Of a stretch of DNA of 64,000 nucleotides, positions 1 through 64,000 are shown in pieces. Position 1 is the first letter of the stretch. Each line of letters starts with the position of its first letter. A program made the translations under genes and the position numbers. The notes beneath the pieces were generated by a model. The model was given only the letters and a program-made list of their open reading frames with translations, did no database searches and was not told the origin of the DNA. Origin of the DNA: Sedimentisphaeraceae bacterium JB056 (GTDB lineage: Bacteria > Planctomycetota > Phycisphaerae > Sedimentisphaerales > Sedimentisphaeraceae); assembly GCA_044440125.1 (NCBI GenBank), contig JBITAJ010000012.1:64001-128000 (forward strand), given 5' to 3'.

Positions 1-2
1 TT

Positions 3-761
3 ACGCAGCAGGGAGTTAATGCATACGGCTTTGAGATGCTTACAAAATGGGCTAAGCATCGTTATAACTTGGATCTGAATATTGATGAGATACAGAATCA
101 ACAGCCGGCTGAGCTTCGTAAGCAGCTTATTGAAGCGGCAAAGCATACTTTTGATACTTTTGAGCAGGAAATCAATGACAAAGCTGATGAATGTGAGGCC
201 GCTGATTTTGCTCAATGGATGAAGGGACGTTATAATGTAAACTTTGCTCAAGAGCTTCTTGATGACATGGAGAAGGTTAAAGAGAACAGCGTAAAGCTTG
301 TTCGCAGCATTCTCAGAAATGAACTTTCAAGGCTTGAGAAATATGTGCTCTTGCAGATATATGACAGCACATGGAAAGATCATCTTTATGCTATGGACAG
401 GCTCAAAGAGAGTATTTTCCTACGTTCTTTTGCGGAAAAAGACCCTAAGGTTGAATACAAACGCGAAGGATACAAGATGTTCGAGGAGATGCTCAGCAGC
501 GTAGAGCAGAGAGTAACGGATACGATTTTCAAGGTTCGGCTTGCCGGCAATGAGAATACGAAGAACGTTTATTCTGGTCAGAACGCTTCGCATGATGAAG
601 CCAAGCAGTTTACTCAAACCGAAACGCAGAGGGCGGCAGCAATGGCCCCTCAGAAATCATCACCTGCAGCGCCTATAGTTAATAAGGAGCCAAAGGTAGG
701 CAGGAATGATCCATGTCCTTGCGGGAGTGGTAAAAAATACAAAAAATGCTGCGGCAGATAG
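3..761 (+). CDS. secA: Preprotein translocase SecA, C-terminal part (gene starts before the window)
   Basis: [33 protein letters not shown] wing/scaffold motif and C-terminal SEC-C Zn motif [21 protein letters not shown]; frame is open to the window edge. Confidence 0.97.
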
Positions 762-792
762 CTTAAGAGTTATTGTTGTGGAATTCTTTTAT

Positions 793-1833
793 ATGAAGGA
801 GTTGAAATTGAAAAGGAAAATGATAATTTTTGCTTTTTTGGCTTTTGCTGTTACTGTTCAGGCCAAGACATGGCAAATAAGTGATGATTTATCTTTAAAA
901 GAGGTTTCAGGTCAGCAAACTGATTTTGAAATAGATTTTGCAATGCTTAAACGTGCTGCTGATCAAAATAAACCTCAGGAGTTACTTGTAGCAGTGCTGG
1001 ATATGGAGAAGAAATATCCGGATATTACATCAGGTGACGATTGGAAGGCTTATGTTGAGGCTGAAGAAGCACTTGCGAATGAGAAATGGAAGAAAAGTTC
1101 GGAGCTTTTTACTGCTTTTCTCGACAATTATCCCGTAAGCCGTTTTTATAATGCAGCGCTTGAGCGTGAATATGAGATAGCATCAGCTTTTCTTGCCGGC
1201 CAGAAACGACGTGCCTTTGGTATCTTCATGATCCGAGGTTACGATGATGGTGAAGTTATGATGAGGAAAATTTCGGATAAGGCGGGTAACAGCTCGATTG
1301 CTAATAGAGCCTTGAAGACTCTTGCAGAGAGTTTTGAAAGTCGTAAACTTTATTTTGAGGCTTATGATGTTTGGACGGAGATTGCCGTAAGATGGCCGAC
1401 CGGAGAAAGTGGAGAGGAATCTCTACTTGGAATGGCGAGAAATATGCATAGTGCATATAACGGTCCTAATTATGATGCCGCTCCGGTAAAAAGTGCTGAG
1501 GGCTATTACAGTCAATATCAACTTCGTTATCCCCAGCTTGCTGAGAAAAAGGGAGTTGAGCAGCAATATAATAATGCCGTCGAACAAATAGCTTTCAAAT
1601 ATTACAATATTGCTAATTATTATGAAAGAACTGACGATATTGAAAGTGCAATGATCTACTATAATTACGTAATTGATAAAAGTCCTGATACAGAAGTAGC
1701 GAAATTGGCCTCTGGAAAGATGCAGGGTATAAGTGACAGGCCTCAGGAAATTGTCAAGATCAAGCCCGAAGACAAAAGCCTTTGGTGGCGACTATGGCAC
1801 TTTTTCGATTTCGAAGCTGTAGAGAAACTTTGA
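793..1833 (+). CDS. bamD: Outer-membrane assembly factor BamD-like TPR protein
   Basis: Signal peptide, TPR-like helices (FLDNYPVS, IANYYERT...AMIYYNYVIDKSPDT), between secA and lptE; start taken at ATG 793 (TTG 808 after AAGGAG is an alternative). Confidence 0.7.
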   Translation: MKELKLKRKMIIFAFLAFAVTVQAKTWQISDDLSLKEVSGQQTDFEIDFAMLKRAADQNKPQELLVAVLDMEKKYPDITSGDDWKAYVEAEEALANEKWKKSSELFTAFLDNYPVSRFYNAALEREYEIASAFLAGQKRRAFGIFMIRGYDDGEVMMRKISDKAGNSSIANRALKTLAESFESRKLYFEAYDVWTEIAVRWPTGESGEESLLGMARNMHSAYNGPNYDAAPVKSAEGYYSQYQLRYPQLAEKKGVEQQYNNAVEQIAFKYYNIANYYERTDDIESAMIYYNYVIDKSPDTEVAKLASGKMQGISDRPQEIVKIKPEDKSLWWRLWHFFDFEAVEKL

Positions 1834-1846
1834 GGAGGTTTTACCA

Positions 1847-2389
1847 ATGAAAAATATAAAGATGAAAACTTTGCTCTTAGTCGTCTGTGCTGTTTTTGTA
1901 ACTCTTAGCGGATGCACTGATTACACCCAGGGCTGGCCTTATCCTGAAGATGTAGATAGTGTTTATGTAGAGATGTTCAATAGCAAAAGTCTTAGAAGAG
2001 GCGCTGAATATACTTTGACTGACGCGATTTGCAAACAGCTTGAGGTGCAGACCCCTTATAAAATAGTTTCGGACAGAAGTCGAGCTGACAGCATAATTTA
2101 TGGAGAAATTGTTTCGCTTGGCGATACTGTTCTCTCTACTGAGGTTGAAACGGGTATGCCAATCGAGAAAGAGACGCGTTTGGCATTGGTGTTTAGTTGG
2201 AAAGATCTCAACACCGGTAAAATGTATGTTAATGAAAAGCAAGTTACTGCCTCTGCCAGCTATATTCGGGAGAAGAAAAGCAGCGACCTTGCTACTTATA
2301 ACTTAAGTCAAAGTTTTGAGTATGCAGCTGATGTTGCAGTGAACAAAGCGGCGGAGAAAGTAGTAGAATCTATGCGGCTTGAATGGTAA
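1847..2389 (+). CDS. lptE: LPS assembly lipoprotein LptE family
   Basis: Lipobox LSGC, SVYVEMFNSKSLRRGAEYTLTDAI motif, AEKVVESMRLEW end, GAGGAGG RBS. Confidence 0.8.
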   Translation: MKNIKMKTLLLVVCAVFVTLSGCTDYTQGWPYPEDVDSVYVEMFNSKSLRRGAEYTLTDAICKQLEVQTPYKIVSDRSRADSIIYGEIVSLGDTVLSTEVETGMPIEKETRLALVFSWKDLNTGKMYVNEKQVTASASYIREKKSSDLATYNLSQSFEYAADVAVNKAAEKVVESMRLEW

Positions 2390-2469
2390 GCTTTTGGAAT
2401 GTAGAAATTTAAGTAACTGAATTAAGCAATTTTTTAATAAATACGGTATTAGAGCCGAAAATAATTGAT

Positions 2470-4587
2470 ATGAATGAAAATAACGATCAGAATCAAAGAA
2501 ATAACAAAAGAATGCCCAAAGTACCTCCATTGGCCGGTAAAGGCAAACCTCGAGGTCCTTTTGGCTGGATAATAATAGCTATAATTGTTATAAGCCTTTT
2601 CTCTATGAAGGATAAATTTATGCCGGCTGAGCAGATTACGATCAGCCAGTTTAAAAATTTCATAGATTTGGGTTATGTGAGTTCCGTTGAGATAGGTATA
2701 AGCTCTTCGAACATTACGGGTAAATTCAGTGAAGCGGGCATAACTGCACGTAATCAGCAAAACGGCAGTGCTCTTGCTTCATTTAAAACGCAGTGTATTC
2801 CGGAAGTTGTGCCGGATCTTACAAAAAAACTTGATGATAATAATGTAAGTTACAAATTTGTAGGTGATGGAACTTTTTGGCTTATACTGATAAATCTTGC
2901 ACCGTTCCTCTTTGTAATATTGATTTTCTGGTTTATCTTTGCCCGGAATATGAAGGGCGGTCCTGGTGGGATGTTGATGAATTTCGGCAGAAGCAAGGCC
3001 AAGCTTTTCAACACTGAGGACAAGAAGGTTACTTTTGATGATGTTGCCGGAATTGAAGAGGCTAAGGATGAGGTTAGCGAAATAATCGAATTTTTGAAGA
3101 ATCCAAAGCGTTTCATGAAGATTGGTGGACGCATTCCTCGCGGATTGCTCCTTGAGGGCCCTCCCGGATGCGGTAAGACTCTTCTTGCCCGTGCGATTGC
3201 CGGTCAGGCGGATGTGCCTTTCTTCAGCATAAGCGGTAGTGATTTTGTCGAAATGTTTGTTGGTGTCGGTGCCAGCCGTGTTCGCGACTTGTTCAAGCAG
3301 GCCAAGGAAAATTCTCCTTGTATCATTTTCCTCGATGAAGTTGATGCAATCGGTAAGAAACGTGGTCCTGGAGTAACCAGCGGCGGACATGATGAACGTG
3401 AGCAGACGCTTAACGCGATTCTGGTTGAGATGGATGGTTTTGAGTCGAGCGATCAGGTAATCGTGATTGCCGCCACTAATAGGGCTGACGTTCTTGACAA
3501 GGCTCTGACTCGTCCGGGACGATTTGACAGGCAGGTATTTGTGCCGCTGCCAGATATCAAGGGGCGTGCGGAAATCCTGAAAGTACATGCTAAGAAGGTT
3601 AAGCTTTCTCCTGATGTTAATCTTGATATTATAGCCCGTGGAACTCCAATGTTCAGTGGTGCCGAGCTTGAGTCTCTTATAAATGAAGCGGCAATCGCGG
3701 CAACAATGGCTGATAAAGACTTCATCGAACAAGCCGACCTTGAAGAGGCCAGGGATAAAGTTCGCTGGGGACGTGCCAAGAAGAGCCGTGCGATCGATCA
3801 GAAAGAAAAAGAACTTACGGCGTATCATGAGGCCGGCCATACACTCATTCAGGCACTTCTGGATGATGCCGATCCTCTGCACAAGGTCAGTATTATTCCT
3901 CGCGGGCCTATGGGTGGTGCGACATTCTCCTTGCCGGAGAAAGATCGTTACACTTATTCGCAGAATTTCTGCAAGGCTTATCTGCAGGTGTGTTTTGGCG
4001 GTCGTATTGCTGAGGAAATATTCTGCGGCGATATCACAAGCGGTGCATCGGCTGATATCAAGCAGGCTACAGCTATGGCAAAAACCATGGTTCTCAGCTG
4101 GGGCATGAGTGATAAGCTCGGTCTGATTGACTTTGTCGGTGATAATCCATACAAGGAAATGGGACTTGCCAGCGGCAATGAATATTCCGAGCAAACATCT
4201 CAATCAATCGATCAGGAAATAAAACGACTTCTTGATAATGCTTATGATAATGCTAAAGCATTGGTCAATAAGCATAAGGATAAGGTTGAGCAGATTGCGA
4301 TGGCTCTTATCAAGTATGAAACACTTGACGCTGAAGAAGTACGTATGATACTTGATGGCGAAGAGATAGACAGGCCAACGGTCGCCGAGCTCTTACAGGC
4401 TGAGCAGGAGAAGGCTGCTAAAGCTGCTGAAGAGGAAAAACAGCGTCTTGAGGCTGTCAAGAAAGTTGTAGAAGCGGTTGATTCTGATGAAAAGCTGCCT
4501 CCAAGCGGCAGTGATGAAGATCAGGGGCAGAAGTCTGAGGAATCGCAAAACGAAGACGACCAGAGTGAAAGCCCGAAACAACAGTAA
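2470..4587 (+). CDS. ftsH: ATP-dependent zinc metalloprotease FtsH
   Basis: Two TM segments, Walker [25 protein letters not shown] zinc motif; acidic C-terminal tail. Confidence 0.98.
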
Positions 4588-4604
4588 AAAAAAAATGAAA
4601 TATT

Positions 4605-4639
4605 AAAAGGGAGACGGCTTTTGCTGTCTCCCTTTTTTT
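4605..4639 (+). terminator. Rho-independent terminator after ftsH
   Basis: GGGAGACGGC-TTTT-GCTGTCTCCC stem followed by T7, preceded by A4. Confidence 0.9.
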
Positions 4640-4674
4640 GTGACTGAAATTCGTTTAATACGGAAGGGGATAAA

Positions 4675-6477
4675 ATGAGAACAGGGACAAGTTATAAAAA
4701 GATGATTCTGCCGGTAATGGCTGTTGTTTTATGTTTAGTGAGCGGTTTTGCTGTTGCGAGTCAGCGTGTGGTTGAATATGAAAGTGACTACTCTGATGTT
4801 TCGCTTGAGGCGGTCAGGCTTGCTGACGGGTCTGCGGCGATAGCGTTCAGGTTTACCGGTACGGATAATGTGCATTATTATGCGGATAAGGAAACTGCTC
4901 CGGGTGGTATGTCGCTTGCGATTGACTCCAATCTGCCTGAAGACTGCTCGGCTGATGCGCCGATGTTTCCGAAGGCTAAAGATTATTATGATAAGGGCTT
5001 GCAGCAGGATATAAAGGTTTACAGCGGCGATTTTGATGTTGTTGTGGGTTTGGATTGTAAAGAGGCGGGTGAAGTCGAGGCTTCTTTCACTGTTCACGGC
5101 ATAGCGTGTACCGATAAGTTGTGCTTGCCGCCGTTTTCGCACGATCTGACTATTAAGGTCGATACCTCAGAGGTTCAGTCATGGCCAGCGTGGCAGAAAA
5201 CGGATAAATCTGAGCCTGAGCCCACTGTTTCTGCTGATGCAAAAGAAGCGAAAGAAGAGGGGGCAGCGATTGTTGTTTCGGAGTTTTCGGTTGCCTCGGC
5301 TGTGAAATATTTTCTGCTTGCGATATTGGCTGGGCTTACGTTCAATATTATGCCGTGCGTGTGGCCCGTGCTTCCTTTGGCAGTGCAGAGGCTTGTCAAT
5401 TTCTCCGGTGGCAATAAAAAGACTCTCCTGCTCCACGGTGCGGCTTTCAGCGGTGGTATAATTCTGTTTTTCGTTCTCTTTGCCGCAATCAGCGTGGTGC
5501 TTAAGCTTACAACCGGAGCCGCTCTTGACTGGTCGGAACATCTGCGTTATCCATCAGTGATAATCGGTATGGGGCTCTTGCTTGTTGTTCTGGCTATGTT
5601 TATGTTCGATATATTTGTAGTGGGTGTGCCAAGCTCCGTTGCCTCAAAATCCGGCGGTAATGGTACTGTCAGCGGCAGCATCGGCATGGGATTTCTCGCG
5701 GCGGTTTTAAGTACGCCTTGCAGCGGTGCGATATTGGCGGCGGTTCTTGTATGGGCACAAACGCAAAACCTTGCAGTCAGCACGGTAACGATAATCCTCA
5801 TGGGTTTTGGTATGGCGATTCCATACATGATACTTGCAAATTCACCTGCACTTCTCAAAAAACTTCCCAGACCCGGCACATGGATGGAGATTTTCCGCAA
5901 GGCAATGGGTTTCTTACTGCTTGTGATAGCATTTAAGCTCATGCTTGCACTGCCAGAGAAATATCTGGGCGGAGCGTTCTATTATTCGCTTGTGGTTGCT
6001 TTTGCCGCATGGATGTGGGGCGGCTGGGTGAATATAACCAGCCCGAAGAAGAAAAAAATCACCGTTCGTCTGCTGGCTTTATTACTTCTGGTATTGACTG
6101 CTAAGCCGCTTTTGAAACCGGAGGTAAGTGTTGTAGATTGGCAAGGTTACGATCGGGTTCAGGTGAGTTCACTGACTTCAGCGGGTGAGCCTGTTTTGAT
6201 AAAATTTACGGCAAAATGGTGCACCAATTGCCATTATCTCGACAGAACGGTATATTCAGACCCTGAGATCGCAAAACTGCTTGAAGAAAAAGGTATAACT
6301 CCTGTTAAAGCAGATACGACATCCTTCGATGATCCGGCAACCGAAGACCTCAAAGCAATATACAACGAGCCGGGAAGCGTGCCTGTAACAATAATAATAG
6401 CCCCCGACGGCAGCCTGACGAAACTGCGCGGCGTATTCGAAAAGAAAGAGCTGATCGAAGCAATCGAAAGCCTTTGA
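4675..6477 (+). CDS. dsbD: Thiol:disulfide interchange protein DsbD family
   Basis: N-terminal Ig-like domain with CTDKLC, TM domain with NIMPCVWPV and STPCSG, C-terminal thioredoxin WCTNC. Confidence 0.92.
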   Translation: MRTGTSYKKMILPVMAVVLCLVSGFAVASQRVVEYESDYSDVSLEAVRLADGSAAIAFRFTGTDNVHYYADKETAPGGMSLAIDSNLPEDCSADAPMFPKAKDYYDKGLQQDIKVYSGDFDVVVGLDCKEAGEVEASFTVHGIACTDKLCLPPFSHDLTIKVDTSEVQSWPAWQKTDKSEPEPTVSADAKEAKEEGAAIVVSEFSVASAVKYFLLAILAGLTFNIMPCVWPVLPLAVQRLVNFSGGNKKTLLLHGAAFSGGIILFFVLFAAISVVLKLTTGAALDWSEHLRYPSVIIGMGLLLVVLAMFMFDIFVVGVPSSVASKSGGNGTVSGSIGMGFLAAVLSTPCSGAILAAVLVWAQTQNLAVSTVTIILMGFGMAIPYMILANSPALLKKLPRPGTWMEIFRKAMGFLLLVIAFKLMLALPEKYLGGAFYYSLVVAFAAWMWGGWVNITSPKKKKITVRLLALLLLVLTAKPLLKPEVSVVDWQGYDRVQVSSLTSAGEPVLIKFTAKWCTNCHYLDRTVYSDPEIAKLLEEKGITPVKADTTSFDDPATEDLKAIYNEPGSVPVTIIIAPDGSLTKLRGVFEKKELIEAIESL

Positions 6478-6511
6478 TATATTTTAAAAGAGCTAAAGAA
6501 TGAGAATTTAT

Positions 6512-6540
6512 TTGAAATTTAGTCAATTATAGTTTACTAT
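6512..6540 (+). promoter_or_regulatory. Sigma70-like promoter with overlapping operator for the TA module (probably leaderless transcript)
   Basis: TTGAAA-N17-TACTAT ending 7 nt before ATG 6548; imperfect inverted repeat TAGTCAA..TTTACTA at 6520-6539. Confidence 0.6.
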
Positions 6541-6547
6541 ATAAATT

Positions 6548-6883
6548 ATGGTTTATGAAGTAACCCTATATCAGACCACTAAAGGCGATATTCCTGTTAG
6601 GAAATGGCTGTCGAAGCTGAATGTTACAACGCGGGATAGAGTCTATAGTAGGCTTATGCGAATTGAACAGGGTAATTTCGGAGATCATAAACAGATAGAG
6701 ACTGAATTGTATGAACTCAGATTTTTCTTTGATGGTGGGTTGCGAGTTTATTATACGGTTCAAGATGAAAGAGTTGTTGTTCTGTTTTGTGGAGGGAACA
6801 AAAAAAGTCAGAAGCGTGATATAAGCAAAGCTATCGCATTATTATATGAATATAAAAAGGAATTGAATGATGCCTCTACATAA
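6548..6883 (+). CDS. Type II TA toxin, RelE/HigB-like (addiction module killer)
   Basis: RIEQGNFGDHKQI..LYELRFFFDGGLRVYY...LFCGGNKKSQKRDI signature. Confidence 0.9.
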   Translation: MVYEVTLYQTTKGDIPVRKWLSKLNVTTRDRVYSRLMRIEQGNFGDHKQIETELYELRFFFDGGLRVYYTVQDERVVVLFCGGNKKSQKRDISKAIALLYEYKKELNDAST

Positions 6884-7172
6884 ATTAGAAGACATAATTG
6901 CTGAAGATTTGAAAGGGCGTGATGGGCTTGAAAGTTTTCTTGATACTCTCCTTGAAGAGTATGAAACTACCGGAGATAAAGAAACTTTTCTGCGGCTGTT
7001 GAAGATCGCTGCCAAAGCTCGTGGCGGCATAGAAGAAACAGCGGTCAAGACAGGCCTTACCAAGCAGGCGATATACAAGATATTTTCCGGCAAGGGAAAT
7101 CCCACTTTCAACAGTCTTGTAAAAATAATCGAATCACTCGGCTACAGGCTGACCGTTAAACCCATCAACTGA
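6867..7172 (+). CDS. Type II TA antitoxin, HTH (addiction module antidote, HigA-like)
   Basis: AKARGGIEETAVKTGLTKQAIYKIFSGKGNPTFNSLVKII HTH; overlaps the toxin stop. Confidence 0.9.
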   Translation: MMPLHKLEDIIAEDLKGRDGLESFLDTLLEEYETTGDKETFLRLLKIAAKARGGIEETAVKTGLTKQAIYKIFSGKGNPTFNSLVKIIESLGYRLTVKPIN

Positions 7173-7244
7173 GGTTTGTATTACGGCCTATTTAGCAAAT
7201 TTACAGATGGTCATATTCTAACGATTCTGATACGTAACAAATAG

Positions 7245-7369
7245 TATCAGAGCCGCGTACGTCATTAAGCGGGTAGTGCGGTTAATTTTAGAATATGCTT
7301 TATGGATATTGTAGATTTTGATCTGATAGTAAGTACCCTATCTGCTTCCTAACGGGCACAGCTCTGATA
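7245..7369. repeat. Imperfect inverted-repeat (REP/MITE-like) element
   Basis: 32-nt arms at 7245-7276 and 7338-7369, 23/32 complementary, outer ends TATCAGAGC/GCTCTGATA. Confidence 0.6.
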
Positions 7370-7619
7370 GTTTAACTTTTATCTTATCATGCACATATAT
7401 GATTTAGTGATTCTTATGATTTAATTGACGATGAGTTTAGGATTGGTATCATAAGGTTGGTATTGTGGGTGGCTAAATTATTATGATTCATTAATGAGAG
7501 TTGCTCACAGAAAAACAGAAGAACATGCTGAAGCGATTATTCAAAAAGATATGGATAAATTAAGTAGATAACTCTAAAAGAGGTTTAAGTAACCTGCTTG
7601 TTTTAATTAGGAATTATGA

Positions 7620-8417
7620 ATGTGTTCAAAGATTAAAGATACTAAAGATTGGATTTGTAAACATGTTGCAATAACTCTATTTATGGTAGTTGCATTTGTT
7701 GTGCTGCTGATTATGGGGTGGCTTTCTTATCCAAAAGATACGGAGTTTGATTTTGTTATAGCATGGGCTGCTCTTTTTGGCGGTATTGGTGGGATTGGTT
7801 CTTTGGTAACAAAAAATGAAGCTTTAAAACAAAATGACAATGCAAGGCTGAGCGATTCTCGTCAGGAGAGGCTGGCTTTGATTGCGTCTGATGTTCTCGA
7901 AAAGACTTATCTGGTACACCGAGCGATAACCAATATAACCTCTCCACTTTCATTTAAGGAAGAAGGCATTAAAACTACTGATGAAAAGGGTGAAGAGGTT
8001 AAAATAGAAAAAACTGACTTATCACAAGCAGAGATTTTTGCATATCGATTTCAAAAACATGATAAACTCTTTTCGAATTACTTTTCTTTAGACATCAAGG
8101 CAAAGGTGTATTTTAATAACGAGGTATATCAAAATATTCAAGATATGAAATCTGTTATTATTTTTATACGTTGTCATATAACCACATTATTAAGATATAC
8201 AAAAAAAGCGATTGAACAAAATCTTGCAGAGAATACCAAACAAATGCAACAGATAGAAGATGAAATTGAAGCTTTCTATAGTCCTGGTTTTGTGAATGAA
8301 TTGTTCGAAGAAAAGACTTCTTCTTCTTTTCAAAAAAATATAGAGACATTTAATACTGTATGTAAAAAACTGGAATTAGAGCTTAGTGGATATATAAGAG
8401 GAAAAGAAATTGACTAA
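7620..8417 (+). CDS. Hypothetical membrane-anchored protein (AT-rich islet)
   Basis: 265-aa ORF, two N-terminal hydrophobic segments, helical C-terminus. Confidence 0.7.
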   Translation: MCSKIKDTKDWICKHVAITLFMVVAFVVLLIMGWLSYPKDTEFDFVIAWAALFGGIGGIGSLVTKNEALKQNDNARLSDSRQERLALIASDVLEKTYLVHRAITNITSPLSFKEEGIKTTDEKGEEVKIEKTDLSQAEIFAYRFQKHDKLFSNYFSLDIKAKVYFNNEVYQNIQDMKSVIIFIRCHITTLLRYTKKAIEQNLAENTKQMQQIEDEIEAFYSPGFVNELFEEKTSSSFQKNIETFNTVCKKLELELSGYIRGKEID

Positions 8418-8453
8418 ACAAAAAACGGACAATTATTTAAAGGAGTTGGTGTT

Positions 8454-8670
8454 ATGATAAAGAATGATGCAGAAAAACAGATAATTTTGGAATGGGTAAA
8501 TTGGAAAAACTAATAATATAACAAGCCCGTCTTACAATAACAAAGATGAGTTTTATCGTCACCGTCTTCAAAAAGTAACGCCTCAGTTGCTTACATTTCG
8601 AGTTGGTCGTGGATGTGATAAATGGCAAGATGTTCAGGCATGGATAAATGATTATGAAAACAAAAATTAA
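8454..8670 (+). pseudogene. Small (~71 aa) gene broken by one extra A
   Basis: AAGGAG RBS then ATG 8454; stops after 19 codons, but removing one A from the A5 run at 8505-8509 gives an open frame to TAA 8670. Confidence 0.55.
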
Positions 8671-8801
8671 TGATAGTTAAAGACAGATGGATTTATCGAT
8701 TAAGGATTTTAACGGCTGAATTAAACATGTTAAATTAATGGAGAGTTGTAGAATATGAATGCATATAAGCAAATGAGACTGTATTTGAAGGGGATATATT
8801 A

Positions 8802-9455
8802 ATGGAAACATGGCAGATGATTTTAGTGTTAGTTGTTATTGCTATTGTTGGACTTGTTTCTGAATATCACCAGATTAGAAAGAAACGTAAGAAGCTCAAG
8901 TTGGTTCAGGAGTTTCTGGGAAATTTTGATGAATGGTGTAGTTCTCAATGGAATGACAAACAACTTTATAATTGGATGATTAGTAAGTCTGAAATAATTC
9001 AAAAACAATTAGGTTATTCAGGCCTTATTGATTTACGTCTTCCTTTTGAGAAAGGCTATCATAAAAATTATCCTATAATACTAAATTCTATTCCTGCAAT
9101 TCAACGAGGGATATCAGATTTATATCTGAATAAAGAAGAAGTTGCAACTTATTGTCAAATGGTGGATGGTTGCCTTAGGCGTTTTATTGGTTCAAGAGAA
9201 GAATATATTAGTTATAGATTAAAGAAATTATATAATCCATTAAGTTTGTTTTGTAATGGTATTGGCGTAATTCTTGCTATTCCTGTCTATATGTTAGAAG
9301 AGTGTAAAATAATCAGTCCGAATAGATCTGAATTAATTACTGAGAGTAATTTTTTTGGTTTTATAAACTTAATAGCTTCATTAGTAACAATAGTAAGTGG
9401 ATCTATGGTTATTGTATTGGGTTGGGATAAATTTGTTCAGATTATAGGTTTTTAG
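8802..9455 (+). CDS. Hypothetical membrane protein (AT-rich islet)
   Basis: 217-aa ORF with N- and C-terminal hydrophobic segments. Confidence 0.7.
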   Translation: METWQMILVLVVIAIVGLVSEYHQIRKKRKKLKLVQEFLGNFDEWCSSQWNDKQLYNWMISKSEIIQKQLGYSGLIDLRLPFEKGYHKNYPIILNSIPAIQRGISDLYLNKEEVATYCQMVDGCLRRFIGSREEYISYRLKKLYNPLSLFCNGIGVILAIPVYMLEECKIISPNRSELITESNFFGFINLIASLVTIVSGSMVIVLGWDKFVQIIGF

Positions 9456-9458
9456 ATC

Positions 9459-10208
9459 ATGAATATTAATACCAAAAACATGGATTTCTATCAAATACTT
9501 GAGTTGCATCCATACATGGATATAAAAGAACAATTTGAGGAAATAAAAGATGTTATTAATCTTTTACATGACAAACGTAAAGAGCTATATGGGAAAATAG
9601 AATCGATAAAAGTGTGCAAAAGTAGTTGTGAAGAAGCTAACTTAAATGGCATACAATATAAATCTGCTTACAAAGATATTGCTTGTAGTATGGCTGCTGT
9701 GGGTTTATTAGCACCATTTTTTGAGAGTTTATTTTCTCGTTCATTTGAATACATGCGTGATCAAGATGCTAATAGTCAGACAAGTAAACACAATAGATGG
9801 ATTTGCGCTAAGGAAAACAGTTGGGACTGTCATTATTATTTTGGAAAAAGCAATCATCCACAAAAGAATATTACAAAAGGCATAATACAGTTAGTAGAAG
9901 CAACTAACTTAAAAGATAGATTCCCTAATAATTTAGAAAGTATATTGTCCGCTCTTTTTGCTTATCGTAACAAAATGTTTGATGGGGGATATGAATGGGA
10001 GTTAAAGGATAGAGAAAAATTTTGGAAGCGTGTTGAAGAAAAATGGAATGTTGATAAACGTAAATGGTTTGAAAATGCAACTCAAGGTGATTGTATATGG
10101 ATGATATACATGTCTGATGAATTTATAAATGAGTGTCTTGAATGTATTAAGAAATGTATAACAGAGTTTTCGAGTATCTTTGATGAATTTAAGGGTAACA
10201 GAATTTAA
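9459..10208 (+). CDS. Hypothetical protein (AT-rich islet)
   Basis: 249-aa ORF starting 3 nt after the previous stop. Confidence 0.7.
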   Translation: MNINTKNMDFYQILELHPYMDIKEQFEEIKDVINLLHDKRKELYGKIESIKVCKSSCEEANLNGIQYKSAYKDIACSMAAVGLLAPFFESLFSRSFEYMRDQDANSQTSKHNRWICAKENSWDCHYYFGKSNHPQKNITKGIIQLVEATNLKDRFPNNLESILSALFAYRNKMFDGGYEWELKDREKFWKRVEEKWNVDKRKWFENATQGDCIWMIYMSDEFINECLECIKKCITEFSSIFDEFKGNRI

Positions 10209-10409
10209 TGACCATGTCTCTTTTTTGCAACATAAAGGATTTTTTATAAAAAAGATACGTGTTTCTTTGATTGAAGTATTGGTGGAGCGGATGAATTACT
10301 GACCTGCGGAAGACTGTTAAGCATTGGGGTCAATCTTTCATTGTGTTTGTTTTTGCCCGCTCCTTAGCAGCCAGAGGTACTGTTGGAGATGGGTAGTGAT
10401 TGGGTTTAA

Positions 10410-10451
10410 TCCAAAGCGGTTTTGTGCTATTGCTTTCAACCGCAGTCCCAA
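10410..10451. repeat. REP-like element, family B (CCAAAGCGG-N20-CCGCAGTCC)
   Basis: Same ends and 20-nt spacer as the copy at 55565-55605. Confidence 0.65.
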
Positions 10452-10498
10452 AGGGGTGTTGCCGTATTCTATTGATATTAGATTGGTGTGTGTTGTTG

Positions 10499-10526
10499 GC
10501 AGGGGCACGGCATGCCATGCCCCTAC
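10499..10526. repeat. GTAG-type REP-like palindrome (degenerate)
   Basis: GCAGGGGCACGGCATGCCATGCCCCTAC, 28 nt, two changes from a perfect GTAG...CTAC palindrome. Confidence 0.7.
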
Positions 10527-10618
10527 ATGCGGAACTGATATGATTAATGGTGTAGAGTTCATGAAAGCCATTTCAGGTTCAATTACCTGAAAAATTTCTT
10601 TGGTCTTTTTGTTCTGAT

Positions 10619-10647
10619 TTGCCTTTTGTGGTGGTTTCTGGTAGAAT
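10619..10647 (+). promoter_or_regulatory. Putative sigma70 promoter of the purD operon
   Basis: TTGCCT-N17-TAGAAT with TGn extension. Confidence 0.55.
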
Positions 10648-10702
10648 TCCGGGTTTTATGTTGTATGTAGCTATAACTAATTTGAGACATTAAGGATACA
10701 CA

Positions 10703-11977
10703 ATGAATGTATTATTGGTAGGCAGCGGCGGTCGTGAGCATGCGATTGCCTGGAAACTTAGCCAGAGCAAGTCTTTGACCAAGCTCTACATGGCTCCAGG
10801 TAATCCGGGAATGGCGAAATTCGGCCCAACTGTTGATATTGATGTGAACGATACTGAAAAACTCGTTAAGTTCGCTAAAGACAATGCTATAGAGCTTGTT
10901 GTAGTCGGCCCTGAAGACCCGCTTGCAGGCGGTCTTGTAGATGCTGTTGAGGCTGCAGGAATCAAGGCATTTGGTCCAAGCAAGGCAGCGGCTCAGCTTG
11001 AAGCCGACAAAGCTTTTGCCAAGAGAATCATGAAGGATAATTCTATCCCGACAGCCGAGGCACACGCTTTTACCGATTTTGAAGATGCGAAGGCGTATAT
11101 CGCTTCACGTGAGGATGGGCTTGTTATCAAGGCAGCCGGTCTTGCTAAGGGTAAGGGCGTTTATGTATGTGATGAGCCGTCAGAAGCTATCAATATTGCT
11201 GAGCAGATCATGTGCGATAAGCTTTATGGCGATGCCGGCGACACAATCATCGTTGAAGAGAAGCTTGTTGGCGAAGAAGCATCTATTCTTGCTTTCGTTG
11301 ACGGCCGTAATATATATGTAATGGAAAGCTCACAGGATCATAAGCCTATCGGTGATGGTGATACTGGTCCAAATACCGGCGGTATGGGAGCTTACAGCCC
11401 GGCGCCTGTTGTTACAGACGAGCTGATGGATAAGATAACACGTGAGGTTCTGGTATCAGTTGTTGACGGTATGAACCGCAACGGCACACCATACAAGGGC
11501 ATTTTGTATGCCGGTATCATGGTGACAAATACAGGCCCGAAAGTGCTTGAATTCAATGTAAGGCTTGGCGATCCTGAAACACAGCCGGTACTTATGAGAC
11601 TCAAAAGCGATCTGCTTGAGATAATGCTTGCTGTTTGTGAAGGTAAGCTTGATAAGATTGAGCTTGAGTGGGATGATCGCCCTGCGATTTGTGTTGTAAT
11701 GTCTTCAGGCGGATATCCTGGAGATTACGAAAAGGGCAAGGTTATCACCGGTCTTGATGAAGCAGCGAAGATGGAAGACGTTTATGTGTTCCATGCCGGT
11801 ACTGCACTTAAGGACAACAAGATTGTAACTAACGGTGGACGTGTTCTTGGCGTTACAGCAATGGGCAGCGATGTTGCGGCTGCTAAAGCAAGAGCATACG
11901 AGGCAGTTGATGTTATAAAATTCGAAGGCGCGTATTGCCGAAAAGATATTGCTGATAAAGCAATAAACAGAAAATAA
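10703..11977 (+). CDS. purD: Phosphoribosylamine-glycine ligase
   Basis: MNVLLVGSGGREHAIAW, GLAKGKGV, GPNTGGMGAYSP, FHAGT, GGRVL motifs. Confidence 0.98.
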   Translation: MNVLLVGSGGREHAIAWKLSQSKSLTKLYMAPGNPGMAKFGPTVDIDVNDTEKLVKFAKDNAIELVVVGPEDPLAGGLVDAVEAAGIKAFGPSKAAAQLEADKAFAKRIMKDNSIPTAEAHAFTDFEDAKAYIASREDGLVIKAAGLAKGKGVYVCDEPSEAINIAEQIMCDKLYGDAGDTIIVEEKLVGEEASILAFVDGRNIYVMESSQDHKPIGDGDTGPNTGGMGAYSPAPVVTDELMDKITREVLVSVVDGMNRNGTPYKGILYAGIMVTNTGPKVLEFNVRLGDPETQPVLMRLKSDLLEIMLAVCEGKLDKIELEWDDRPAICVVMSSGGYPGDYEKGKVITGLDEAAKMEDVYVFHAGTALKDNKIVTNGGRVLGVTAMGSDVAAAKARAYEAVDVIKFEGAYCRKDIADKAINRK

Positions 11978-12037
11978 TGCCTTAAAGGCGAATCGGAAAT
12001 GTTCCGGTTCGCCTCCGGCTTTAGGTGGGGCTTAAAA

Positions 12038-13048
12038 ATGCAGATGGAAAAGGAAATAGTTGATATTTCAATTGTGATACCTCTATTAAACGAGGAGGAT
12101 AATCTCCATCAACTGCATCAGGAAATAACAGATACGCTCAAAGGGCCGCTTTCTGATAAAAGCTACGAAATTATCTTTGTTGATGATGGCAGCAGAGATG
12201 CGAGTTTTGAGATATTGAAAAAGATTTCGGCGGGTGATTCTTGTGTAAGAGTTATCAGGTTCAGGCGTAACTTTGGCCAGACGGCCGCAATGAGCGCGGG
12301 TTTTGAACATGCCAGAGGCCATGTGATTATTCCGATGGATGCTGATTTGCAAAATGATCCTGCAGATATACCGATGCTGCTCAAAAGACTTGATGATGGG
12401 TTCGATATAGTCAGCGGATGGAGACGTAATAGACAAGACAAGGCAATTACAAGGAGACTTCCTTCGCAAATAGCCAACTATATTATCAGGCGTATCACTT
12501 TTGTTAACATCCATGATTTTGGGTGTACGCTCAAGGCCTATCGGCGAGAGGTGCTTCAGGAGACCAAGCTTTACGGTGAGATGCATCGTTTTATACCGGC
12601 AGTAGCCACATGGAGCGGTGCCAGAGTTACAGAGCTTGAAGTTAACCACAGGGCAAGGGTTGCAGGCAAAGCCAAATATGGTCTTGCAAGAACTTACAAA
12701 GTGGTTCTTGATCTTATAACCGTGAAATTTCTTGGTTCATATTCAACAAAGCCGCTTTATGTTTTTGGAAAAATGGGCTTCTTTTCGGCTATTCTGTCAT
12801 TTCTTCTTTTTATTGTCGTAGTCTATCAGAAAATTGCCGCAGATTTTTCAATGAACAGAAATCCGCTACTTGTTCTTGCGGCAATGATGTTTACAGCCTC
12901 AATACAATTCATTATGATGGGATTGCTTGCCGAATTGCTGGTAAGAACTTACCATGAATCACAGAACCGTCCGACTTATGTGATAAAAGAGATAATTGAG
13001 GGGACAAACACCGATGAGGATACTGCTTCCGATAAAACAGGTGCCTGA
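12038..13048 (+). CDS. Glycosyltransferase family 2 (ArnC/polyprenol-phosphate glycosyltransferase-like)
   Basis: VDDGSRD, RNFGQTAA, DADLQNDP, two C-terminal TM helices. Confidence 0.92.
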   Translation: MQMEKEIVDISIVIPLLNEEDNLHQLHQEITDTLKGPLSDKSYEIIFVDDGSRDASFEILKKISAGDSCVRVIRFRRNFGQTAAMSAGFEHARGHVIIPMDADLQNDPADIPMLLKRLDDGFDIVSGWRRNRQDKAITRRLPSQIANYIIRRITFVNIHDFGCTLKAYRREVLQETKLYGEMHRFIPAVATWSGARVTELEVNHRARVAGKAKYGLARTYKVVLDLITVKFLGSYSTKPLYVFGKMGFFSAILSFLLFIVVVYQKIAADFSMNRNPLLVLAAMMFTASIQFIMMGLLAELLVRTYHESQNRPTYVIKEIIEGTNTDEDTASDKTGA

Positions 13049-13808
13049 GGTTCGTAATGTACGAATGGATGAGAAGACCGGAACGGTAATCCGTGAAGGT
13101 GTTGAAGCGATAATCAATCCCCTTGATCTTTACGCAATTGAGCTTGCCATACGTTTGAAGGAAGATTACGGAGCCCAAATCACAGCGATTACCATGGGCC
13201 CTGCCAAGGCAGATATTGCTTTGCGTGAGGCGGTTGCGATGGGGGTTGATAATGCGGTTTTGATAAGTGACAAGGCTTTTGCCGGTTCTGATACGTGGGC
13301 AACGAGTTTCATTCTCTCTGAATCAATCAAACAGCTTGGCGAATTTGACCTTATAATATGCGGTGAACGCGCGGTTGATGGTGATACGGGGCAGGTTGGT
13401 CCGGGGATCTCGGCATTTCTCGACTTGCCTGTTGCTACATATGTTAGCGAATTGGAAAGCATAGAAGACGGCAAGGCGTATCTTTCAAGAATGCTTGAGG
13501 GCGGTTACGAGAAGCTGGAGCTTAAATTGCCCGCGGTCTTGACTGTCGTAAAAGAAGTTTCCAATCCCAGGCTTCCCACGTTACGAGGCAAAAAGAAAAG
13601 CCGGCTGATGGATGTTCCCCTTTTGAGCCAGAAAGAGCTCAATTTAATCCCGGAATCAATCGGCCTGAAGGGTTCACCAACAAAAGTAGTGAAAATAACC
13701 AAGCCCAAAGTTGCCAGAGAATGCCAACTATACAAAATTATCGATGAACAGTCGGCTCATGCGGCGGCAGATGCGTTCTGTGAGTTTGTAAAGGAGGCTG
13801 GGTGCTGA
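13014..13808 (+). CDS. etfB: Electron transfer flavoprotein beta subunit
   Basis: IKQVP, NPLDLYAIELA, AGSDTWATS, GERAVDGDTGQVGP. Confidence 0.95.
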   Translation: MRILLPIKQVPEVRNVRMDEKTGTVIREGVEAIINPLDLYAIELAIRLKEDYGAQITAITMGPAKADIALREAVAMGVDNAVLISDKAFAGSDTWATSFILSESIKQLGEFDLIICGERAVDGDTGQVGPGISAFLDLPVATYVSELESIEDGKAYLSRMLEGGYEKLELKLPAVLTVVKEVSNPRLPTLRGKKKSRLMDVPLLSQKELNLIPESIGLKGSPTKVVKITKPKVARECQLYKIIDEQSAHAAADAFCEFVKEAGC

Positions 13809-14821
13809 TCAAAACTGCAAACGGAAATAGCGGCGGGATATGGATACTCGCCGAGCAGAGCGGCGGGGTGATTGAGCCGGTAAGCTATGAGCTTCTTACC
13901 AGAGCAATACTGCTTGCCGAGAAGAACAATGCTGAAATATACGCGATGGTTTTGGACCGCAAGCTGGAAGATTCGGAACTGAATAAGCTTATAAGCCGCG
14001 GCGCGGATATCGTGGTTGCTACTGAAGATGAATTGCTTGATTATTTTATTGCCGAAGCCTTTTCGCAGGCGATGTCAGAGATTATTGAAGTTTTTAAGCC
14101 TGAGATACTGCTTGCCGGCGCTACCAGTACGGGCAGAACGGCGATGCCTCTTACTGCAGTGAAAGTAAATACCGGACTCACTGCTGATTGTACAATCCTT
14201 GATATCGACACCGAAAGCGGAAATTTGCTTCAAACACGTCCTGCCATTGGCGGTAATATACTTGCCACCATAAAGACTCCAGACCACCGACCTCAAATGG
14301 CAACAATCAGGCCTCACTCAACACCGCAGGCTCCAGAGCAGAGCGGACGAAGCGGACGCATAATAAGGTATGAACTCCAAAGCGAGCTGAAAAATGATGC
14401 CATAAAGAGAATCGGGTTTGAGCCTAATCGTGAAAAAGTTGCCGTTATTGATGCCGAGAGGGTCGTTGTTGCCGGTCGCGGGATAAAGAAGGCGGAGAAT
14501 ATGTCGCTTGTGTATGAACTGGCGGAAGCTCTGGGAGCGGCAGTCGGTGGAACAAGGGATGTTGTTGACAGGGGCTGGCTTAGCTATCCGCACCAGATTG
14601 GTCTCAGCGGACATACTATAAGCCCTAAGCTTTATGTTGGGCTTGGAGTTTCCGGTGCAATCCAGCATTTGGCAGGTATGCAGACGGCTGAGAAAATAAT
14701 CGTTATAAATAATGATCCGATGGCTGATATTTTCAAGGTTGCCGATGTTGGTATTGTGGGCGATTTGTTTAATGTCGTTCCTGAAATAATCAGGAAGCTT
14801 AAAGACGGGGGCGAGCTATGA
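13802..14821 (+). CDS. etfA: Electron transfer flavoprotein alpha subunit
   Basis: TGLTADCT, QTRPAIGGN, QIGLSG, GVSGAIQHLAGM. Confidence 0.95.
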   Translation: MLIKTANGNSGGIWILAEQSGGVIEPVSYELLTRAILLAEKNNAEIYAMVLDRKLEDSELNKLISRGADIVVATEDELLDYFIAEAFSQAMSEIIEVFKPEILLAGATSTGRTAMPLTAVKVNTGLTADCTILDIDTESGNLLQTRPAIGGNILATIKTPDHRPQMATIRPHSTPQAPEQSGRSGRIIRYELQSELKNDAIKRIGFEPNREKVAVIDAERVVVAGRGIKKAENMSLVYELAEALGAAVGGTRDVVDRGWLSYPHQIGLSGHTISPKLYVGLGVSGAIQHLAGMQTAEKIIVINNDPMADIFKVADVGIVGDLFNVVPEIIRKLKDGGEL

Positions 14822-16236
14822 CCGGCTACAATCATATTACGCCGCAGATAATCGAAGAGCTGGAAAAGATTGTCGGTTCTGAGTATGTGATTTATGGTGA
14901 TGTTGATAAGCTCGAGCCGTATTCGCATGATGAAGTGCCCGGCGCCGAATACAGGCATATGCCTGAGGTGGTTGTCAGGCCGAGAACTGCTCAGGAAATT
15001 TCAGCGATTATGAAGCTTGCCAATGCTGAGATGATTCCGGTAACGCCTCGCGGCGCAGGTTCGGGGCTTAGCGGTGGTGCGGTTCCGATTTATGGCGGAA
15101 TTGTTCTTTTGTGCGACAGGATGAATGAGATACTCGAGTTTGACGCAGAAAATATGATGATTACAGTAGAGCCGGGTATCATATCAAATGAGATTAACGA
15201 ATACCTCAAGCCGCATGGTTTGTTCTATGCAGGGTATCCAATGAGTCTTGAAACTTGCTATATCGGCGGCAATGTGGCGGAGAATGCCGGCGGCGGTAAG
15301 GCGGTAAAGTATGGCGTGACAAATCGTTATGTGCTTGGTATGGAAGTGGTTATGCCAAACGGCGATATTGTTGAATTTGGCGGCAAGCTGATAAAGGATG
15401 TTACCGGCTATAATATGCAGCAGCTTATGACTGGCTCAGAGGGTACGCTTTGTGTATTTACGAAGATAATCCTCAAGCTCCTGCCTTTGCCGGCTCATCA
15501 GGTGGATCTTTTGTGTTTGTTCAAGGATTCCCAGACTGCGATAGAGTCTGTAAGCAAGGTGATGACCGGCGGAATTATACCAACTTCGGTTGAGTATATC
15601 GATAAGACGGCGTTTGTTGCCTCTTGCGAGTATTTGAATGAGACGCTTCCGTATAAGGATGCCGGTGCGATGCTGCTGATTACTATTGATGGTTTCAGTG
15701 AGCAGCAGGTTATAAGTGAGTATGAGGCGGTGGGCGAGAAGTGTCTTGAGCTTGGTGCGATAGAGGTTTATGTTGCTGATAATCCGACGACTACTGAGCG
15801 TGTGTGGAAGATTCGTCGCAATATTGGCGAGGCGTATAATATCATAAGCCGCAGACAGAGCGGGGAGGATATTGTTGTGCCGCCGTCGCAGATACCTCAG
15901 ATGGTGGCTAAGCTTGAGCAGCTTGCAGAGAAATATGGGCTTATGATTCCATGTTTTGGCCATGCCGGTGATGGTAATCTGCATGCAAGGCTGGTTTCTG
16001 ATCCTGCGTGGAGCGATGAATACTGGAAGGAGCTTTTGCCGAAAGTGCTTGAAGAGCTTTATTCGCTTACCGCGAAGCTTGGCGGTCGAATTTCAGGCGA
16101 GCATGGTATTGGAAGCAAACGCAAAAAGTATATGTCGAAAGTAGTCAGCGAAGAGTATCTAAATACTCTGCGGGCAATCAAAAAGGCCCTCGACCCCAAA
16201 GATATCCTGAATCCCGGCAAGATATTTGATGTGTAA
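14818..16236 (+). CDS. FAD-linked 2-hydroxyacid (lactate/glycolate) dehydrogenase, LctD/GlcD family
   Basis: PRGAGSGLSGG, GGNVAENAGG..AVKYG, GHAGDGNLH, SGEHGIG, LNPGK. Confidence 0.92.
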   Translation: MTGYNHITPQIIEELEKIVGSEYVIYGDVDKLEPYSHDEVPGAEYRHMPEVVVRPRTAQEISAIMKLANAEMIPVTPRGAGSGLSGGAVPIYGGIVLLCDRMNEILEFDAENMMITVEPGIISNEINEYLKPHGLFYAGYPMSLETCYIGGNVAENAGGGKAVKYGVTNRYVLGMEVVMPNGDIVEFGGKLIKDVTGYNMQQLMTGSEGTLCVFTKIILKLLPLPAHQVDLLCLFKDSQTAIESVSKVMTGGIIPTSVEYIDKTAFVASCEYLNETLPYKDAGAMLLITIDGFSEQQVISEYEAVGEKCLELGAIEVYVADNPTTTERVWKIRRNIGEAYNIISRRQSGEDIVVPPSQIPQMVAKLEQLAEKYGLMIPCFGHAGDGNLHARLVSDPAWSDEYWKELLPKVLEELYSLTAKLGGRISGEHGIGSKRKKYMSKVVSEEYLNTLRAIKKALDPKDILNPGKIFDV

Positions 16237-16272
16237 AGACATCATAAGGGGAGTTGCATTTCGGCATTTAGC

Positions 16273-16328
16273 TTGACTTTTAGTGTTGTTTATAGTACTG
16301 TTAATAATGTGATTAGTAATATTATTAA
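16273..16328 (+). promoter_or_regulatory. TA promoter and operator
   Basis: TTGACT-N17-TACTGT; inverted repeat TTAATAAT (16301-16308) / ATTATTAA (16321-16328). Confidence 0.6.
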
Positions 16329-16333
16329 TAGGT

Positions 16334-16594
16334 GTGAAAATGATATCTATAACGTCAAATGAATTGAAAACGAGGGGAGTCTCTGCTATAAAAGGGCTGC
16401 TTAAGGATAATCCCGAAGCCGCTATAACCGTACGTGGCAAGGCTGAATATGTCGTACTGAAGATGGACGATTTTATTCATTACAGAGAACTGGAGCTTGA
16501 ACAGGCACTTTATGAGACTCGCAAGGAAATCAATGAAGGTAAGTTTGCCAAGTCCAGCGTTGAAGAGCATTTAAAGGATATTGGTGATGTATGA
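16334..16594 (+). CDS. Type II TA antitoxin, Phd/YefM family
   Basis: ITSNELKTRGVS..AITVRGKAEYVVL pattern. Confidence 0.85.
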   Translation: MKMISITSNELKTRGVSAIKGLLKDNPEAAITVRGKAEYVVLKMDDFIHYRELELEQALYETRKEINEGKFAKSSVEEHLKDIGDV

Positions 16595-16859
16595 GATTAT
16601 TTATACTCACCGTTATGTAAAACTTGCCAAGAGATTTTTCAAAAAACATCCTGATCTGCTTGAGCGTTACAGAAAGACTCTTCTGCTTCTTGAGGCAGAC
16701 CCTTACCACAAATCACTCCGAATTCATAAGCTTACCGGTCGGCTTGAAGGGATTTTTTCGGTTTCTATCAATATGAAATATCGGATTACAATCGAATTTA
16801 TCATTGATGAAAAGACCATAATTCCTGTAAGTATTGGCTCTCACTCTGAAATTTATTGA
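16587..16859 (+). CDS. Type II TA toxin, RelE/YafQ-like mRNA interferase
   Basis: DPYHKSLRIHKLTGRLEG.FSVSINMKYRI..IGSHSEIY; overlaps the antitoxin stop. Confidence 0.88.
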   Translation: MYEIIYTHRYVKLAKRFFKKHPDLLERYRKTLLLLEADPYHKSLRIHKLTGRLEGIFSVSINMKYRITIEFIIDEKTIIPVSIGSHSEIY

Positions 16860-16930
16860 TTTTTTAATCTAACATTTTGCAGCTTAAAAAGCCTATTCTG
16901 AGAGTTTTAATTGAAATCAGGGGGTAAGTA

Positions 16931-17047
16931 TATGGCATCAGCAGCGCCGCATATTACAAATGGCGTAGCAAATTTGGTAATATGGAAGCCTCTGATATCA
17001 AACGCATGCGTTAGCTTGAACATGAAAACTTTTGTCTCAAGCATATG
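16931..17047 (+). mobile_element. IS3-family OrfA transposase remnant
   Basis: Translates as YGISSAAYYKWRSKFGNMEASDIKRMR*LEHENFCLKHM, the HTH plus leucine-zipper pattern of IS3/IS407-group OrfA; internal stop, no start, no OrfB. Confidence 0.8.
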
Positions 17048-17100
17048 CCGATTCCAGCAAGCTGATTGCTAAGCCCAAGGAGCTTGCATCCAGATATGTT

Positions 17101-18585
17101 TCATTTTTTATTATGTCTAATTGACATAATAACTCCAGCAATAATAGATAGTAACATCACTCCCCAGCCACCAATTATTATAGAAGAAGGGGAATATCCT
17201 GAATACCAGCCAGAAAATTCATTAATAAATTTTGAACCAAATACAAAGATTAGAATTATTGGTATAAAATAAACGATAATAACCTTGGCTATTTTAAGTA
17301 AGTAAACTTTTTTTAATGAGATCGTATTGTTTAGAGTAAATTTTGTTAAAGTGAATTGTCCAAAAATTATACATTCTAGTATTACAATAGCTGCGATGCT
17401 GTAATAAGCAATCCAATGATCAATTATGTCTAACCAATAAAGACCACTGCCAGTGGTGAAAATTAAACTGCCGCCAAATCCTAATAAGCATATTATGCCT
17501 GCCAATATACTCTTTGATTTTGTCCTTGCAGATAAATCGTCACAGCCAGCGACAATTGCTTCAACTGCAGCAAAAACGCTGTCAATTCCTAATGAAACCA
17601 AAATGACGAAAAATATGATACCCCATAAAGGTGCAAATGGAAGATTTGATATTGCCATTGGGTAGGATACAAAAGCAAGAAAAATGCCATCCAGTTTAAG
17701 GTCAGAAATATTAACACCTGCAGAATGTGCTAAAAACCCCATTGTCGAAAAGACTGTAATGCCTGCAAGTAAACTAAAAAAGACATCAAAACAACAGATT
17801 GTAATTCCAGATTTAATGAGTGCAGAATCTTGTTTTCTTCTGCTTGCGTAAGCTATAACTTGTCCCATGCCTAAACTCATAGATAACATTACCTGAGATG
17901 CAGCAGCAGCCCAAACAGAAATATTGAACATTTTACCGCTTTGAGGTCTGAGAAAATAAGCTACGCCATTTTTAGAACCAGGCATTGTGAAGTTTTCGAA
18001 TATAAATACTATTAGTAAAATAGCCGGCAGTGGTACTGTAATTAATAAAATTTTTGACAATGTTTTTGTTTTTGATCTTGAAATCAAATAAACTCCGCCC
18101 CATACCAAAGCAAGTGCTAATACTGTAGCAAGATTTATTCCTCCTAACTGAAAAGGACCATCTGACATCTTTACAACTTTATCAAGGAAAAATGAAGCAG
18201 GGTCTTTACCCCATGCTTCTGAAAAACTATAAAAAATATATTCTATGCTCCAAGCCAATACAACAGAATAATAAAATAGTATAACTAATGAATTTATTAA
18301 TGCCCACCATCCAATCCAAGTCCATCGCTTATTAATATTTTGAAAAGCAGTTGCTATCGAATTACCCTTTTTACCCATTATTATTTCCAATAGCATAATT
18401 GGTAAGGCAATCAGAAGCATGCAAATAAGATATGGTATAAGAAATGTTCCTCCACCATTTTCATATGCCATATAAGGAAATCTCCAAAGATTACCTACGC
18501 CAACAGCTGCACCAACGCAAGCTAAAATAAAAAAGATTTCTTTAGGCCAAAACTCTCTAATTTTTTTCTTTTTTAATTCAGACAT
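17101..18585 (-). CDS. Sodium-dependent transporter, NSS/SLC6 (LeuT-like) family
   Basis: GAAVGVGNLWRFPYMAYENGGGTFLIPY TM1 signature, SLGMG, LAFVSYP, many TM helices. Confidence 0.95.
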   Translation of the reverse strand: MSELKKKKIREFWPKEIFFILACVGAAVGVGNLWRFPYMAYENGGGTFLIPYLICMLLIALPIMLLEIIMGKKGNSIATAFQNINKRWTWIGWWALINSLVILFYYSVVLAWSIEYIFYSFSEAWGKDPASFFLDKVVKMSDGPFQLGGINLATVLALALVWGGVYLISRSKTKTLSKILLITVPLPAILLIVFIFENFTMPGSKNGVAYFLRPQSGKMFNISVWAAAASQVMLSMSLGMGQVIAYASRRKQDSALIKSGITICCFDVFFSLLAGITVFSTMGFLAHSAGVNISDLKLDGIFLAFVSYPMAISNLPFAPLWGIIFFVILVSLGIDSVFAAVEAIVAGCDDLSARTKSKSILAGIICLLGFGGSLIFTTGSGLYWLDIIDHWIAYYSIAAIVILECIIFGQFTLTKFTLNNTISLKKVYLLKIAKVIIVYFIPIILIFVFGSKFINEFSGWYSGYSPSSIIIGGWGVMLLSIIAGVIMSIRHNKK

Positions 18586-18587
18586 CC

Positions 18588-18749
18588 TTAAAGCTCATTC
18601 CTAATTTCATAATCAGAGAGTTTTTCATTCTCGCAAATCGAACGTGCAGTGTGGCGATTTATAATTATACTTACTATTTTTTGCACATCATCTTCTGGTA
18701 TGTCTACAAGATCTACTAAAGATTCAACAAGTAATTGTTTATTGTTCAT
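18588..18749 (-). CDS. Small 53-aa protein (not in ORF track)
   Basis: MNNKQLLVESLVDLVDIPEDDVQKIVSIIINRHTARSICENEKLSDYEIRNEL; ATG overlaps the radical-SAM TGA (ATGA), and TAA lies 2 nt before the transporter ATG (TAAGGATG). Confidence 0.75.
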   Translation of the reverse strand: MNNKQLLVESLVDLVDIPEDDVQKIVSIIINRHTARSICENEKLSDYEIRNEL

Positions 18750-19879
18750 CTTTCATTGTCCTTAAACATAAGGTTAGTATTAAATGGTAATCTTGTTGTA
18801 TCTCGACTTAACAAGGTTACTATATTTAATTTTCTATCTTTACTATATTTACATAAATAAGTTGAAATTAAGTCTGTTGTTCTTCGTGATTTTACTTCAA
18901 TTGCAATATCTTTCATTTCAAATGCTTCTGTTTTCTCTCTTGGTTCATACATGAAAATTTGAGCAAAAGAGAAACTATATTTTTTGAGAAACTTGATATT
19001 TTCCTGATGGTCCATTTCTGTTTCAGAAGGAAACCCTGCCATAATATCAGTTGAAATATTTTTTACACCATACGATAATAGAGTATTATAAACGGTATAG
19101 AAATTTTCCAAAGAATATTCTCTTCTCATTTTTCTTAAAATCTTATTACTTGCTGATTGGATTGGAATGTGTATATTTCCAGTAATATTGTTATGGGAAA
19201 GTAAAGCTATATCATCAAATTTGCTTTCAAGGAGCCATTTGATACCGATTGGTCCTAACTTTATTTTCTGTGTTGGGTATTTCTGAAAGACATATTTTAG
19301 TAATTGCCATATATCTGTATCTTTATCTAAACCATATGCTCCAATATCTTGTCCTACAAACTTGATATATGCTAATGATGAAGATTTTTCTATATCTTTA
19401 CAAATATCACCGATATCTCTGCTTAGATGTCTTCCGCGTGCTAATTTTACAGAACAATAAGCACAATTTCCATAGCATCCTTCAGATATTGTTATATTCT
19501 GTATTGGATTTAGAGTGGATACTATTTCCAAAGGGGTTAGATGAAAATATTTCGAAATAAAATTTTGTATTTCACCTTTTTTGATGTAATGCAATTTATT
19601 GTTTTTGTGTTTTTTTCTCAGGAAACAACCCGATGCTATAATCAGATGAAAATTTTTATACTCGTAAATATCGTTAAGTAATTTTTCGAATTCATGTTCT
19701 TTTTGCATACTGAAGGTGCAACCTAATATTATAAATATATCAGCAATTTCAGAATCAACCTCGCTTAAGCCTAAAACATTGAGTTCATCTTTAATGACAT
19801 TGGCATCATATTCTAAGCACCCACATCCGTTGTGTATTATACAGTAGCCAGATATATTGTTTTTTGATTTACAGCTCAT
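18746..19879 (-). CDS. Radical-SAM methylthiotransferase-like protein (MiaB/MtaB/RimO family) lacking a TRAM domain
   Basis: UPF0004-type cysteines C19/C54/C85, CxxxCxxC at C135/139/142, GQDIGAYG, HIPIQSAS, TDIMAGFPSET; only 377 aa. Confidence 0.88.
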   Translation of the reverse strand: MSCKSKNNISGYCIIHNGCGCLEYDANVIKDELNVLGLSEVDSEIADIFIILGCTFSMQKEHEFEKLLNDIYEYKNFHLIIASGCFLRKKHKNNKLHYIKKGEIQNFISKYFHLTPLEIVSTLNPIQNITISEGCYGNCAYCSVKLARGRHLSRDIGDICKDIEKSSSLAYIKFVGQDIGAYGLDKDTDIWQLLKYVFQKYPTQKIKLGPIGIKWLLESKFDDIALLSHNNITGNIHIPIQSASNKILRKMRREYSLENFYTVYNTLLSYGVKNISTDIMAGFPSETEMDHQENIKFLKKYSFSFAQIFMYEPREKTEAFEMKDIAIEVKSRRTTDLISTYLCKYSKDRKLNIVTLLSRDTTRLPFNTNLMFKDNER

Positions 19880-21437
19880 TTTTAAGCTCGCTAATAAATT
19901 GCCCTTTTCCTGCGCATCGCAAAAGATGCAAAGGATGGTATTTATTTTTTGTTTCTTTTGCTAGGCATCCAATATTGCCGATATAGTTTGATAAGTTATG
20001 TATTGCGCTTTTACCTTTCATATCATTTGGTTCTTCATTGTTACTATGATTGGCTAAAACAACCTTTTCCTGAAGTTTTATTGCAAATTTTTTTAAATTT
20101 TCATGATAGCATTCTGCAATATCTTCTACCGCTTTTAATGGAATATGAAATCCATTTTCGAAATGATTTTTGTGTTGTTTTTTCTCGTGTAATTCTTTGT
20201 TAATCGGGTAGTAAGCGATTCTGTTGGTTAAATCCAATCCTCCACCCCAAATGCGTATATTCTGGTTTTGAAACATCACCGCACAATCTATTGTAGGTTT
20301 TATTTTGCCTGGTTCTATTAACATTTTGATCAATGCTTTTTTAAGTGTTGCCAATGCATCGCAATAAGTTAGCTTGTTATTTTGCTTATAATCGATATTT
20401 CTTATTTCAGGTAACCCTATGTGTTTAAGGATGCCGTTAAAGTAATTTCTTTCTGACAATATGATTTCTAGAAAATCATCTAATGCAATCACTGCGATTG
20501 GCATTGACATCGCCAAATGTATCAACGATAATTCTTTTAATCTGTCAATTGTTCTATTGTTTGTTGCTACAATATCATGATAACATTCTGGGATGATCAT
20601 AATTCGAGATGCTATTGTTTCATTTTCATGGTTTCGTATTACTGAGTCATGTAAAGCAAGATGAACTTGCATATATGGGGAAAACCATTCAGATAAAGTC
20701 ATTTGTACATTTATAAATAAAGCTTCCTTGCAATTTTTTAAATCTGTAAGCATGTTATTTACAGTTGTGTAATGAATATCTTCTATTTCCTTTGGAGGTA
20801 TGTTTTCGCCAATAATTTGAGAAATATCATCTTTTAAGGTTTTTAGCTTTCCTTCAATTTCCTCTTTATCTTGAAAGTAATCTTCAAATTTTTTTTCAGG
20901 TTGATTATTTGTAGTCTTTTTTATTATTTCTAAAAATACTTCTTTTATATTGTTTAATGCTTTGGTGTCAATTTGTATATCGTCCGGATTTGCAATTTGA
21001 ACTGATTGAATATTTTTAAGAGGGCTGTTTATTTTTCTTCTATCAACACCAAAGTACATAATCATTGCATTCTTATTTTGGCTAGTCAATCGACCTAGTT
21101 CATAGAATAACCAAGGGGACGAAATGTTTTCATGTGTTACAAATAATAATCCTAGAGAACTATCATTTAGTTCTTTTTCTAAGTTTACAACCCAATTGGA
21201 ACCCATCTCAATGTCAACAAAAGACACAAAAGTATTTTTATTCTTAAAGGTTTCACTAAAGAAAGTATTGAATTTTTCTGTAAGTTGTTTGCTATATTGA
21301 CCTGACCAACTTAAAAAACATTTTCCTTCAGATTGATTAGTAGCTTTGCACATCTCTAACATTACCTCAATAATTCGTTTTAGCATAAATTTATGAGAAT
21401 TACAACGTAAAAAACTGCAAATTTCATTGTAAGCCAT
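19869..21437 (-). CDS. TIR-domain protein with a large uncharacterised C-terminal region
   Basis: CFLSWSG...DIEMGSNW...LLFVTHENISSPWLFYELG (putative catalytic Glu113); true start may be an internal Met (codon 18, 26 or 29). Confidence 0.85.
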   Translation of the reverse strand: MAYNEICSFLRCNSHKFMLKRIIEVMLEMCKATNQSEGKCFLSWSGQYSKQLTEKFNTFFSETFKNKNTFVSFVDIEMGSNWVVNLEKELNDSSLGLLFVTHENISSPWLFYELGRLTSQNKNAMIMYFGVDRRKINSPLKNIQSVQIANPDDIQIDTKALNNIKEVFLEIIKKTTNNQPEKKFEDYFQDKEEIEGKLKTLKDDISQIIGENIPPKEIEDIHYTTVNNMLTDLKNCKEALFINVQMTLSEWFSPYMQVHLALHDSVIRNHENETIASRIMIIPECYHDIVATNNRTIDRLKELSLIHLAMSMPIAVIALDDFLEIILSERNYFNGILKHIGLPEIRNIDYKQNNKLTYCDALATLKKALIKMLIEPGKIKPTIDCAVMFQNQNIRIWGGGLDLTNRIAYYPINKELHEKKQHKNHFENGFHIPLKAVEDIAECYHENLKKFAIKLQEKVVLANHSNNEEPNDMKGKSAIHNLSNYIGNIGCLAKETKNKYHPLHLLRCAGKGQFISELKNEL

Positions 21438-21578
21438 AATTTATATACAAAAATATATTAATAGACTATAGCAAATGTGCAATATTATTTTGGTATTTTT
21501 TAATAAGCTTATTAAAAAAATTAAATTGTATTAAAAGTAAACATAAGGTATAGTTTGGGGCTACTCTATAATTAGCCA

Positions 21579-21613
21579 AAATGAATTGGCTAGTGTTATC
21601 ACATAGCCAATTC
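21579..21613 (-). terminator. Terminator after the exonuclease gene; marks the right edge of the AT-rich island
   Basis: GAATTGGCTA/TAGCCAATTC 10-bp stem followed by ATTTT on the minus strand. Confidence 0.65.
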
Positions 21614-21621
21614 TAAGACTT

Positions 21622-22302
21622 TTAACTGAGGTTTGGCATTCTTGAGAGGGTTTTGCCTGTTGGTTTGAGGTTGAAGTTTTCGCAGGTTGGCAGGGGTGAG
21701 TTTTCAAAGCTGTCGATGAATTTATAGCGTTTAAGTAGGGATAAGTGTTTGTATGTTTTGATGTTACGTTGCCTCATCTGCTCGAAATACACATCCATCA
21801 GCTTTGCTGAAGCCAAAGCATCAGCTCCGGCGGTGTGGGCATTTTCAAGCGTGATATTATGCTTCTGACAAGCGAGATCAAGGCTGCACCTATCGCCTAT
21901 ATCAAGCATCTTTCGCATGTACATAAGGCAAAAATGCGGTACTTCCCAGTCAACACCCGCCATAGCAAGCTCATGTCTGAGGAATTTGATATCGAAATAG
22001 ACATTATATGCCGCTACCATACAGCCCGAAAGTGAGTCTACAAAATCTCCGGCTATCTCTTCGAATACAGGAGCATCTTCAACGTCTGAGTTTCTGATGC
22101 CGTGAATATATGTTGCCCCAACGTTGCGGCAGGGGTTTACGAGCGTATCAAAAGCGATATAGGGTTCTTTGCCCGGTTCAACTTTTACAACAGATACCTC
22201 AACAACGCGATCGTTGCCAGGCATCATGCCTGTTGTCTCAAAGTCGATAACGGCTATCGGCAGTTCTTCTATGTTGTGGTTGTATACGCCTGATTTTGTC
22301 AT
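21622..22302 (-). CDS. DEDDh 3'-5' exonuclease (DnaQ/Pol III epsilon-like)
   Basis: VIDFETTG, IHGI, AYNVYFD, AHTAGADA. Confidence 0.9.
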   Translation of the reverse strand: MTKSGVYNHNIEELPIAVIDFETTGMMPGNDRVVEVSVVKVEPGKEPYIAFDTLVNPCRNVGATYIHGIRNSDVEDAPVFEEIAGDFVDSLSGCMVAAYNVYFDIKFLRHELAMAGVDWEVPHFCLMYMRKMLDIGDRCSLDLACQKHNITLENAHTAGADALASAKLMDVYFEQMRQRNIKTYKHLSLLKRYKFIDSFENSPLPTCENFNLKPTGKTLSRMPNLS

Positions 22303-22320
22303 TGGTTCTTTTTCGTGAGA

Positions 22321-23976
22321 TTAAAACTTGGCCGGCGGCATTTGCGTGCGATAATGATTTGTTATCGGAAGTCGCCTGTCGCGACCGAATGCCTTTGGCG
22401 TGATCTTTATACCCGGAGGCGATTGACGTCTCTTATATTCGTTGCAGTCGATGAGCCTTATTACCCTGTTGATTTCCGCGGCATCGTAGCCAAGCTCGTT
22501 TACAATCTCCTGCGCAGAGCAATCCATCTCCACATAATGGGTTACTATCGAGTCGAGCATATCGTAGTCTGGCAGTGAATCGGTGTCTTTCTGATCAGGT
22601 CGAAGCTCCGCGCTCGGTGGCCTTGTTATCGTGCTTACAGGGATAACCTCACGGCCTGCGTGTTCGTTTACGTATTCGCTGAGCTTGAAGACAAGCGTTT
22701 TAGGCACATCTTTTATGATCGCAAATCCGCCGGCGGTATCGCCATACAGAGTTGAGTAGCCGACCGCGGTTTCGCTTTTATTGCCGGTGGTAAGCACCAT
22801 GTAGCCGAACTGATTGCTGAGTGACATAAGCATTGTGCCGCGGATACGTGCCTGAAGGTTTTCGTAGGCGGTTTTCGAGTCGTCCCAGCCGTCAACCAAG
22901 CCCAATACATTGTGAAACTCGCCTAAAGTATCGGCAATTGGTATGGTGTGGAATTCGATTCCCAGATTCTGGGCCAGAAGCCCCGCGTCGCTTATGGTAT
23001 CGGAGCTGTTGAATTTCGACGGCATTGTGACGCCGATTACGTTTTCCTTGCCAAGAGCTTCTACGGCGATTGCCGCTACGAGAGCTGAATCAATACCGCC
23101 GCTGAGACCCATTATTATTTTCTTAAACCCACTTTTTCGCACATAGTCGCGGGTTCCCAGCACCAAAGCTCCATAAACTTCCTCAACAGTTTTTCTTGGC
23201 TGAGCCGCCTTGTCCTGACAAGGCTCTATCATTGCCTTGCCCGAATCATCGAGCGTTATGTTTGCAGAAATCATATCTTCGTCGAATACAGCGGCCTTGC
23301 TCAAAACGACGCCGGCAATGTTCGTAAACATGCTTCTGCCGTCAAAGACCAGCTCATCCTGACCGCCTACCATGTTGCAGTATGCTATAGGGGTATCAAA
23401 TCTGCCGGCGGCTTTTGCGATTATGCGTTTTCTTTCTTCGATTTTCCCTTTGTGGAATGGTGATGCAGAGAGGTTGAGCAGAAGGTGCTTGTCTTCTGTT
23501 GCCTCCACTATCGAGGCGATTTTTTCAGTTTGCCATATATCTTCGCATATCGTTACTGCGATTTTGACACCGTCTGTTACGAACGAAACCGGTTTGTTTC
23601 CCGGCACAAAATAACGCCTCTCATCGAACACGCCGTAGTTGGGCAGCAATTTTTTATGGTACACATCGACGATTTTGCCGTCAGTGATTATAGCTGCCGC
23701 ATTGTAGCATTCGTCACCAAGCGGCTGAGCAAACCCTACTATAAGGGTCTTTTTATTGCATCTGTCGGCAACTGCCTGAAGGCCGAGGGTGTTATGATCG
23801 AGGAAGTGCTTTTTAAGCAGTAAATCTTCCGGCGGATAGCCGCACAATGCGAGTTCTGGAAACACAACGACATCGGCGCCGTCAGCTATCGCTTTATCGT
23901 AATATTCAACGATTTTGCCGATATTATAGCCGAAATCGCCAACTATGGGGTTTATCTGTGCAAGTGATATCTTCAA
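22321..23976 (-). CDS. nadE: Glutamine-dependent NAD+ synthetase
   Basis: Nitrilase domain (FPEL, LPNYGVFDE, ICEDIW) plus GLSGGIDS, ENLQARIRG, TGNKSE, EYKRRQ. Confidence 0.97.
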   Translation of the reverse strand: MKISLAQINPIVGDFGYNIGKIVEYYDKAIADGADVVVFPELALCGYPPEDLLLKKHFLDHNTLGLQAVADRCNKKTLIVGFAQPLGDECYNAAAIITDGKIVDVYHKKLLPNYGVFDERRYFVPGNKPVSFVTDGVKIAVTICEDIWQTEKIASIVEATEDKHLLLNLSASPFHKGKIEERKRIIAKAAGRFDTPIAYCNMVGGQDELVFDGRSMFTNIAGVVLSKAAVFDEDMISANITLDDSGKAMIEPCQDKAAQPRKTVEEVYGALVLGTRDYVRKSGFKKIIMGLSGGIDSALVAAIAVEALGKENVIGVTMPSKFNSSDTISDAGLLAQNLGIEFHTIPIADTLGEFHNVLGLVDGWDDSKTAYENLQARIRGTMLMSLSNQFGYMVLTTGNKSETAVGYSTLYGDTAGGFAIIKDVPKTLVFKLSEYVNEHAGREVIPVSTITRPPSAELRPDQKDTDSLPDYDMLDSIVTHYVEMDCSAQEIVNELGYDAAEINRVIRLIDCNEYKRRQSPPGIKITPKAFGRDRRLPITNHYRTQMPPAKF

Positions 23977-24013
23977 TTTATCGCCTTGGTACTTATCAAA
24001 ATTTAATATATTA

Positions 24014-24802
24014 TTATGCTACATCTCTGAGTTTTTGTATGCTCTCTGAGTCTTCCTTTTTACTCCATCGTATGTATTCTGCGCCACAACTATCTAATGC
24101 ATTAATATATTCGTCTTTAATTTCTGTCTCGATATCATTAATGACAGCCAAGCCTATAATATTCTTTTCTGTTTGTTTTTCTCTTACCCTTTTTATATCT
24201 TCCCATGTAAACAAAAATTGAGGCAAATTCATTTTATTAATTGAATTGAATGATTTAATTACTATTTCTGTTTTTTTGTATGCGATTTGAAAATCAAAAG
24301 TAAATTCTAACCCAGTACTTCCCTTTGATATGAAATGTGGAGTGTAGATTATTTCATGATCATCAAGATAAGATTTAACATCTTCCCTAAATACAGATGA
24401 TACAGTATGTTTTGCTAGGCAGTAAAGGTCATTAATTTCTGAAATCGCAGATATTATATTCAATTTTTTTTGCGGAAAATTTTTTTCATTTGCTTCAGCA
24501 ACAAGCTCTTTATCCAAAAGCTTAATGTCATAATTTAATAAAATTTTATCTAAAATCTGTTTTCTTTTTTGCGACCTCATTATTTCCATGCCATAAAGCT
24601 CTAAATTTCGTAATGTATTTCCATCATCAGATAGGAAAATTTTATTCTTGTCTTTTTTTGCATAAATATCTAATGTGTCATTGAATGAACTCGTGAACGG
24701 AGTACTTATTTCAACCCATTCAGAGCTGTTACTTGTAGAAAGGACAGTATTTTCCTTTAAGAATGAATAATAATTATTCATTAATTCTTCTATCCAGTTC
24801 AT
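24014..24802 (-). CDS. DUF1828/DUF1829-type protein
   Basis: EISTPF...LSDDGNTL N-terminal domain and GSTGLEFTFDFQI C-terminal nuclease-like region; AT-rich. Confidence 0.75.
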   Translation of the reverse strand: MNWIEELMNNYYSFLKENTVLSTSNSSEWVEISTPFTSSFNDTLDIYAKKDKNKIFLSDDGNTLRNLELYGMEIMRSQKRKQILDKILLNYDIKLLDKELVAEANEKNFPQKKLNIISAISEINDLYCLAKHTVSSVFREDVKSYLDDHEIIYTPHFISKGSTGLEFTFDFQIAYKKTEIVIKSFNSINKMNLPQFLFTWEDIKRVREKQTEKNIIGLAVINDIETEIKDEYINALDSCGAEYIRWSKKEDSESIQKLRDVA

Positions 24803-25320
24803 TGTAACCTCATTTGTAAATGTAAGTCTATATTGGTACGAACATTAATTATATCAAAAAAACTTTTCAATACAGGTATTATACCATGCTGTCTACTAAT
24901 ATCTTTTATTCTGAAATTATCTTTATCTAATGGAATTGCCCAAACAAGTTGTTTATAACCATCAACAACATAGTGGATATGGCCAGGCTTTTTATCCAAA
25001 TATATGCCTGCATATGGTTTAAACTTTTCAGGAACAGATTCAAGAACAACTTCTGGATTTTTATGCCGTTGATGGTAGTCAATACGTAATAAACCGTGTT
25101 TTGTTATATCATCTAAATGGTGTAATGATATTTTAAGTGCCTTTTTTTCACTTTCTTTGATGTCTACAATAAATACTTGCTCTGAGTCATCGCTTGATAC
25201 AAGATCCAGTCGTAATCTTATTGGGCTTTCAAGTTTAATGATTTTGGTATCAATTATTTTACCTTTTTCAATTACATGTTTGTCCAGATTTATTAGATTT
25301 GTAGCTGTCTGTGCATCCAT
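24799..25320 (-). CDS. DUF6978-like hypothetical protein
   Basis: LLRIDYHQRHKNP...GHIHY motif; ATGA-coupled to the DUF1828-type gene. Confidence 0.6.
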   Translation of the reverse strand: MDAQTATNLINLDKHVIEKGKIIDTKIIKLESPIRLRLDLVSSDDSEQVFIVDIKESEKKALKISLHHLDDITKHGLLRIDYHQRHKNPEVVLESVPEKFKPYAGIYLDKKPGHIHYVVDGYKQLVWAIPLDKDNFRIKDISRQHGIIPVLKSFFDIINVRTNIDLHLQMRLQ

Positions 25321-25334
25321 TTGTTTGACCTATA

Positions 25335-25919
25335 TTAAAACTTAACTTCGGGGACTTCTGTTTTTGCCTGTTCGGTGGCCTCGAAGTATGGGGCTTCTTC
25401 AACATTGGCGATCGAGCAGAAGAAGGAACCAAATAGGCTGCGGCGGTAGCTGTTGAGGGCTGTTGCCGCCTCATTATACCGCTTTCTTTCTACGCTGATG
25501 CGGTTTTCTGTGCCTTCAAGGCTGTCCATAAGAGCCATGAAGCTCTGATCGGCCTTGAGGGTTGGATAGTTTTCCTGAAGCATCAGCAGTCTTGAAAGTA
25601 CGCCGCTGAATTCATTGGCCGCGTTGATCTTGCTTGCTCTGTCGGCATTGGTGAAATATTTTGTACGCGCTTCTGCAAGCGATTCGAATATCCCTTTTTC
25701 GTGCTCGGCATAGCCTTTTACGGTGTTGACGAGATTTGGGATAAGATCGAAACGCCTTTGAAGATTTGTGTCAACATTCGACCATGCCTGCTTGACTTGC
25801 TCGTCCATTGCAACGGCTTTATCATAGCCGCTGCGGAACCACGAGAATATCGCGATGCCTATGATAAGTATTACAGCAAGTGTTATAAGTAAGAATTTTC
25901 CAATTCCGCCGTGACGCAT
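25335..25919 (-). CDS. lemA: LemA family protein
   Basis: QRRFDLIPNLVNTVKGYAEHE, ENYPTLKA, LEGTENRISVERKRYN. Confidence 0.95.
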   Translation of the reverse strand: MRHGGIGKFLLITLAVILIIGIAIFSWFRSGYDKAVAMDEQVKQAWSNVDTNLQRRFDLIPNLVNTVKGYAEHEKGIFESLAEARTKYFTNADRASKINAANEFSGVLSRLLMLQENYPTLKADQSFMALMDSLEGTENRISVERKRYNEAATALNSYRRSLFGSFFCSIANVEEAPYFEATEQAKTEVPEVKF

Positions 25920-25934
25920 AGCTCTCTCCTTTAA

Positions 25935-26231
25935 TTAGCTTTTTCTAAAAACTGCTACAATATTGTCTACATCGACAACAAAAAGGCGATTATCGCCCTC
26001 AAAATCCACAGGAATTGCTCCCTTGGGATTGAAAAGTACCTTGTCATATTGCTGGAGTGGTATCTCCGGGCAGTTTTCAACTTCGGTTGACACCGTGATG
26101 ATACGACCGGTTATTGTCGGTATTTCGATGTTGTCGGGCAGTTGAATGCCGCCTTTTGTTTGTTTTTTATCTTCGTCTTTACGGATAAGTATTCGTTTTC
26201 CGATAGGCTCTACTGTCTCAAATTCTGTCAT
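25935..26231 (-). CDS. groES: Co-chaperonin GroES family protein (no adjacent groEL)
   Basis: EPIGKRILI...TKGGIQLPD mobile-loop pattern; 98 aa. Confidence 0.8.
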   Translation of the reverse strand: MTEFETVEPIGKRILIRKDEDKKQTKGGIQLPDNIEIPTITGRIITVSTEVENCPEIPLQQYDKVLFNPKGAIPVDFEGDNRLFVVDVDNIVAVFRKS

Positions 26232-26443
26232 AATAAAATCCTGATCTATAAAGAGTTATGATTTTTATTCTGTTTAATTCATAATAGGGACATCATGACG
26301 CACCGGTAAATTTACTTTTAAGATGCGGCAAATATCACTCCAATCCCACATTATCGCAATTTTGACATATTTTTCAATATAATTGGACAGCTTTTTTATC
26401 GCCGCTGGTTTTCTGTTGGCGAAATAGAGATTGATATTTGTTT

Positions 26444-26520
26444 TTTGACAGGATTACAGGATTTACATGATTGTTGGGGATACCCAAATTGTAGAGACGC
26501 GATTAATCGCGTCTCTACGG
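26444..26520. repeat. Composite repeat copy 1: ACAGGATTT-type tandem plus perfect 28-bp palindrome (26491-26518)
   Basis: GTAGAGACGCGATTAATCGCGTCTCTAC preceded by GACAGGATTACAGGATTTACATGATTGTTG. Confidence 0.9.
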
Positions 26521-26537
26521 AGATGATTTTCTATGAT

Positions 26538-28025
26538 TTAGTCGGCCGGTACACATCTTCCTTCTGCCCATTGGTACAGATTGGCAATTTTTTCCCGCAT
26601 TGTTACCGACAGCGGCGGCGATGTCTGCAACACTTTTACAATCATTTCTGTTGTCAGATCAGTTTTTCTTGCAAAGGATTTATGCAATGCCGAAAGAATC
26701 GCCTGTTCAATTTCTGCACCGCTGAAGCCGTCTGATTCTTTTACTAACAGGCTGACATCAAAGTCTTCGGGTTTTTGCTTGCGTTTTTTAAGGTGGATTT
26801 CGAAGATCCTTTCTCTTGCCTCGGCCTTTGGCAGGCCAACGAAGAAAATTTCGTCAAATCTTCCCTTTCTTAAAAGCTCAGGGGGAAGTGCCTCTATGTC
26901 GTTTGCGGTTGCGATTACAAATACCGGTGTTTTGTGCTCCTGCATCCATGTCAGCAGTGAGCCGAACATTCTTCTGCTCAGTCCGCCGTCACTTGACTGG
27001 CTTGAGGCCCCGGCGAATGCTTTCTCTATCTCGTCTATCCATAAAATCACTGGCGACATAAATTCTGTCTGCCTCAGCGCATCACGCAGATTCTTTTCCG
27101 ATTGGCCGATATAGCTGTTGTAAAGTACGTTGGGATCGAGTCTTAGCAAAGGCTGTTTCCATGCTGTAGATACGGCTTTTGCGCATAAACTTTTTCCCGC
27201 TCCCTGCACGCCGAGCATAAGAACGCCTCTTGGTACATCCAATCCGTATTCGCTTGCCTTGTCACTGAATGCCGCCTTACGGTGTTTGAGCCATTTTTTG
27301 AGGTTGTTCATGCCGCCGATTTCTTTCAAATCCAGAGGCGATTGTATGAATTCCAGAAGCCCTTCTTTTTGAAGCATCTTTCGTTTACCGGCTATCACGG
27401 TGTTTACGTCATTGTCGTCAAACATCTTATCTTCGGCGACGCAGTCTTTTACGAGTTGTTTTGCCTGCCTTCTTGTCAATCCCCGCAAGTTGCGGACAAC
27501 TGCGTCCATTCCGCGTTGTGTTATACCCACTTCGATTGGATTGCAACTGTGGATTTCTCTTAAAGTCTGCTTTACAAGATTGACCAGTTCATCTTCTTTG
27601 GGCAGTGAAATGTCATAGGTTTTTGCGTATGATTTGAGTACTTCCGGGAGGGTGTCTTGGCTTTCGATGAGAATTAAAACGCCGTTGTTTTTTTCTAATT
27701 TAGCGAGAGTATCCCTCATTATTCGCAGATTAAGCTTGTCTTCTAAATGTGAGACTAAATCCAGTGCTACGCAGATTTTATCGTCACCATTCATTGCGAA
27801 ATGGCAAAGTCCCAATGCAGGTTTGTCTGTGTCTTCGTATGCCTCTGATTCGGCCATCATGCCGTCTCTAACTCCATAGCCCAGTGACCAGATGCACATC
27901 GATTTTTTAAGCTCGAGCGTTGTCTGAACTAATATGTCCAATGTGTCACGTTCCTCGTGGGTTTCGATATAGATAAAACGGTTTCCGCCTTGTATCAGTT
28001 TTGCGATTTCCAAATAATCCTGCAT
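26538..28025 (-). CDS. AAA+ ATPase, Ycf46-like
   Basis: GVQGAGKS Walker A, LWIDEIEK Walker B, LPPELLRKGRFDEIFFV. Confidence 0.9.
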   Translation of the reverse strand: MQDYLEIAKLIQGGNRFIYIETHEERDTLDILVQTTLELKKSMCIWSLGYGVRDGMMAESEAYEDTDKPALGLCHFAMNGDDKICVALDLVSHLEDKLNLRIMRDTLAKLEKNNGVLILIESQDTLPEVLKSYAKTYDISLPKEDELVNLVKQTLREIHSCNPIEVGITQRGMDAVVRNLRGLTRRQAKQLVKDCVAEDKMFDDNDVNTVIAGKRKMLQKEGLLEFIQSPLDLKEIGGMNNLKKWLKHRKAAFSDKASEYGLDVPRGVLMLGVQGAGKSLCAKAVSTAWKQPLLRLDPNVLYNSYIGQSEKNLRDALRQTEFMSPVILWIDEIEKAFAGASSQSSDGGLSRRMFGSLLTWMQEHKTPVFVIATANDIEALPPELLRKGRFDEIFFVGLPKAEARERIFEIHLKKRKQKPEDFDVSLLVKESDGFSGAEIEQAILSALHKSFARKTDLTTEMIVKVLQTSPPLSVTMREKIANLYQWAEGRCVPAD

Positions 28026-28155
28026 AAATCTCTCCTGTAATACCTGCTCAAAATAACAACAACAAAATTGTTATTGCACCTTATATCATAATTCAAATAG
28101 TTTGCGATGCAATTCAAAACCTATAAAAAAATTTGAAAAGGCGTATTCAGATAGT

Positions 28156-28232
28156 TTTGACGGGATTGCAGGATTTACAAGATTGTTGAGAATATCCAAA
28201 TTGTAGAGACGCGATTAATCGCGTCTCTACGG
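28156..28232. repeat. Composite repeat copy 2 (palindrome 28203-28230)
   Basis: Same orientation and upstream context as copy 1. Confidence 0.9.
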
Positions 28233-28241
28233 GGCATTTTG

Positions 28242-28547
28242 TCAAATCTCAGTGAATGAACCAAACGCAAGTAATAGTCCGAGTAGTCCCCATAGTATTA
28301 TCATAAATATGAGAGATGTGTTTAATAGAAAACGAATACGTTGGTATCTTCTTTTCTCTTGCTCATTTATCGTTTCTATGATAAGTTTTTTCATTTGTTT
28401 CTGTTCTTTAATGAAACTCCATGAAAAAATATTGAACCGGATCAGATTTTTGTTTGCGAGAATTATTTTTTGCAAGTATGTTAATATGAAGTTAAATAAC
28501 GAGATGCATATAAATAATCCTAAAATAATTTTTAATTCTATGCTCAT
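28242..28547 (-). CDS. Small hypothetical membrane protein
   Basis: 101 aa, two hydrophobic segments, AGGA RBS; AT-rich. Confidence 0.6.
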   Translation of the reverse strand: MSIELKIILGLFICISLFNFILTYLQKIILANKNLIRFNIFSWSFIKEQKQMKKLIIETINEQEKRRYQRIRFLLNTSLIFMIILWGLLGLLLAFGSFTEI

Positions 28548-28576
28548 AATAAAATCCTAAGCGGTTCATTTTGATG

Positions 28577-29266
28577 TTAGATAATCGGTTCCTTTTTGCC
28601 GAGGAATTTAGGGGATTTGTTTGTGATGTATAAATCGGCAAACATTTTACATCGTGCGAATGATTCTCTTGCGAACATTTTGAGTTTCTTGTCGTTGTCG
28701 GTTACGTTGTTTGCGTTGAAGGCGATCGCCTTGATTCCGTTATGCTCCGCTATATACACCGCACGGCTGTTGTGGAATTCCTGGGATATGATGGTTATTT
28801 CATCAAGGCAGAATATTTCTTTCGCCCTTACTATCGAATCCAGTGTTCTAAAGCCAGCGAAATCACACGTAATATCTTCCTGCGGCACACCTCGTTCGAT
28901 CAGTGCCTGTCTCATATCTTTCGGCTCGTTATAACCTTTGCGGCTGTTGTCACCGCTGACCAATATATGCTCGATTTTACCTTGTTTGTAGAGCTCCGCG
29001 GCGGCATTGACGCGGTGAAGAAAATATAGATTGAGCCGGCCGTCCTGAACATATTTGCAAGTACCCAGCAATAAGCCGACTTTATTATGCGGCACATCTT
29101 TGGTGTCATCAAAGAGCTTGCTTTGTGTGGCAGATGTCACCGTTTTATAAACACATAATGGCGCAACTACAGCAATGATTATCGCGAATATTACCAACGT
29201 AATCACGCTTTTAATTTTTCTCCGTATAAATTGTGGGATAAACATAATCCGACTCTTTCCAAACAT
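28577..29266 (-). CDS. SanA/YdcF (ElyC) family protein
   Basis: LLLGT, LVSGDNS, YNEP, DFAGFRTLDS, SQEFHNSRA. Confidence 0.9.
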   Translation of the reverse strand: MFGKSRIMFIPQFIRRKIKSVITLVIFAIIIAVVAPLCVYKTVTSATQSKLFDDTKDVPHNKVGLLLGTCKYVQDGRLNLYFLHRVNAAAELYKQGKIEHILVSGDNSRKGYNEPKDMRQALIERGVPQEDITCDFAGFRTLDSIVRAKEIFCLDEITIISQEFHNSRAVYIAEHNGIKAIAFNANNVTDNDKKLKMFARESFARCKMFADLYITNKSPKFLGKKEPII

Positions 29267-29345
29267 ATAATGGTTGATTATATCAATAAAAAGAGTTTGG
29301 TAAATATTATTTTGATTCTATGTTTGTTTTCTGCAGTTCCGTAAA

Positions 29346-29379
29346 CATCCGAATTGTAGAGACGCGATTAATCGCGTCT
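29346..29379. repeat. Truncated copy 3 of the GTAG palindrome (29356-29379)
   Basis: CATCCGAATTGTAGAGACGCGATTAATCGCGTCT; right end eroded. Confidence 0.85.
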
Positions 29380-29403
29380 ATTGCGGATAATTTATTGCGA
29401 CAT

Positions 29404-30552
29404 TTACGATAAGCGATTCTTGAAATCTTCATATGTGAAGTGTCGTTGGAGTTTCAATTTGTCGGTGTCAGGGTCGTATGTTACTATGTCTGGCAGGTTT
29501 ATGCCGTTGAACATATTGTTTTTAACCATTGAGTAGATGCTCATATCGTGGAATACGAGGCGGTCGCCGATTTTAAGCGGCTCGTTGAATGCGTATTTTC
29601 CGATGATATCTCCGGCAAGACAGGTTGGGCCTGCGAAGCGGTAGCAGTATGGGGCGTTGCCTTTTTCGAAGCTGTTTTCAACGTGCGGGCGGTACGGCAT
29701 TTCCAGTACGTCCGGCATATGAGCAGCAGCGGAAGTATCGAGAATTGCGATCGGCATATCACGTTCGATAATATCGAGAACTGTGCTGACGAGGAATCCG
29801 GTATTGAGAGCCACAGCCTCGCCCGGTTCCAGATACACCTTCACGTTATAGCGATTCTGGAAGTCGGTTATCAGTCTGCAAAGCAGGTCAACATCGTAAT
29901 CTTCGCGGGTTATGTGGTGGCCGCCGCCAAAGTTAACCCAGTCCATTTGCGGCAGGTATTTACCGAATTTTTCCTCAACAGCAACGAGAGTTCGTTCGAG
30001 TGCATCGCTTCCAAGCTCGCAGAGCGTATGGAAATGTATGCCGTTTATGCCTTCGAGGTTTTTGCCCTCAAATTCCTCGGCAAGGATTCCCATTCGCGAA
30101 CCCGGCGAACATGGGTCGTAGATGGCTGTTTTTACTTCGCTATGACGCGGGTTTACACGAAGCCCGCATTCGGGTCTCCGGCCGCTCTTTTCAACAAGCG
30201 GCTTGTAAAGCTCCCACTGGCTGAACGAATTGAACACGATATGGTCGCATATTTCGAGGTATTTGTCGAACTCATCTGGGCGAAATCCCGGTGCGCAAAG
30301 GTGCACTTCGCCGCGGAACTCCTCTTTTGAAAGCCGAGCCTCAAAAAGCGAACTTGCCGCCGCTCCAACAAGATATTCACGGCACAAATCAAACGTTGAC
30401 CATGCGGCATAGCCCTTGAGAGCAAGCATTATCTTACAGCCGGTTCTATCCTGAACGCTTTTGAGCAGTTCGAGATTTTTCAGCAGTAATCCGCGATCAA
30501 TCACGTAACACGGCGTTGCAGGTTCGTTTATGTTAAAATTTATCGGGTTCAT
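29404..30552 (-). CDS. nspC: Carboxynorspermidine decarboxylase
   Basis: LALKG, YDPCSPGSRMG, HFHTLCE, NFGGGHHITR, HMPDVLEMPY, PTCLAGD. Confidence 0.95.
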   Translation of the reverse strand: MNPINFNINEPATPCYVIDRGLLLKNLELLKSVQDRTGCKIMLALKGYAAWSTFDLCREYLVGAAASSLFEARLSKEEFRGEVHLCAPGFRPDEFDKYLEICDHIVFNSFSQWELYKPLVEKSGRRPECGLRVNPRHSEVKTAIYDPCSPGSRMGILAEEFEGKNLEGINGIHFHTLCELGSDALERTLVAVEEKFGKYLPQMDWVNFGGGHHITREDYDVDLLCRLITDFQNRYNVKVYLEPGEAVALNTGFLVSTVLDIIERDMPIAILDTSAAAHMPDVLEMPYRPHVENSFEKGNAPYCYRFAGPTCLAGDIIGKYAFNEPLKIGDRLVFHDMSIYSMVKNNMFNGINLPDIVTYDPDTDKLKLQRHFTYEDFKNRLS

Positions 30553-30599
30553 AGGAGCGTATTTTAAATGCTTTGGGATAATAGGCAAGTTTTTTTTAT

Positions 30600-30638
30600 T
30601 TGAAATCAGAACTGATACAGTATATACTTCGTATATAC
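30600..30638 (+). promoter_or_regulatory. TA promoter and operator
   Basis: TTGAAA-N17-TATACT overlapped by the double palindrome GTATATAC-TTC-GTATATAC (30620-30638). Confidence 0.7.
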
Positions 30639-30653
30639 ATAGGAGATACTGAT

Positions 30654-30881
30654 ATGATTAAAAATTTAACAAAACATGGTAATAGTTACGCTATTGTTAT
30701 CGATAAGCCCATACTTGAGCTGCTCAAAGCAACTCCTGAAACGCCGTTTGAGATAATTTCTGACGGCAGATCACTGGTTTTGACACCAGTAAGGACGGAA
30801 GAGCAGGAAGAAAAATTTGAGCAGGCAATGTCAATGATTCATAAAAGATTCGGCAAGGCGATGAAAAAACTGGCAGAATAA
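30654..30881 (+). CDS. AbrB/MazE-type antitoxin
   Basis: KNLTKHGNSYAIVIDKPILELL swapped-hairpin motif; AGGAG RBS. Confidence 0.88.
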   Translation: MIKNLTKHGNSYAIVIDKPILELLKATPETPFEIISDGRSLVLTPVRTEEQEEKFEQAMSMIHKRFGKAMKKLAE

Positions 30882-31277
30882 ATGGTACCACAGAGTATAA
30901 TTTTTCTCGATTTTGGCAAAATTCTCCGTATTCATAACGAATTAATAGCTCACTACGGAGGTTCGCACGGAATTCGTGATTCAGAGCTTCTTAAGTCTGC
31001 GGTAGAAATGCCTGTTGCTTCATTCGATGGTCGCTATCTTCATCAAAATATTTTTGAGATGGCTGCCGCTTATATGTATCACATAACACAAAATCATCCA
31101 TTCATTGATGGTAACAAAAGAGTTGGTGCTGCTTCAGCAATAATCTTTCTTTCAATCAATGATATTGAAATTGAAAATGATCAGGATGGGTTAATAGAAC
31201 TTAGTTTGAAAGTAGCTTCTGGTAAGGCCTATAAAGAACAAATTGCAGATTTTTTTAGAAAAAACGCAATTAGATAG
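30882..31277 (+). CDS. doc: Death-on-curing (Doc/Fic) toxin
   Basis: HPFIDGNKRVG Doc motif. Confidence 0.92.
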   Translation: MVPQSIIFLDFGKILRIHNELIAHYGGSHGIRDSELLKSAVEMPVASFDGRYLHQNIFEMAAAYMYHITQNHPFIDGNKRVGAASAIIFLSINDIEIENDQDGLIELSLKVASGKAYKEQIADFFRKNAIR

Positions 31278-31280
31278 ATG

Positions 31281-31320
31281 AAAAGGACGAACGTTTTTGG
31301 CGTTCGTCCTTGGGTTTTTT
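31281..31320. terminator. Hairpin/terminator between convergent doc and carboxynorspermidine dehydrogenase genes
   Basis: AAGGACGAACG / CGTTCGTCCTT 11-bp stem. Confidence 0.75.
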
Positions 31321-31344
31321 GTCAATAATCTTGGTTTTCAGCTT

Positions 31345-32538
31345 TTATACGCTGAAATTGAAATCGCAGTCTATTACTTTCCACGGGAGGCCGTGATTGT
31401 TGAGCATTTCCATGAATGGATCAGGGTCGAACTGCTCCATATTGTAAACGCCATCTTTTTTCCACTTTCCGGTAAGCACCATTGCCGCACCGATCATTGC
31501 CGGTACGCCGGTTGTGTATGAAACTGCCTGAGCGCCAACTTCTTTGAAGCATTCGGCATGGTCGCATACGTTATAGATCATGATTTTCTTTTTCTGTCCA
31601 TCCTTGATGCCTTCTATAATGGTTCCTATGCAGGTCTTGCCCTGATAGTTTGTACCAAGTGATCCGGGATCCGGCAGTACAGCCTTCAAAAATTGCAGCG
31701 GCACAATCTCTTTGCCTTCATACATCACAGGCTCAATGCTTGTCATACCCACATTCTGCAGTACGCGAAGGTGTGTTATGTATTCCTGCCCGAATGTCAT
31801 CCAGAAGCGAATGCGTTTTAGCCCATTGATGTGCTTAACGAGCGACTCTTCCTCTTCGTGATAGAGCAGGTAGCCCTTGCGAACGCCAACTTCCGGAAAA
31901 TCGATGTCATCAGAGATGCTCATCGCAGGAATCTCTTTCCATTGTCCCTCTTCCCAGTATTTACCGGGCTGAGTAATCTCACGGATGTTGATTTCCGGGT
32001 TGAAGTTTGTCGCGAACGGATGCCCGTGATCGCCGGCATTACAGTCTACGATGTCAACATAATGTATCTCATCGAAATAATGCTTCTGTGCATATGCGCA
32101 GAAAACGTTTGTTACGCCCGGATCGAATCCGCTGCCCAGAAGTGCCATTATACCGGCATCTTTGAATCTGTCCTGATACGCCCACTGCCATTTGTACTCG
32201 AATTTTGCCTCATCGATAGGTTCGTAGTTGGCGGTGTCGAGATAGTCCACACCACATTCGAGAGCCGCATCCATTATCGGCAGGTCCTGATATGGCAGCG
32301 CCACATTCAAGACCAAATCCGGTTTGAAGTCTTTTATCAATGCCGCAACCTGCGATGCATCATCAGCATCGACCTGTGCGGTCTTTATTTCTCTGTCGAG
32401 TTCTGCCGCGATTTTGTCGCATTTGCTCTTTGTCCTGCTGGCAAGACAAATCTCCGTAAAAACTTCCGGCAGAGCGGCACATTTCTTGACAACAACGTTG
32501 CCCACGCCGCCTGCACCAATAATCAATACTTTGCTCAA
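31345..32538 (-). CDS. Carboxy(nor)spermidine dehydrogenase (saccharopine-dehydrogenase family)
   Basis: VLIIGAGGVG, YLDTANYE, GFDPGVTN, FATNFNPEINIREI, QAVSYTTGVPA; TTG start after GGAG overlapping the upstream stop (TTGA). Confidence 0.93.
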   Translation of the reverse strand: MSKVLIIGAGGVGNVVVKKCAALPEVFTEICLASRTKSKCDKIAAELDREIKTAQVDADDASQVAALIKDFKPDLVLNVALPYQDLPIMDAALECGVDYLDTANYEPIDEAKFEYKWQWAYQDRFKDAGIMALLGSGFDPGVTNVFCAYAQKHYFDEIHYVDIVDCNAGDHGHPFATNFNPEINIREITQPGKYWEEGQWKEIPAMSISDDIDFPEVGVRKGYLLYHEEEESLVKHINGLKRIRFWMTFGQEYITHLRVLQNVGMTSIEPVMYEGKEIVPLQFLKAVLPDPGSLGTNYQGKTCIGTIIEGIKDGQKKKIMIYNVCDHAECFKEVGAQAVSYTTGVPAMIGAAMVLTGKWKKDGVYNMEQFDPDPFMEMLNNHGLPWKVIDCDFNFSV

Positions 32539-34268
32539 TGTACTTTCTCCTTTATCTGCTTCTCTGTAGCAATTACTTCTGCAATATTCACAAGATGATC
32601 CTTGATCTTTCTGTATGATGTCAGAATATCGGTGTATGAGAGGCTCTTGAGCGGACTTATTGAGCCGGTACTTACCCTGTCGAGGTGACGGGTTCTGCAC
32701 TGTTTCATAAGACGCGTAATCTTCTCACCTTTTATAACGGCAGCTTCACGAACTGCTTCTCCAACATTCATCTTCTTAATATCCTCACCAAGCATATTGA
32801 CCATATCTTTTACCTCTTCGTGAAGAGATACCAGATCATCGAGTCCTTCACCGGATATCTTATCCTGAATATCGCGTATTTTCAAGTTCAATTTCAGGAT
32901 GGTGGCCAGATAGTCGCTCACAGATTCCACTTCATCGGCAATCCTGATTTGTCTGTACGCATCAAAAGATATTTCAGGAAGCCCTGAGCTTGACATAAGT
33001 CCTGAGACGTATTCAGTTATTTCTTTCTGCACCAGGTCAAGCTTCTGTTCACTGTTCATTATCTCTTCGCATTCTTCCTGCAGGAATTTCTGTTTCTCTA
33101 TAACTTGCTGCAATTGGTCGAATATCGCTGGAAGCATGAAATACATATTAATAGTTTCACGCATTGATTGCTGAATACTGATTGCCGGTGTTTCGTATAC
33201 GAGCGGATCGAGATGAGTATATTTGATTTCTGTTGTCTTTATGCCCTTATCCGGTGCTATTTTTTCGAGTACCTTTGCAATATATCCTATCATTGGCAGC
33301 AGGATTATAACGTTTACGAGGTTGAATCCTGTATGAACAGCCGCGATGTTGGCTGCCATATGTGGGAAAGTAGCAAGCCCGTCATCGCCAATCACAGAAT
33401 AGCCCGGATCAGAGCTTATGAGCCATACTATTGCTTTTATATAGATACCGAAGATTGCCGTGATCCATAATACGCCGAACACATTGACGAAAATATGGGC
33501 GTAGGATGCACGTTTTGCATTTACCGAAGCTCCAAGTGATGCAAGGTAGGCGGTTATGGTAGTACCGATATTTTCACCGAGGACAAGTGCTGCGGCGGTT
33601 GGGAAATCGATGATTCCTACTGTTGCCAGCGAGATCGTTATACCCAGCGTTGCCGAGGATGACTGTACTATAGCAGTAAGAACAGCACCTACAAGGCAGC
33701 ATTTTATAACGCTGAAATATACTATGTCACCTGCTTCATTACACGGGCTGAACCTGGAGAACCACATTTGGAAGCCTTCCATGCTTCTGAGCGGCTTGAA
33801 ACCATTTTTCATAAGCTCAAGGCCGAAGAAAATCATACCCAGACCCAGAAGAAGCATAAAGGTATATTTGAGCTTGTCTTTACGGCTGAAAAGATAGAAT
33901 AGGGCAGAGACACCGATAATAGGCAGGCCGTATTTACCTACTTTGAGGGCAAGTATCCAGCCGGTAATCGTAGTACCGATATTGGCACCGAGTATCACGC
34001 CGATTGATTGTACCAGCGACATCACGCCGGCGTTGACCATACCTACAGCCATAACAGTTGTGATTGAACTGGACTGGATGAGACAGGTAACCATAACTCC
34101 AACAAGACAGGCGAGTATCCTGTTATTGGTTACTGCGTTTATGAGGCTTCTAAGCCTGTCGCCGGCTACAGCCTGCATACCGTCTGACATGTACCTCATT
34201 CCAAGAAGGAATATACCCAGTCCACCTGCTACTTGAAAAACTATTTCGGTTATAAGTGACGCATTCAT
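32535..34268 (-). CDS. Na+/phosphate cotransporter with PhoU-like C-terminus
   Basis: Two QSSS motifs, GANIGTT/GENIGTT repeats. Confidence 0.92.
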   Translation of the reverse strand: MNASLITEIVFQVAGGLGIFLLGMRYMSDGMQAVAGDRLRSLINAVTNNRILACLVGVMVTCLIQSSSITTVMAVGMVNAGVMSLVQSIGVILGANIGTTITGWILALKVGKYGLPIIGVSALFYLFSRKDKLKYTFMLLLGLGMIFFGLELMKNGFKPLRSMEGFQMWFSRFSPCNEAGDIVYFSVIKCCLVGAVLTAIVQSSSATLGITISLATVGIIDFPTAAALVLGENIGTTITAYLASLGASVNAKRASYAHIFVNVFGVLWITAIFGIYIKAIVWLISSDPGYSVIGDDGLATFPHMAANIAAVHTGFNLVNVIILLPMIGYIAKVLEKIAPDKGIKTTEIKYTHLDPLVYETPAISIQQSMRETINMYFMLPAIFDQLQQVIEKQKFLQEECEEIMNSEQKLDLVQKEITEYVSGLMSSSGLPEISFDAYRQIRIADEVESVSDYLATILKLNLKIRDIQDKISGEGLDDLVSLHEEVKDMVNMLGEDIKKMNVGEAVREAAVIKGEKITRLMKQCRTRHLDRVSTGSISPLKSLSYTDILTSYRKIKDHLVNIAEVIATEKQIKEKVH

Positions 34269-34363
34269 GAAATTATAGTTCCTATCTAATTTTGCTTCTG
34301 GTTTTAAACGAACCTATAGCGGGGAATTTTAACAAAATTCTTACAGATTGCTAACAGTTTATT

Positions 34364-34391
34364 TTAAACCGTCCCCGAAGGGACGGTAAAA
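34364..34391 (-). terminator. Terminator after the aminotransferase
   Basis: ACCGTCCC-TTCG-GGGACGGT stem on the minus strand followed by T run. Confidence 0.75.
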
Positions 34392-34402
34392 TTTTAGATA
34401 TT

Positions 34403-35515
34403 TTAAGCCAGCGAGTTGAGTATCTTTAAGCCTTCGGCTATTTTTTCGTCAGTAGTAGCGTAACTTATCCTGAAATGAGTATCTCTTTGGCTGAAAATAC
34501 CGCCGGGGATAATCAAAACGTTGTTCTTTATCGCTCTCTCGACGAATTCAGTGGCGTTTCCTTCAGGCGTTTCAACGAACATGTAGAATGCGCCTTCCGG
34601 TTTTACAATATTGAACTTGTCTTTCAGACCGTTATAAATTGTATCTCTTTTTTTGGCATAAGAGTTTACATAACTGCTCACGTCGCAATCTAGGGCAGCC
34701 AGTGCGGCTTTCTGGAAAGGTGTAGGTGCACATACAAATGTGTACTGCTGGAGCTTTGTCATCTCGTTCAGTAGTGGTGTAAGTGACTTGTTTACAGCGA
34801 CATATGCCATTCTCCATCCTGTCATGGCGTAGCTCTTGCTGAAGCCTTTGAGCAGTACGGTCTTTTCATATATGCTTGCCGGTGACGGGCATTTGTCAAG
34901 ATAGCAGAATTTGTCGTATATCTCATCACTCATTATGATCAGGTCGTGTTTCTTTGCTACCTCAACGGCTTCCTCAACATCTTTCTGGCTGTAAACAAAG
35001 CCTGTCGGGTTAGCAGGTGAGTTCATTATGATGAGCTTTGTCTTATCTGTTACTGCTGCCTCAAGCTTCTCTGCCGAGAGTTTGAAATCTGGGTATGTGT
35101 CCACATAAACACATTTGCCGCCAAGAAGATGTATGACATGTTTGTATATAACGAAATAAGGGTCGGGAATTATGACCTCATCGCCTGGATTGATGAGCGA
35201 CATGAAAACCAGAAGCAGAGCTCCGCTGACGCCGCTTGCAACCATTGTTTGAGGGTCTTCCCAGCCGTATTCCTCTGCGGTTTTTTTTGCAAGTGCTTCT
35301 CTGAGCTCCGGGATACCTGATGTTAGCGAGTATCTGTTGTGTCCTTGTTCAATCGCTTCAATCGCGGCATTCTTTATAACCTGAGGCACGTCAAAATCGG
35401 GCAGCCCGATGGAAAAGTTTACCGGATCTTTCATTGTAGCGGCAAGATCGAATACTTTCCTTATACCGCTCGAATCTATAAGTGATGTTCTGTCTGCTAA
35501 ATAGTTTTTTGCCAT
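34403..35515 (-). CDS. PLP-dependent aminotransferase class I/II
   Basis: NSPANPTG, SDEIY, GFSKSYAMTGWR, PEGAFY. Confidence 0.93.
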   Translation of the reverse strand: MAKNYLADRTSLIDSSGIRKVFDLAATMKDPVNFSIGLPDFDVPQVIKNAAIEAIEQGHNRYSLTSGIPELREALAKKTAEEYGWEDPQTMVASGVSGALLLVFMSLINPGDEVIIPDPYFVIYKHVIHLLGGKCVYVDTYPDFKLSAEKLEAAVTDKTKLIIMNSPANPTGFVYSQKDVEEAVEVAKKHDLIIMSDEIYDKFCYLDKCPSPASIYEKTVLLKGFSKSYAMTGWRMAYVAVNKSLTPLLNEMTKLQQYTFVCAPTPFQKAALAALDCDVSSYVNSYAKKRDTIYNGLKDKFNIVKPEGAFYMFVETPEGNATEFVERAIKNNVLIIPGGIFSQRDTHFRISYATTDEKIAEGLKILNSLA

Positions 35516-35798
35516 CCCGTTAACCTCTATGCGTAAAAAGTGTGAGTGATCTGTTATATTTGCGATGAAAATCGAATTTCACGCGATATTTAATACGGCT
35601 TAAGCTGTGAGTTGGTAATCGTTGGTATGTATTTGTCTGCGCAGCTAAAATGCCGCCATTTGGGATGGTTAATCACCGAATGAGCGGCATGGAAATTCGA
35701 ACCGCATATATGAAAGAAAAATGGGCATTGATTTCAAGCAAGGTTCAATCAGTCTTATTTTGTTTAATAAGAGCACAATAACCCAGCCAGAATCAAAG

Positions 35799-35990
35799 TT
35801 ATTCTTCTTCTTTCTTCTTTTTCGCGCCTGCAACAGCTTTACGGTTAGAAACCTTAGGCAAGCCGGTTACACCGTTGCTGTCTTCCCATGAACCTTCGTC
35901 CATAAGTTTCAAAATACGCTCATCCCTTGAAAGTACATTTCTGTGCCTGTTAAGGGCATTGTTTACCTTTAATGAACGATCAATTGACAT
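35799..35990 (-). CDS. PVC-superphylum small basic protein
   Basis: MSIDRSLK...RHRNVLSRDERI...GLPKV signature of the Planctomycetes/Verrucomicrobia/Chlamydiae small basic protein. Confidence 0.85.
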   Translation of the reverse strand: MSIDRSLKVNNALNRHRNVLSRDERILKLMDEGSWEDSNGVTGLPKVSNRKAVAGAKKKKEEE

Positions 35991-36144
35991 CTTTATTACT
36001 CCTGTTTATCGTTATTTCTTATATTCTGAATATTAATAGTTACATCATAAACGAAAACACGCGGTATTATACCTTTAAAGGTGTTTTCGTCCATGTTTTT
36101 TTTCAAAAACCACCGGTAACACCCGGTTGTTTCATTGTTAAGGA

Positions 36145-36336
36145 TTAATCCTTAAATTTATCAGCCTTGCCGTCACCCTTATGGATGTCGAAGTATATTT
36201 CTTTACGGTGTACACTGACTTCAGAAGGAGCCTTGATTCCAAGACGAACCTTGCCGCCTCTTACATCAACTATCCTTATCTCTACATCGTCACCAATTAT
36301 TATTGATTCCTCTTTTTGTCTGCTTAGTACCAGCAT
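36145..36336 (-). CDS. csrA: Carbon storage regulator CsrA
   Basis: [17 protein letters not shown]...[18 protein letters not shown]. Confidence 0.93.
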
Positions 36337-36490
36337 AAAGATTCCATTCCCGCCGCAATAATAAAAATACACAAAAACTATAAGACAATTATAACACCAA
36401 ACTCATTATTGACAAGAATTAATATTAACCTTGTCTGATTCTAATGTTATGATCGCCGTTACTGTACCTAACTAACCCAAATAAGAGCGA

Positions 36491-37483
36491 TCAGAATTGG
36501 TCGAGGAACCGCATGTCGTTTTCATACAGCAGACGTATATCGTATATGCCGTACTTACGCATTGCGAGCCTCTCAATTCCGAAACCAAAAGCCCATCCGG
36601 TGTATTTTTCGCTGTCGATACCGACAGAATCAAATACGTTCGGGTCGACCATACCGCAGCCACCCATTTCAACCCAGCTTTCACTGCCGTCTTTGCCGGT
36701 AAATAGAAGGTCTATTTCCGCACTTGGCTCTGTGAACGGGAAGAAACTTGGCCTGAAACGCCATTTTGTTCCTTTTCCGAAGAAAGTCTGGATGAACTGA
36801 TCGATTGTTGTTTTCATATCGACCATTGTTACACCTTCATCAACAACGAGTGCTTCGAGCTGATGAAACATGAACATATGCGTTGCGTCGACGGTATCAG
36901 GACGGTAAACCCTTCCCGGAGCCACTACCCTTATAGGCGGCTTGGTATTTTCCATCACGCGTATTTGTATCGTGGATGTCTGGGTTCTAAGCAGGGTGCT
37001 TTGGTCAATGTAGAAGTTATCAAGCGGGTCTCTGGCCGGATGCTCAGGAGGAATGTTGAGTGCAATGAAGTTGTGCCACTCATCCTCTACTTCCGGGCCG
37101 TAAGCTACACCAAAACCCATTCGCCCGAATATCTCCAGTAATTCGTTTGTTGTCTCACTTATTACGTGAGGTTTTCCAACGCTTACCGGGATACCTGGCA
37201 AAGTAACATCCTCTATCGGGCCGGAAGCTTTTTTGCTGTCGGCACCCATAGCCTGCTTAACCTCTTCAAAGGCAGCAGTTACTTCTTTTTTTATCTTGTT
37301 CGCAAGCTGTCCCGCAGCGGCTCTGTCTTCCTTGGCAACTTTGCCAATCTGACTTAACATCTGCGTAACATGGCCTTTGCGACCAAGGTATTTTATCCTG
37401 AACTCCTCCAGAGAGCTTCCGTCAGATATCTGCGAAAGCTTCTGAAGGGCTGATTTTCCGATGTTTTCAAACTCTTTAAGCAT
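36491..37483 (-). CDS. pheS: Phenylalanine-tRNA ligase alpha subunit
   Basis: HPARD, LRTQTS, FHQLE, FPFTEPS, AFGFGIERLAM. Confidence 0.98.
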   Translation of the reverse strand: MLKEFENIGKSALQKLSQISDGSSLEEFRIKYLGRKGHVTQMLSQIGKVAKEDRAAAGQLANKIKKEVTAAFEEVKQAMGADSKKASGPIEDVTLPGIPVSVGKPHVISETTNELLEIFGRMGFGVAYGPEVEDEWHNFIALNIPPEHPARDPLDNFYIDQSTLLRTQTSTIQIRVMENTKPPIRVVAPGRVYRPDTVDATHMFMFHQLEALVVDEGVTMVDMKTTIDQFIQTFFGKGTKWRFRPSFFPFTEPSAEIDLLFTGKDGSESWVEMGGCGMVDPNVFDSVGIDSEKYTGWAFGFGIERLAMRKYGIYDIRLLYENDMRFLDQF

Positions 37484-37508
37484 TTTTGATCTGTACCAGA
37501 TTTGCGGC

Positions 37509-37865
37509 TTAGGCTAAAGCTGCCTTTGCCTGCTCAACGATCTGAGTGAATGCTTCTGCATCACATACAGCAATCTCACTGAGCATTTTTCTGTTTAGAT
37601 TGATATTAGCTTTCTTGCAGCCGTTCATGAACTGGCTGTAGTTGATTCCGTTGAGGCTGCATGCAGCGCTTAGACGTGTGATCCAGAGTGCACGGAATTG
37701 TCTTTTACGTTGTTTACGTCCTACTCTTGCGTTGACGCCCGCTCTTACAGCGGCTTCTTTTGCAAGACGAAGCTGGCGACCGGCTGATCCGCGGTGGCCT
37801 TTAACTGCTTTTAACACTCTGTTGCTTGACTGCCTTCTGGCAGCGCCATTCTTTACTCTTGGCAT
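37509..37865 (-). CDS. rplT: 50S ribosomal protein L20
   Basis: MPRVK...RKQRKRQFRALWITR...LNRKMLSEIA. Confidence 0.97.
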   Translation of the reverse strand: MPRVKNGAARRQSSNRVLKAVKGHRGSAGRQLRLAKEAAVRAGVNARVGRKQRKRQFRALWITRLSAACSLNGINYSQFMNGCKKANINLNRKMLSEIAVCDAEAFTQIVEQAKAALA

Positions 37866-37952
37866 ATTCAGCTTTCCTTTCGTTTTATTCCCGCTGGCGG
37901 CAGCTGATTGTGATAGCCATTTGGCGTATCCTAAAGCCGAGAAGCGGAGTTT

Positions 37953-38043
37953 TTTAAGTAATAAGTTTTAAGTAATAAGTTTTAAGTTAGATGTTGGCTT
38001 TGCCGTGTTCTCTGCGAACTACGAACCGCGAACTAATAACTAT
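37953..38043. repeat. Opposed heptamer tandem arrays between rpmI and rplT
   Basis: TTTAAGT/AATAAGT x5 facing GCGAACT/ACGAACC/GCGAACT/AATAACT. Confidence 0.7.
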
Positions 38044-38048
38044 GTTAC

Positions 38049-38258
38049 TTATTTAACCTTTGTAGCAAGGTGAAGAAGCTTACGCACAGTTGGCGCAAAC
38101 TCATCAGAAATCATACCGGGAGCACCGAGATTACGACGACGCTTTGGAGACATCGCACTCATCAGGTGGCTGCCGCCGGCCTTCTTGTTCTTGAGCTTAC
38201 CACTTGCTGTTACCTTGATTCTTTTTGCAAGGCCTTTGTGTGTTTTAAGCTTAGGCAT
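38049..38258 (-). CDS. rpmI: 50S ribosomal protein L35
   Basis: MPKLKTHKGLAKRIKVTASGK. Confidence 0.96.
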   Translation of the reverse strand: MPKLKTHKGLAKRIKVTASGKLKNKKAGGSHLMSAMSPKRRRNLGAPGMISDEFAPTVRKLLHLATKVK

Positions 38259-38540
38259 TTCGTTTTAACCTTTCAATATGTTATGACGCCGAAAAAACAC
38301 ACCTTTAATAAGGTGTCAATTGTACGTTTTTACCGGTGACTTTATTTAATATTCAAAGTTACAGACTTTGAAAACATCTTTCGAAAATACGATAAAGGCC
38401 GATAGTATAATAGAACAGGCAGCCCTTAGCAAGTTTAAAATGGCTTTTAAACGAGGTTTTTAGCAGGCTGGCTACGTTAAAATAGTTAGCCTAAAGCCCT
38501 CAATATTAACCGCATATCGCTTTGCTGCTATAGTAATTGG

Positions 38541-40661
38541 CTATATTCCCATTTCACTCTTAAATTCTTCAAATTGCTGGAGATACGTCTTGTCGTATTG
38601 CTCAATCTTGATGTTGTCACCTTGGAAATTACCGGTAAAAACATTATTTTCTATCTTAGGAGCAAGGTTTTTATCACTCAAAACAACAGCCCATGCCCCA
38701 TTATCAGTACACCTATTCCCTGATATTTCTATATTTTCATCGCAACTTATTTTTATACCGGCATAACAATTCTCTGTAATGTGATTATCCGAAATTTTGA
38801 TATCTTTGCTGCTTTTTATTATCCTGATTCCAGAAAACATATTCCATTTACAGGTATTTGATTTTACGATAATATTTTTAGCTTCTTGAATAGAAATTCC
38901 ATCATCACGATTTAACAATATTTCATTGTCAGTCAAAACAATACTACTTTTTTCTATAACGATACCGGAGTTTTTATTATCGACCGATTGGTTTTGGGTA
39001 AAGTCTGCCTTTACTTTAAAAAGGGAGAAGCCACTGCTAAAATTACGCAATGCGATATTTTCCTCAATGACTATATTTTTCATGTCGCTTGCTTGAATAC
39101 CATGCATACCGTTGTGCCAGCTTTTATTGCCTGTAATCAAGCCGCTGTTTGCTTCAAACATAACAATGCCAGAATCCTTATTACCAAATGTTATATTGTT
39201 TGATATTCTTGTTTTATCGTTGCATTTGTATGCACTTATGCCAAATCCTTTATTGTTTTTGCTGATATTGTTTATTATATGAACATCGCTATTATTGCAA
39301 TAAATTCCTGAGTCCTTAGAATTCGTAATTACGTTGTTATTAATCAGACCGGAAGAGTTGTTTATAAAAAAAGCAGTCGATGTGCAATTTTCAAAAAGAC
39401 AATCTCTTGCTATAAAATCGGTAGCATCTCTTGCACTAAATCCCTTATTTTCTACAAAAACGCAATTTTCAACGGTGTTAGTTTTTCCTCTATAAAAATA
39501 TAGACCATACTTCGGGAATTTATTAAAAACGCAATTTTTTACTGTGTTTTTGGCTCCAGCTGCGGTAACCATGATATTAGATTTACTATTGCTATTGCAA
39601 AAAGATATTGAATCTAACATGTTGTTATTGGCTAATATTAAATATGATTCCTTTTTGAAGATAAGGAGTGTTTTATCTCTATTTTCACCTATTAGATGCT
39701 TATTATTGCCGATTTGGAGTTGTTCATCAATAATATATTTACCAGATTTGATGAAAATTTTGTTGAACACGCCATCTTTTATGACCTGAATTAATTGCTC
39801 TGTGTTGTTTACTTCAACGCTATAATTTTCAGGATTACCATGATTTTCAAATATATTTATTGTGTTCTCAATTATTCTGATATCAACTGGCTCTATGTCA
39901 ACGCATTTTCTAAAATGAGAAGGTAGCGTACAAGGAGCAGACTTCATATCTTTATATATCGTCCAGGGGCTGTATTTCGACTCCCTAAGGAAATTTAAAG
40001 CGCGATTAAATCTTTTGTCTGTACCATCGCTATTTTCGTAAGACCAGTAATTTCTTCCAACCAAATAGTGATCTGCATATTCATCCCAGCTTTCATATTG
40101 TCTGGTAAGTCGTTTGTATAGGGAAAAACCCTCTATTAATCTAAAACCCTCATTCTTACTTATATAACCTGCGGTATAAGCCCTCCTAACTAATGACACC
40201 GCTCTTGCCAAATCACGAGCAATAAGCTTATCTCCTCTGAATTTTTCCGGATAATTTTTGGCAAGAAATAACCGATAAAGGGCATTTGTATTACCTTTCA
40301 CTTCCTTGAGACTCTTTGCATAATCAGATTTGCTCATCGAATTGATGAAATCAACTTGTTCTCTATAGTCACTTCGGCTACCCTCAAGGACAAGCCAACG
40401 TAAAGTCTCAAGCAAATCATTTCTGTCTTTAATACCCCACCAATCATCAAGCTGTTTTTTTTGATATTCAATTTCAAAAGGATTTTCAATATCACCAACT
40501 TCAAGCCTGCCGAAATAGAATCTGTTTGAATAATCTAGTAAATTTGCAAAACTAAGTAAATACTGCCTTTTTGCCTCCAAGCTGTCTTGCCCTTGAACTT
40601 CAGTCTGTGAAAAGCAAACAACACTAATTGATATAGTTACAAGCAAAATCCTTTTAATCAT
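38541..40661 (-). CDS. Secreted DUF1266-like domain fused to a right-handed parallel beta-helix
   Basis: Signal peptide; WWGIKDR..., DLARAVSLVRRAYTAGYIS, SWDEYADHYLVGRNYW; then repeated N..NxxxGI.. rungs; start reset to ATG 40661 after GGAG. Confidence 0.75.
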   Translation of the reverse strand: MIKRILLVTISISVVCFSQTEVQGQDSLEAKRQYLLSFANLLDYSNRFYFGRLEVGDIENPFEIEYQKKQLDDWWGIKDRNDLLETLRWLVLEGSRSDYREQVDFINSMSKSDYAKSLKEVKGNTNALYRLFLAKNYPEKFRGDKLIARDLARAVSLVRRAYTAGYISKNEGFRLIEGFSLYKRLTRQYESWDEYADHYLVGRNYWSYENSDGTDKRFNRALNFLRESKYSPWTIYKDMKSAPCTLPSHFRKCVDIEPVDIRIIENTINIFENHGNPENYSVEVNNTEQLIQVIKDGVFNKIFIKSGKYIIDEQLQIGNNKHLIGENRDKTLLIFKKESYLILANNNMLDSISFCNSNSKSNIMVTAAGAKNTVKNCVFNKFPKYGLYFYRGKTNTVENCVFVENKGFSARDATDFIARDCLFENCTSTAFFINNSSGLINNNVITNSKDSGIYCNNSDVHIINNISKNNKGFGISAYKCNDKTRISNNITFGNKDSGIVMFEANSGLITGNKSWHNGMHGIQASDMKNIVIEENIALRNFSSGFSLFKVKADFTQNQSVDNKNSGIVIEKSSIVLTDNEILLNRDDGISIQEAKNIIVKSNTCKWNMFSGIRIIKSSKDIKISDNHITENCYAGIKISCDENIEISGNRCTDNGAWAVVLSDKNLAPKIENNVFTGNFQGDNIKIEQYDKTYLQQFEEFKSEMGI

Positions 40662-40901
40662 CGCGACTCCTTCCAGATTTAAACTATATAAAAGGAAATT
40701 AAAAGGATAAACATACAACATTTAATAAAATTATGCAAGTTTAAAAGAGACCTTTCATCAGTGTCAAAGAACAACACAATCAGCGATTTTACACACTCAG
40801 TGCAAAATAAAGATGAAATTTCGGCAAAAAATACTTGCAGTTGGAAACTTTTGTTGTAAAATACCCGTCCCACTGCAGATATTAATTTATCTGCCTATAA
40901 T

Positions 40902-40975
40902 GGCGACGTAGCTCAGTTGGTTAGAGCATGGGATTCATAAGCCCAGGGTCGGTGGTTCAAATCCACCCGTCGCTA
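40902..40975 (+). tRNA. tRNA with CAT anticodon (elongator Met; Ile2 not excluded)
   Basis: GGCGACG/CGTCGCT acceptor, TAGCTCAGTTGGTTAGAGC D arm, TTCATAA loop, GGTTCAAATCC T arm; CCA not encoded. Confidence 0.9.
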
Positions 40976-40993
40976 TTTTTTGTTTTAAGAGCC

Positions 40994-41066
40994 GCCCCCA
41001 TCGTCTAGCGGCCTAGGACGCCGGGTTCTCATCCCGGTAACAGGGGTTCGAGTCCCCTTGGGGGTA
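40994..41066 (+). tRNA. tRNA-Glu(CTC), copy 1
   Basis: GCCCCCA/TGGGGGT acceptor, CCGGG-TTCTCAT-CCCGG anticodon arm, GGTTCGAGTCC. Confidence 0.93.
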
Positions 41067-41159
41067 CTGTTTCATCTCTTGCAGCATTCAGCAAATTATT
41101 GTCTTTTTCCTGCATAAAAGTGTGCTTTCCAGATAAGAATCTCTTACGATAGTCAATTA

Positions 41160-41187
41160 TTGACAATCCCTGCCAATCGCCTATAAT
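41160..41187 (+). promoter_or_regulatory. Consensus sigma70 promoter of the Sel1 gene
   Basis: TTGACA-N16-TATAAT. Confidence 0.75.
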
Positions 41188-41237
41188 TCATGAGCAATTA
41201 ATATTAAGAAAAATGGCGGAGCTGCTTAATTAAGGAG

Positions 41238-43154
41238 ATGGCATTGGAAAGAGAATACTTTTTGATCATAATTATCATTCTTGTTATACTTGTTTCAGCA
41301 ATAGTGATAGTTCGGTCATTATCCACCAAAAACAAGAATTTGTTCAAAAAAACACTTAAAAAAGCCGAAGAAGGATCCGTTGATTCTCAATACGCTTTGG
41401 CCTTAATGTATCATAATGGGGAAGGTGTTCAACAAAACTATCAAGAAGCCATTAAATGGTATACAAAGGCAGCTGAAGATAAATTCAGTAAGGCACAAAA
41501 CGCACTGGCTCGTATGTATTCCAATGGAGAGGGTGTTCAGCAAGACTATAAAAAAGCAATCGAATGGTTCACTGAAGCGGCTCAGCAAGGAAACTGCTAT
41601 GCTCAATATAATCTTGCTACGATGTATTCTTTTGGCGATGGTGTACAGCAGGATTACGAGGAAGCGATAAAATGGTATACAAAAGCAGCTGAACAAAAAC
41701 TTAGTGAGGCACAGGACGCTTTGGGGCTATTTTATACCAATGGTCAGGGAGTTCAGGCCGACGACGAGCAAGCAAGTAAATGGTATGCGAAAGCTGCTAA
41801 ACAGGGATATGATCAAGCTCAATATAACCTTGCCGTAATGTATGACAATGGCATGGGAGTAAAACAGAACCATAAAAAAGCCCTTAAATGGTACATAAAG
41901 GCCGCGAAACAGGGATTGGTGCATGCCCAATACAGACTGGGAGAATTGTGTATTGGTGATGAATGGGTTCTGCGAGATTACAAAAAAGCAGTTACGTGGT
42001 ATACGAAAGCTGCCGAACAAGGACTTTGTGAAGCTCAATACGATCTTGCGGTTATATATATTAATGGCATAGGTGTAAAACAAAACTATAAAGAAGCAAT
42101 TAAATGGTACACCAAAGCAGCTGAGCAGGGACTTATGTTTGCTCAATACACTCTTGGCTCAATATACGCTGAAGGTGACGGTGTGCAGCAGGACTATAAG
42201 GAAGCAATCAAGTGGTTTACTTTGTCTGCTGAGCAAGGATATGACAAGGCTCAATACAATCTTGGAGCAATGTACAATAATGGCGAGGGTGTATCACAAG
42301 ATTATGAGAATGCTCACAAATGGTTTGCTATGGCGGCTGAACAAGGACACATTAAAGCTCAATACAGTTTGGGGCTGATGTATTACAAGGGTGAGTATGT
42401 TCAGCAAGATTATATGGAAGCGATTAAATGGCTCACAGCTGCTGCCGAGGAAGGACACGCTAAAGCTCAATACATTCTTGGAGCAATATACAATAATGGT
42501 GAAGGTGTGTCTCAAGATATTAAGCAAGCAGTTAGATGGTTTGCGGCAGCAGCCGAACAGGGATACGATGTGGCTCAATACTGTCTTGGAGCAAAGTATT
42601 CCAATGGTCAAGGTGTTGAGCAAGATTATATGGAAGCACTCAAGTGGTACACAATGGCGGCTGAACAGGGATACGGTAAGGCTCAATATGATCTTGGCTG
42701 TATGTATGATAATGGTGAGGGCGTACAGCAAGACTATAAAAAAGCAGTAGAATTGTATACAAGAGCAGCCGAACAAGAAATTGCTGAGGCTCAAAATTCT
42801 CTGGGATTTATGTATTGCAAAGGCGAAGGTGTGTCGCAGGATTACAGGGAAGCACTCAAGTGGTATTCAATGGCGGCTGAAAATGGCCTTGTCGATGCAC
42901 AATACAATCTTGGTTTGATGCATGCTGATGGTGAAGGTGTTTCTCTAAATTATGAGGAAGCGATCAGGTTTTTCAAGATGGCAGCTCAGCAAGGGCATGT
43001 CCAGGCTCAATACAATCTCGGAGTGATGTATGCCAACGGTGAAGGTGTACCAGTAGATTATATGCAAGCTTATAAATGGTATGATCTTGCCGCAGAACAA
43101 GGCTTCACTGCTGCAAAAGAAAAAAGAGACGAACTGAAAACAGATGACCAATGA
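41238..43154 (+). CDS. Membrane-anchored Sel1-like repeat protein (~16 x 36-aa repeats)
   Basis: N-terminal TM helix, then repeated AQYNLG.MY.NGEGV.QDY.EA.KWY..AAEQG. Confidence 0.95.
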   Translation: MALEREYFLIIIIILVILVSAIVIVRSLSTKNKNLFKKTLKKAEEGSVDSQYALALMYHNGEGVQQNYQEAIKWYTKAAEDKFSKAQNALARMYSNGEGVQQDYKKAIEWFTEAAQQGNCYAQYNLATMYSFGDGVQQDYEEAIKWYTKAAEQKLSEAQDALGLFYTNGQGVQADDEQASKWYAKAAKQGYDQAQYNLAVMYDNGMGVKQNHKKALKWYIKAAKQGLVHAQYRLGELCIGDEWVLRDYKKAVTWYTKAAEQGLCEAQYDLAVIYINGIGVKQNYKEAIKWYTKAAEQGLMFAQYTLGSIYAEGDGVQQDYKEAIKWFTLSAEQGYDKAQYNLGAMYNNGEGVSQDYENAHKWFAMAAEQGHIKAQYSLGLMYYKGEYVQQDYMEAIKWLTAAAEEGHAKAQYILGAIYNNGEGVSQDIKQAVRWFAAAAEQGYDVAQYCLGAKYSNGQGVEQDYMEALKWYTMAAEQGYGKAQYDLGCMYDNGEGVQQDYKKAVELYTRAAEQEIAEAQNSLGFMYCKGEGVSQDYREALKWYSMAAENGLVDAQYNLGLMHADGEGVSLNYEEAIRFFKMAAQQGHVQAQYNLGVMYANGEGVPVDYMQAYKWYDLAAEQGFTAAKEKRDELKTDDQ

Positions 43155-43209
43155 ATCCAGCCTCAATAAGGAAGCAGAATTTAGTTTTTTAGTATCGGGG
43201 ACAAGAGCC

Positions 43210-43282
43210 GCCCCCATCGTCTATGGGCCTAGGACGCCGGGTTCTCATCCCGGTAACAGGGGTTCGAGTCCCCTTGGGGGTA
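43210..43282 (+). tRNA. tRNA-Glu(CTC), copy 2 (two D-loop changes)
   Basis: Identical to copy 1 except CTAGCGG to CTATGGG. Confidence 0.8.
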
Positions 43283-43330
43283 GTTTTCAATCTTTACTTG
43301 ATTCTCCAAATGATATTTTATGCTTGTCCT

Positions 43331-43936
43331 TTATTTGCAGATATTTGCAGAAGAATTGGGAATGTCTTTCTGCCTCTTATTTTCTTCAATTTTACGGTAT
43401 ACTCGGACGAATCCTGTCGGAATGTAATATTCAGTTGATTGCCCGAAATGTTTAATTAAACATTTCTCTGTCCTTTGGGAAAAAATAAAAACATCAAACA
43501 GTTTCGCGGTTCCAGTTTCCTCTGATATGTATTTGTCATAGTTTTCACAATCAACTATAGTACATAAGCCATCAAAAATCTGGAGATCAACACCCCTTTC
43601 ACCTTCTTCATCAACAGGGATTTTATTATCTGAACACCACCAAAGTCTATTAACATTCCATCCCAGAGTTGGTGACTCTACAATAATACATCCTTGCCCC
43701 TGAGATATTTTCTGTTTTACATTATTTAAAGAAATTGTCCGATTATTTTTACTTAAACGTTTCTTAAGCAACAGCCCTTTTACATATAAAGAAAGGTAAA
43801 CGTAAATCTGTCCCCCAAAGAATATAAGCAGGATTAATCCAATGTAACCTAAAAAAAGCCACCCGAAGATAGGGGAAAATATCGCAAAAGTTATTATTGT
43901 AACTATCAATAAAAGTTTCATTATTTTGTTAAGCAT
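43331..43936 (-). CDS. Hypothetical membrane protein
   Basis: 201 aa, N-terminal hydrophobic hairpin, AT-rich. Confidence 0.65.
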   Translation of the reverse strand: MLNKIMKLLLIVTIITFAIFSPIFGWLFLGYIGLILLIFFGGQIYVYLSLYVKGLLLKKRLSKNNRTISLNNVKQKISQGQGCIIVESPTLGWNVNRLWWCSDNKIPVDEEGERGVDLQIFDGLCTIVDCENYDKYISEETGTAKLFDVFIFSQRTEKCLIKHFGQSTEYYIPTGFVRVYRKIEENKRQKDIPNSSANICK

Positions 43937-43951
43937 ATAAAATCCGGTGCT

Positions 43952-44566
43952 TTAAATATCATAGACCCATTTTAAAACCATTGATTCAGACCAATATCTA
44001 TATGGCAGCATCATTGTGGTATTTGTCTGCTCAGGATTAACAAGAATCGGAAACCGGTTATATGAGAGTCTTTTGGTTGGTAGATGCTTACGATCAACCA
44101 TTATACATGCATAGAAACATTCTATACCCTCAGTAAATGAAGGTGGTATGAGGAGCTTCATATCCATTACCATTTCATCTTCCAGCTTGTCAGCCAAAAT
44201 CTGAAGTTGCGGGTTAACCAATTGTTTGCCTCGCAGACCAAACAATTTCACTGCGGTTTCATCAAGAATTTCGGTATATGAATCTACCTGCGGATCAAGA
44301 CTGTAGACTATTGTCGCCGGATGACTGCTAAAACCACGCCTATACAACAGTTCATTAGCCTGAATAAGACGTCCCCAAACGACTCTGCCGTTTTTAAGAA
44401 GCTTCCATTGATCACGATACAACTCAAAAAATCGAAAATCTAACGACCTGATCGCCCAAAACGGTACTGATAAACTCGCCTTCCAAAGCTCAAAACCTTT
44501 AATCTGCCGTGGAGCATCACCGAATATCTCACGGCACTCTTCTATTATCTGCGATTCTTTATTCAT
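43952..44566 (-). CDS. Hypothetical protein
   Basis: 204-aa ORF, tightly spaced in a minus-strand run. Confidence 0.7.
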   Translation of the reverse strand: MNKESQIIEECREIFGDAPRQIKGFELWKASLSVPFWAIRSLDFRFFELYRDQWKLLKNGRVVWGRLIQANELLYRRGFSSHPATIVYSLDPQVDSYTEILDETAVKLFGLRGKQLVNPQLQILADKLEDEMVMDMKLLIPPSFTEGIECFYACIMVDRKHLPTKRLSYNRFPILVNPEQTNTTMMLPYRYWSESMVLKWVYDI

Positions 44567-44575
44567 TGGATATTG

Positions 44576-45850
44576 CTATTTGACAGAGTTTTTTGCTAAT
44601 TCCCTTGTTTCTTCTTCGCTGTCATATTTGATTTCCTCCCAGATTCTTTCCGGCAATACATCATTTTCTATCATTATTTTGACAATATCCTCTCTACAAA
44701 TTCCACAATTTATCCTGTCGTAAAGAGCCATTAAAGGTTTCAGACAATCTTTCGTTTTATTCTTTTCATAAATATCACGACAACTATGTGCAAGATCATG
44801 AAGCTTATGCGGATTTCTTGTTCTTTCAATAATATCATAAAGCCTCTTTCCATCACCTTCTTTATAGTTTTCCATCAAGAGATTTGTATATACTTCAGGC
44901 CTCTTAGATATCCTTATCTGTTTTAACGCGAACCGGCGTATATCGTCTCCTGTAAAAAATCCTAAGGCATCAACTGCACGCTCAACAAGCATATCTTTAC
45001 TGCTGTATGGTCGCTTTGCATGTTCCAATAAGATTCTATAGTCATATGGATATTTTACTGTAGTAAATATACCTAAATATTTTGCCTGCATGATTCTTGT
45101 CTTTTCTTTCAAAAAATCGTCAGCAAGCTTTTTTATATCATTCTCAGGCAATTCTTTCGCTCTTGATGGGGAGAGATAAAAGAAACGTCTTGTAAGTATC
45201 CATTTTTTAATTGTCTCGTAATTGCAATCCGATTTTCTCCTTCTTGGTCGCCGAAATTTATGCTTTAGAATCATATCAAGGTATATTTTGATATGCTTAT
45301 CTGACTTAGCTGCCTTCTTAAGCTCATCATATACCTTGATTTTAGGATTTTCTTTTTGAAAACAATCTACAGTAAAACTATCATCCCACATTTCAGGATC
45401 TTTGTCAAACACCTTACCATTAACATGTGCAACATAAAGTAAGCCTTTAAGCCCATCAATTTTTATAATTGCATTTTCCCCGTAAAATTCAGACGCTTTT
45501 ATTGCTTTATGACCATATCTTTTATAAACAGCTTTTTTAGCCTCAGAATCCCCTGCAACAGCAAATGATGCCGCCAGATCAAAAAGCTGATATAATGCGT
45601 AGGACTTTTCCTGTTCACGAGCAAGCCCTTTTAGTATTGCCTGCTTTATTTTATTTTTCTGTTTGGCAAGCTTAATTAAACCCCAAACATACTCCGCTCT
45701 ACTTTCACATTGATTATCGTAAGATAGATTTTTCAATGAAGCCCTTATTATATCAGCAGAAAAATCCAGATTCGGATATTGCATCATAAGCAGATAAGCC
45801 TCACCTGTTCCACGTTTTATAGAACTTTTGAACCGTTGCTTGACTGTCAC
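44576..45850 (-). CDS. Hypothetical helical protein
   Basis: Long ORF; GTG 45850 after AAGGA is the probable start. Confidence 0.7.
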   Translation of the reverse strand: MTVKQRFKSSIKRGTGEAYLLMMQYPNLDFSADIIRASLKNLSYDNQCESRAEYVWGLIKLAKQKNKIKQAILKGLAREQEKSYALYQLFDLAASFAVAGDSEAKKAVYKRYGHKAIKASEFYGENAIIKIDGLKGLLYVAHVNGKVFDKDPEMWDDSFTVDCFQKENPKIKVYDELKKAAKSDKHIKIYLDMILKHKFRRPRRRKSDCNYETIKKWILTRRFFYLSPSRAKELPENDIKKLADDFLKEKTRIMQAKYLGIFTTVKYPYDYRILLEHAKRPYSSKDMLVERAVDALGFFTGDDIRRFALKQIRISKRPEVYTNLLMENYKEGDGKRLYDIIERTRNPHKLHDLAHSCRDIYEKNKTKDCLKPLMALYDRINCGICREDIVKIMIENDVLPERIWEEIKYDSEEETRELAKNSVK

Positions 45851-45891
45851 GAAATTCCTTCTCTCATAATTAACATTAGTACTGTATGTTC

Positions 45892-46668
45892 TCAAAATGG
45901 GATATAGAATGATATTAGTATGGCAAACATGTTATATAGGCCGTGGAATATTATTGCGGCTATTATGTATGGGTAAGCATGATGGAGCTGGGGGCGTTTG
46001 CGTTGTTTCATACACCTGCACCACATCTCCGTCACTCCCAATCCTGCAATCAGCGTTGCTGTTGTGTGCATCAGCGTACATATCGACCATCGCCATGCTA
46101 TTATCATTTCAGAAGGGTTTTCTATATATACATGCAGGTAGATGAGATTTTCTATAACCGCGAACATGAGTCCGCCCGCGGCAAAACACAGAATCAATTG
46201 GTATTTAGATCTAAAATAGAAAGGTCGCTTTTCTGCAACATAAAAGCCGATTGCAATTTTTATAAACTCTTCAGTTAGAGGCCCGAAAACGGCGATAATA
46301 ATGACTCCGGCGCTGAATACACGCACTTCGCTATAGCCGTTGAACAATGCTCCGATTATTGCCCATGGCCCGGCCGAAAGTACCACCGCGAGTGTTATAA
46401 GCCAGGATTTTGCCAGGCTTGTAGCTTTGATTTTCTTTTCCAGCCATGCGGCATATGTCAGATGCTCGTTTTCATTCGATCCGTGAAGCTCGCTGCTTAA
46501 TGAAGGCTCATCCCAAACACTGTGCTCTATTAGCTGGTCTTCGGATTCTTTTTCCGATTGCTTTTTCGAGAATATTCTGTCGGCTTTCAGTTCGCTTGGG
46601 TCTGCCTCTGTGTAATTCTCGCTGAAACAAGGCTCATCAAATACAGATTGTGATTTCCTTTTACCCAT
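45892..46668 (-). CDS. PrsW-family intramembrane protease
   Basis: PLTEEFIK, FAVIEN, H..., HGLYN motifs. Confidence 0.85.
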   Translation of the reverse strand: MGKRKSQSVFDEPCFSENYTEADPSELKADRIFSKKQSEKESEDQLIEHSVWDEPSLSSELHGSNENEHLTYAAWLEKKIKATSLAKSWLITLAVVLSAGPWAIIGALFNGYSEVRVFSAGVIIIAVFGPLTEEFIKIAIGFYVAEKRPFYFRSKYQLILCFAAGGLMFAVIENLIYLHVYIENPSEMIIAWRWSICTLMHTTATLIAGLGVTEMWCRCMKQRKRPQLHHAYPYIIAAIIFHGLYNMFAILISFYIPF

Positions 46669-46682
46669 TTATGCTTCTACAG

Positions 46683-46717
46683 TTACGAATTAAGAATTAC
46701 AAGTTAGGAATTGAGAT
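46683..46717. repeat. Heptamer tandem array
   Basis: TTACGAA TTAAGAA TTACAAG TTAGGAA TTGAGAT. Confidence 0.6.
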
Positions 46718-46752
46718 GTTCGCTGTCGCTATAAGTAAGTCCTAATTGTCCA

Positions 46753-47229
46753 TTATAAATTATATTTTCTGTTTGCAAAATATGCCGTGCCGCTTGCCAA
46801 AACTTCTATAGCGATAGCGTTATTTTTCCTCATGCCGCTGATATTTGAGAAAGATACTCGCACATTGCAGACGGAATTGTAACCTCTGGCCTGTGCTTCT
46901 TCCAGCATTCTAAGGATGGCTTCTTTCTCTGCTCTTTCCATAAGTGCTCTGTAGCTTTTCATTTCACCGCCGAATATCTTACGAAGTCCTGAAATGAAAT
47001 TTCTGAGGTAATCAGAGGTAAACACCGTTTCTCCTGTAACCAGAGTTGAATTTCTCAATGAGTCAACATTCCCATGTGTCGTTTTGAAATTTGTGACAAC
47101 CATATGGCTCAGAGCGATCTGGCGTTTCTTTATACTTCGTGAATGACATATGCCGATCAGTGTTCCGCTGATCAGGGCAAGAAGTAACAGGCCTGCAAAT
47201 ATAGATAGTTGTATTATTACAGGTTCCAT
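46753..47229 (-). CDS. YbjQ-family protein with N-terminal TM helix
   Basis: LRKIFGGEMKSY...AEKEAILRM...EVLASGTA. Confidence 0.85.
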   Translation of the reverse strand: MEPVIIQLSIFAGLLLLALISGTLIGICHSRSIKKRQIALSHMVVTNFKTTHGNVDSLRNSTLVTGETVFTSDYLRNFISGLRKIFGGEMKSYRALMERAEKEAILRMLEEAQARGYNSVCNVRVSFSNISGMRKNNAIAIEVLASGTAYFANRKYNL

Positions 47230-47230
47230 A

Positions 47231-47614
47231 TCATTGCTCTTGAATAGTTTGCATCTCTGGAGCAGGCTGTAATTCTGCGACCGGTTGAAGCACTACAGCT
47301 GTTCCGTAAACATAAAGCTCGGCAGCTCCCATCGTTATGGCACTTGTGCTGAATCTTACGTTCAATATAGCATTTGCTCCAAGTTGTGCCGCTTGTGCCA
47401 TCATTCGCTCAACGGCTTGCCTGCGCGCCTCGGTTAGCAGTTCGGTGTATCCTTTGAGTTCGCCTCCGACGAGATTCTTAAAACTTGCGGCGATATCACG
47501 ACCAACATGCTTGGCCCGTATAGTATTGCCCTGCACAAGTCCTCTGATATCAACTATTTCCATCCCCGGTACCGTTTCTGTGTTTACGATAATCAAGCTG
47601 ACCTCCAATATCAA
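47231..47614 (-). CDS. YbjQ-family (UPF0145) protein
   Basis: HVGRDIAASFKNLVGGELKGYTELL, ELYVYGTAV; true start may be a few codons in. Confidence 0.92.
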   Translation of the reverse strand: MILEVSLIIVNTETVPGMEIVDIRGLVQGNTIRAKHVGRDIAASFKNLVGGELKGYTELLTEARRQAVERMMAQAAQLGANAILNVRFSTSAITMGAAELYVYGTAVVLQPVAELQPAPEMQTIQEQ

Positions 47615-47739
47615 TTATGAATTTAACATGGTTTTGTATTAAGATTCATAGTGATTATATGGAATATTATATTAAGTATCAAAAGAAAACTTATGATTTG
47701 TATTAAAAAACGAGCCGACAGTCATTGTGATAAATTATT

Positions 47740-47768
47740 TTGACATTTTAATCAAATTGTCGTAAAAT
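47740..47768 (+). promoter_or_regulatory. Sigma70 promoter of the PEP-CTERM gene
   Basis: TTGACA-N17-TAAAAT. Confidence 0.65.
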
Positions 47769-47810
47769 CAAGACTTGGCTTTTAATTGTGTTTTTTAAGG
47801 AATTGGTATA

Positions 47811-48122
47811 ATGAAGCTTTGTGTTTATATTTCATTATTCTTTTTTGCCGCATTATCTCCTGCCGGTTGGGTTAATACTATAGGTAATTATTCAAATTGG
47901 AATTCCAGTAACAGGGAGTCTATAGCTGCGCAAAATGAAGATGTAATTTCTGGAATAAAAGACAGTTGTGTTGATTCTATGGATCAGAGGCAGAATGTTG
48001 ATATTGGCGGTGGAATCGATGATTCTAAAGTCTCAGGTTTTGCAAAAGTACCTGAACCGATGACATTCGCTATTCTGGGGCTTGGTGCTCTGTTTGTTGG
48101 AGGATTCAGACGCCGACGTTAA
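47811..48122 (+). CDS. Small PEP-CTERM surface protein
   Basis: Signal peptide and C-terminal VPEPMTFAILGLGALFVGGFRRRR. Confidence 0.88.
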   Translation: MKLCVYISLFFFAALSPAGWVNTIGNYSNWNSSNRESIAAQNEDVISGIKDSCVDSMDQRQNVDIGGGIDDSKVSGFAKVPEPMTFAILGLGALFVGGFRRRR

Positions 48123-48140
48123 TTAGTGCCGTTATCTGTA

Positions 48141-48698
48141 TCAGCAATTTTGAGTATTTGCGATTTGTTTTACTGCATCAGCTATTGTTTCCGGCTCGCT
48201 CATTCTGCCGATGTTTTCGATGCCGCAGGCCAGACGGCCTGACTCAGGACCTACTATTTGCCATTTCTGTGCTTTGAGAATCTCTAAGTTTCGTTGTGTC
48301 GCGGGGTTTTGCCACATACCGGTATTCATTGCAGGGGCAAGAAGTACTGGTTTCTGCCATCCTGCGCAGAGTGTCGTGCTTAACATATCATCGGCTATCC
48401 CGTTTGCGGCTTTTGCTATTATATTCGCGGTGGCAGGTGCTACCACGATGATATCGCTTTTTTCAATCAGATTTATATGGCCGATATGATATTTGCTGCC
48501 TGTTTCCCACATACTTGTTATTACCGTATTATTTGTAATGGCTTCAAAAGTTCGGGCAGTGATAAGTTTTGCGGCATTCTCGGTCAGTATGCAACGCACG
48601 ACGGCACCCTGCTTGACAAGTATGCTTGCCAAAGAAGCCGCTTTGTAAGCCGCGATGCCTCCACTTACGCCTAAAAGTATGTTAAGTTTTTGCAGCAT
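48141..48698 (-). CDS. coaC: Phosphopantothenoylcysteine decarboxylase (stand-alone CoaC half of CoaBC)
   Basis: GVSGGIAAYK, APATAN, APAMN, GRLACG..GRM; only 185 aa. Confidence 0.9.
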   Translation of the reverse strand: MLQKLNILLGVSGGIAAYKAASLASILVKQGAVVRCILTENAAKLITARTFEAITNNTVITSMWETGSKYHIGHINLIEKSDIIVVAPATANIIAKAANGIADDMLSTTLCAGWQKPVLLAPAMNTGMWQNPATQRNLEILKAQKWQIVGPESGRLACGIENIGRMSEPETIADAVKQIANTQNC

Positions 48699-48734
48699 AA
48701 TATATTAAGCCGGGCTTGATGTGCCCGGCCTAAA

Positions 48735-48941
48735 TCATTTATCTTCTGGAAGTTCGTAAGATATCTTGTCTTCAAGTATCTCTTGAACAACTATTTCCAT
48801 AAGTGTTTTGTTTTTTGTATCTTCGATCAACGGCCTTGAACCGTTCATGATCTCTTTCATACGTTTCTGTATGAGTACTGACAGTTTGAAACTGCCGCCG
48901 ACTTTGTCCATAAGGTTTTCGTGCTTAAGAGCTTCTATCAT
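48735..48941 (-). CDS. rpoZ: RNA polymerase omega subunit
   Basis: [19 protein letters not shown]; position after gmk. Confidence 0.85.
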
Positions 48942-49023
48942 TTTTCTCTCCTTTGTTTTATAGCGAGAAGTAAGAAGTGAGAAGTTTGGCTTCTCTTATC
49001 ATATTTTATTGTATATTTTTATA

Positions 49024-49602
49024 TCAACAAGCATTTTTGCCTGTATCTACCGTTTTTATTATTTCAATGACATTATTAACCGCATCCTCGAGTTTATCAT
49101 TTACGACGAAATGCGTGTAATGTTCTTTTCCTATTTCAATCTCTTTTTGAGCTTTGGCAAGTCTCACCTTTATTGTGTCTTCGGTATCTCTGCCGCGTCC
49201 CCTGATTCTTTGTTCAAGCTGCTGCATATCAGGCGGCAAAATAAAAATCATTACGGCATCAGGATATTTATCCTTTACCTGAAGCCCGCCCTGAACATCT
49301 ATTTCAAGTATTACAGGTTTGCCCTGCTCAAGCATCTGGTCCGTTTTGTCTTTTCTTGTGCCGTAAAGGTTGCCGAAAACATCCGCATATTCGAGGAACT
49401 GGCCTTTTTCAACCATCTCTTCAAACTCACAACGATCCATGAACCAGTAATTAACGCCGTTCTGTTCGCCTTTACCGGGCTGTCTGGTAGTTGCCGAGAT
49501 ACTAAGCTGTAAATCGTACTGCTTCACAACCTGGGAAACAATTGTTCCTTTTCCGACACCGCTGGGGCCGCTCAAAACTATTAATCTGCCTTTATTCGAC
49601 AT
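49024..49602 (-). CDS. gmk: Guanylate kinase
   Basis: SGPSGVGKGT, SATTR, YGT, LEIDVQG. Confidence 0.96.
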   Translation of the reverse strand: MSNKGRLIVLSGPSGVGKGTIVSQVVKQYDLQLSISATTRQPGKGEQNGVNYWFMDRCEFEEMVEKGQFLEYADVFGNLYGTRKDKTDQMLEQGKPVILEIDVQGGLQVKDKYPDAVMIFILPPDMQQLEQRIRGRGRDTEDTIKVRLAKAQKEIEIGKEHYTHFVVNDKLEDAVNNVIEIIKTVDTGKNAC

Positions 49603-50473
49603 TCTGAACCTGTTCTTTGATTCTGTCAACAGAGCACTTCATGTCAACTACCCATTGGCATATCTGTGAATCAGAAGCTTTGCTGCCTATTGTGTTTACC
49701 TCTCTGAACATTTCCTGACAGAGAAAATCGAGTCGTCTTCCAACACTCTGATTGCTGTTCGCTTCTTTATCGAACAGGTTCAGATGCGAGCGAAGACGGG
49801 CTATTTCCTCAGAAATATCACAACGGTCGGCAAATACGGCTACCTCTCTTATCAGCATTTGCTCATCAAGTGTGAGTTTTGCCGATTTAAGCAAGTCGTT
49901 AACCCGCTTTTCGAGTTTTTCCCTGTATTCATTCACAACTACAGGGGCTTTTTCCGATATCTTTTCAAGCACATTCGCGATATTGCCGCAATGCGAGAGC
50001 AAATCGGCGGTCAGTTCTTCACCTTCAGCCTTTCGCATGTTCTTGAGATTTTCAATGGCATCGGCTGCTACTTTACAGACGGCCTTTTCAATTTCTTTTT
50101 GCTGCTGTTCATCGGGCTCGTAAGGTTCGACTACGCCCGGGTAGTTCAACAGGCTCGAGGCGTTTATAGTGCAGTTCTGGCAATCTTCTATAGAACTGTT
50201 GAGCTGTTCAACATAAAACTTTATTATCTCGGTGTTTATGTTTATAAGCGGCTTTTCTGACGTACTCTTCATCTGGAGCGTGAAATATACGGTACCTCTT
50301 GTAAGGTTTTCACGTATCATCTTCTCGATTTTCTCTTCAAGAAAAGTTACGTTATCAGGCAGCTTCAGTGTTGATTTGAGGAATTTGTTATTTACGGTTC
50401 TTATCTGAGCCGAATAGTATAAACCCTCGTCCTGATATACCGCTTCCCCATAACCTGTCATGCTTTGTAACAT
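49592..50473 (-). CDS. YicC/YloC family endoribonuclease
   Basis: SMTGYG, DISEEIARL, GRRLDFLCQEMFREVNTIGSK, EQVQNVE. Confidence 0.95.
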   Translation of the reverse strand: MLQSMTGYGEAVYQDEGLYYSAQIRTVNNKFLKSTLKLPDNVTFLEEKIEKMIRENLTRGTVYFTLQMKSTSEKPLININTEIIKFYVEQLNSSIEDCQNCTINASSLLNYPGVVEPYEPDEQQQKEIEKAVCKVAADAIENLKNMRKAEGEELTADLLSHCGNIANVLEKISEKAPVVVNEYREKLEKRVNDLLKSAKLTLDEQMLIREVAVFADRCDISEEIARLRSHLNLFDKEANSNQSVGRRLDFLCQEMFREVNTIGSKASDSQICQWVVDMKCSVDRIKEQVQNVE

Positions 50474-50641
50474 ATTTACATCCCACTCATGAACCCAATA
50501 TTAAGCACACTATAATGCCGTTCATTTGCTATAATTTAAACCGTATGACAGGACACACAACACCCTTTACCGTTATTTTGCGGTAAAACAGGCTGTTGCG
50601 AGTCCTGCCTTTATATTGTCAAACTATTTTACGGAAACGGA

Positions 50642-51124
50642 TTATTCCGTATCAGCTGCTTTTTCTGCTTCTTCGGCAGTTTCTTGAGCAGCGGCTTCAG
50701 CTTCCTGTGCCTTAACTTCGACAGTTTGCTGAGCTTCCTGAGCTTCTGTAGCAGTTTCCTGCTCAACAGCGGCGGCTTCTTCCTCAATCGTTGCTTCTGA
50801 ATCCTCAAGCAGACTGCTTGTGTCAACAGCTGAGATATCAACGTCATCCTGAAGTCCTTCAAGAGCTACCGGCTTGTAGAATTTAGCCATTATTACTCCA
50901 ACGAAAAGGAATATAACGGTAAGTCCGATAGTTATCCATGTCAGGAAGTCTCCTGTTTTTGTACCAAGAAGGCTGTTAGAACCCGCACCGCCAAATGCAG
51001 CACCAAGACCGCCGCCTTTACCCTTTTGGATAAGGATAAGAAGAATCAGCAATGCTGCGGCAATAAACCATATAAAGCCGACAAGCATCATAATGAAAGG
51101 TACTTTAGCAAGTAAAAAAGTCAT
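50642..51124 (-). CDS. secG: Preprotein translocase SecG with acidic tail
   Basis: LIQKGKGGGLGAAFGGAG between TM helices; follows tpiA. Confidence 0.9.
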   Translation of the reverse strand: MTFLLAKVPFIMMLVGFIWFIAAALLILLILIQKGKGGGLGAAFGGAGSNSLLGTKTGDFLTWITIGLTVIFLFVGVIMAKFYKPVALEGLQDDVDISAVDTSSLLEDSEATIEEEAAAVEQETATEAQEAQQTVEVKAQEAEAAAQETAEEAEKAADTE

Positions 51125-51175
51125 ACTTAAGTTATCCTGAATTAAATATTTACCACAATTAGTCTAACAAGGTCC

Positions 51176-51946
51176 TTACGCATAGACCTCGGCTGTTATT
51201 TTGATCATTTCTGAGAAGCTCTCAACCTTGAGTCCGGCACCGCCTACAAGCAGGCCGTCAACGTCAGGGCAGCTCATGAGTTCTTTTGTGTTCTCAGGTT
51301 TTGCAGAACCACCGTACTGGATTACGATGCTGTCAGCTGTTTGCTGGTCATATATGTCAGCAAGGATGCCGCGAACGAACGCGTGTACTTCCTGTGCCTG
51401 CTGAGAAGTTGCAGTCTTACCTGTTCCAATTGCCCATACCGGCTCATAAGCAACAGTTACCTTCAAAGCGTCTTCCTTAGAGATGCCTTCGAAGCCTTTT
51501 CTTACCTGAGCTTCGCAAACGTCATTTGTTTTTCCAGACTCTCTCTCTTCGAGAAGTTCACCAATGCAGAATATAGGAAGAAGTCCTGCTTCAAGAGTTG
51601 CACGTGTCTTCTTGTTTATAAGCTCATCGCTTTCACCGATAACGTGTCTTCTTTCAGAGTGGCCTGTGATTACATACTGGCAGCATATGTCTTTGAGCAT
51701 ATCGCAGCTTATCTCACCTGTGAAAGCACCATTGCCTTCAAAGTAAACATCCTGAGAACCTACAGCAACATTACCTTCATGTGAAAGATTTGAAGCTACT
51801 GACTGAAGATAAACGAAAGGCGGGCAAACCGCTACGCTAACGTTGTCAATGCCGGCAATTGCTTTCTCAAGACCGGTTGCAAGCTCTACCGCGTATTTAC
51901 TGTCGGTATTCATCTTCCAGTTGGCTGCTATAAATGGTTTTCTCAT
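51176..51946 (-). CDS. tpiA: Triosephosphate isomerase
   Basis: NWKMN, GHSERR, AYEPVWAIGTG, YGGS, LVGGA. Confidence 0.98.
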   Translation of the reverse strand: MRKPFIAANWKMNTDSKYAVELATGLEKAIAGIDNVSVAVCPPFVYLQSVASNLSHEGNVAVGSQDVYFEGNGAFTGEISCDMLKDICCQYVITGHSERRHVIGESDELINKKTRATLEAGLLPIFCIGELLEERESGKTNDVCEAQVRKGFEGISKEDALKVTVAYEPVWAIGTGKTATSQQAQEVHAFVRGILADIYDQQTADSIVIQYGGSAKPENTKELMSCPDVDGLLVGGAGLKVESFSEMIKITAEVYA

Positions 51947-51981
51947 AGTTATAAACTCCTGTGTAAGTCGTTAAAATTCAA

Positions 51982-53073
51982 TTATTTATTTTTCGTTTTA
52001 TCAAAGGACTGAAACTTGGGATAGCTTCCAAGTATCGAGACCTGAAGTGTTTTATCTCTAAGCTTTGCTACGGCTTTCTTGATAGATTCGTCGGTTCTAT
52101 GTCCTGCAAGTTCTACAAAGAAATGGTATTCCCATGTCCTTGTACTGTTTGGACGAGATTCTATTCTTGTGAGGTTTATATCATATTTGTCAAATATGCT
52201 TAGTACCTCAAACAGTGAACCTGGTTTATGAGCCGTTGTAAACATAAGCATTGTCTTGTCGTCACCGGTTCTTGGCGTATCCTTCTTTGACAGGATCAGG
52301 AAACGAGTGGTATTGCTTACATTATCTTCAATATTTTCACATATTATATTGAGGCCGTAAAGTTTTCCGGCCAGATTCGATCCGATAGCTGCGGCATTTG
52401 ATGAGCCGGAGGCCAACTGTGCAGCCTGCGCGGTACTTGCTTCAGCGATCGTTTTATCCTGATTGCCGGTTTCAGCCAGCCACTTACGGCACTGAGCAAA
52501 AACTTCCGGCTTGGAGTATATCTTTTCGATATCACCTAAACTGCAATTAGCAAGCAGGTTATGGTGTATGGCCATTTCCATTTCCGCACATATCATCAAT
52601 TTTGTGCCGATAAGGGCATCGAGTGTCTCAACTATTCCGCCGCCGGTGGAATTTTCGATTGGTACAACACCGAAATCGCACTGATCGCGAGCAACTTCAT
52701 CAAAGACGCCTTGAATGTCCGTTATCGGATTATATTCTACGCTTTGACCGAATTTCATCATCGCCGCCTGATGAGAATAACTGCCGCGAGGCCCTAAAAA
52801 TCCTATGCGGAGCGGGCGCTCAAGGAAGAATGAGCCGCTCATCAGTTCACGCCAAACGGAAAGCAATGTTTTGTCTGGCAGGGGGCCTTCGTTCAGGCCG
52901 CATATCTTTTCAAGTACCGCCTTTTCCCTGTCCGGGGCATATATAGGTGCAGCGCCTGTACGTTTCTTATATTTGCCGACTTCGACAACTACGCGCGCAC
53001 GCTCATTTAGCAACTTTACAAGTTGCTGGTCTATTGAATCTATCTGTTTTCGTAGTTCTTCTAAAGACGGCAT
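51982..53073 (-). CDS. pheA: Chorismate mutase / prephenate dehydratase
   Basis: LRKQIDSID, VPIENSTGG, NTTRF, ACT domain LTRIESRP. Confidence 0.96.
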   Translation of the reverse strand: MPSLEELRKQIDSIDQQLVKLLNERARVVVEVGKYKKRTGAAPIYAPDREKAVLEKICGLNEGPLPDKTLLSVWRELMSGSFFLERPLRIGFLGPRGSYSHQAAMMKFGQSVEYNPITDIQGVFDEVARDQCDFGVVPIENSTGGGIVETLDALIGTKLMICAEMEMAIHHNLLANCSLGDIEKIYSKPEVFAQCRKWLAETGNQDKTIAEASTAQAAQLASGSSNAAAIGSNLAGKLYGLNIICENIEDNVSNTTRFLILSKKDTPRTGDDKTMLMFTTAHKPGSLFEVLSIFDKYDINLTRIESRPNSTRTWEYHFFVELAGHRTDESIKKAVAKLRDKTLQVSILGSYPKFQSFDKTKNK

Positions 53074-53135
53074 TTTTATAAAATCTCAATTTTAAAATAA
53101 CTTATTCGGGCGGAAATGAAAACAAATCCCCCGCA

Positions 53136-53182
53136 CCACTACATATAGTGGTTAGTTAGAAAATTTATACTAATTATAGCAT
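53136..53182. promoter_or_regulatory. Tandem NrdR-box-like sites
   Basis: CCACTACATATAGTGG (53136-53151) and weaker ATACTAATTATAGCAT (53167-53182), 31 bp apart. Confidence 0.6.
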
Positions 53183-53461
53183 CAAAGGCAAAGTCGCGCG
53201 CAACTTACCCTTGAAAATCAGCTATTTATAACAAAAACAGGGTGTTAGGTCAATAAAATAAACGTTCAAATCATTTATTTACTCGCCAATCATCTTTAAT
53301 TTTAATTTTTGTCTTATCACGGCAGGCTCCGGTAAGCTTGTTTCGGCCGATGGTTCTATGACAAATATATTGCAAGGCTGACTGAAAGCTGGTAATATTA
53401 TCAATGGCAGAGGGATGATTTTCGGTTGTGAGTATTAAATTATATTAAGGCAAAGGGTGTT

Positions 53462-53899
53462 ATGGATAACGATGGTTCTAAAGATCTTGAGTTGCTTTCC
53501 ATCTTTCATTATATACTGGGCGGCTTTATCGCATTGTGTTCATTTTTTCCACTTATCCACCTTTTTATAGGACTAATGCTGCTTCGAGGAGATTTTGCCG
53601 AAGCAGAGGGGGATATGCCGCCGGCTTTTATCGGCTGGTTTTTCGTGGCAATGGCGGTTTTATTGATAACAAGCGGTCTTTTGTTGGCTCTTTGTATAAT
53701 AATAACGGGCAGCAAACTGAAAAAAAGAAGAAGCTGGCTGTTCTGCATTATAATAGCAGCAATAGAATGCTCAATTATTCCTTTCGGAATAATTGTCGGT
53801 GTTTTTACCATAGTGGTACTCAACAGAGATTATGTAAAAGCGAGTTTTTATTCTCGCAGCGATCCATCTTTAAATGGTGAAGATCTGCAAGGGGGCTGA
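53462..53899 (+). CDS. Hypothetical membrane protein
   Basis: 145 aa, several TM segments. Confidence 0.75.
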   Translation: MDNDGSKDLELLSIFHYILGGFIALCSFFPLIHLFIGLMLLRGDFAEAEGDMPPAFIGWFFVAMAVLLITSGLLLALCIIITGSKLKKRRSWLFCIIIAAIECSIIPFGIIVGVFTIVVLNRDYVKASFYSRSDPSLNGEDLQGG

Positions 53900-54021
53900 T
53901 ATTTACCAGTTGTAAACATAAATACCTGTAAATAAATGATATAAAAAGGTCTGTCTCCCCTTGATTCTCTATTATTTCTACAAAAACTTGTTTTTGTCGA
54001 TTTGGAAGGTATATTATTCTT

Positions 54022-54432
54022 ATGGATATTCACCTAATGAAAAAGAAACTTACGGATGCGGCGATTTTACGGCTGGTTGGGATTTTTTATCTTGTGGGTC
54101 TGCCGTTCAATTTTATATGTTTGGCAAAGCATTTCTGCATGGCGGGGCATTTTCAGCATCCGCCTTATTCTGTGTGGAGTTATGTGAACGATATCTTCTG
54201 GACGACAATGTTTGCCCTATGTACAGTTATATCTTTATGGGCCGTTCTTCGAGGGGCAAGATGGCTGGGAGCGATGTGTTTTGTTTGTATACTTTTGCGA
54301 TTTTATGCGAGAGGCGAAGAGTTATTGCTTCCTGCAGTGATATATTTTGTCTGGATGTCGTTTAAGTATGTATTTGTGCCTCAAAAGGTTTTGGCTAAAA
54401 AGAAGTCGAAGAGTGAGAAGTGCGTTAAGTGA
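54022..54432 (+). CDS. Hypothetical membrane protein
   Basis: 136 aa, hydrophobic; GGAAGG RBS. Confidence 0.6.
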   Translation: MDIHLMKKKLTDAAILRLVGIFYLVGLPFNFICLAKHFCMAGHFQHPPYSVWSYVNDIFWTTMFALCTVISLWAVLRGARWLGAMCFVCILLRFYARGEELLLPAVIYFVWMSFKYVFVPQKVLAKKKSKSEKCVK

Positions 54433-54542
54433 AACTTTGAGAGTTAAAATTCTCGGTTTTGGCTAAAATGTCCATTTATAACTTATTTATAACAAACGTT
54501 AAGTCTCCGAGTATCTGGCTTTCATAGTTTCTTAATTATACT

Positions 54543-55256
54543 ATGATTGTTAAACTTAAAAAATTCAAGAATTTGAAGAAAACTCAATATGGTTGGTCTC
54601 TGTCTAAAAAACCTGATAGGTTACATTATGTGCTTGGTATATCAGATGATAGTTATCGGATAATTAATGATATGCGAGAACCGATTATTTATCCAATGCG
54701 GATGTTCGATATAGTTGACAATACTATACCGAAAAATTGGAAAAGAAGATATGGTGAAGACAAAGAGCTTTATACGGCTCCTCCTATTTTGGAACAACCA
54801 GGGTTTTATGAGGATTACTTTGATGATATATTAAAGGTTCGTAGGCAGTTCTGGGATTATTTTGATTCAAATGTTCCTCGCAATTTTTATTGTGACAAGA
54901 GTCATGTAAAACCTGGAGCAGTAACTGTAATGCTAAAAAGCAGCTGTGAGATAAAATTCCTGTCTCATAATAGATTATATTATATACTTGGTATCGAAAA
55001 TGATGAATATAGAATAATTAGTGACTTAAGAGACCCTGTCCTTGTAGATATGAATTGTTTTGATATTATTGACAATGAAATTCAAAAAGATTGGGTAACA
55101 GTATTTTATACAAAAAAAACTTGCACATATCCAAAATGTATAATTGAAGAAAAGACTATTGAGAACTATAATCATCTGATGCAATCACTTGAAAATTTTT
55201 GGAACTATATTGATTCAAATCCTAAGATACCATTTTGGGGATTTGTAGATATATAA
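54543..55256 (+). CDS. Hypothetical protein with an internal domain duplication
   Basis: RLHYVLGISDDSYRIINDMREP..FDIVDN vs RLYYILGIENDEYRIISDLRDP..FDIIDN. Confidence 0.75.
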   Translation: MIVKLKKFKNLKKTQYGWSLSKKPDRLHYVLGISDDSYRIINDMREPIIYPMRMFDIVDNTIPKNWKRRYGEDKELYTAPPILEQPGFYEDYFDDILKVRRQFWDYFDSNVPRNFYCDKSHVKPGAVTVMLKSSCEIKFLSHNRLYYILGIENDEYRIISDLRDPVLVDMNCFDIIDNEIQKDWVTVFYTKKTCTYPKCIIEEKTIENYNHLMQSLENFWNYIDSNPKIPFWGFVDI

Positions 55257-55528
55257 CTATGGACCCAATTAAGGGGTCGAGTTTCTTTTTTTGCTCTTTA
55301 GCATCTTTATTTACAATTACTTATGACTATACCATCTGTATATTAATCAAACTCATAAAACCGGCATAAGTGGCATTTTCATAATCACCATAAACTATTA
55401 TATTATCCGATGCATGGTCGTGCAAGTTGGAAATATTTATATTTGCAAAGCAGATTAAAGCAGCGGCATTCTCTTGCGATACTTTCGGCGGCAACCGTCA
55501 GTATTGCAAGCGGAAGAGAGCCGGTTCT

Positions 55529-55605
55529 ATCCTGTAAATCCTGTCATCTCGTCTGAAAATGAATTCCAAAGCGGCATTGCGCTGTCGCTTCCTGCCGCAG
55601 TCCAA
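55529..55605. repeat. Composite repeat: inverted ACAGGATTT tandem plus family B element
   Basis: ATCCTGTAAATCCTGTC followed by CCAAAGCGG-N20-CCGCAGTCC. Confidence 0.7.
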
Positions 55606-55841
55606 GCCCGTTCCCTGCCGGTCGCGATACTGTTTAACTTTGGAGCTATAGAATTCAGATGCGATTGCTCCGTAACAATCACATAAAATCTTGACTTTTC
55701 GGGCCTGTATTTATGATTATCCTTTGCAAATTGTGCGTGTTTCTGGTAAATTAACCTAATTCGTATATAAGGGGGCATTGCCGCCTTGATTTTTTAGATT
55801 TTAAAGGATTTTTAGTAATAATTGGACAGTTGAGGTCTTGA

Positions 55842-56945
55842 ATGAAGATAAGATTTAACCGTGTATCACTTCAGGAAGCATTGGGCTTTGTAGCGAGTAT
55901 TGTGCCTTCAAAGTCTCCTAAGCCTATATTGCAATGTGTTAAGATCACTGCTGATGAAAACGGCGTACGTTTAAGCAGTACCGATCTTGAGGTAGGCATA
56001 AATTTCCGCATAGTTCAAGCGGAGGTTGACCGCGGCGGGGCCATTGTAATTCCTGCGGCTAAGGTTAATGCCATTGTTCGTGAGAGCATTGACGATGTTC
56101 TTGAATTTGAAGCGGATGAGTCCGAAGTCCATATTCGCGGTAATGACAGCCATTTCAGTATTTACAGTCATATGCCTGAGCAGTATCCGGAAGTAGTGTG
56201 CGAGGATGTTGAATCTGATATAGGTATTCCGCTTGGCTTGCTTCAGGAAGGTGTTGAGCAGACGCTGTTTGCTGCGGCAAAAGAATGCTCCAAGTATGCT
56301 TTTAACGGTGTATTATGGGAAATAGATGAGAACTACCTGAATCTTGTCGGAACCGACGGCAGACGTCTTGTCCGCAAGATGGTTAGTCTTGACGCACCGA
56401 TGCCCGATAACTTCATCGGCAAAAGAGTTATTGTTCCAACTAAAACAATGACGCTTATCGATCGTATAGGTGAAGGGCCTAAAGAAGATGTAGGTGTACG
56501 CTTCTTTGATAATCACATTGTTTTGAGTTGCGGTGATGTACTTATACACTCTAACTTGATTGACGGGGTATTCCCAAGATATCAGGATATTATACCTGAG
56601 AACAATGAAAAGAAGATAATGATCAATACTGATGCGATGCTCAGTGCGGTAAGGCGTTCTTCATTGCTTGTAAGTGAGGATAGTAAGAGCATCAAAGTTG
56701 CTATTGGTAAAGGAGTTATGGTGTTCTCAGGACGTGCTCCTGAGACAGGTGATGCCCAGGTTGATATGGCAATCGAATATGATGGCCCTTCTATTGACAT
56801 CGGTTTTGATCCAAGCTATCTTATTGAAGGCCTTAAGGTCATCAAGGAAGACCAGATATGCTTTGAAGTATGCGATGGTGAGAGACCGGTTTTGATACGC
56901 GGCGGTGAGAGTTTCATGTATCTCATTATGCCGATCGAGTATTAA
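55842..56945 (+). CDS. dnaN: DNA polymerase III beta sliding clamp
   Basis: STDLE, VGTDGRRL, FPRYQDIIP, YLIMPI. Confidence 0.96.
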   Translation: MKIRFNRVSLQEALGFVASIVPSKSPKPILQCVKITADENGVRLSSTDLEVGINFRIVQAEVDRGGAIVIPAAKVNAIVRESIDDVLEFEADESEVHIRGNDSHFSIYSHMPEQYPEVVCEDVESDIGIPLGLLQEGVEQTLFAAAKECSKYAFNGVLWEIDENYLNLVGTDGRRLVRKMVSLDAPMPDNFIGKRVIVPTKTMTLIDRIGEGPKEDVGVRFFDNHIVLSCGDVLIHSNLIDGVFPRYQDIIPENNEKKIMINTDAMLSAVRRSSLLVSEDSKSIKVAIGKGVMVFSGRAPETGDAQVDMAIEYDGPSIDIGFDPSYLIEGLKVIKEDQICFEVCDGERPVLIRGGESFMYLIMPIEY

Positions 56946-56981
56946 GAGCTTAACGTCGTTATATTGTGATGATCGGATCTT

Positions 56982-57329
56982 ATGAGTATAGAAAGCGATC
57001 AGGATCGATTACTTAAGCTTGCGACACATTGGAAAACCCGTAGGCCTTACCGTTTTACGAGTGTCGGCGATGTACTTGGCAATTATGTACGCAGGAATGT
57101 TAAAGCTCCTAAAAGGCGGAGTCCTGTGGTTGATGCCTGGAATAAAGTTGTGCCGCCAATGTTTGATGAATTTTGCCGCATAGAGAGTTTCCAAAACGGC
57201 ATACTGAAAGTTGCCGTTTCTGATGCGACTTATCGTTTTCAGATGGAAATGCTTAAGGCGGAACTGATAGAATCCATAGAAGCCGAGATCAAGGGAAGAA
57301 TCAGGCTTCGGGATATTAAATTCGTATAA
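56982..57329 (+). CDS. DUF721/DciA-family protein
   Basis: AWNKVV...GILKVAVSD..LRDIKF; located between dnaN and gyrB. Confidence 0.8.
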   Translation: MSIESDQDRLLKLATHWKTRRPYRFTSVGDVLGNYVRRNVKAPKRRSPVVDAWNKVVPPMFDEFCRIESFQNGILKVAVSDATYRFQMEMLKAELIESIEAEIKGRIRLRDIKFV

Positions 57330-57411
57330 AGAATTTAATGATAGTTACTTATATATTAAAAAGACTAAAGATTATTTTGAAAATACCGGTTTGACCGGAA
57401 CAGGAAATTAA

Positions 57412-59877
<2,466 letters not shown>

Positions 59878-59975
59878 TAACGACATCATGGTCTGGTTTC
59901 AGGATTTTATGGATAGACAAAAAAGTATATGGATGTACACAGCTTCGGCTGAATTAAATTAAGAATAACTCTGTA

Positions 59976-60689
59976 ATGGAGGAAACAATGAAAAAAATAT
60001 CTTGCATAATAACTTTGGCTTTGATTGTTACGATGATAGGTGGGTGTTCATTATTTAAGAAAGATGAAGACAAAGTTTTGAATCAAAAGCTTGAAAAGAC
60101 ACCTGAACAGCAGAGACTTTCCAAAATTGAGAGTCGATTGGCGAACAATTTTGAAGATTCTGATGCTCATTACCAGCTTGGTAAGATATATACATTTGAC
60201 AGGCTTTACTCCAAAGCTGAGTATGAATTCAGTCTTGCTATAGGTTTTGACCCGCTGAACAGGGATGCTCAGGCGGCTCATGTGAAAATTTACAAGCTTA
60301 TGGGTAATGAGCAGAAATCTTCACAGCTTGCCGAAATATATATGAGGCAGGTAAATTCAAGGGCAGAAGATGCTCTTTTGCTTGGAAGAGGTTTCCAGAA
60401 TGAAGGGCTTGACGATTACGCTATTGCCTGTTACGAGAAGGCATTGACTCTTGCTCCGAATTCTGCAGTACTAAATAAGCAGATTGGTTATTACTACCTT
60501 AATAAAGGTGATAAAACAAGGGCTGAAAGTTATCTTACAAGAAGTATTCAGCTGGACCCATATCAAGCGGATGTTGCCGGTGAACTTGGCAAGATGGGTG
60601 TAAAGGTTGAGGTTCCTCGTAAGCAAAGCAGCGGACTTTCTCTTGATAATCTGTTTAAGAAAAAAGAGAAAGAGGCTGAAGCGAAATAG
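59976..60689 (+). CDS. TPR lipoprotein
   Basis: Lipobox IGGC and TPR repeats. Confidence 0.8.
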   Translation: MEETMKKISCIITLALIVTMIGGCSLFKKDEDKVLNQKLEKTPEQQRLSKIESRLANNFEDSDAHYQLGKIYTFDRLYSKAEYEFSLAIGFDPLNRDAQAAHVKIYKLMGNEQKSSQLAEIYMRQVNSRAEDALLLGRGFQNEGLDDYAIACYEKALTLAPNSAVLNKQIGYYYLNKGDKTRAESYLTRSIQLDPYQADVAGELGKMGVKVEVPRKQSSGLSLDNLFKKKEKEAEAK

Positions 60690-60844
60690 TTTTTTTGTGT
60701 TGGTATTATCCGATATTGATCGTTGCAGGGTGGCTTTATTAGTCACCCTTAATTACGAAAGGGCAGGAAGCCCATGATCGTTGCCGCTGTTTCCAACTGA
60801 TATAAAAATTGAAGACAGGCATCGGATTATTAAAAGGGATTGCT

Positions 60845-63415
60845 ATGAAAAGCAGAGATCTGGCGCGAGTAGGTATTGACCTTATATTTTTAGCGATTTG
60901 CGTTTTTCTTTTTATAAGCTGCGCAAGTTTCGACATAGCAGATGCGCCAAGCAGGTATGTTTTCCCGAATAATCAGCCGCCAGTTAATGTTTTTGGCAAG
61001 GTCGGTGCTTTCTGTGCTTACTACTGCCTTTATTATCTTGGTCCTGGTATTTATATAGTTCTTGCTTCTCTCAGTATTTTCCTTTTCACGAACCTTATCG
61101 GTAAAAAGACAAATCAGATTGTACTGCGTTTTATCGGTATGCTGTTGCTTGCGATAGTGGTATCGTGTTCGGCTTATTTATTATGCAGATTCGGGTCCAA
61201 TTCCTTTCCGATGGGTAATGGCGGAATACTTGGTATAGGCGGTTCTTATTTTCTGCTCCGTGACTTTGGTATTCTCGGCAGAGCATTGATACTGGTAGGC
61301 GCGGCAATTGTTGGGGCTGTTCTTCTTGCTGACACACTTGTAATAGCATTGCTCAGAGCTCTTGGCGGATTTTTCTATAAGCTTATGTTTGGAGCAAAGC
61401 CTGCCGCCGAGGCGGTTAAAATCGTAGCGGAAGAGAAAAAAGAGGTAACCAGAAGCTGGATAAGCAAGATATTCAAATCGTCACCTAAAGAGGATAAAAA
61501 AGCTGCTACTAAAGGCGGTGAAACTTATGATGCTATAGAAGTTGAGTCCGAAGATGAAGAAAAGGCCCAGCGCAAAAAGTTTACTATCAGTTCTAAAAAA
61601 CAAAAACTTGAGCCGGTACAGCTTCATCCTGATATAGATCCTGTTGATGCTATACAAAGCATACCTGATGAAGATGCTCCGGGCGTTATAAGTGTTGAAG
61701 AGAAAAATAAAGAAATTGAAGATATCAAGGACCCCGATGTTTCTAAGAAATCGTCAGGAACCGAAGATGAATCTCAGCAGGAATCGGAGACACCTAAGCG
61801 AGCTCCTGTAAAGGTGACAAAAAGGAAACAGCCCAAGCCGAAGAAATATGTCCAGCCTACATACGATGATTACAAACTTCCGCCTTTGAAACTTCTCGAT
61901 GATCCTGTTGGCAATTATGCCAAGGTTCAGGAAGAAATGGTTCGTGATAAGGCCAAGGTACTTCAGCAGACGCTGGATGATTTCAAGGTCAATGCCACTG
62001 TCATCAATGCTGAACCGGGGCCTGCGATTACTATGTATGAGATTGAGCTTGCCGCCGGTATCAAGGTCAGTCAGATAAATGGACTTGCCAATGATATCGC
62101 CCGTTCGATGGCAGTTTCGGTTGTGCGTGTTGTTGCTCCGATACCGGGACGTGATACGATTGGTATCGAAGTTCCCAACAGTGAGAGAGAGATTGTACGT
62201 ATCAAGGATCTGATAAATCGTGCGGGAAGCCTGCCGGGTAAGATGCGTATTCCTATATTCCTCGGGAAGGATTCCTCGGGTTCGGCTCTTGTTGCCGATC
62301 TTGCGGCGATGCCTCACGGCCTTATTGCAGGTACTACAGGTTCAGGTAAGAGTGTCTGCATTAATACTATCATTACAAGCATTATGCTGACCCGCCGCCC
62401 TGACGAAGTTAAGCTTGTACTGATTGATCCGAAGCAGGTTGAGATGGCGCCTTATGAGAATATTCCTCATCTGATGTGCCCGATTGTTACGGAAATGACA
62501 AAGGCGGCCAAGATACTTGAGTGGGCCGTGAATAAAATGGATGAGCGTTACATTCTGCTTAAGGAAGCGGGCGTTCGCCAGATAAGTGAGTTCAACAAGC
62601 TGACGACTGAGCAGCTTTACAAGAGATTCGGCGCGGTAACTCCTGAGGAGCAGCTCCGCGTTCCAAAGAAGATGCCGAGCATTGTTATTATCGTTGATGA
62701 GCTTTCCGATCTTATGATGACGGCGGCCAAGGAAGTAGAGGCGTATATCGTCCGTATTGCTCAGAAGAGTCGTGCGGTTGGAATACACGTAATCCTTGCT
62801 ACTCAGAGACCACAGGCTACAGTTGTTACCGGTCTTATCAAATCCAATCTTCCTGCAAGAATAAGTTTCCAGGTTGCTTCGAGGATGGACAGTCGTATTA
62901 TTCTTGATAAGACGGGCGCTGAAACTCTGCTTGGAAAAGGTGATATGCTCTATCTCAAACCGGGAACCAGTGAACTTGTAAGGGCGCAAGGTGCTTATCT
63001 TGATGATGAAGAGATAAATGGCGTTGTGGATTATCTGAAGAACACGGCTCAGCCTGATTATCATCCAGAACTCATGCAGATGAACAGTGTCAGTACCGAT
63101 GGATTTGAGGAAGATGAATTATTTGATGAAGCGGTTAGGATTGTGCTTGATACCAGACGCGGATCTGTTTCACTGCTCCAGAGGAAGCTTGCGATTGGTT
63201 ACGGCAGGGCTTCGAGAATGATTGAGATGATGGAGCAGGCCGGAATAATAGGTGAGCATAAGAATGCTCAGGCGAGGGAAGTCTTGCTTACGCTTGATGA
63301 GTGGGATGCGCTTCGAAACGGTGATGAGCAAGGTCAGTCGGGAGGCTATGAAGAGGATTTTGACTATGGTGATGATTATGATTCACCGATAGAAGAGATA
63401 CCTGATCGAGATTGA
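60845..63415 (+). CDS. ftsK: DNA translocase FtsK
   Basis: N-terminal TM domain, AGTTGSGKS, LATQRP, gamma domain LQRKLAIGYGRASR. Confidence 0.97.
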   Translation: MKSRDLARVGIDLIFLAICVFLFISCASFDIADAPSRYVFPNNQPPVNVFGKVGAFCAYYCLYYLGPGIYIVLASLSIFLFTNLIGKKTNQIVLRFIGMLLLAIVVSCSAYLLCRFGSNSFPMGNGGILGIGGSYFLLRDFGILGRALILVGAAIVGAVLLADTLVIALLRALGGFFYKLMFGAKPAAEAVKIVAEEKKEVTRSWISKIFKSSPKEDKKAATKGGETYDAIEVESEDEEKAQRKKFTISSKKQKLEPVQLHPDIDPVDAIQSIPDEDAPGVISVEEKNKEIEDIKDPDVSKKSSGTEDESQQESETPKRAPVKVTKRKQPKPKKYVQPTYDDYKLPPLKLLDDPVGNYAKVQEEMVRDKAKVLQQTLDDFKVNATVINAEPGPAITMYEIELAAGIKVSQINGLANDIARSMAVSVVRVVAPIPGRDTIGIEVPNSEREIVRIKDLINRAGSLPGKMRIPIFLGKDSSGSALVADLAAMPHGLIAGTTGSGKSVCINTIITSIMLTRRPDEVKLVLIDPKQVEMAPYENIPHLMCPIVTEMTKAAKILEWAVNKMDERYILLKEAGVRQISEFNKLTTEQLYKRFGAVTPEEQLRVPKKMPSIVIIVDELSDLMMTAAKEVEAYIVRIAQKSRAVGIHVILATQRPQATVVTGLIKSNLPARISFQVASRMDSRIILDKTGAETLLGKGDMLYLKPGTSELVRAQGAYLDDEEINGVVDYLKNTAQPDYHPELMQMNSVSTDGFEEDELFDEAVRIVLDTRRGSVSLLQRKLAIGYGRASRMIEMMEQAGIIGEHKNAQAREVLLTLDEWDALRNGDEQGQSGGYEEDFDYGDDYDSPIEEIPDRD

Positions 63416-63618
63416 TGAGGTATTTCTCTTTTAAGGATTCGGCAGTGCGGAAGTTATTTGATTTTGTAATTCTTTGTAAGCGTTCATTCTGCTGCTTAGA
63501 ATTCTACTCTAACACACTGTGATTGCTGTTTGCCAAAAAACAAACGGCATTTAATGTATAAAGCAGTAGTGTTTTTGGTAAACGTGTGAACGGTTACAAT
63601 TCTTTTGGAATTAGAAAA

Positions 63619-64000
63619 ATGACGATTGGCAAGGGTAAAATAATTACAGTAGGTATAAATCCCGCATGGGATATAAATTGTATGATTGATGGTATTGACT
63701 GGGGAGACCATAAGATCATAGATGAGCAGATATCCACACCTGCCGGAAAGGCACTGAATGTTTCCAAATCACTTGCCTATCTGGGATACATGAGCGTGGC
63801 TGCGGGGCTTTGGGGTGAGCACGATTATGATGATATGGTTGCCAAGCTGCGGCCTTTGAGCGGTTTTCTCGATCTGAGCTTTACTGTTGCCAACGGCAGA
63901 ACAAGGAGGAATGTCTGCATCAGCGATACTCATAATCACAGGCAGATGCATCTTAGACTTTCGGGTACTCTCGCTTCAAGAACCAATATCAAGAAACTTG
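63619..64000 (+). CDS. 1-phosphofructokinase-family (PfkB) kinase, runs off the window (not in ORF track)
   Basis: MTIGKGKIITVGINPAWD...PAGKALNVSKSLAYLG...GRTRRNV. Confidence 0.8.
   Translation, partial: MTIGKGKIITVGINPAWDINCMIDGIDWGDHKIIDEQISTPAGKALNVSKSLAYLGYMSVAAGLWGEHDYDDMVAKLRPLSGFLDLSFTVANGRTRRNVCISDTHNHRQMHLRLSGTLASRTNIKKL

Follow-up and report, generated by a model that had tools for sequence, protein, structure and literature searches.

A fifth clade of methylthiotransferase-like enzymes that may modify its own small protein within a defence-like gene cassette

What does a methylthiotransferase-like radical-SAM enzyme act on when its chain ends before the TRAM domain? This question is raised by a gene in a 64,000-nucleotide stretch of DNA from Sedimentisphaeraceae bacterium JB056 (contig JBITAJ010000012.1, positions 64,001 to 128,000), which was analysed as a whole and is called the window here. 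An earlier note on this DNA had described the enzyme as having both Fe-S sites and no TRAM domain, and had suggested that it was repurposed for a small molecule, a peptide or the product of the TIR protein encoded next to it. I performed a computational analysis of the enzyme, of its neighbouring genes and of related loci.

A TRAM-less clade outside MiaB, MtaB, e-MtaB and RimO

The enzyme gene, called gene 2, and its parts are as follows.

18746 to 19879, minus strand: gene 2, a TRAM-less methylthiotransferase-like radical-SAM enzyme of 377 aa (ORF, Pfam, family profile, conservation, AlphaFold2 model, fold search and tree)
19604 to 19843, minus strand: UPF0004 (MTTase N-terminal) domain, aa 13-92, with C19/C54/C85 for the auxiliary cluster (Pfam and conservation)
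18986 to 19495, minus strand: radical-SAM core, aa 129-298, with C135-x3-C139-x2-C142 (Pfam; the cysteines are invariant)
18749 to 18898, minus strand: helical tail specific to the gene 2 family, aa 328-377, with an F-N-T-N motif at 366-369 (DSSP of the model, conservation and complex prediction)

In a Pfam scan, Radical_SAM (PF04055) was found at aa 129-298 (E 1e-13, 52.2 bits, cut-off 29.5) and UPF0004 (PF00919) at aa 13-92 (E 3.2e-07, 30.7 bits, cut-off 27), and no match to TRAM (PF01938) was found at E <= 0.1. In the family alignment of 36 rows, C54, C85, C135, C139 and C142 are invariant and C19 is at least 90% conserved. G183 and D185 within the GQDIGAYG stretch are also invariant, and N369 of the FNTN motif is nearly so. 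I infer methylthiotransferase chemistry from homology and the conserved two-cluster architecture, which are its sole basis.

Is the TRAM domain really absent? The lack of a Pfam match is weak evidence by itself, because many full-length e-MtaB relatives also have no PF01938 annotation. The loss is instead evident from the protein length, the end of the profile alignment and the AlphaFold2 model. The NCBIfam profile TIGR00089 of the MiaB/RimO family aligns aa 13-339 with its positions 3-357 of 429 and leaves its TRAM part unmatched; the score of 189.2 bits is under the curated cut-off of 251. The model has a mean pLDDT of 91.6. According to DSSP, only two short helices (353-357 and 372-375) and a strand of two residues follow its last core helix (327-348), and a beta-barrel is absent. 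The FNTN tail occupies the place where TRAM follows in canonical enzymes. Thus, the claims of the earlier note that both Fe-S sites are kept, that TRAM is missing and that the chain ends about 30 aa past the last core helix all held.

The nearest solved folds of the model were MtaB 9a6d_A (E 5.1e-25), MiaB 7mjv_A (3.2e-23) and RimO 4jc0_A (3.8e-18). The TM values were 0.76-0.79 by query length and 0.66-0.68 by target length; the lower values are expected if the targets have an extra domain. The family profile matched the MiaB structures 7mjz_A (E 1.5e-49) and 7mjv_A (2.6e-49) over profile positions 4-337, and the TRAM part of MiaB remained unmatched. The MtaB model 9a6d contains a small partner, YvfG, on which a full-text literature search found no paper.

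Does the enzyme belong to one of the known clades? The accessible part of PMC2952846 names four methylthiotransferase clades. It was found that 35 relatives of the gene 2 protein, 310-385 aa in length, form a single clade outside MiaB, MtaB, e-MtaB and RimO. In the tree, 33 of 33 family rows lie on one side of a branch with an SH-aLRT of 100 and a stem length of 1.52, and MiaB (13 rows), MtaB (11) and RimO (9) each form one clade with a support of 98-100. The family meets MtaB and e-MtaB at a weakly supported node (SH-aLRT 81). The boundary is also visible in the protein search, where the E-value steps from 2.6e-52 (P0036) to 8e-33 (P0037). All the equivalog profiles scored below their cut-offs: MtaB (TIGR01579) 164.8 bits against 357.05, e-MtaB (TIGR01578) 162.8 against 314.7, MiaB (TIGR01574) 121.6 against 355.3, and RimO (TIGR01125) 114.3 against 356.95. 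The enzyme therefore resembles MtaB and e-MtaB (the CDKAL1 type, acting on tRNA t6A) in its best equivalog profiles and its best fold match, and yet it is nested in neither, has no TRAM domain and sits in an effector/transporter cassette. With MiaB, which acts on tRNA i6A, it shares both cluster motifs and the structures matched by the family profile, whereas the TRAM part of MiaB has no counterpart and the clade is separate. The domain scan and the phylogeny that the earlier note had asked for thus both gave the outcome that it had favoured. Gene 2 appears to be the founding copy, from the window, of a fifth clade within the MiaB/RimO methylthiotransferase family, one that lacks TRAM.

MTL1 is known from the older literature as an uncharacterised fifth MTTase clade. 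In the full-text search, no paper was found that mentions MTL1 together with methylthiotransferase.

Some e-MtaB proteins of DPANN archaea (L040, 362 aa; L016, 342 aa; P0037, 341 aa) are also TRAM-less and likewise end soon after the last core helix. In contrast to the gene 2 family, they lie inside the e-MtaB clade, lack the FNTN tail and have no small protein, C-domain protein or transporter nearby. TRAM loss in these proteins is independent of the loss in the gene 2 family.

The genome of JB056 encodes its own MiaB (445 bits), RimO (497 bits) and MtaB (384 bits), all over their cut-offs. The GC content is 0.30-0.31 over positions 18001-21000, compared with 0.42-0.49 in the flanks (12001-16000 and 22001-24000), as expected from the foreign base composition described in the earlier note. 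In 40 relatives, there was no family-level match to gene 2: the self match gave 468.9 bits and the best other match 184.8 bits, and the five places that ranked highest apart from self (L087-L091) are MtaB. A family match was found in only 1 of 401 genomes of the phylum, which is the strain's own genome, and in none of the 400 others. When a genome collection was scanned with the family alignment, only canonical MTTases were found among the matches listed (the best 80 of 589 confirmed stretches), the best of these being 37% identical over 210 aa. Six loci were matched in viral contigs, none at family level (best 32% over 191 aa). The matches in plasmids were to five records, with identities of 26-30%; in three the matched gene is annotated as miaB, in one the matched stretch carries no annotated feature, and the fifth record lacks annotation altogether. 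The C-domain of gene 1 (see below) had zero matches in plasmids. The cassette is rare and forms an island that was acquired by horizontal transfer. Since MiaB, RimO and MtaB are present in the same genome, the family is sporadic and the island has a GC content of 30%, the gene 2 enzyme is not a housekeeping modifier, in agreement with the earlier note. A housekeeping tRNA role was rejected for these reasons, the separate clade and the cassette linkage.

A cassette with an exchangeable effector head

The other genes of the cassette are as follows.

19869 to 21437, minus strand: gene 1, a 522-aa protein with an N-terminal TIR and the cassette C-domain; its end overlaps gene 2 by 11 nt (ORF)
20904 to 21335, minus strand: TIR fold, gene 1 aa about 35-178 (structure alignment)
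19902 to 20786, minus strand: conserved C-domain, gene 1 aa 218-512, with a possibly PLD-like fold without HxK (tblastn, profile search and structure search)
18588 to 18749, minus strand: gene 3, a 53-aa protein, predicted partner or substrate; its start overlaps the gene 2 stop by 4 nt (ORF, homologues and complex prediction)
17101 to 18585, minus strand: gene 4, an SNF/NSS-family sodium-coupled transporter of 494 aa; it begins 2 nt past the gene 3 stop (Pfam SNF, 326.7 bits)

The order is C-domain protein, methylthiotransferase-like enzyme, small protein and SNF/NSS transporter, and the start and stop codons of adjacent genes overlap or abut. Scans for promoter-like sites (24 versus 25.9 expected) and terminator-like sites (5 versus 2.8 expected) were uninformative on the operon. 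Is this arrangement conserved? The gene context was read for six relatives, all chosen by the motif FAQIFM[YF][ED][PS]R, which is carried by 21 of the 36 family rows. In these metagenome loci, the small gene is present in all six and the transporter in five. The transporter copies are 44-59% identical and lie downstream of the small gene in L098, L099, L101 and L103; in L102, the start is visible, and the sixth locus stops 44 nt after the small gene. The C-domain is present in four loci; in the other two, the sequence upstream is 0 or 405 nt long. Among the cassette members, the transporter is the best conserved, given that the enzyme copies are only 36-45% identical across the loci. It is nearer in sequence to the eukaryotic SLC6 carriers. 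Restriction-modification genes adjoin the cassette in L103 and L099, which are the two (of two) cassettes with long upstream flanks, although these are too few loci for statistics. In the window, a YafQ-like toxin pair (toxin-antitoxin) adjoins the cassette.

The N-terminal part of the gene 1 protein was matched by the PADLOC model TIR-TM (81.4 bits, aa 39-271), and Pfam TIR_2 gave 22 bits, under the cut-off of 28. In the AlphaFold2 model (pLDDT 80.9), the TIR domain aligns with the SpbK TIR 9phb_G (Z 13.1, rmsd 3.2, 150 aligned, model range 35..206), and many other TIR chains gave a Z of 9-12. In contrast, only aa 188-437 of gene 1 were matched by tblastn in L098, L099, L101 and L103. A word-seeded search with the C-part found the query itself alone, whereas an exhaustive profile search found 77 representatives, with gene 1 matched at 218-512. 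This C-domain of about 300 aa is common to the partner proteins of all the cassettes seen, while their N-terminal heads differ: TIR_2 in L103 (1.1e-30), SIR2_2 in L101 (6.8e-18) and hydrophobic segments in L098 and L099. Among the 77 representatives, the heads include TIR_2 (15), SIR2_2 (11), CHAT (1) and Trypsin_2 (1), and 15 of 69 C-domain proteins have hydrophobic N-segments. Thus, effector modules of known defence systems (TIR, SIR2 and CHAT) are exchanged on one conserved scaffold. Neither this exchange of heads nor the transporter as a constant fourth gene had been noticed in the earlier note. TIR and SIR2 domains act on NAD.

What is the C-domain? No PADLOC or Pfam model matched it; the PADLOC models ThsA, Dsr1, LmuA, SpbK, TIR-TM and chat match only the N-terminal parts of the C-domain proteins. 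The structure match list for the whole 522-aa model was filled by TIR. On that whole model, the C-domain gave a weak match to SauUSI 7clg_B (Z 8.1, rmsd 4.2, 145 aligned), and matches to Atlas PLDc_2 clusters were also weak (TM 0.26-0.32). The conserved His307 lies within I-H-x-x-M and lacks the Lys at +2, unlike the HxK(x)4D signature. The fold may possibly be PLD-like. An SIS-domain identity was rejected (Foldseek TM about 0.2, rmsd 13-15).

The swappable TIR, SIR2, TM and CHAT heads resemble those of Thoeris ThsA/ThsB, of the CBASS and Pycsar effectors and of SpbK, and here they are fused to one C-domain. Unlike in those systems, the C-domain protein is accompanied by a radical-SAM enzyme, a small protein and a transporter. 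Pfam and PADLOC found no cyclase, ThsA-type sensor or SAVED domain in the four cassette proteins, and the enzyme, the small protein, the transporter and the C-domain are all without a PADLOC model. The full-text literature search found no paper describing such a cassette, and an NSS transporter is not known from any defence system.

The small protein and the predicted complex

Homologues of the gene 3 protein were found in the six metagenome loci and in 14 database clusters, including the window's own. The family is about 50-65 aa in length and has one invariant motif, R-x-I-[C/T]-[E/N], whose window copy is as follows.

18630 to 18644, minus strand: R36-S-I38-C39-E40 of the gene 3 protein (conservation and complex model)

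In 16 gene 3-type sequences, R36 and I38 are invariant and Q33 is at least 90% conserved. Position 39 is occupied by Cys in 11 of them and by Thr in the other 5, and position 40 is E or N. The stretch beyond the motif varies in length and sequence. Since Cys39 is Thr in 5 of the 16 proteins, Cys-based chemistry is unlikely. Only 4 enzyme columns differ in the P0011/P0012/P0023 subclade with the Cys-to-Thr switch, and 0 of them lie at the predicted interface.

A complex of the gene 2 and gene 3 proteins was predicted with an ipSAE of 0.85, 0.84 and 0.87 in three runs (best control 0.09), a score which is the model's own confidence and was obtained with ligands and a shallow custom alignment (7 rows for the partner), unlike the calibration of the tool. 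In that calibration, 116 of 157 solved complexes attained the ipSAE mark, as did 2 of 215 mismatched pairs. At least 77% of the contacts agree between the runs, and the partner pLDDT is at least 79. On the enzyme, the interface comprises residues 328-343, 352-358 and 361-373, that is, the tail. Gene 3 residues 35-45 contact enzyme residues 15-26, 54-63, 173, 207-210, 234-237 and 276 on the cluster side. Thus, the two N-terminal helices of the small protein are predicted to dock on the tail, and its conserved loop is predicted to span the opening between the two clusters. Among the substrates suggested in the earlier note, only the 53-aa protein gained support, from its presence in all six loci and from the predicted complex; a small molecule and the TIR product are candidates as well.

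These features suggest a pathway. The gene 3 protein would be the dedicated substrate of the gene 2 enzyme, which would add a methylthio (or thio) group to a C-H within or beside the R-x-I-[C/T]-[E/N] loop, in the way that RimO acts on Asp88 of S12. The modified protein and the C-domain of gene 1 would jointly control an NAD-degrading or membrane-damaging effector, and control of the effector by a marked small protein would make the cassette a system of defence or conflict. Least understood is the step of the transporter, which would sense a metabolite or supply it. The chemistry, the residue that is modified and the role of the cassette are all deduced here rather than observed. That a fifth methylthiotransferase clade modifies its own small protein in a RimO-like manner, in a defence-like cassette, appears to me an evenly balanced proposition.

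RimO, the beta-methylthiotransferase of Asp88 in ribosomal protein S12, is the closest parallel. Like gene 2, it has the UPF0004 auxiliary-cluster domain and the radical-SAM core, it is matched in fold (4jc0_A), and it has a protein substrate, as is proposed here. However, RimO has a TRAM domain that binds S12, and gene 2 lacks TRAM and belongs to a separate clade. The substrate of RimO is a ribosomal protein, whereas that proposed for gene 2 is a dedicated 53-aa protein.

Alternative roles and implications

Is the small protein a subunit rather than a substrate? It may be an obligate subunit or adaptor that replaces TRAM, so that the enzyme methylthiolates a nucleotide or a small molecule, for example the solute imported by the NSS transporter or a TIR/SIR2 product derived from NAD, and the methylthiolated product is sensed by the C-domain. 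The strong conservation of the transporter suggests a defined small-molecule ligand, TIR and SIR2 both act on NAD, and Cys39 is replaceable by Thr. The complex model fits a subunit as well as a substrate; the two are indistinguishable in it, because a flexible loop may land in any cleft. Nevertheless, R36 and I38, the sole invariant residues of gene 3, lie in the loop modelled at the active-site side, and the known members of the family act on macromolecules according to the part of PMC10702137 available. The exchange of TIR for SIR2 or membrane helices means that a TIR-specific product cannot be the general substrate. I regard a subunit role as rather unlikely.

A cassette that makes a radical-SAM-modified ribosomal peptide or a peptide-derived cofactor, following the logic of PqqA/PqqE and MftA/MftC, is harder to sustain. 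In such a case, the product would serve metabolism or signalling rather than immunity, and the transporter would move the product or its precursor. The small gene lies right after the radical-SAM gene and is translationally coupled to it, and its product has a helical N-terminal 'leader' and a motif near the C-terminus. Genes 2 and 3 share with RiPP precursor/maturase pairs the adjacency of the small gene (in the window and all six loci) and the predicted binding. As in PqqE/PqqA and SuiB/SuiA, a small co-encoded peptide is predicted to dock through N-terminal helices and to place a conserved C-terminal segment at the active site. One C-domain protein has a trypsin-like domain and another a CHAT protease domain. 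In contrast, maturases of the PqqE/SuiB type have SPASM or RRE domains where gene 2 has the UPF0004 auxiliary-cluster domain, and SuiB matched the gene 2 model with an E of 1.6e-06 and a TM of only 0.40. A Pfam scan detected no RRE in the window proteins, and in the four full cassettes neither a RiPP recognition element nor a dedicated protease nor an ABC exporter was found. The motif is invariant while the region beyond it varies, NSS proteins are sodium-coupled importers of small solutes, and the exchange of TIR, SIR2 and membrane helices on one domain is what is typically seen in immune effectors rather than in biosynthesis. Peptide maturation therefore seems quite improbable.

The weakest reading, that gene 2 is still an RNA methylthiotransferase (ms2t6A or similar, host- or phage-directed) working without TRAM or with the gene 3 protein as an RNA clamp, draws on the nearest profiles being MtaB and e-MtaB, on the TRAM-less DPANN e-MtaB proteins that pass the TIGR01578 cut-off (L040 398.6, L016 348.2 bits) and on the statement in the accessible part of PMC2952846 that TRAM does not discriminate between i6A and t6A, but it is very improbable in view of the sub-cut-off equivalog scores, the separate long-stem clade, the resident MiaB and MtaB, the sporadic distribution and the fixed linkage with a transporter and an effector-type protein.

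If modification of the small protein by the gene 2 enzyme is true, the protein would be a third class of methylthiotransferase substrate, after tRNA A37 and S12 Asp88, and the cassette, if it acts in immunity, would be the first known immune pathway based on radical-SAM protein modification. More speculatively, the cassette may represent a new class of immune or conflict system. Here, a methylthio mark on a small protein, or the loss of the mark when an invader disturbs the SAM or Fe-S supply, would switch a possibly PLD-like sensor domain fused to NADase, membrane or protease effectors, and the transporter would couple the switch to a metabolite; I offer this only as a tentative suggestion. 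The clade has lost TRAM and carries in its place a tail that is predicted to hold a dedicated 53-aa partner. The 377-aa enzyme and its putative 53-aa substrate would make a compact, testable pair for protein recognition by two-cluster enzymes. In the cassette, a radical-SAM enzyme and a micro-protein meet an NSS transporter and a TIR/SIR2/TM effector scaffold, four parts without a known joint function. As a defence system, the cassette would be an undescribed one.

The enzyme and its separate clade

The methylthiotransferase-like radical-SAM protein is the second gene of a four-gene cassette in the window.

19869..21437 (-), gene 1, 522-aa protein with a TIR part and a conserved C-domain
18746..19879 (-), gene 2, the enzyme, 377 aa
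18588..18749 (-), gene 3, small protein of 53 aa
17101..18585 (-), gene 4, SNF/NSS-family transporter of 494 aa

In the domain scan proposed in an earlier note, UPF0004 (aa 13-92) and Radical_SAM (aa 129-298) each matched the enzyme over the Pfam gathering score, and TRAM gave no match even at E 0.1. Such an absence is weak evidence by itself, as many full-length e-MtaB relatives likewise lack the Pfam annotation. The TIGR00089 profile (MiaB/RimO family) aligned aa 13-339 with its positions 3-357 of 429, ending at the start of TRAM. Beyond the last core helix (327-348), the AlphaFold2 model, built on the family alignment (mean pLDDT 91.6), continues with just a pair of short helices and a strand of two residues; the beta-barrel is absent, and no C-terminal TRAM fold is predicted. 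The best solved matches of the model in Foldseek are MtaB, MiaB, and RimO, with TM scores that are 0.76-0.79 when scaled to the length of the query and 0.66-0.68 when scaled to that of the target. The lower values by target length fit targets having one extra domain. In the family alignment, C54, C85, C135, C139, and C142 are invariant and C19 is at least 90% conserved, while the C-terminal signature is F-N-T-N with a nearly invariant N369. The GC content is 0.30-0.31 over 18-21 kb versus 0.42-0.49 in the flanks. The six cysteines, the loss of TRAM, and the foreign base composition, all of which the earlier note had read from the sequence, are borne out.

PMC2952846 describes a tripartite structure for all MTTases and four clades. 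The enzyme scored 189 bits against TIGR00089 (cut-off 251), and 165, 163, 122, and 114 bits against the MtaB, e-MtaB, MiaB, and RimO equivalogs, respectively (cut-offs 315-357). Since it has neither TRAM nor a score over the cut-off, both of which define the curated family, it is not filed as MiaB, MtaB, or RimO.

A word-seeded protein search with the enzyme found 35 relatives of 310-385 aa (E 1e-97 to 2.6e-52); the next matches leap to E 8e-33 and weaker, and archaeal e-MtaB of 405-476 aa make up most of them. A maximum-likelihood tree was made from 92 rows: 33 family members (the truncated P0030, P0034, and P0036 omitted), 38 NCBIfam-labelled proteins, and 21 other matches (every fourth of the database matches P0037-P0120). 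A branch with an SH-aLRT of 100 and a length of 1.52 separates all 33 family rows from the rest. MiaB, MtaB, and RimO form one clade each, as do e-MtaB and the other matches together. The family meets MtaB and e-MtaB at a weak node (support 81) and is nested in neither, so that the phylogeny suggested in the earlier note gives a separate clade. Judged from these sequences, the enzyme belongs to a distinct family.

Three DPANN-type archaeal e-MtaB proteins within the e-MtaB clade also stop right past the last core helix, too short for TRAM: L040:7617-8705 (+), L016:5054-6082 (+), and P0037, of 362, 342, and 341 aa. The first two exceed the TIGR01578 cut-off (398.6 and 348.2 bits), and cassette genes were not found near any of the three. 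These are presumably genuine tRNA enzymes that seem to have lost TRAM independently.

Is the enzyme a housekeeping tRNA modifier, which the earlier note doubted? The genome has its own MiaB (445 bits), RimO (497 bits), and MtaB (384 bits), all labelled by NCBIfam over cut-off. When 40 genomes from the same taxonomic family or order were scanned with the family profile, none gave a family-level match; the strongest non-self place reached 184.8 bits, the window gene itself 468.9, and the top five non-self places, L087-L091, are all MtaB. In a phylum-wide sample of 401 genomes, the own genome was the sole match at E <= 1e-58. Family-level matches were absent from IMG/VR contigs and plasmids. By these genome searches, the enzyme is not a housekeeping enzyme, in agreement with the earlier doubt. 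One of the MtaB places, L087:1408-2550 (-) (G016:C9) in a related genome, has an open frame of just 380 aa that matches TIGR01579 positions 1-368 of 416 (371.7 bits) and may be truncated or frameshifted.

The cassette and its exchanged heads

Metagenomes were scanned with a family-specific motif, FAQIFM[YF][ED][PS]R, which is present in 21 of 36 family rows; the gene context thus covers six relatives, all selected by that one motif. The enzyme (tblastn) and, directly 3' of its gene, the small protein are found in all six loci. The SNF transporter is found in five, and the sixth locus stops 44 nt past the small gene. A relative of the 522-aa protein is present in the four loci with sufficient upstream sequence. 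In the window, the genes are spaced by an 11-nt overlap, a 4-nt overlap, and a 2-nt gap. Four pairs of small protein and enzyme relative (P0198/P0004, P0202/P0007, P0206/P0031, and P0209/P0032) have longest contigs of equal size, which suggests shared contigs.

The transporter is an ordinary member of the SNF family (Pfam 326.7 bits), and a single further SNF gene lies elsewhere in the genome. The best 60 of its 104 solved matches are SLC6-type carriers (glycine, dopamine, GABA, noradrenaline, serotonin, and similar), led by GlyT2 (E 5.8e-64), and none of these 60 is a bacterial transporter by name.

In the loci, the upstream-protein match spans only aa 188-437 of the 522-aa protein, and the TIR part is unmatched. 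The heads there are TIR_2 in L103 (1.1e-30), SIR2_2 in L101 (6.8e-18), and hydrophobic N-termini in L098 and L099. A profile of the C-part found 77 proteins in an exhaustive search of 1.84 billion representatives, 30 of them at E <= 1e-30.

Pfam domains among the C-domain proteins
TIR_2: 15 of 77
SIR2_2: 11 of 77
CHAT: 1 of 77
Trypsin_2: 1 of 77
Pyr_redox_2: 1 of 77

Hydrophobic N-terminal segments were seen in 15 of 69. The PADLOC models ThsA, Dsr1, LmuA, SpbK, TIR-TM, and chat match the N-terminal heads only, and none of them matches the C-domain. The TIR fold of gene 1 is clear (Z 13.1 to SpbK). Its C-domain has weak PLD-like matches (SauUSI, Z 8.1; Atlas PLDc_2 clusters, TM about 0.3), and the conserved His lies within I-H-x-x-M, not H-x-K. 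Immune effectors show this pattern, in which a single conserved domain carries exchangeable heads, here putative NADase, membrane, and protease modules. The following genes were seen around the cassettes.

L103:4683-7216 (-), BsuBI/PstI-type restriction enzyme and Eco57I-type methylase
L099:8472-11545 (+), 1024-aa protein with a D12-class adenine methyltransferase domain
window 16334-16859 (+), overlapping small ORFs of 86 and 92 aa
window 21622-22302 (-), DnaQ/RNase T-type exonuclease, 226 aa (PF00929, E 5e-20), directly upstream on the same strand
window 24014-25320 (-), DUF1828/DUF1829 protein (262 aa) and DUF6978 protein (173 aa), stop and start overlapping

The upstream 86-aa ORF has no Pfam match and the 92-aa ORF matches the YafQ toxin family under cut-off (E 7.9e-06); they are likely a type II toxin-antitoxin pair. 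The restriction-modification and YafQ-like neighbours fit the immune-effector reading. The DUF pair, possibly one more accessory module of two genes, sits in a second patch of low GC (0.286 over 24001-25000). Positions 8001-10000 have a GC of 0.30, equal to the low of the cassette island.

The small protein and the proposed mode of action

The alignment of the small protein comprises 14 database clusters (including the window's own) and two locus translations. The first 35 or so residues are helical and are followed by Q-x-x-R-x-I-[C/T]-[E/N] and a tail of variable length. R36 and I38 are invariant, and position 39 is Cys in 11 and Thr in 5 sequences.

A complex was predicted from the enzyme (36-row alignment), the small protein (7 rows), two 4Fe-4S clusters, and SAM. 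The ipSAE was 0.85, 0.84, and 0.87 in three runs versus 0.01, 0.01, and 0.09 for controls; the runs share at least 77% of contacts, and the partner pLDDT is at least 79. Of 157 solved complexes, 116 reach the ipSAE mark, as do 2 of 215 mismatched pairs; these counts are only rough here because ligands were included and the alignments were custom-made. In the model, residues 1-33 of the small protein dock on the tail peculiar to this family (enzyme residues 328-373), in which the FNTN motif lies. Residues 35-45 form a loop at the active site, in contact with 15-26 and 54-63 around the auxiliary-cluster cysteines and with 173, 207-210, 234-237, and 276 at the top of the radical-SAM barrel. The prediction supports binding of the small protein in the manner expected of a substrate, and is compatible with a subunit as well.

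If a substrate, the small protein may be acted on as S12 is by RimO, which would be the closest analog in mode of action. A methylthio or thio group would be added at a C-H that lies within the R-x-I-C/T-E/N loop or adjoins it; the Thr variants at position 39 argue against chemistry on the Cys sulfur. Full-text searches, partly at the abstract level, found no paper linking a methylthiotransferase to TIR, SIR2, anti-phage defence, a precursor peptide, or a symporter.

With the subunit-compatible docking, the small protein might instead be an adaptor and the enzyme's substrate a small molecule, which I regard as unlikely. Peptide or cofactor biosynthesis by the cassette, transporter included, is distinctly improbable. 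RNA modification by this TRAM-less relative of MtaB, MiaB, and RimO has very little likelihood. About an even chance is given to the composite reading, in which the enzyme modifies the small protein and the modified protein, together with the C-domain of gene 1, would control the TIR, SIR2, or TM effector head.
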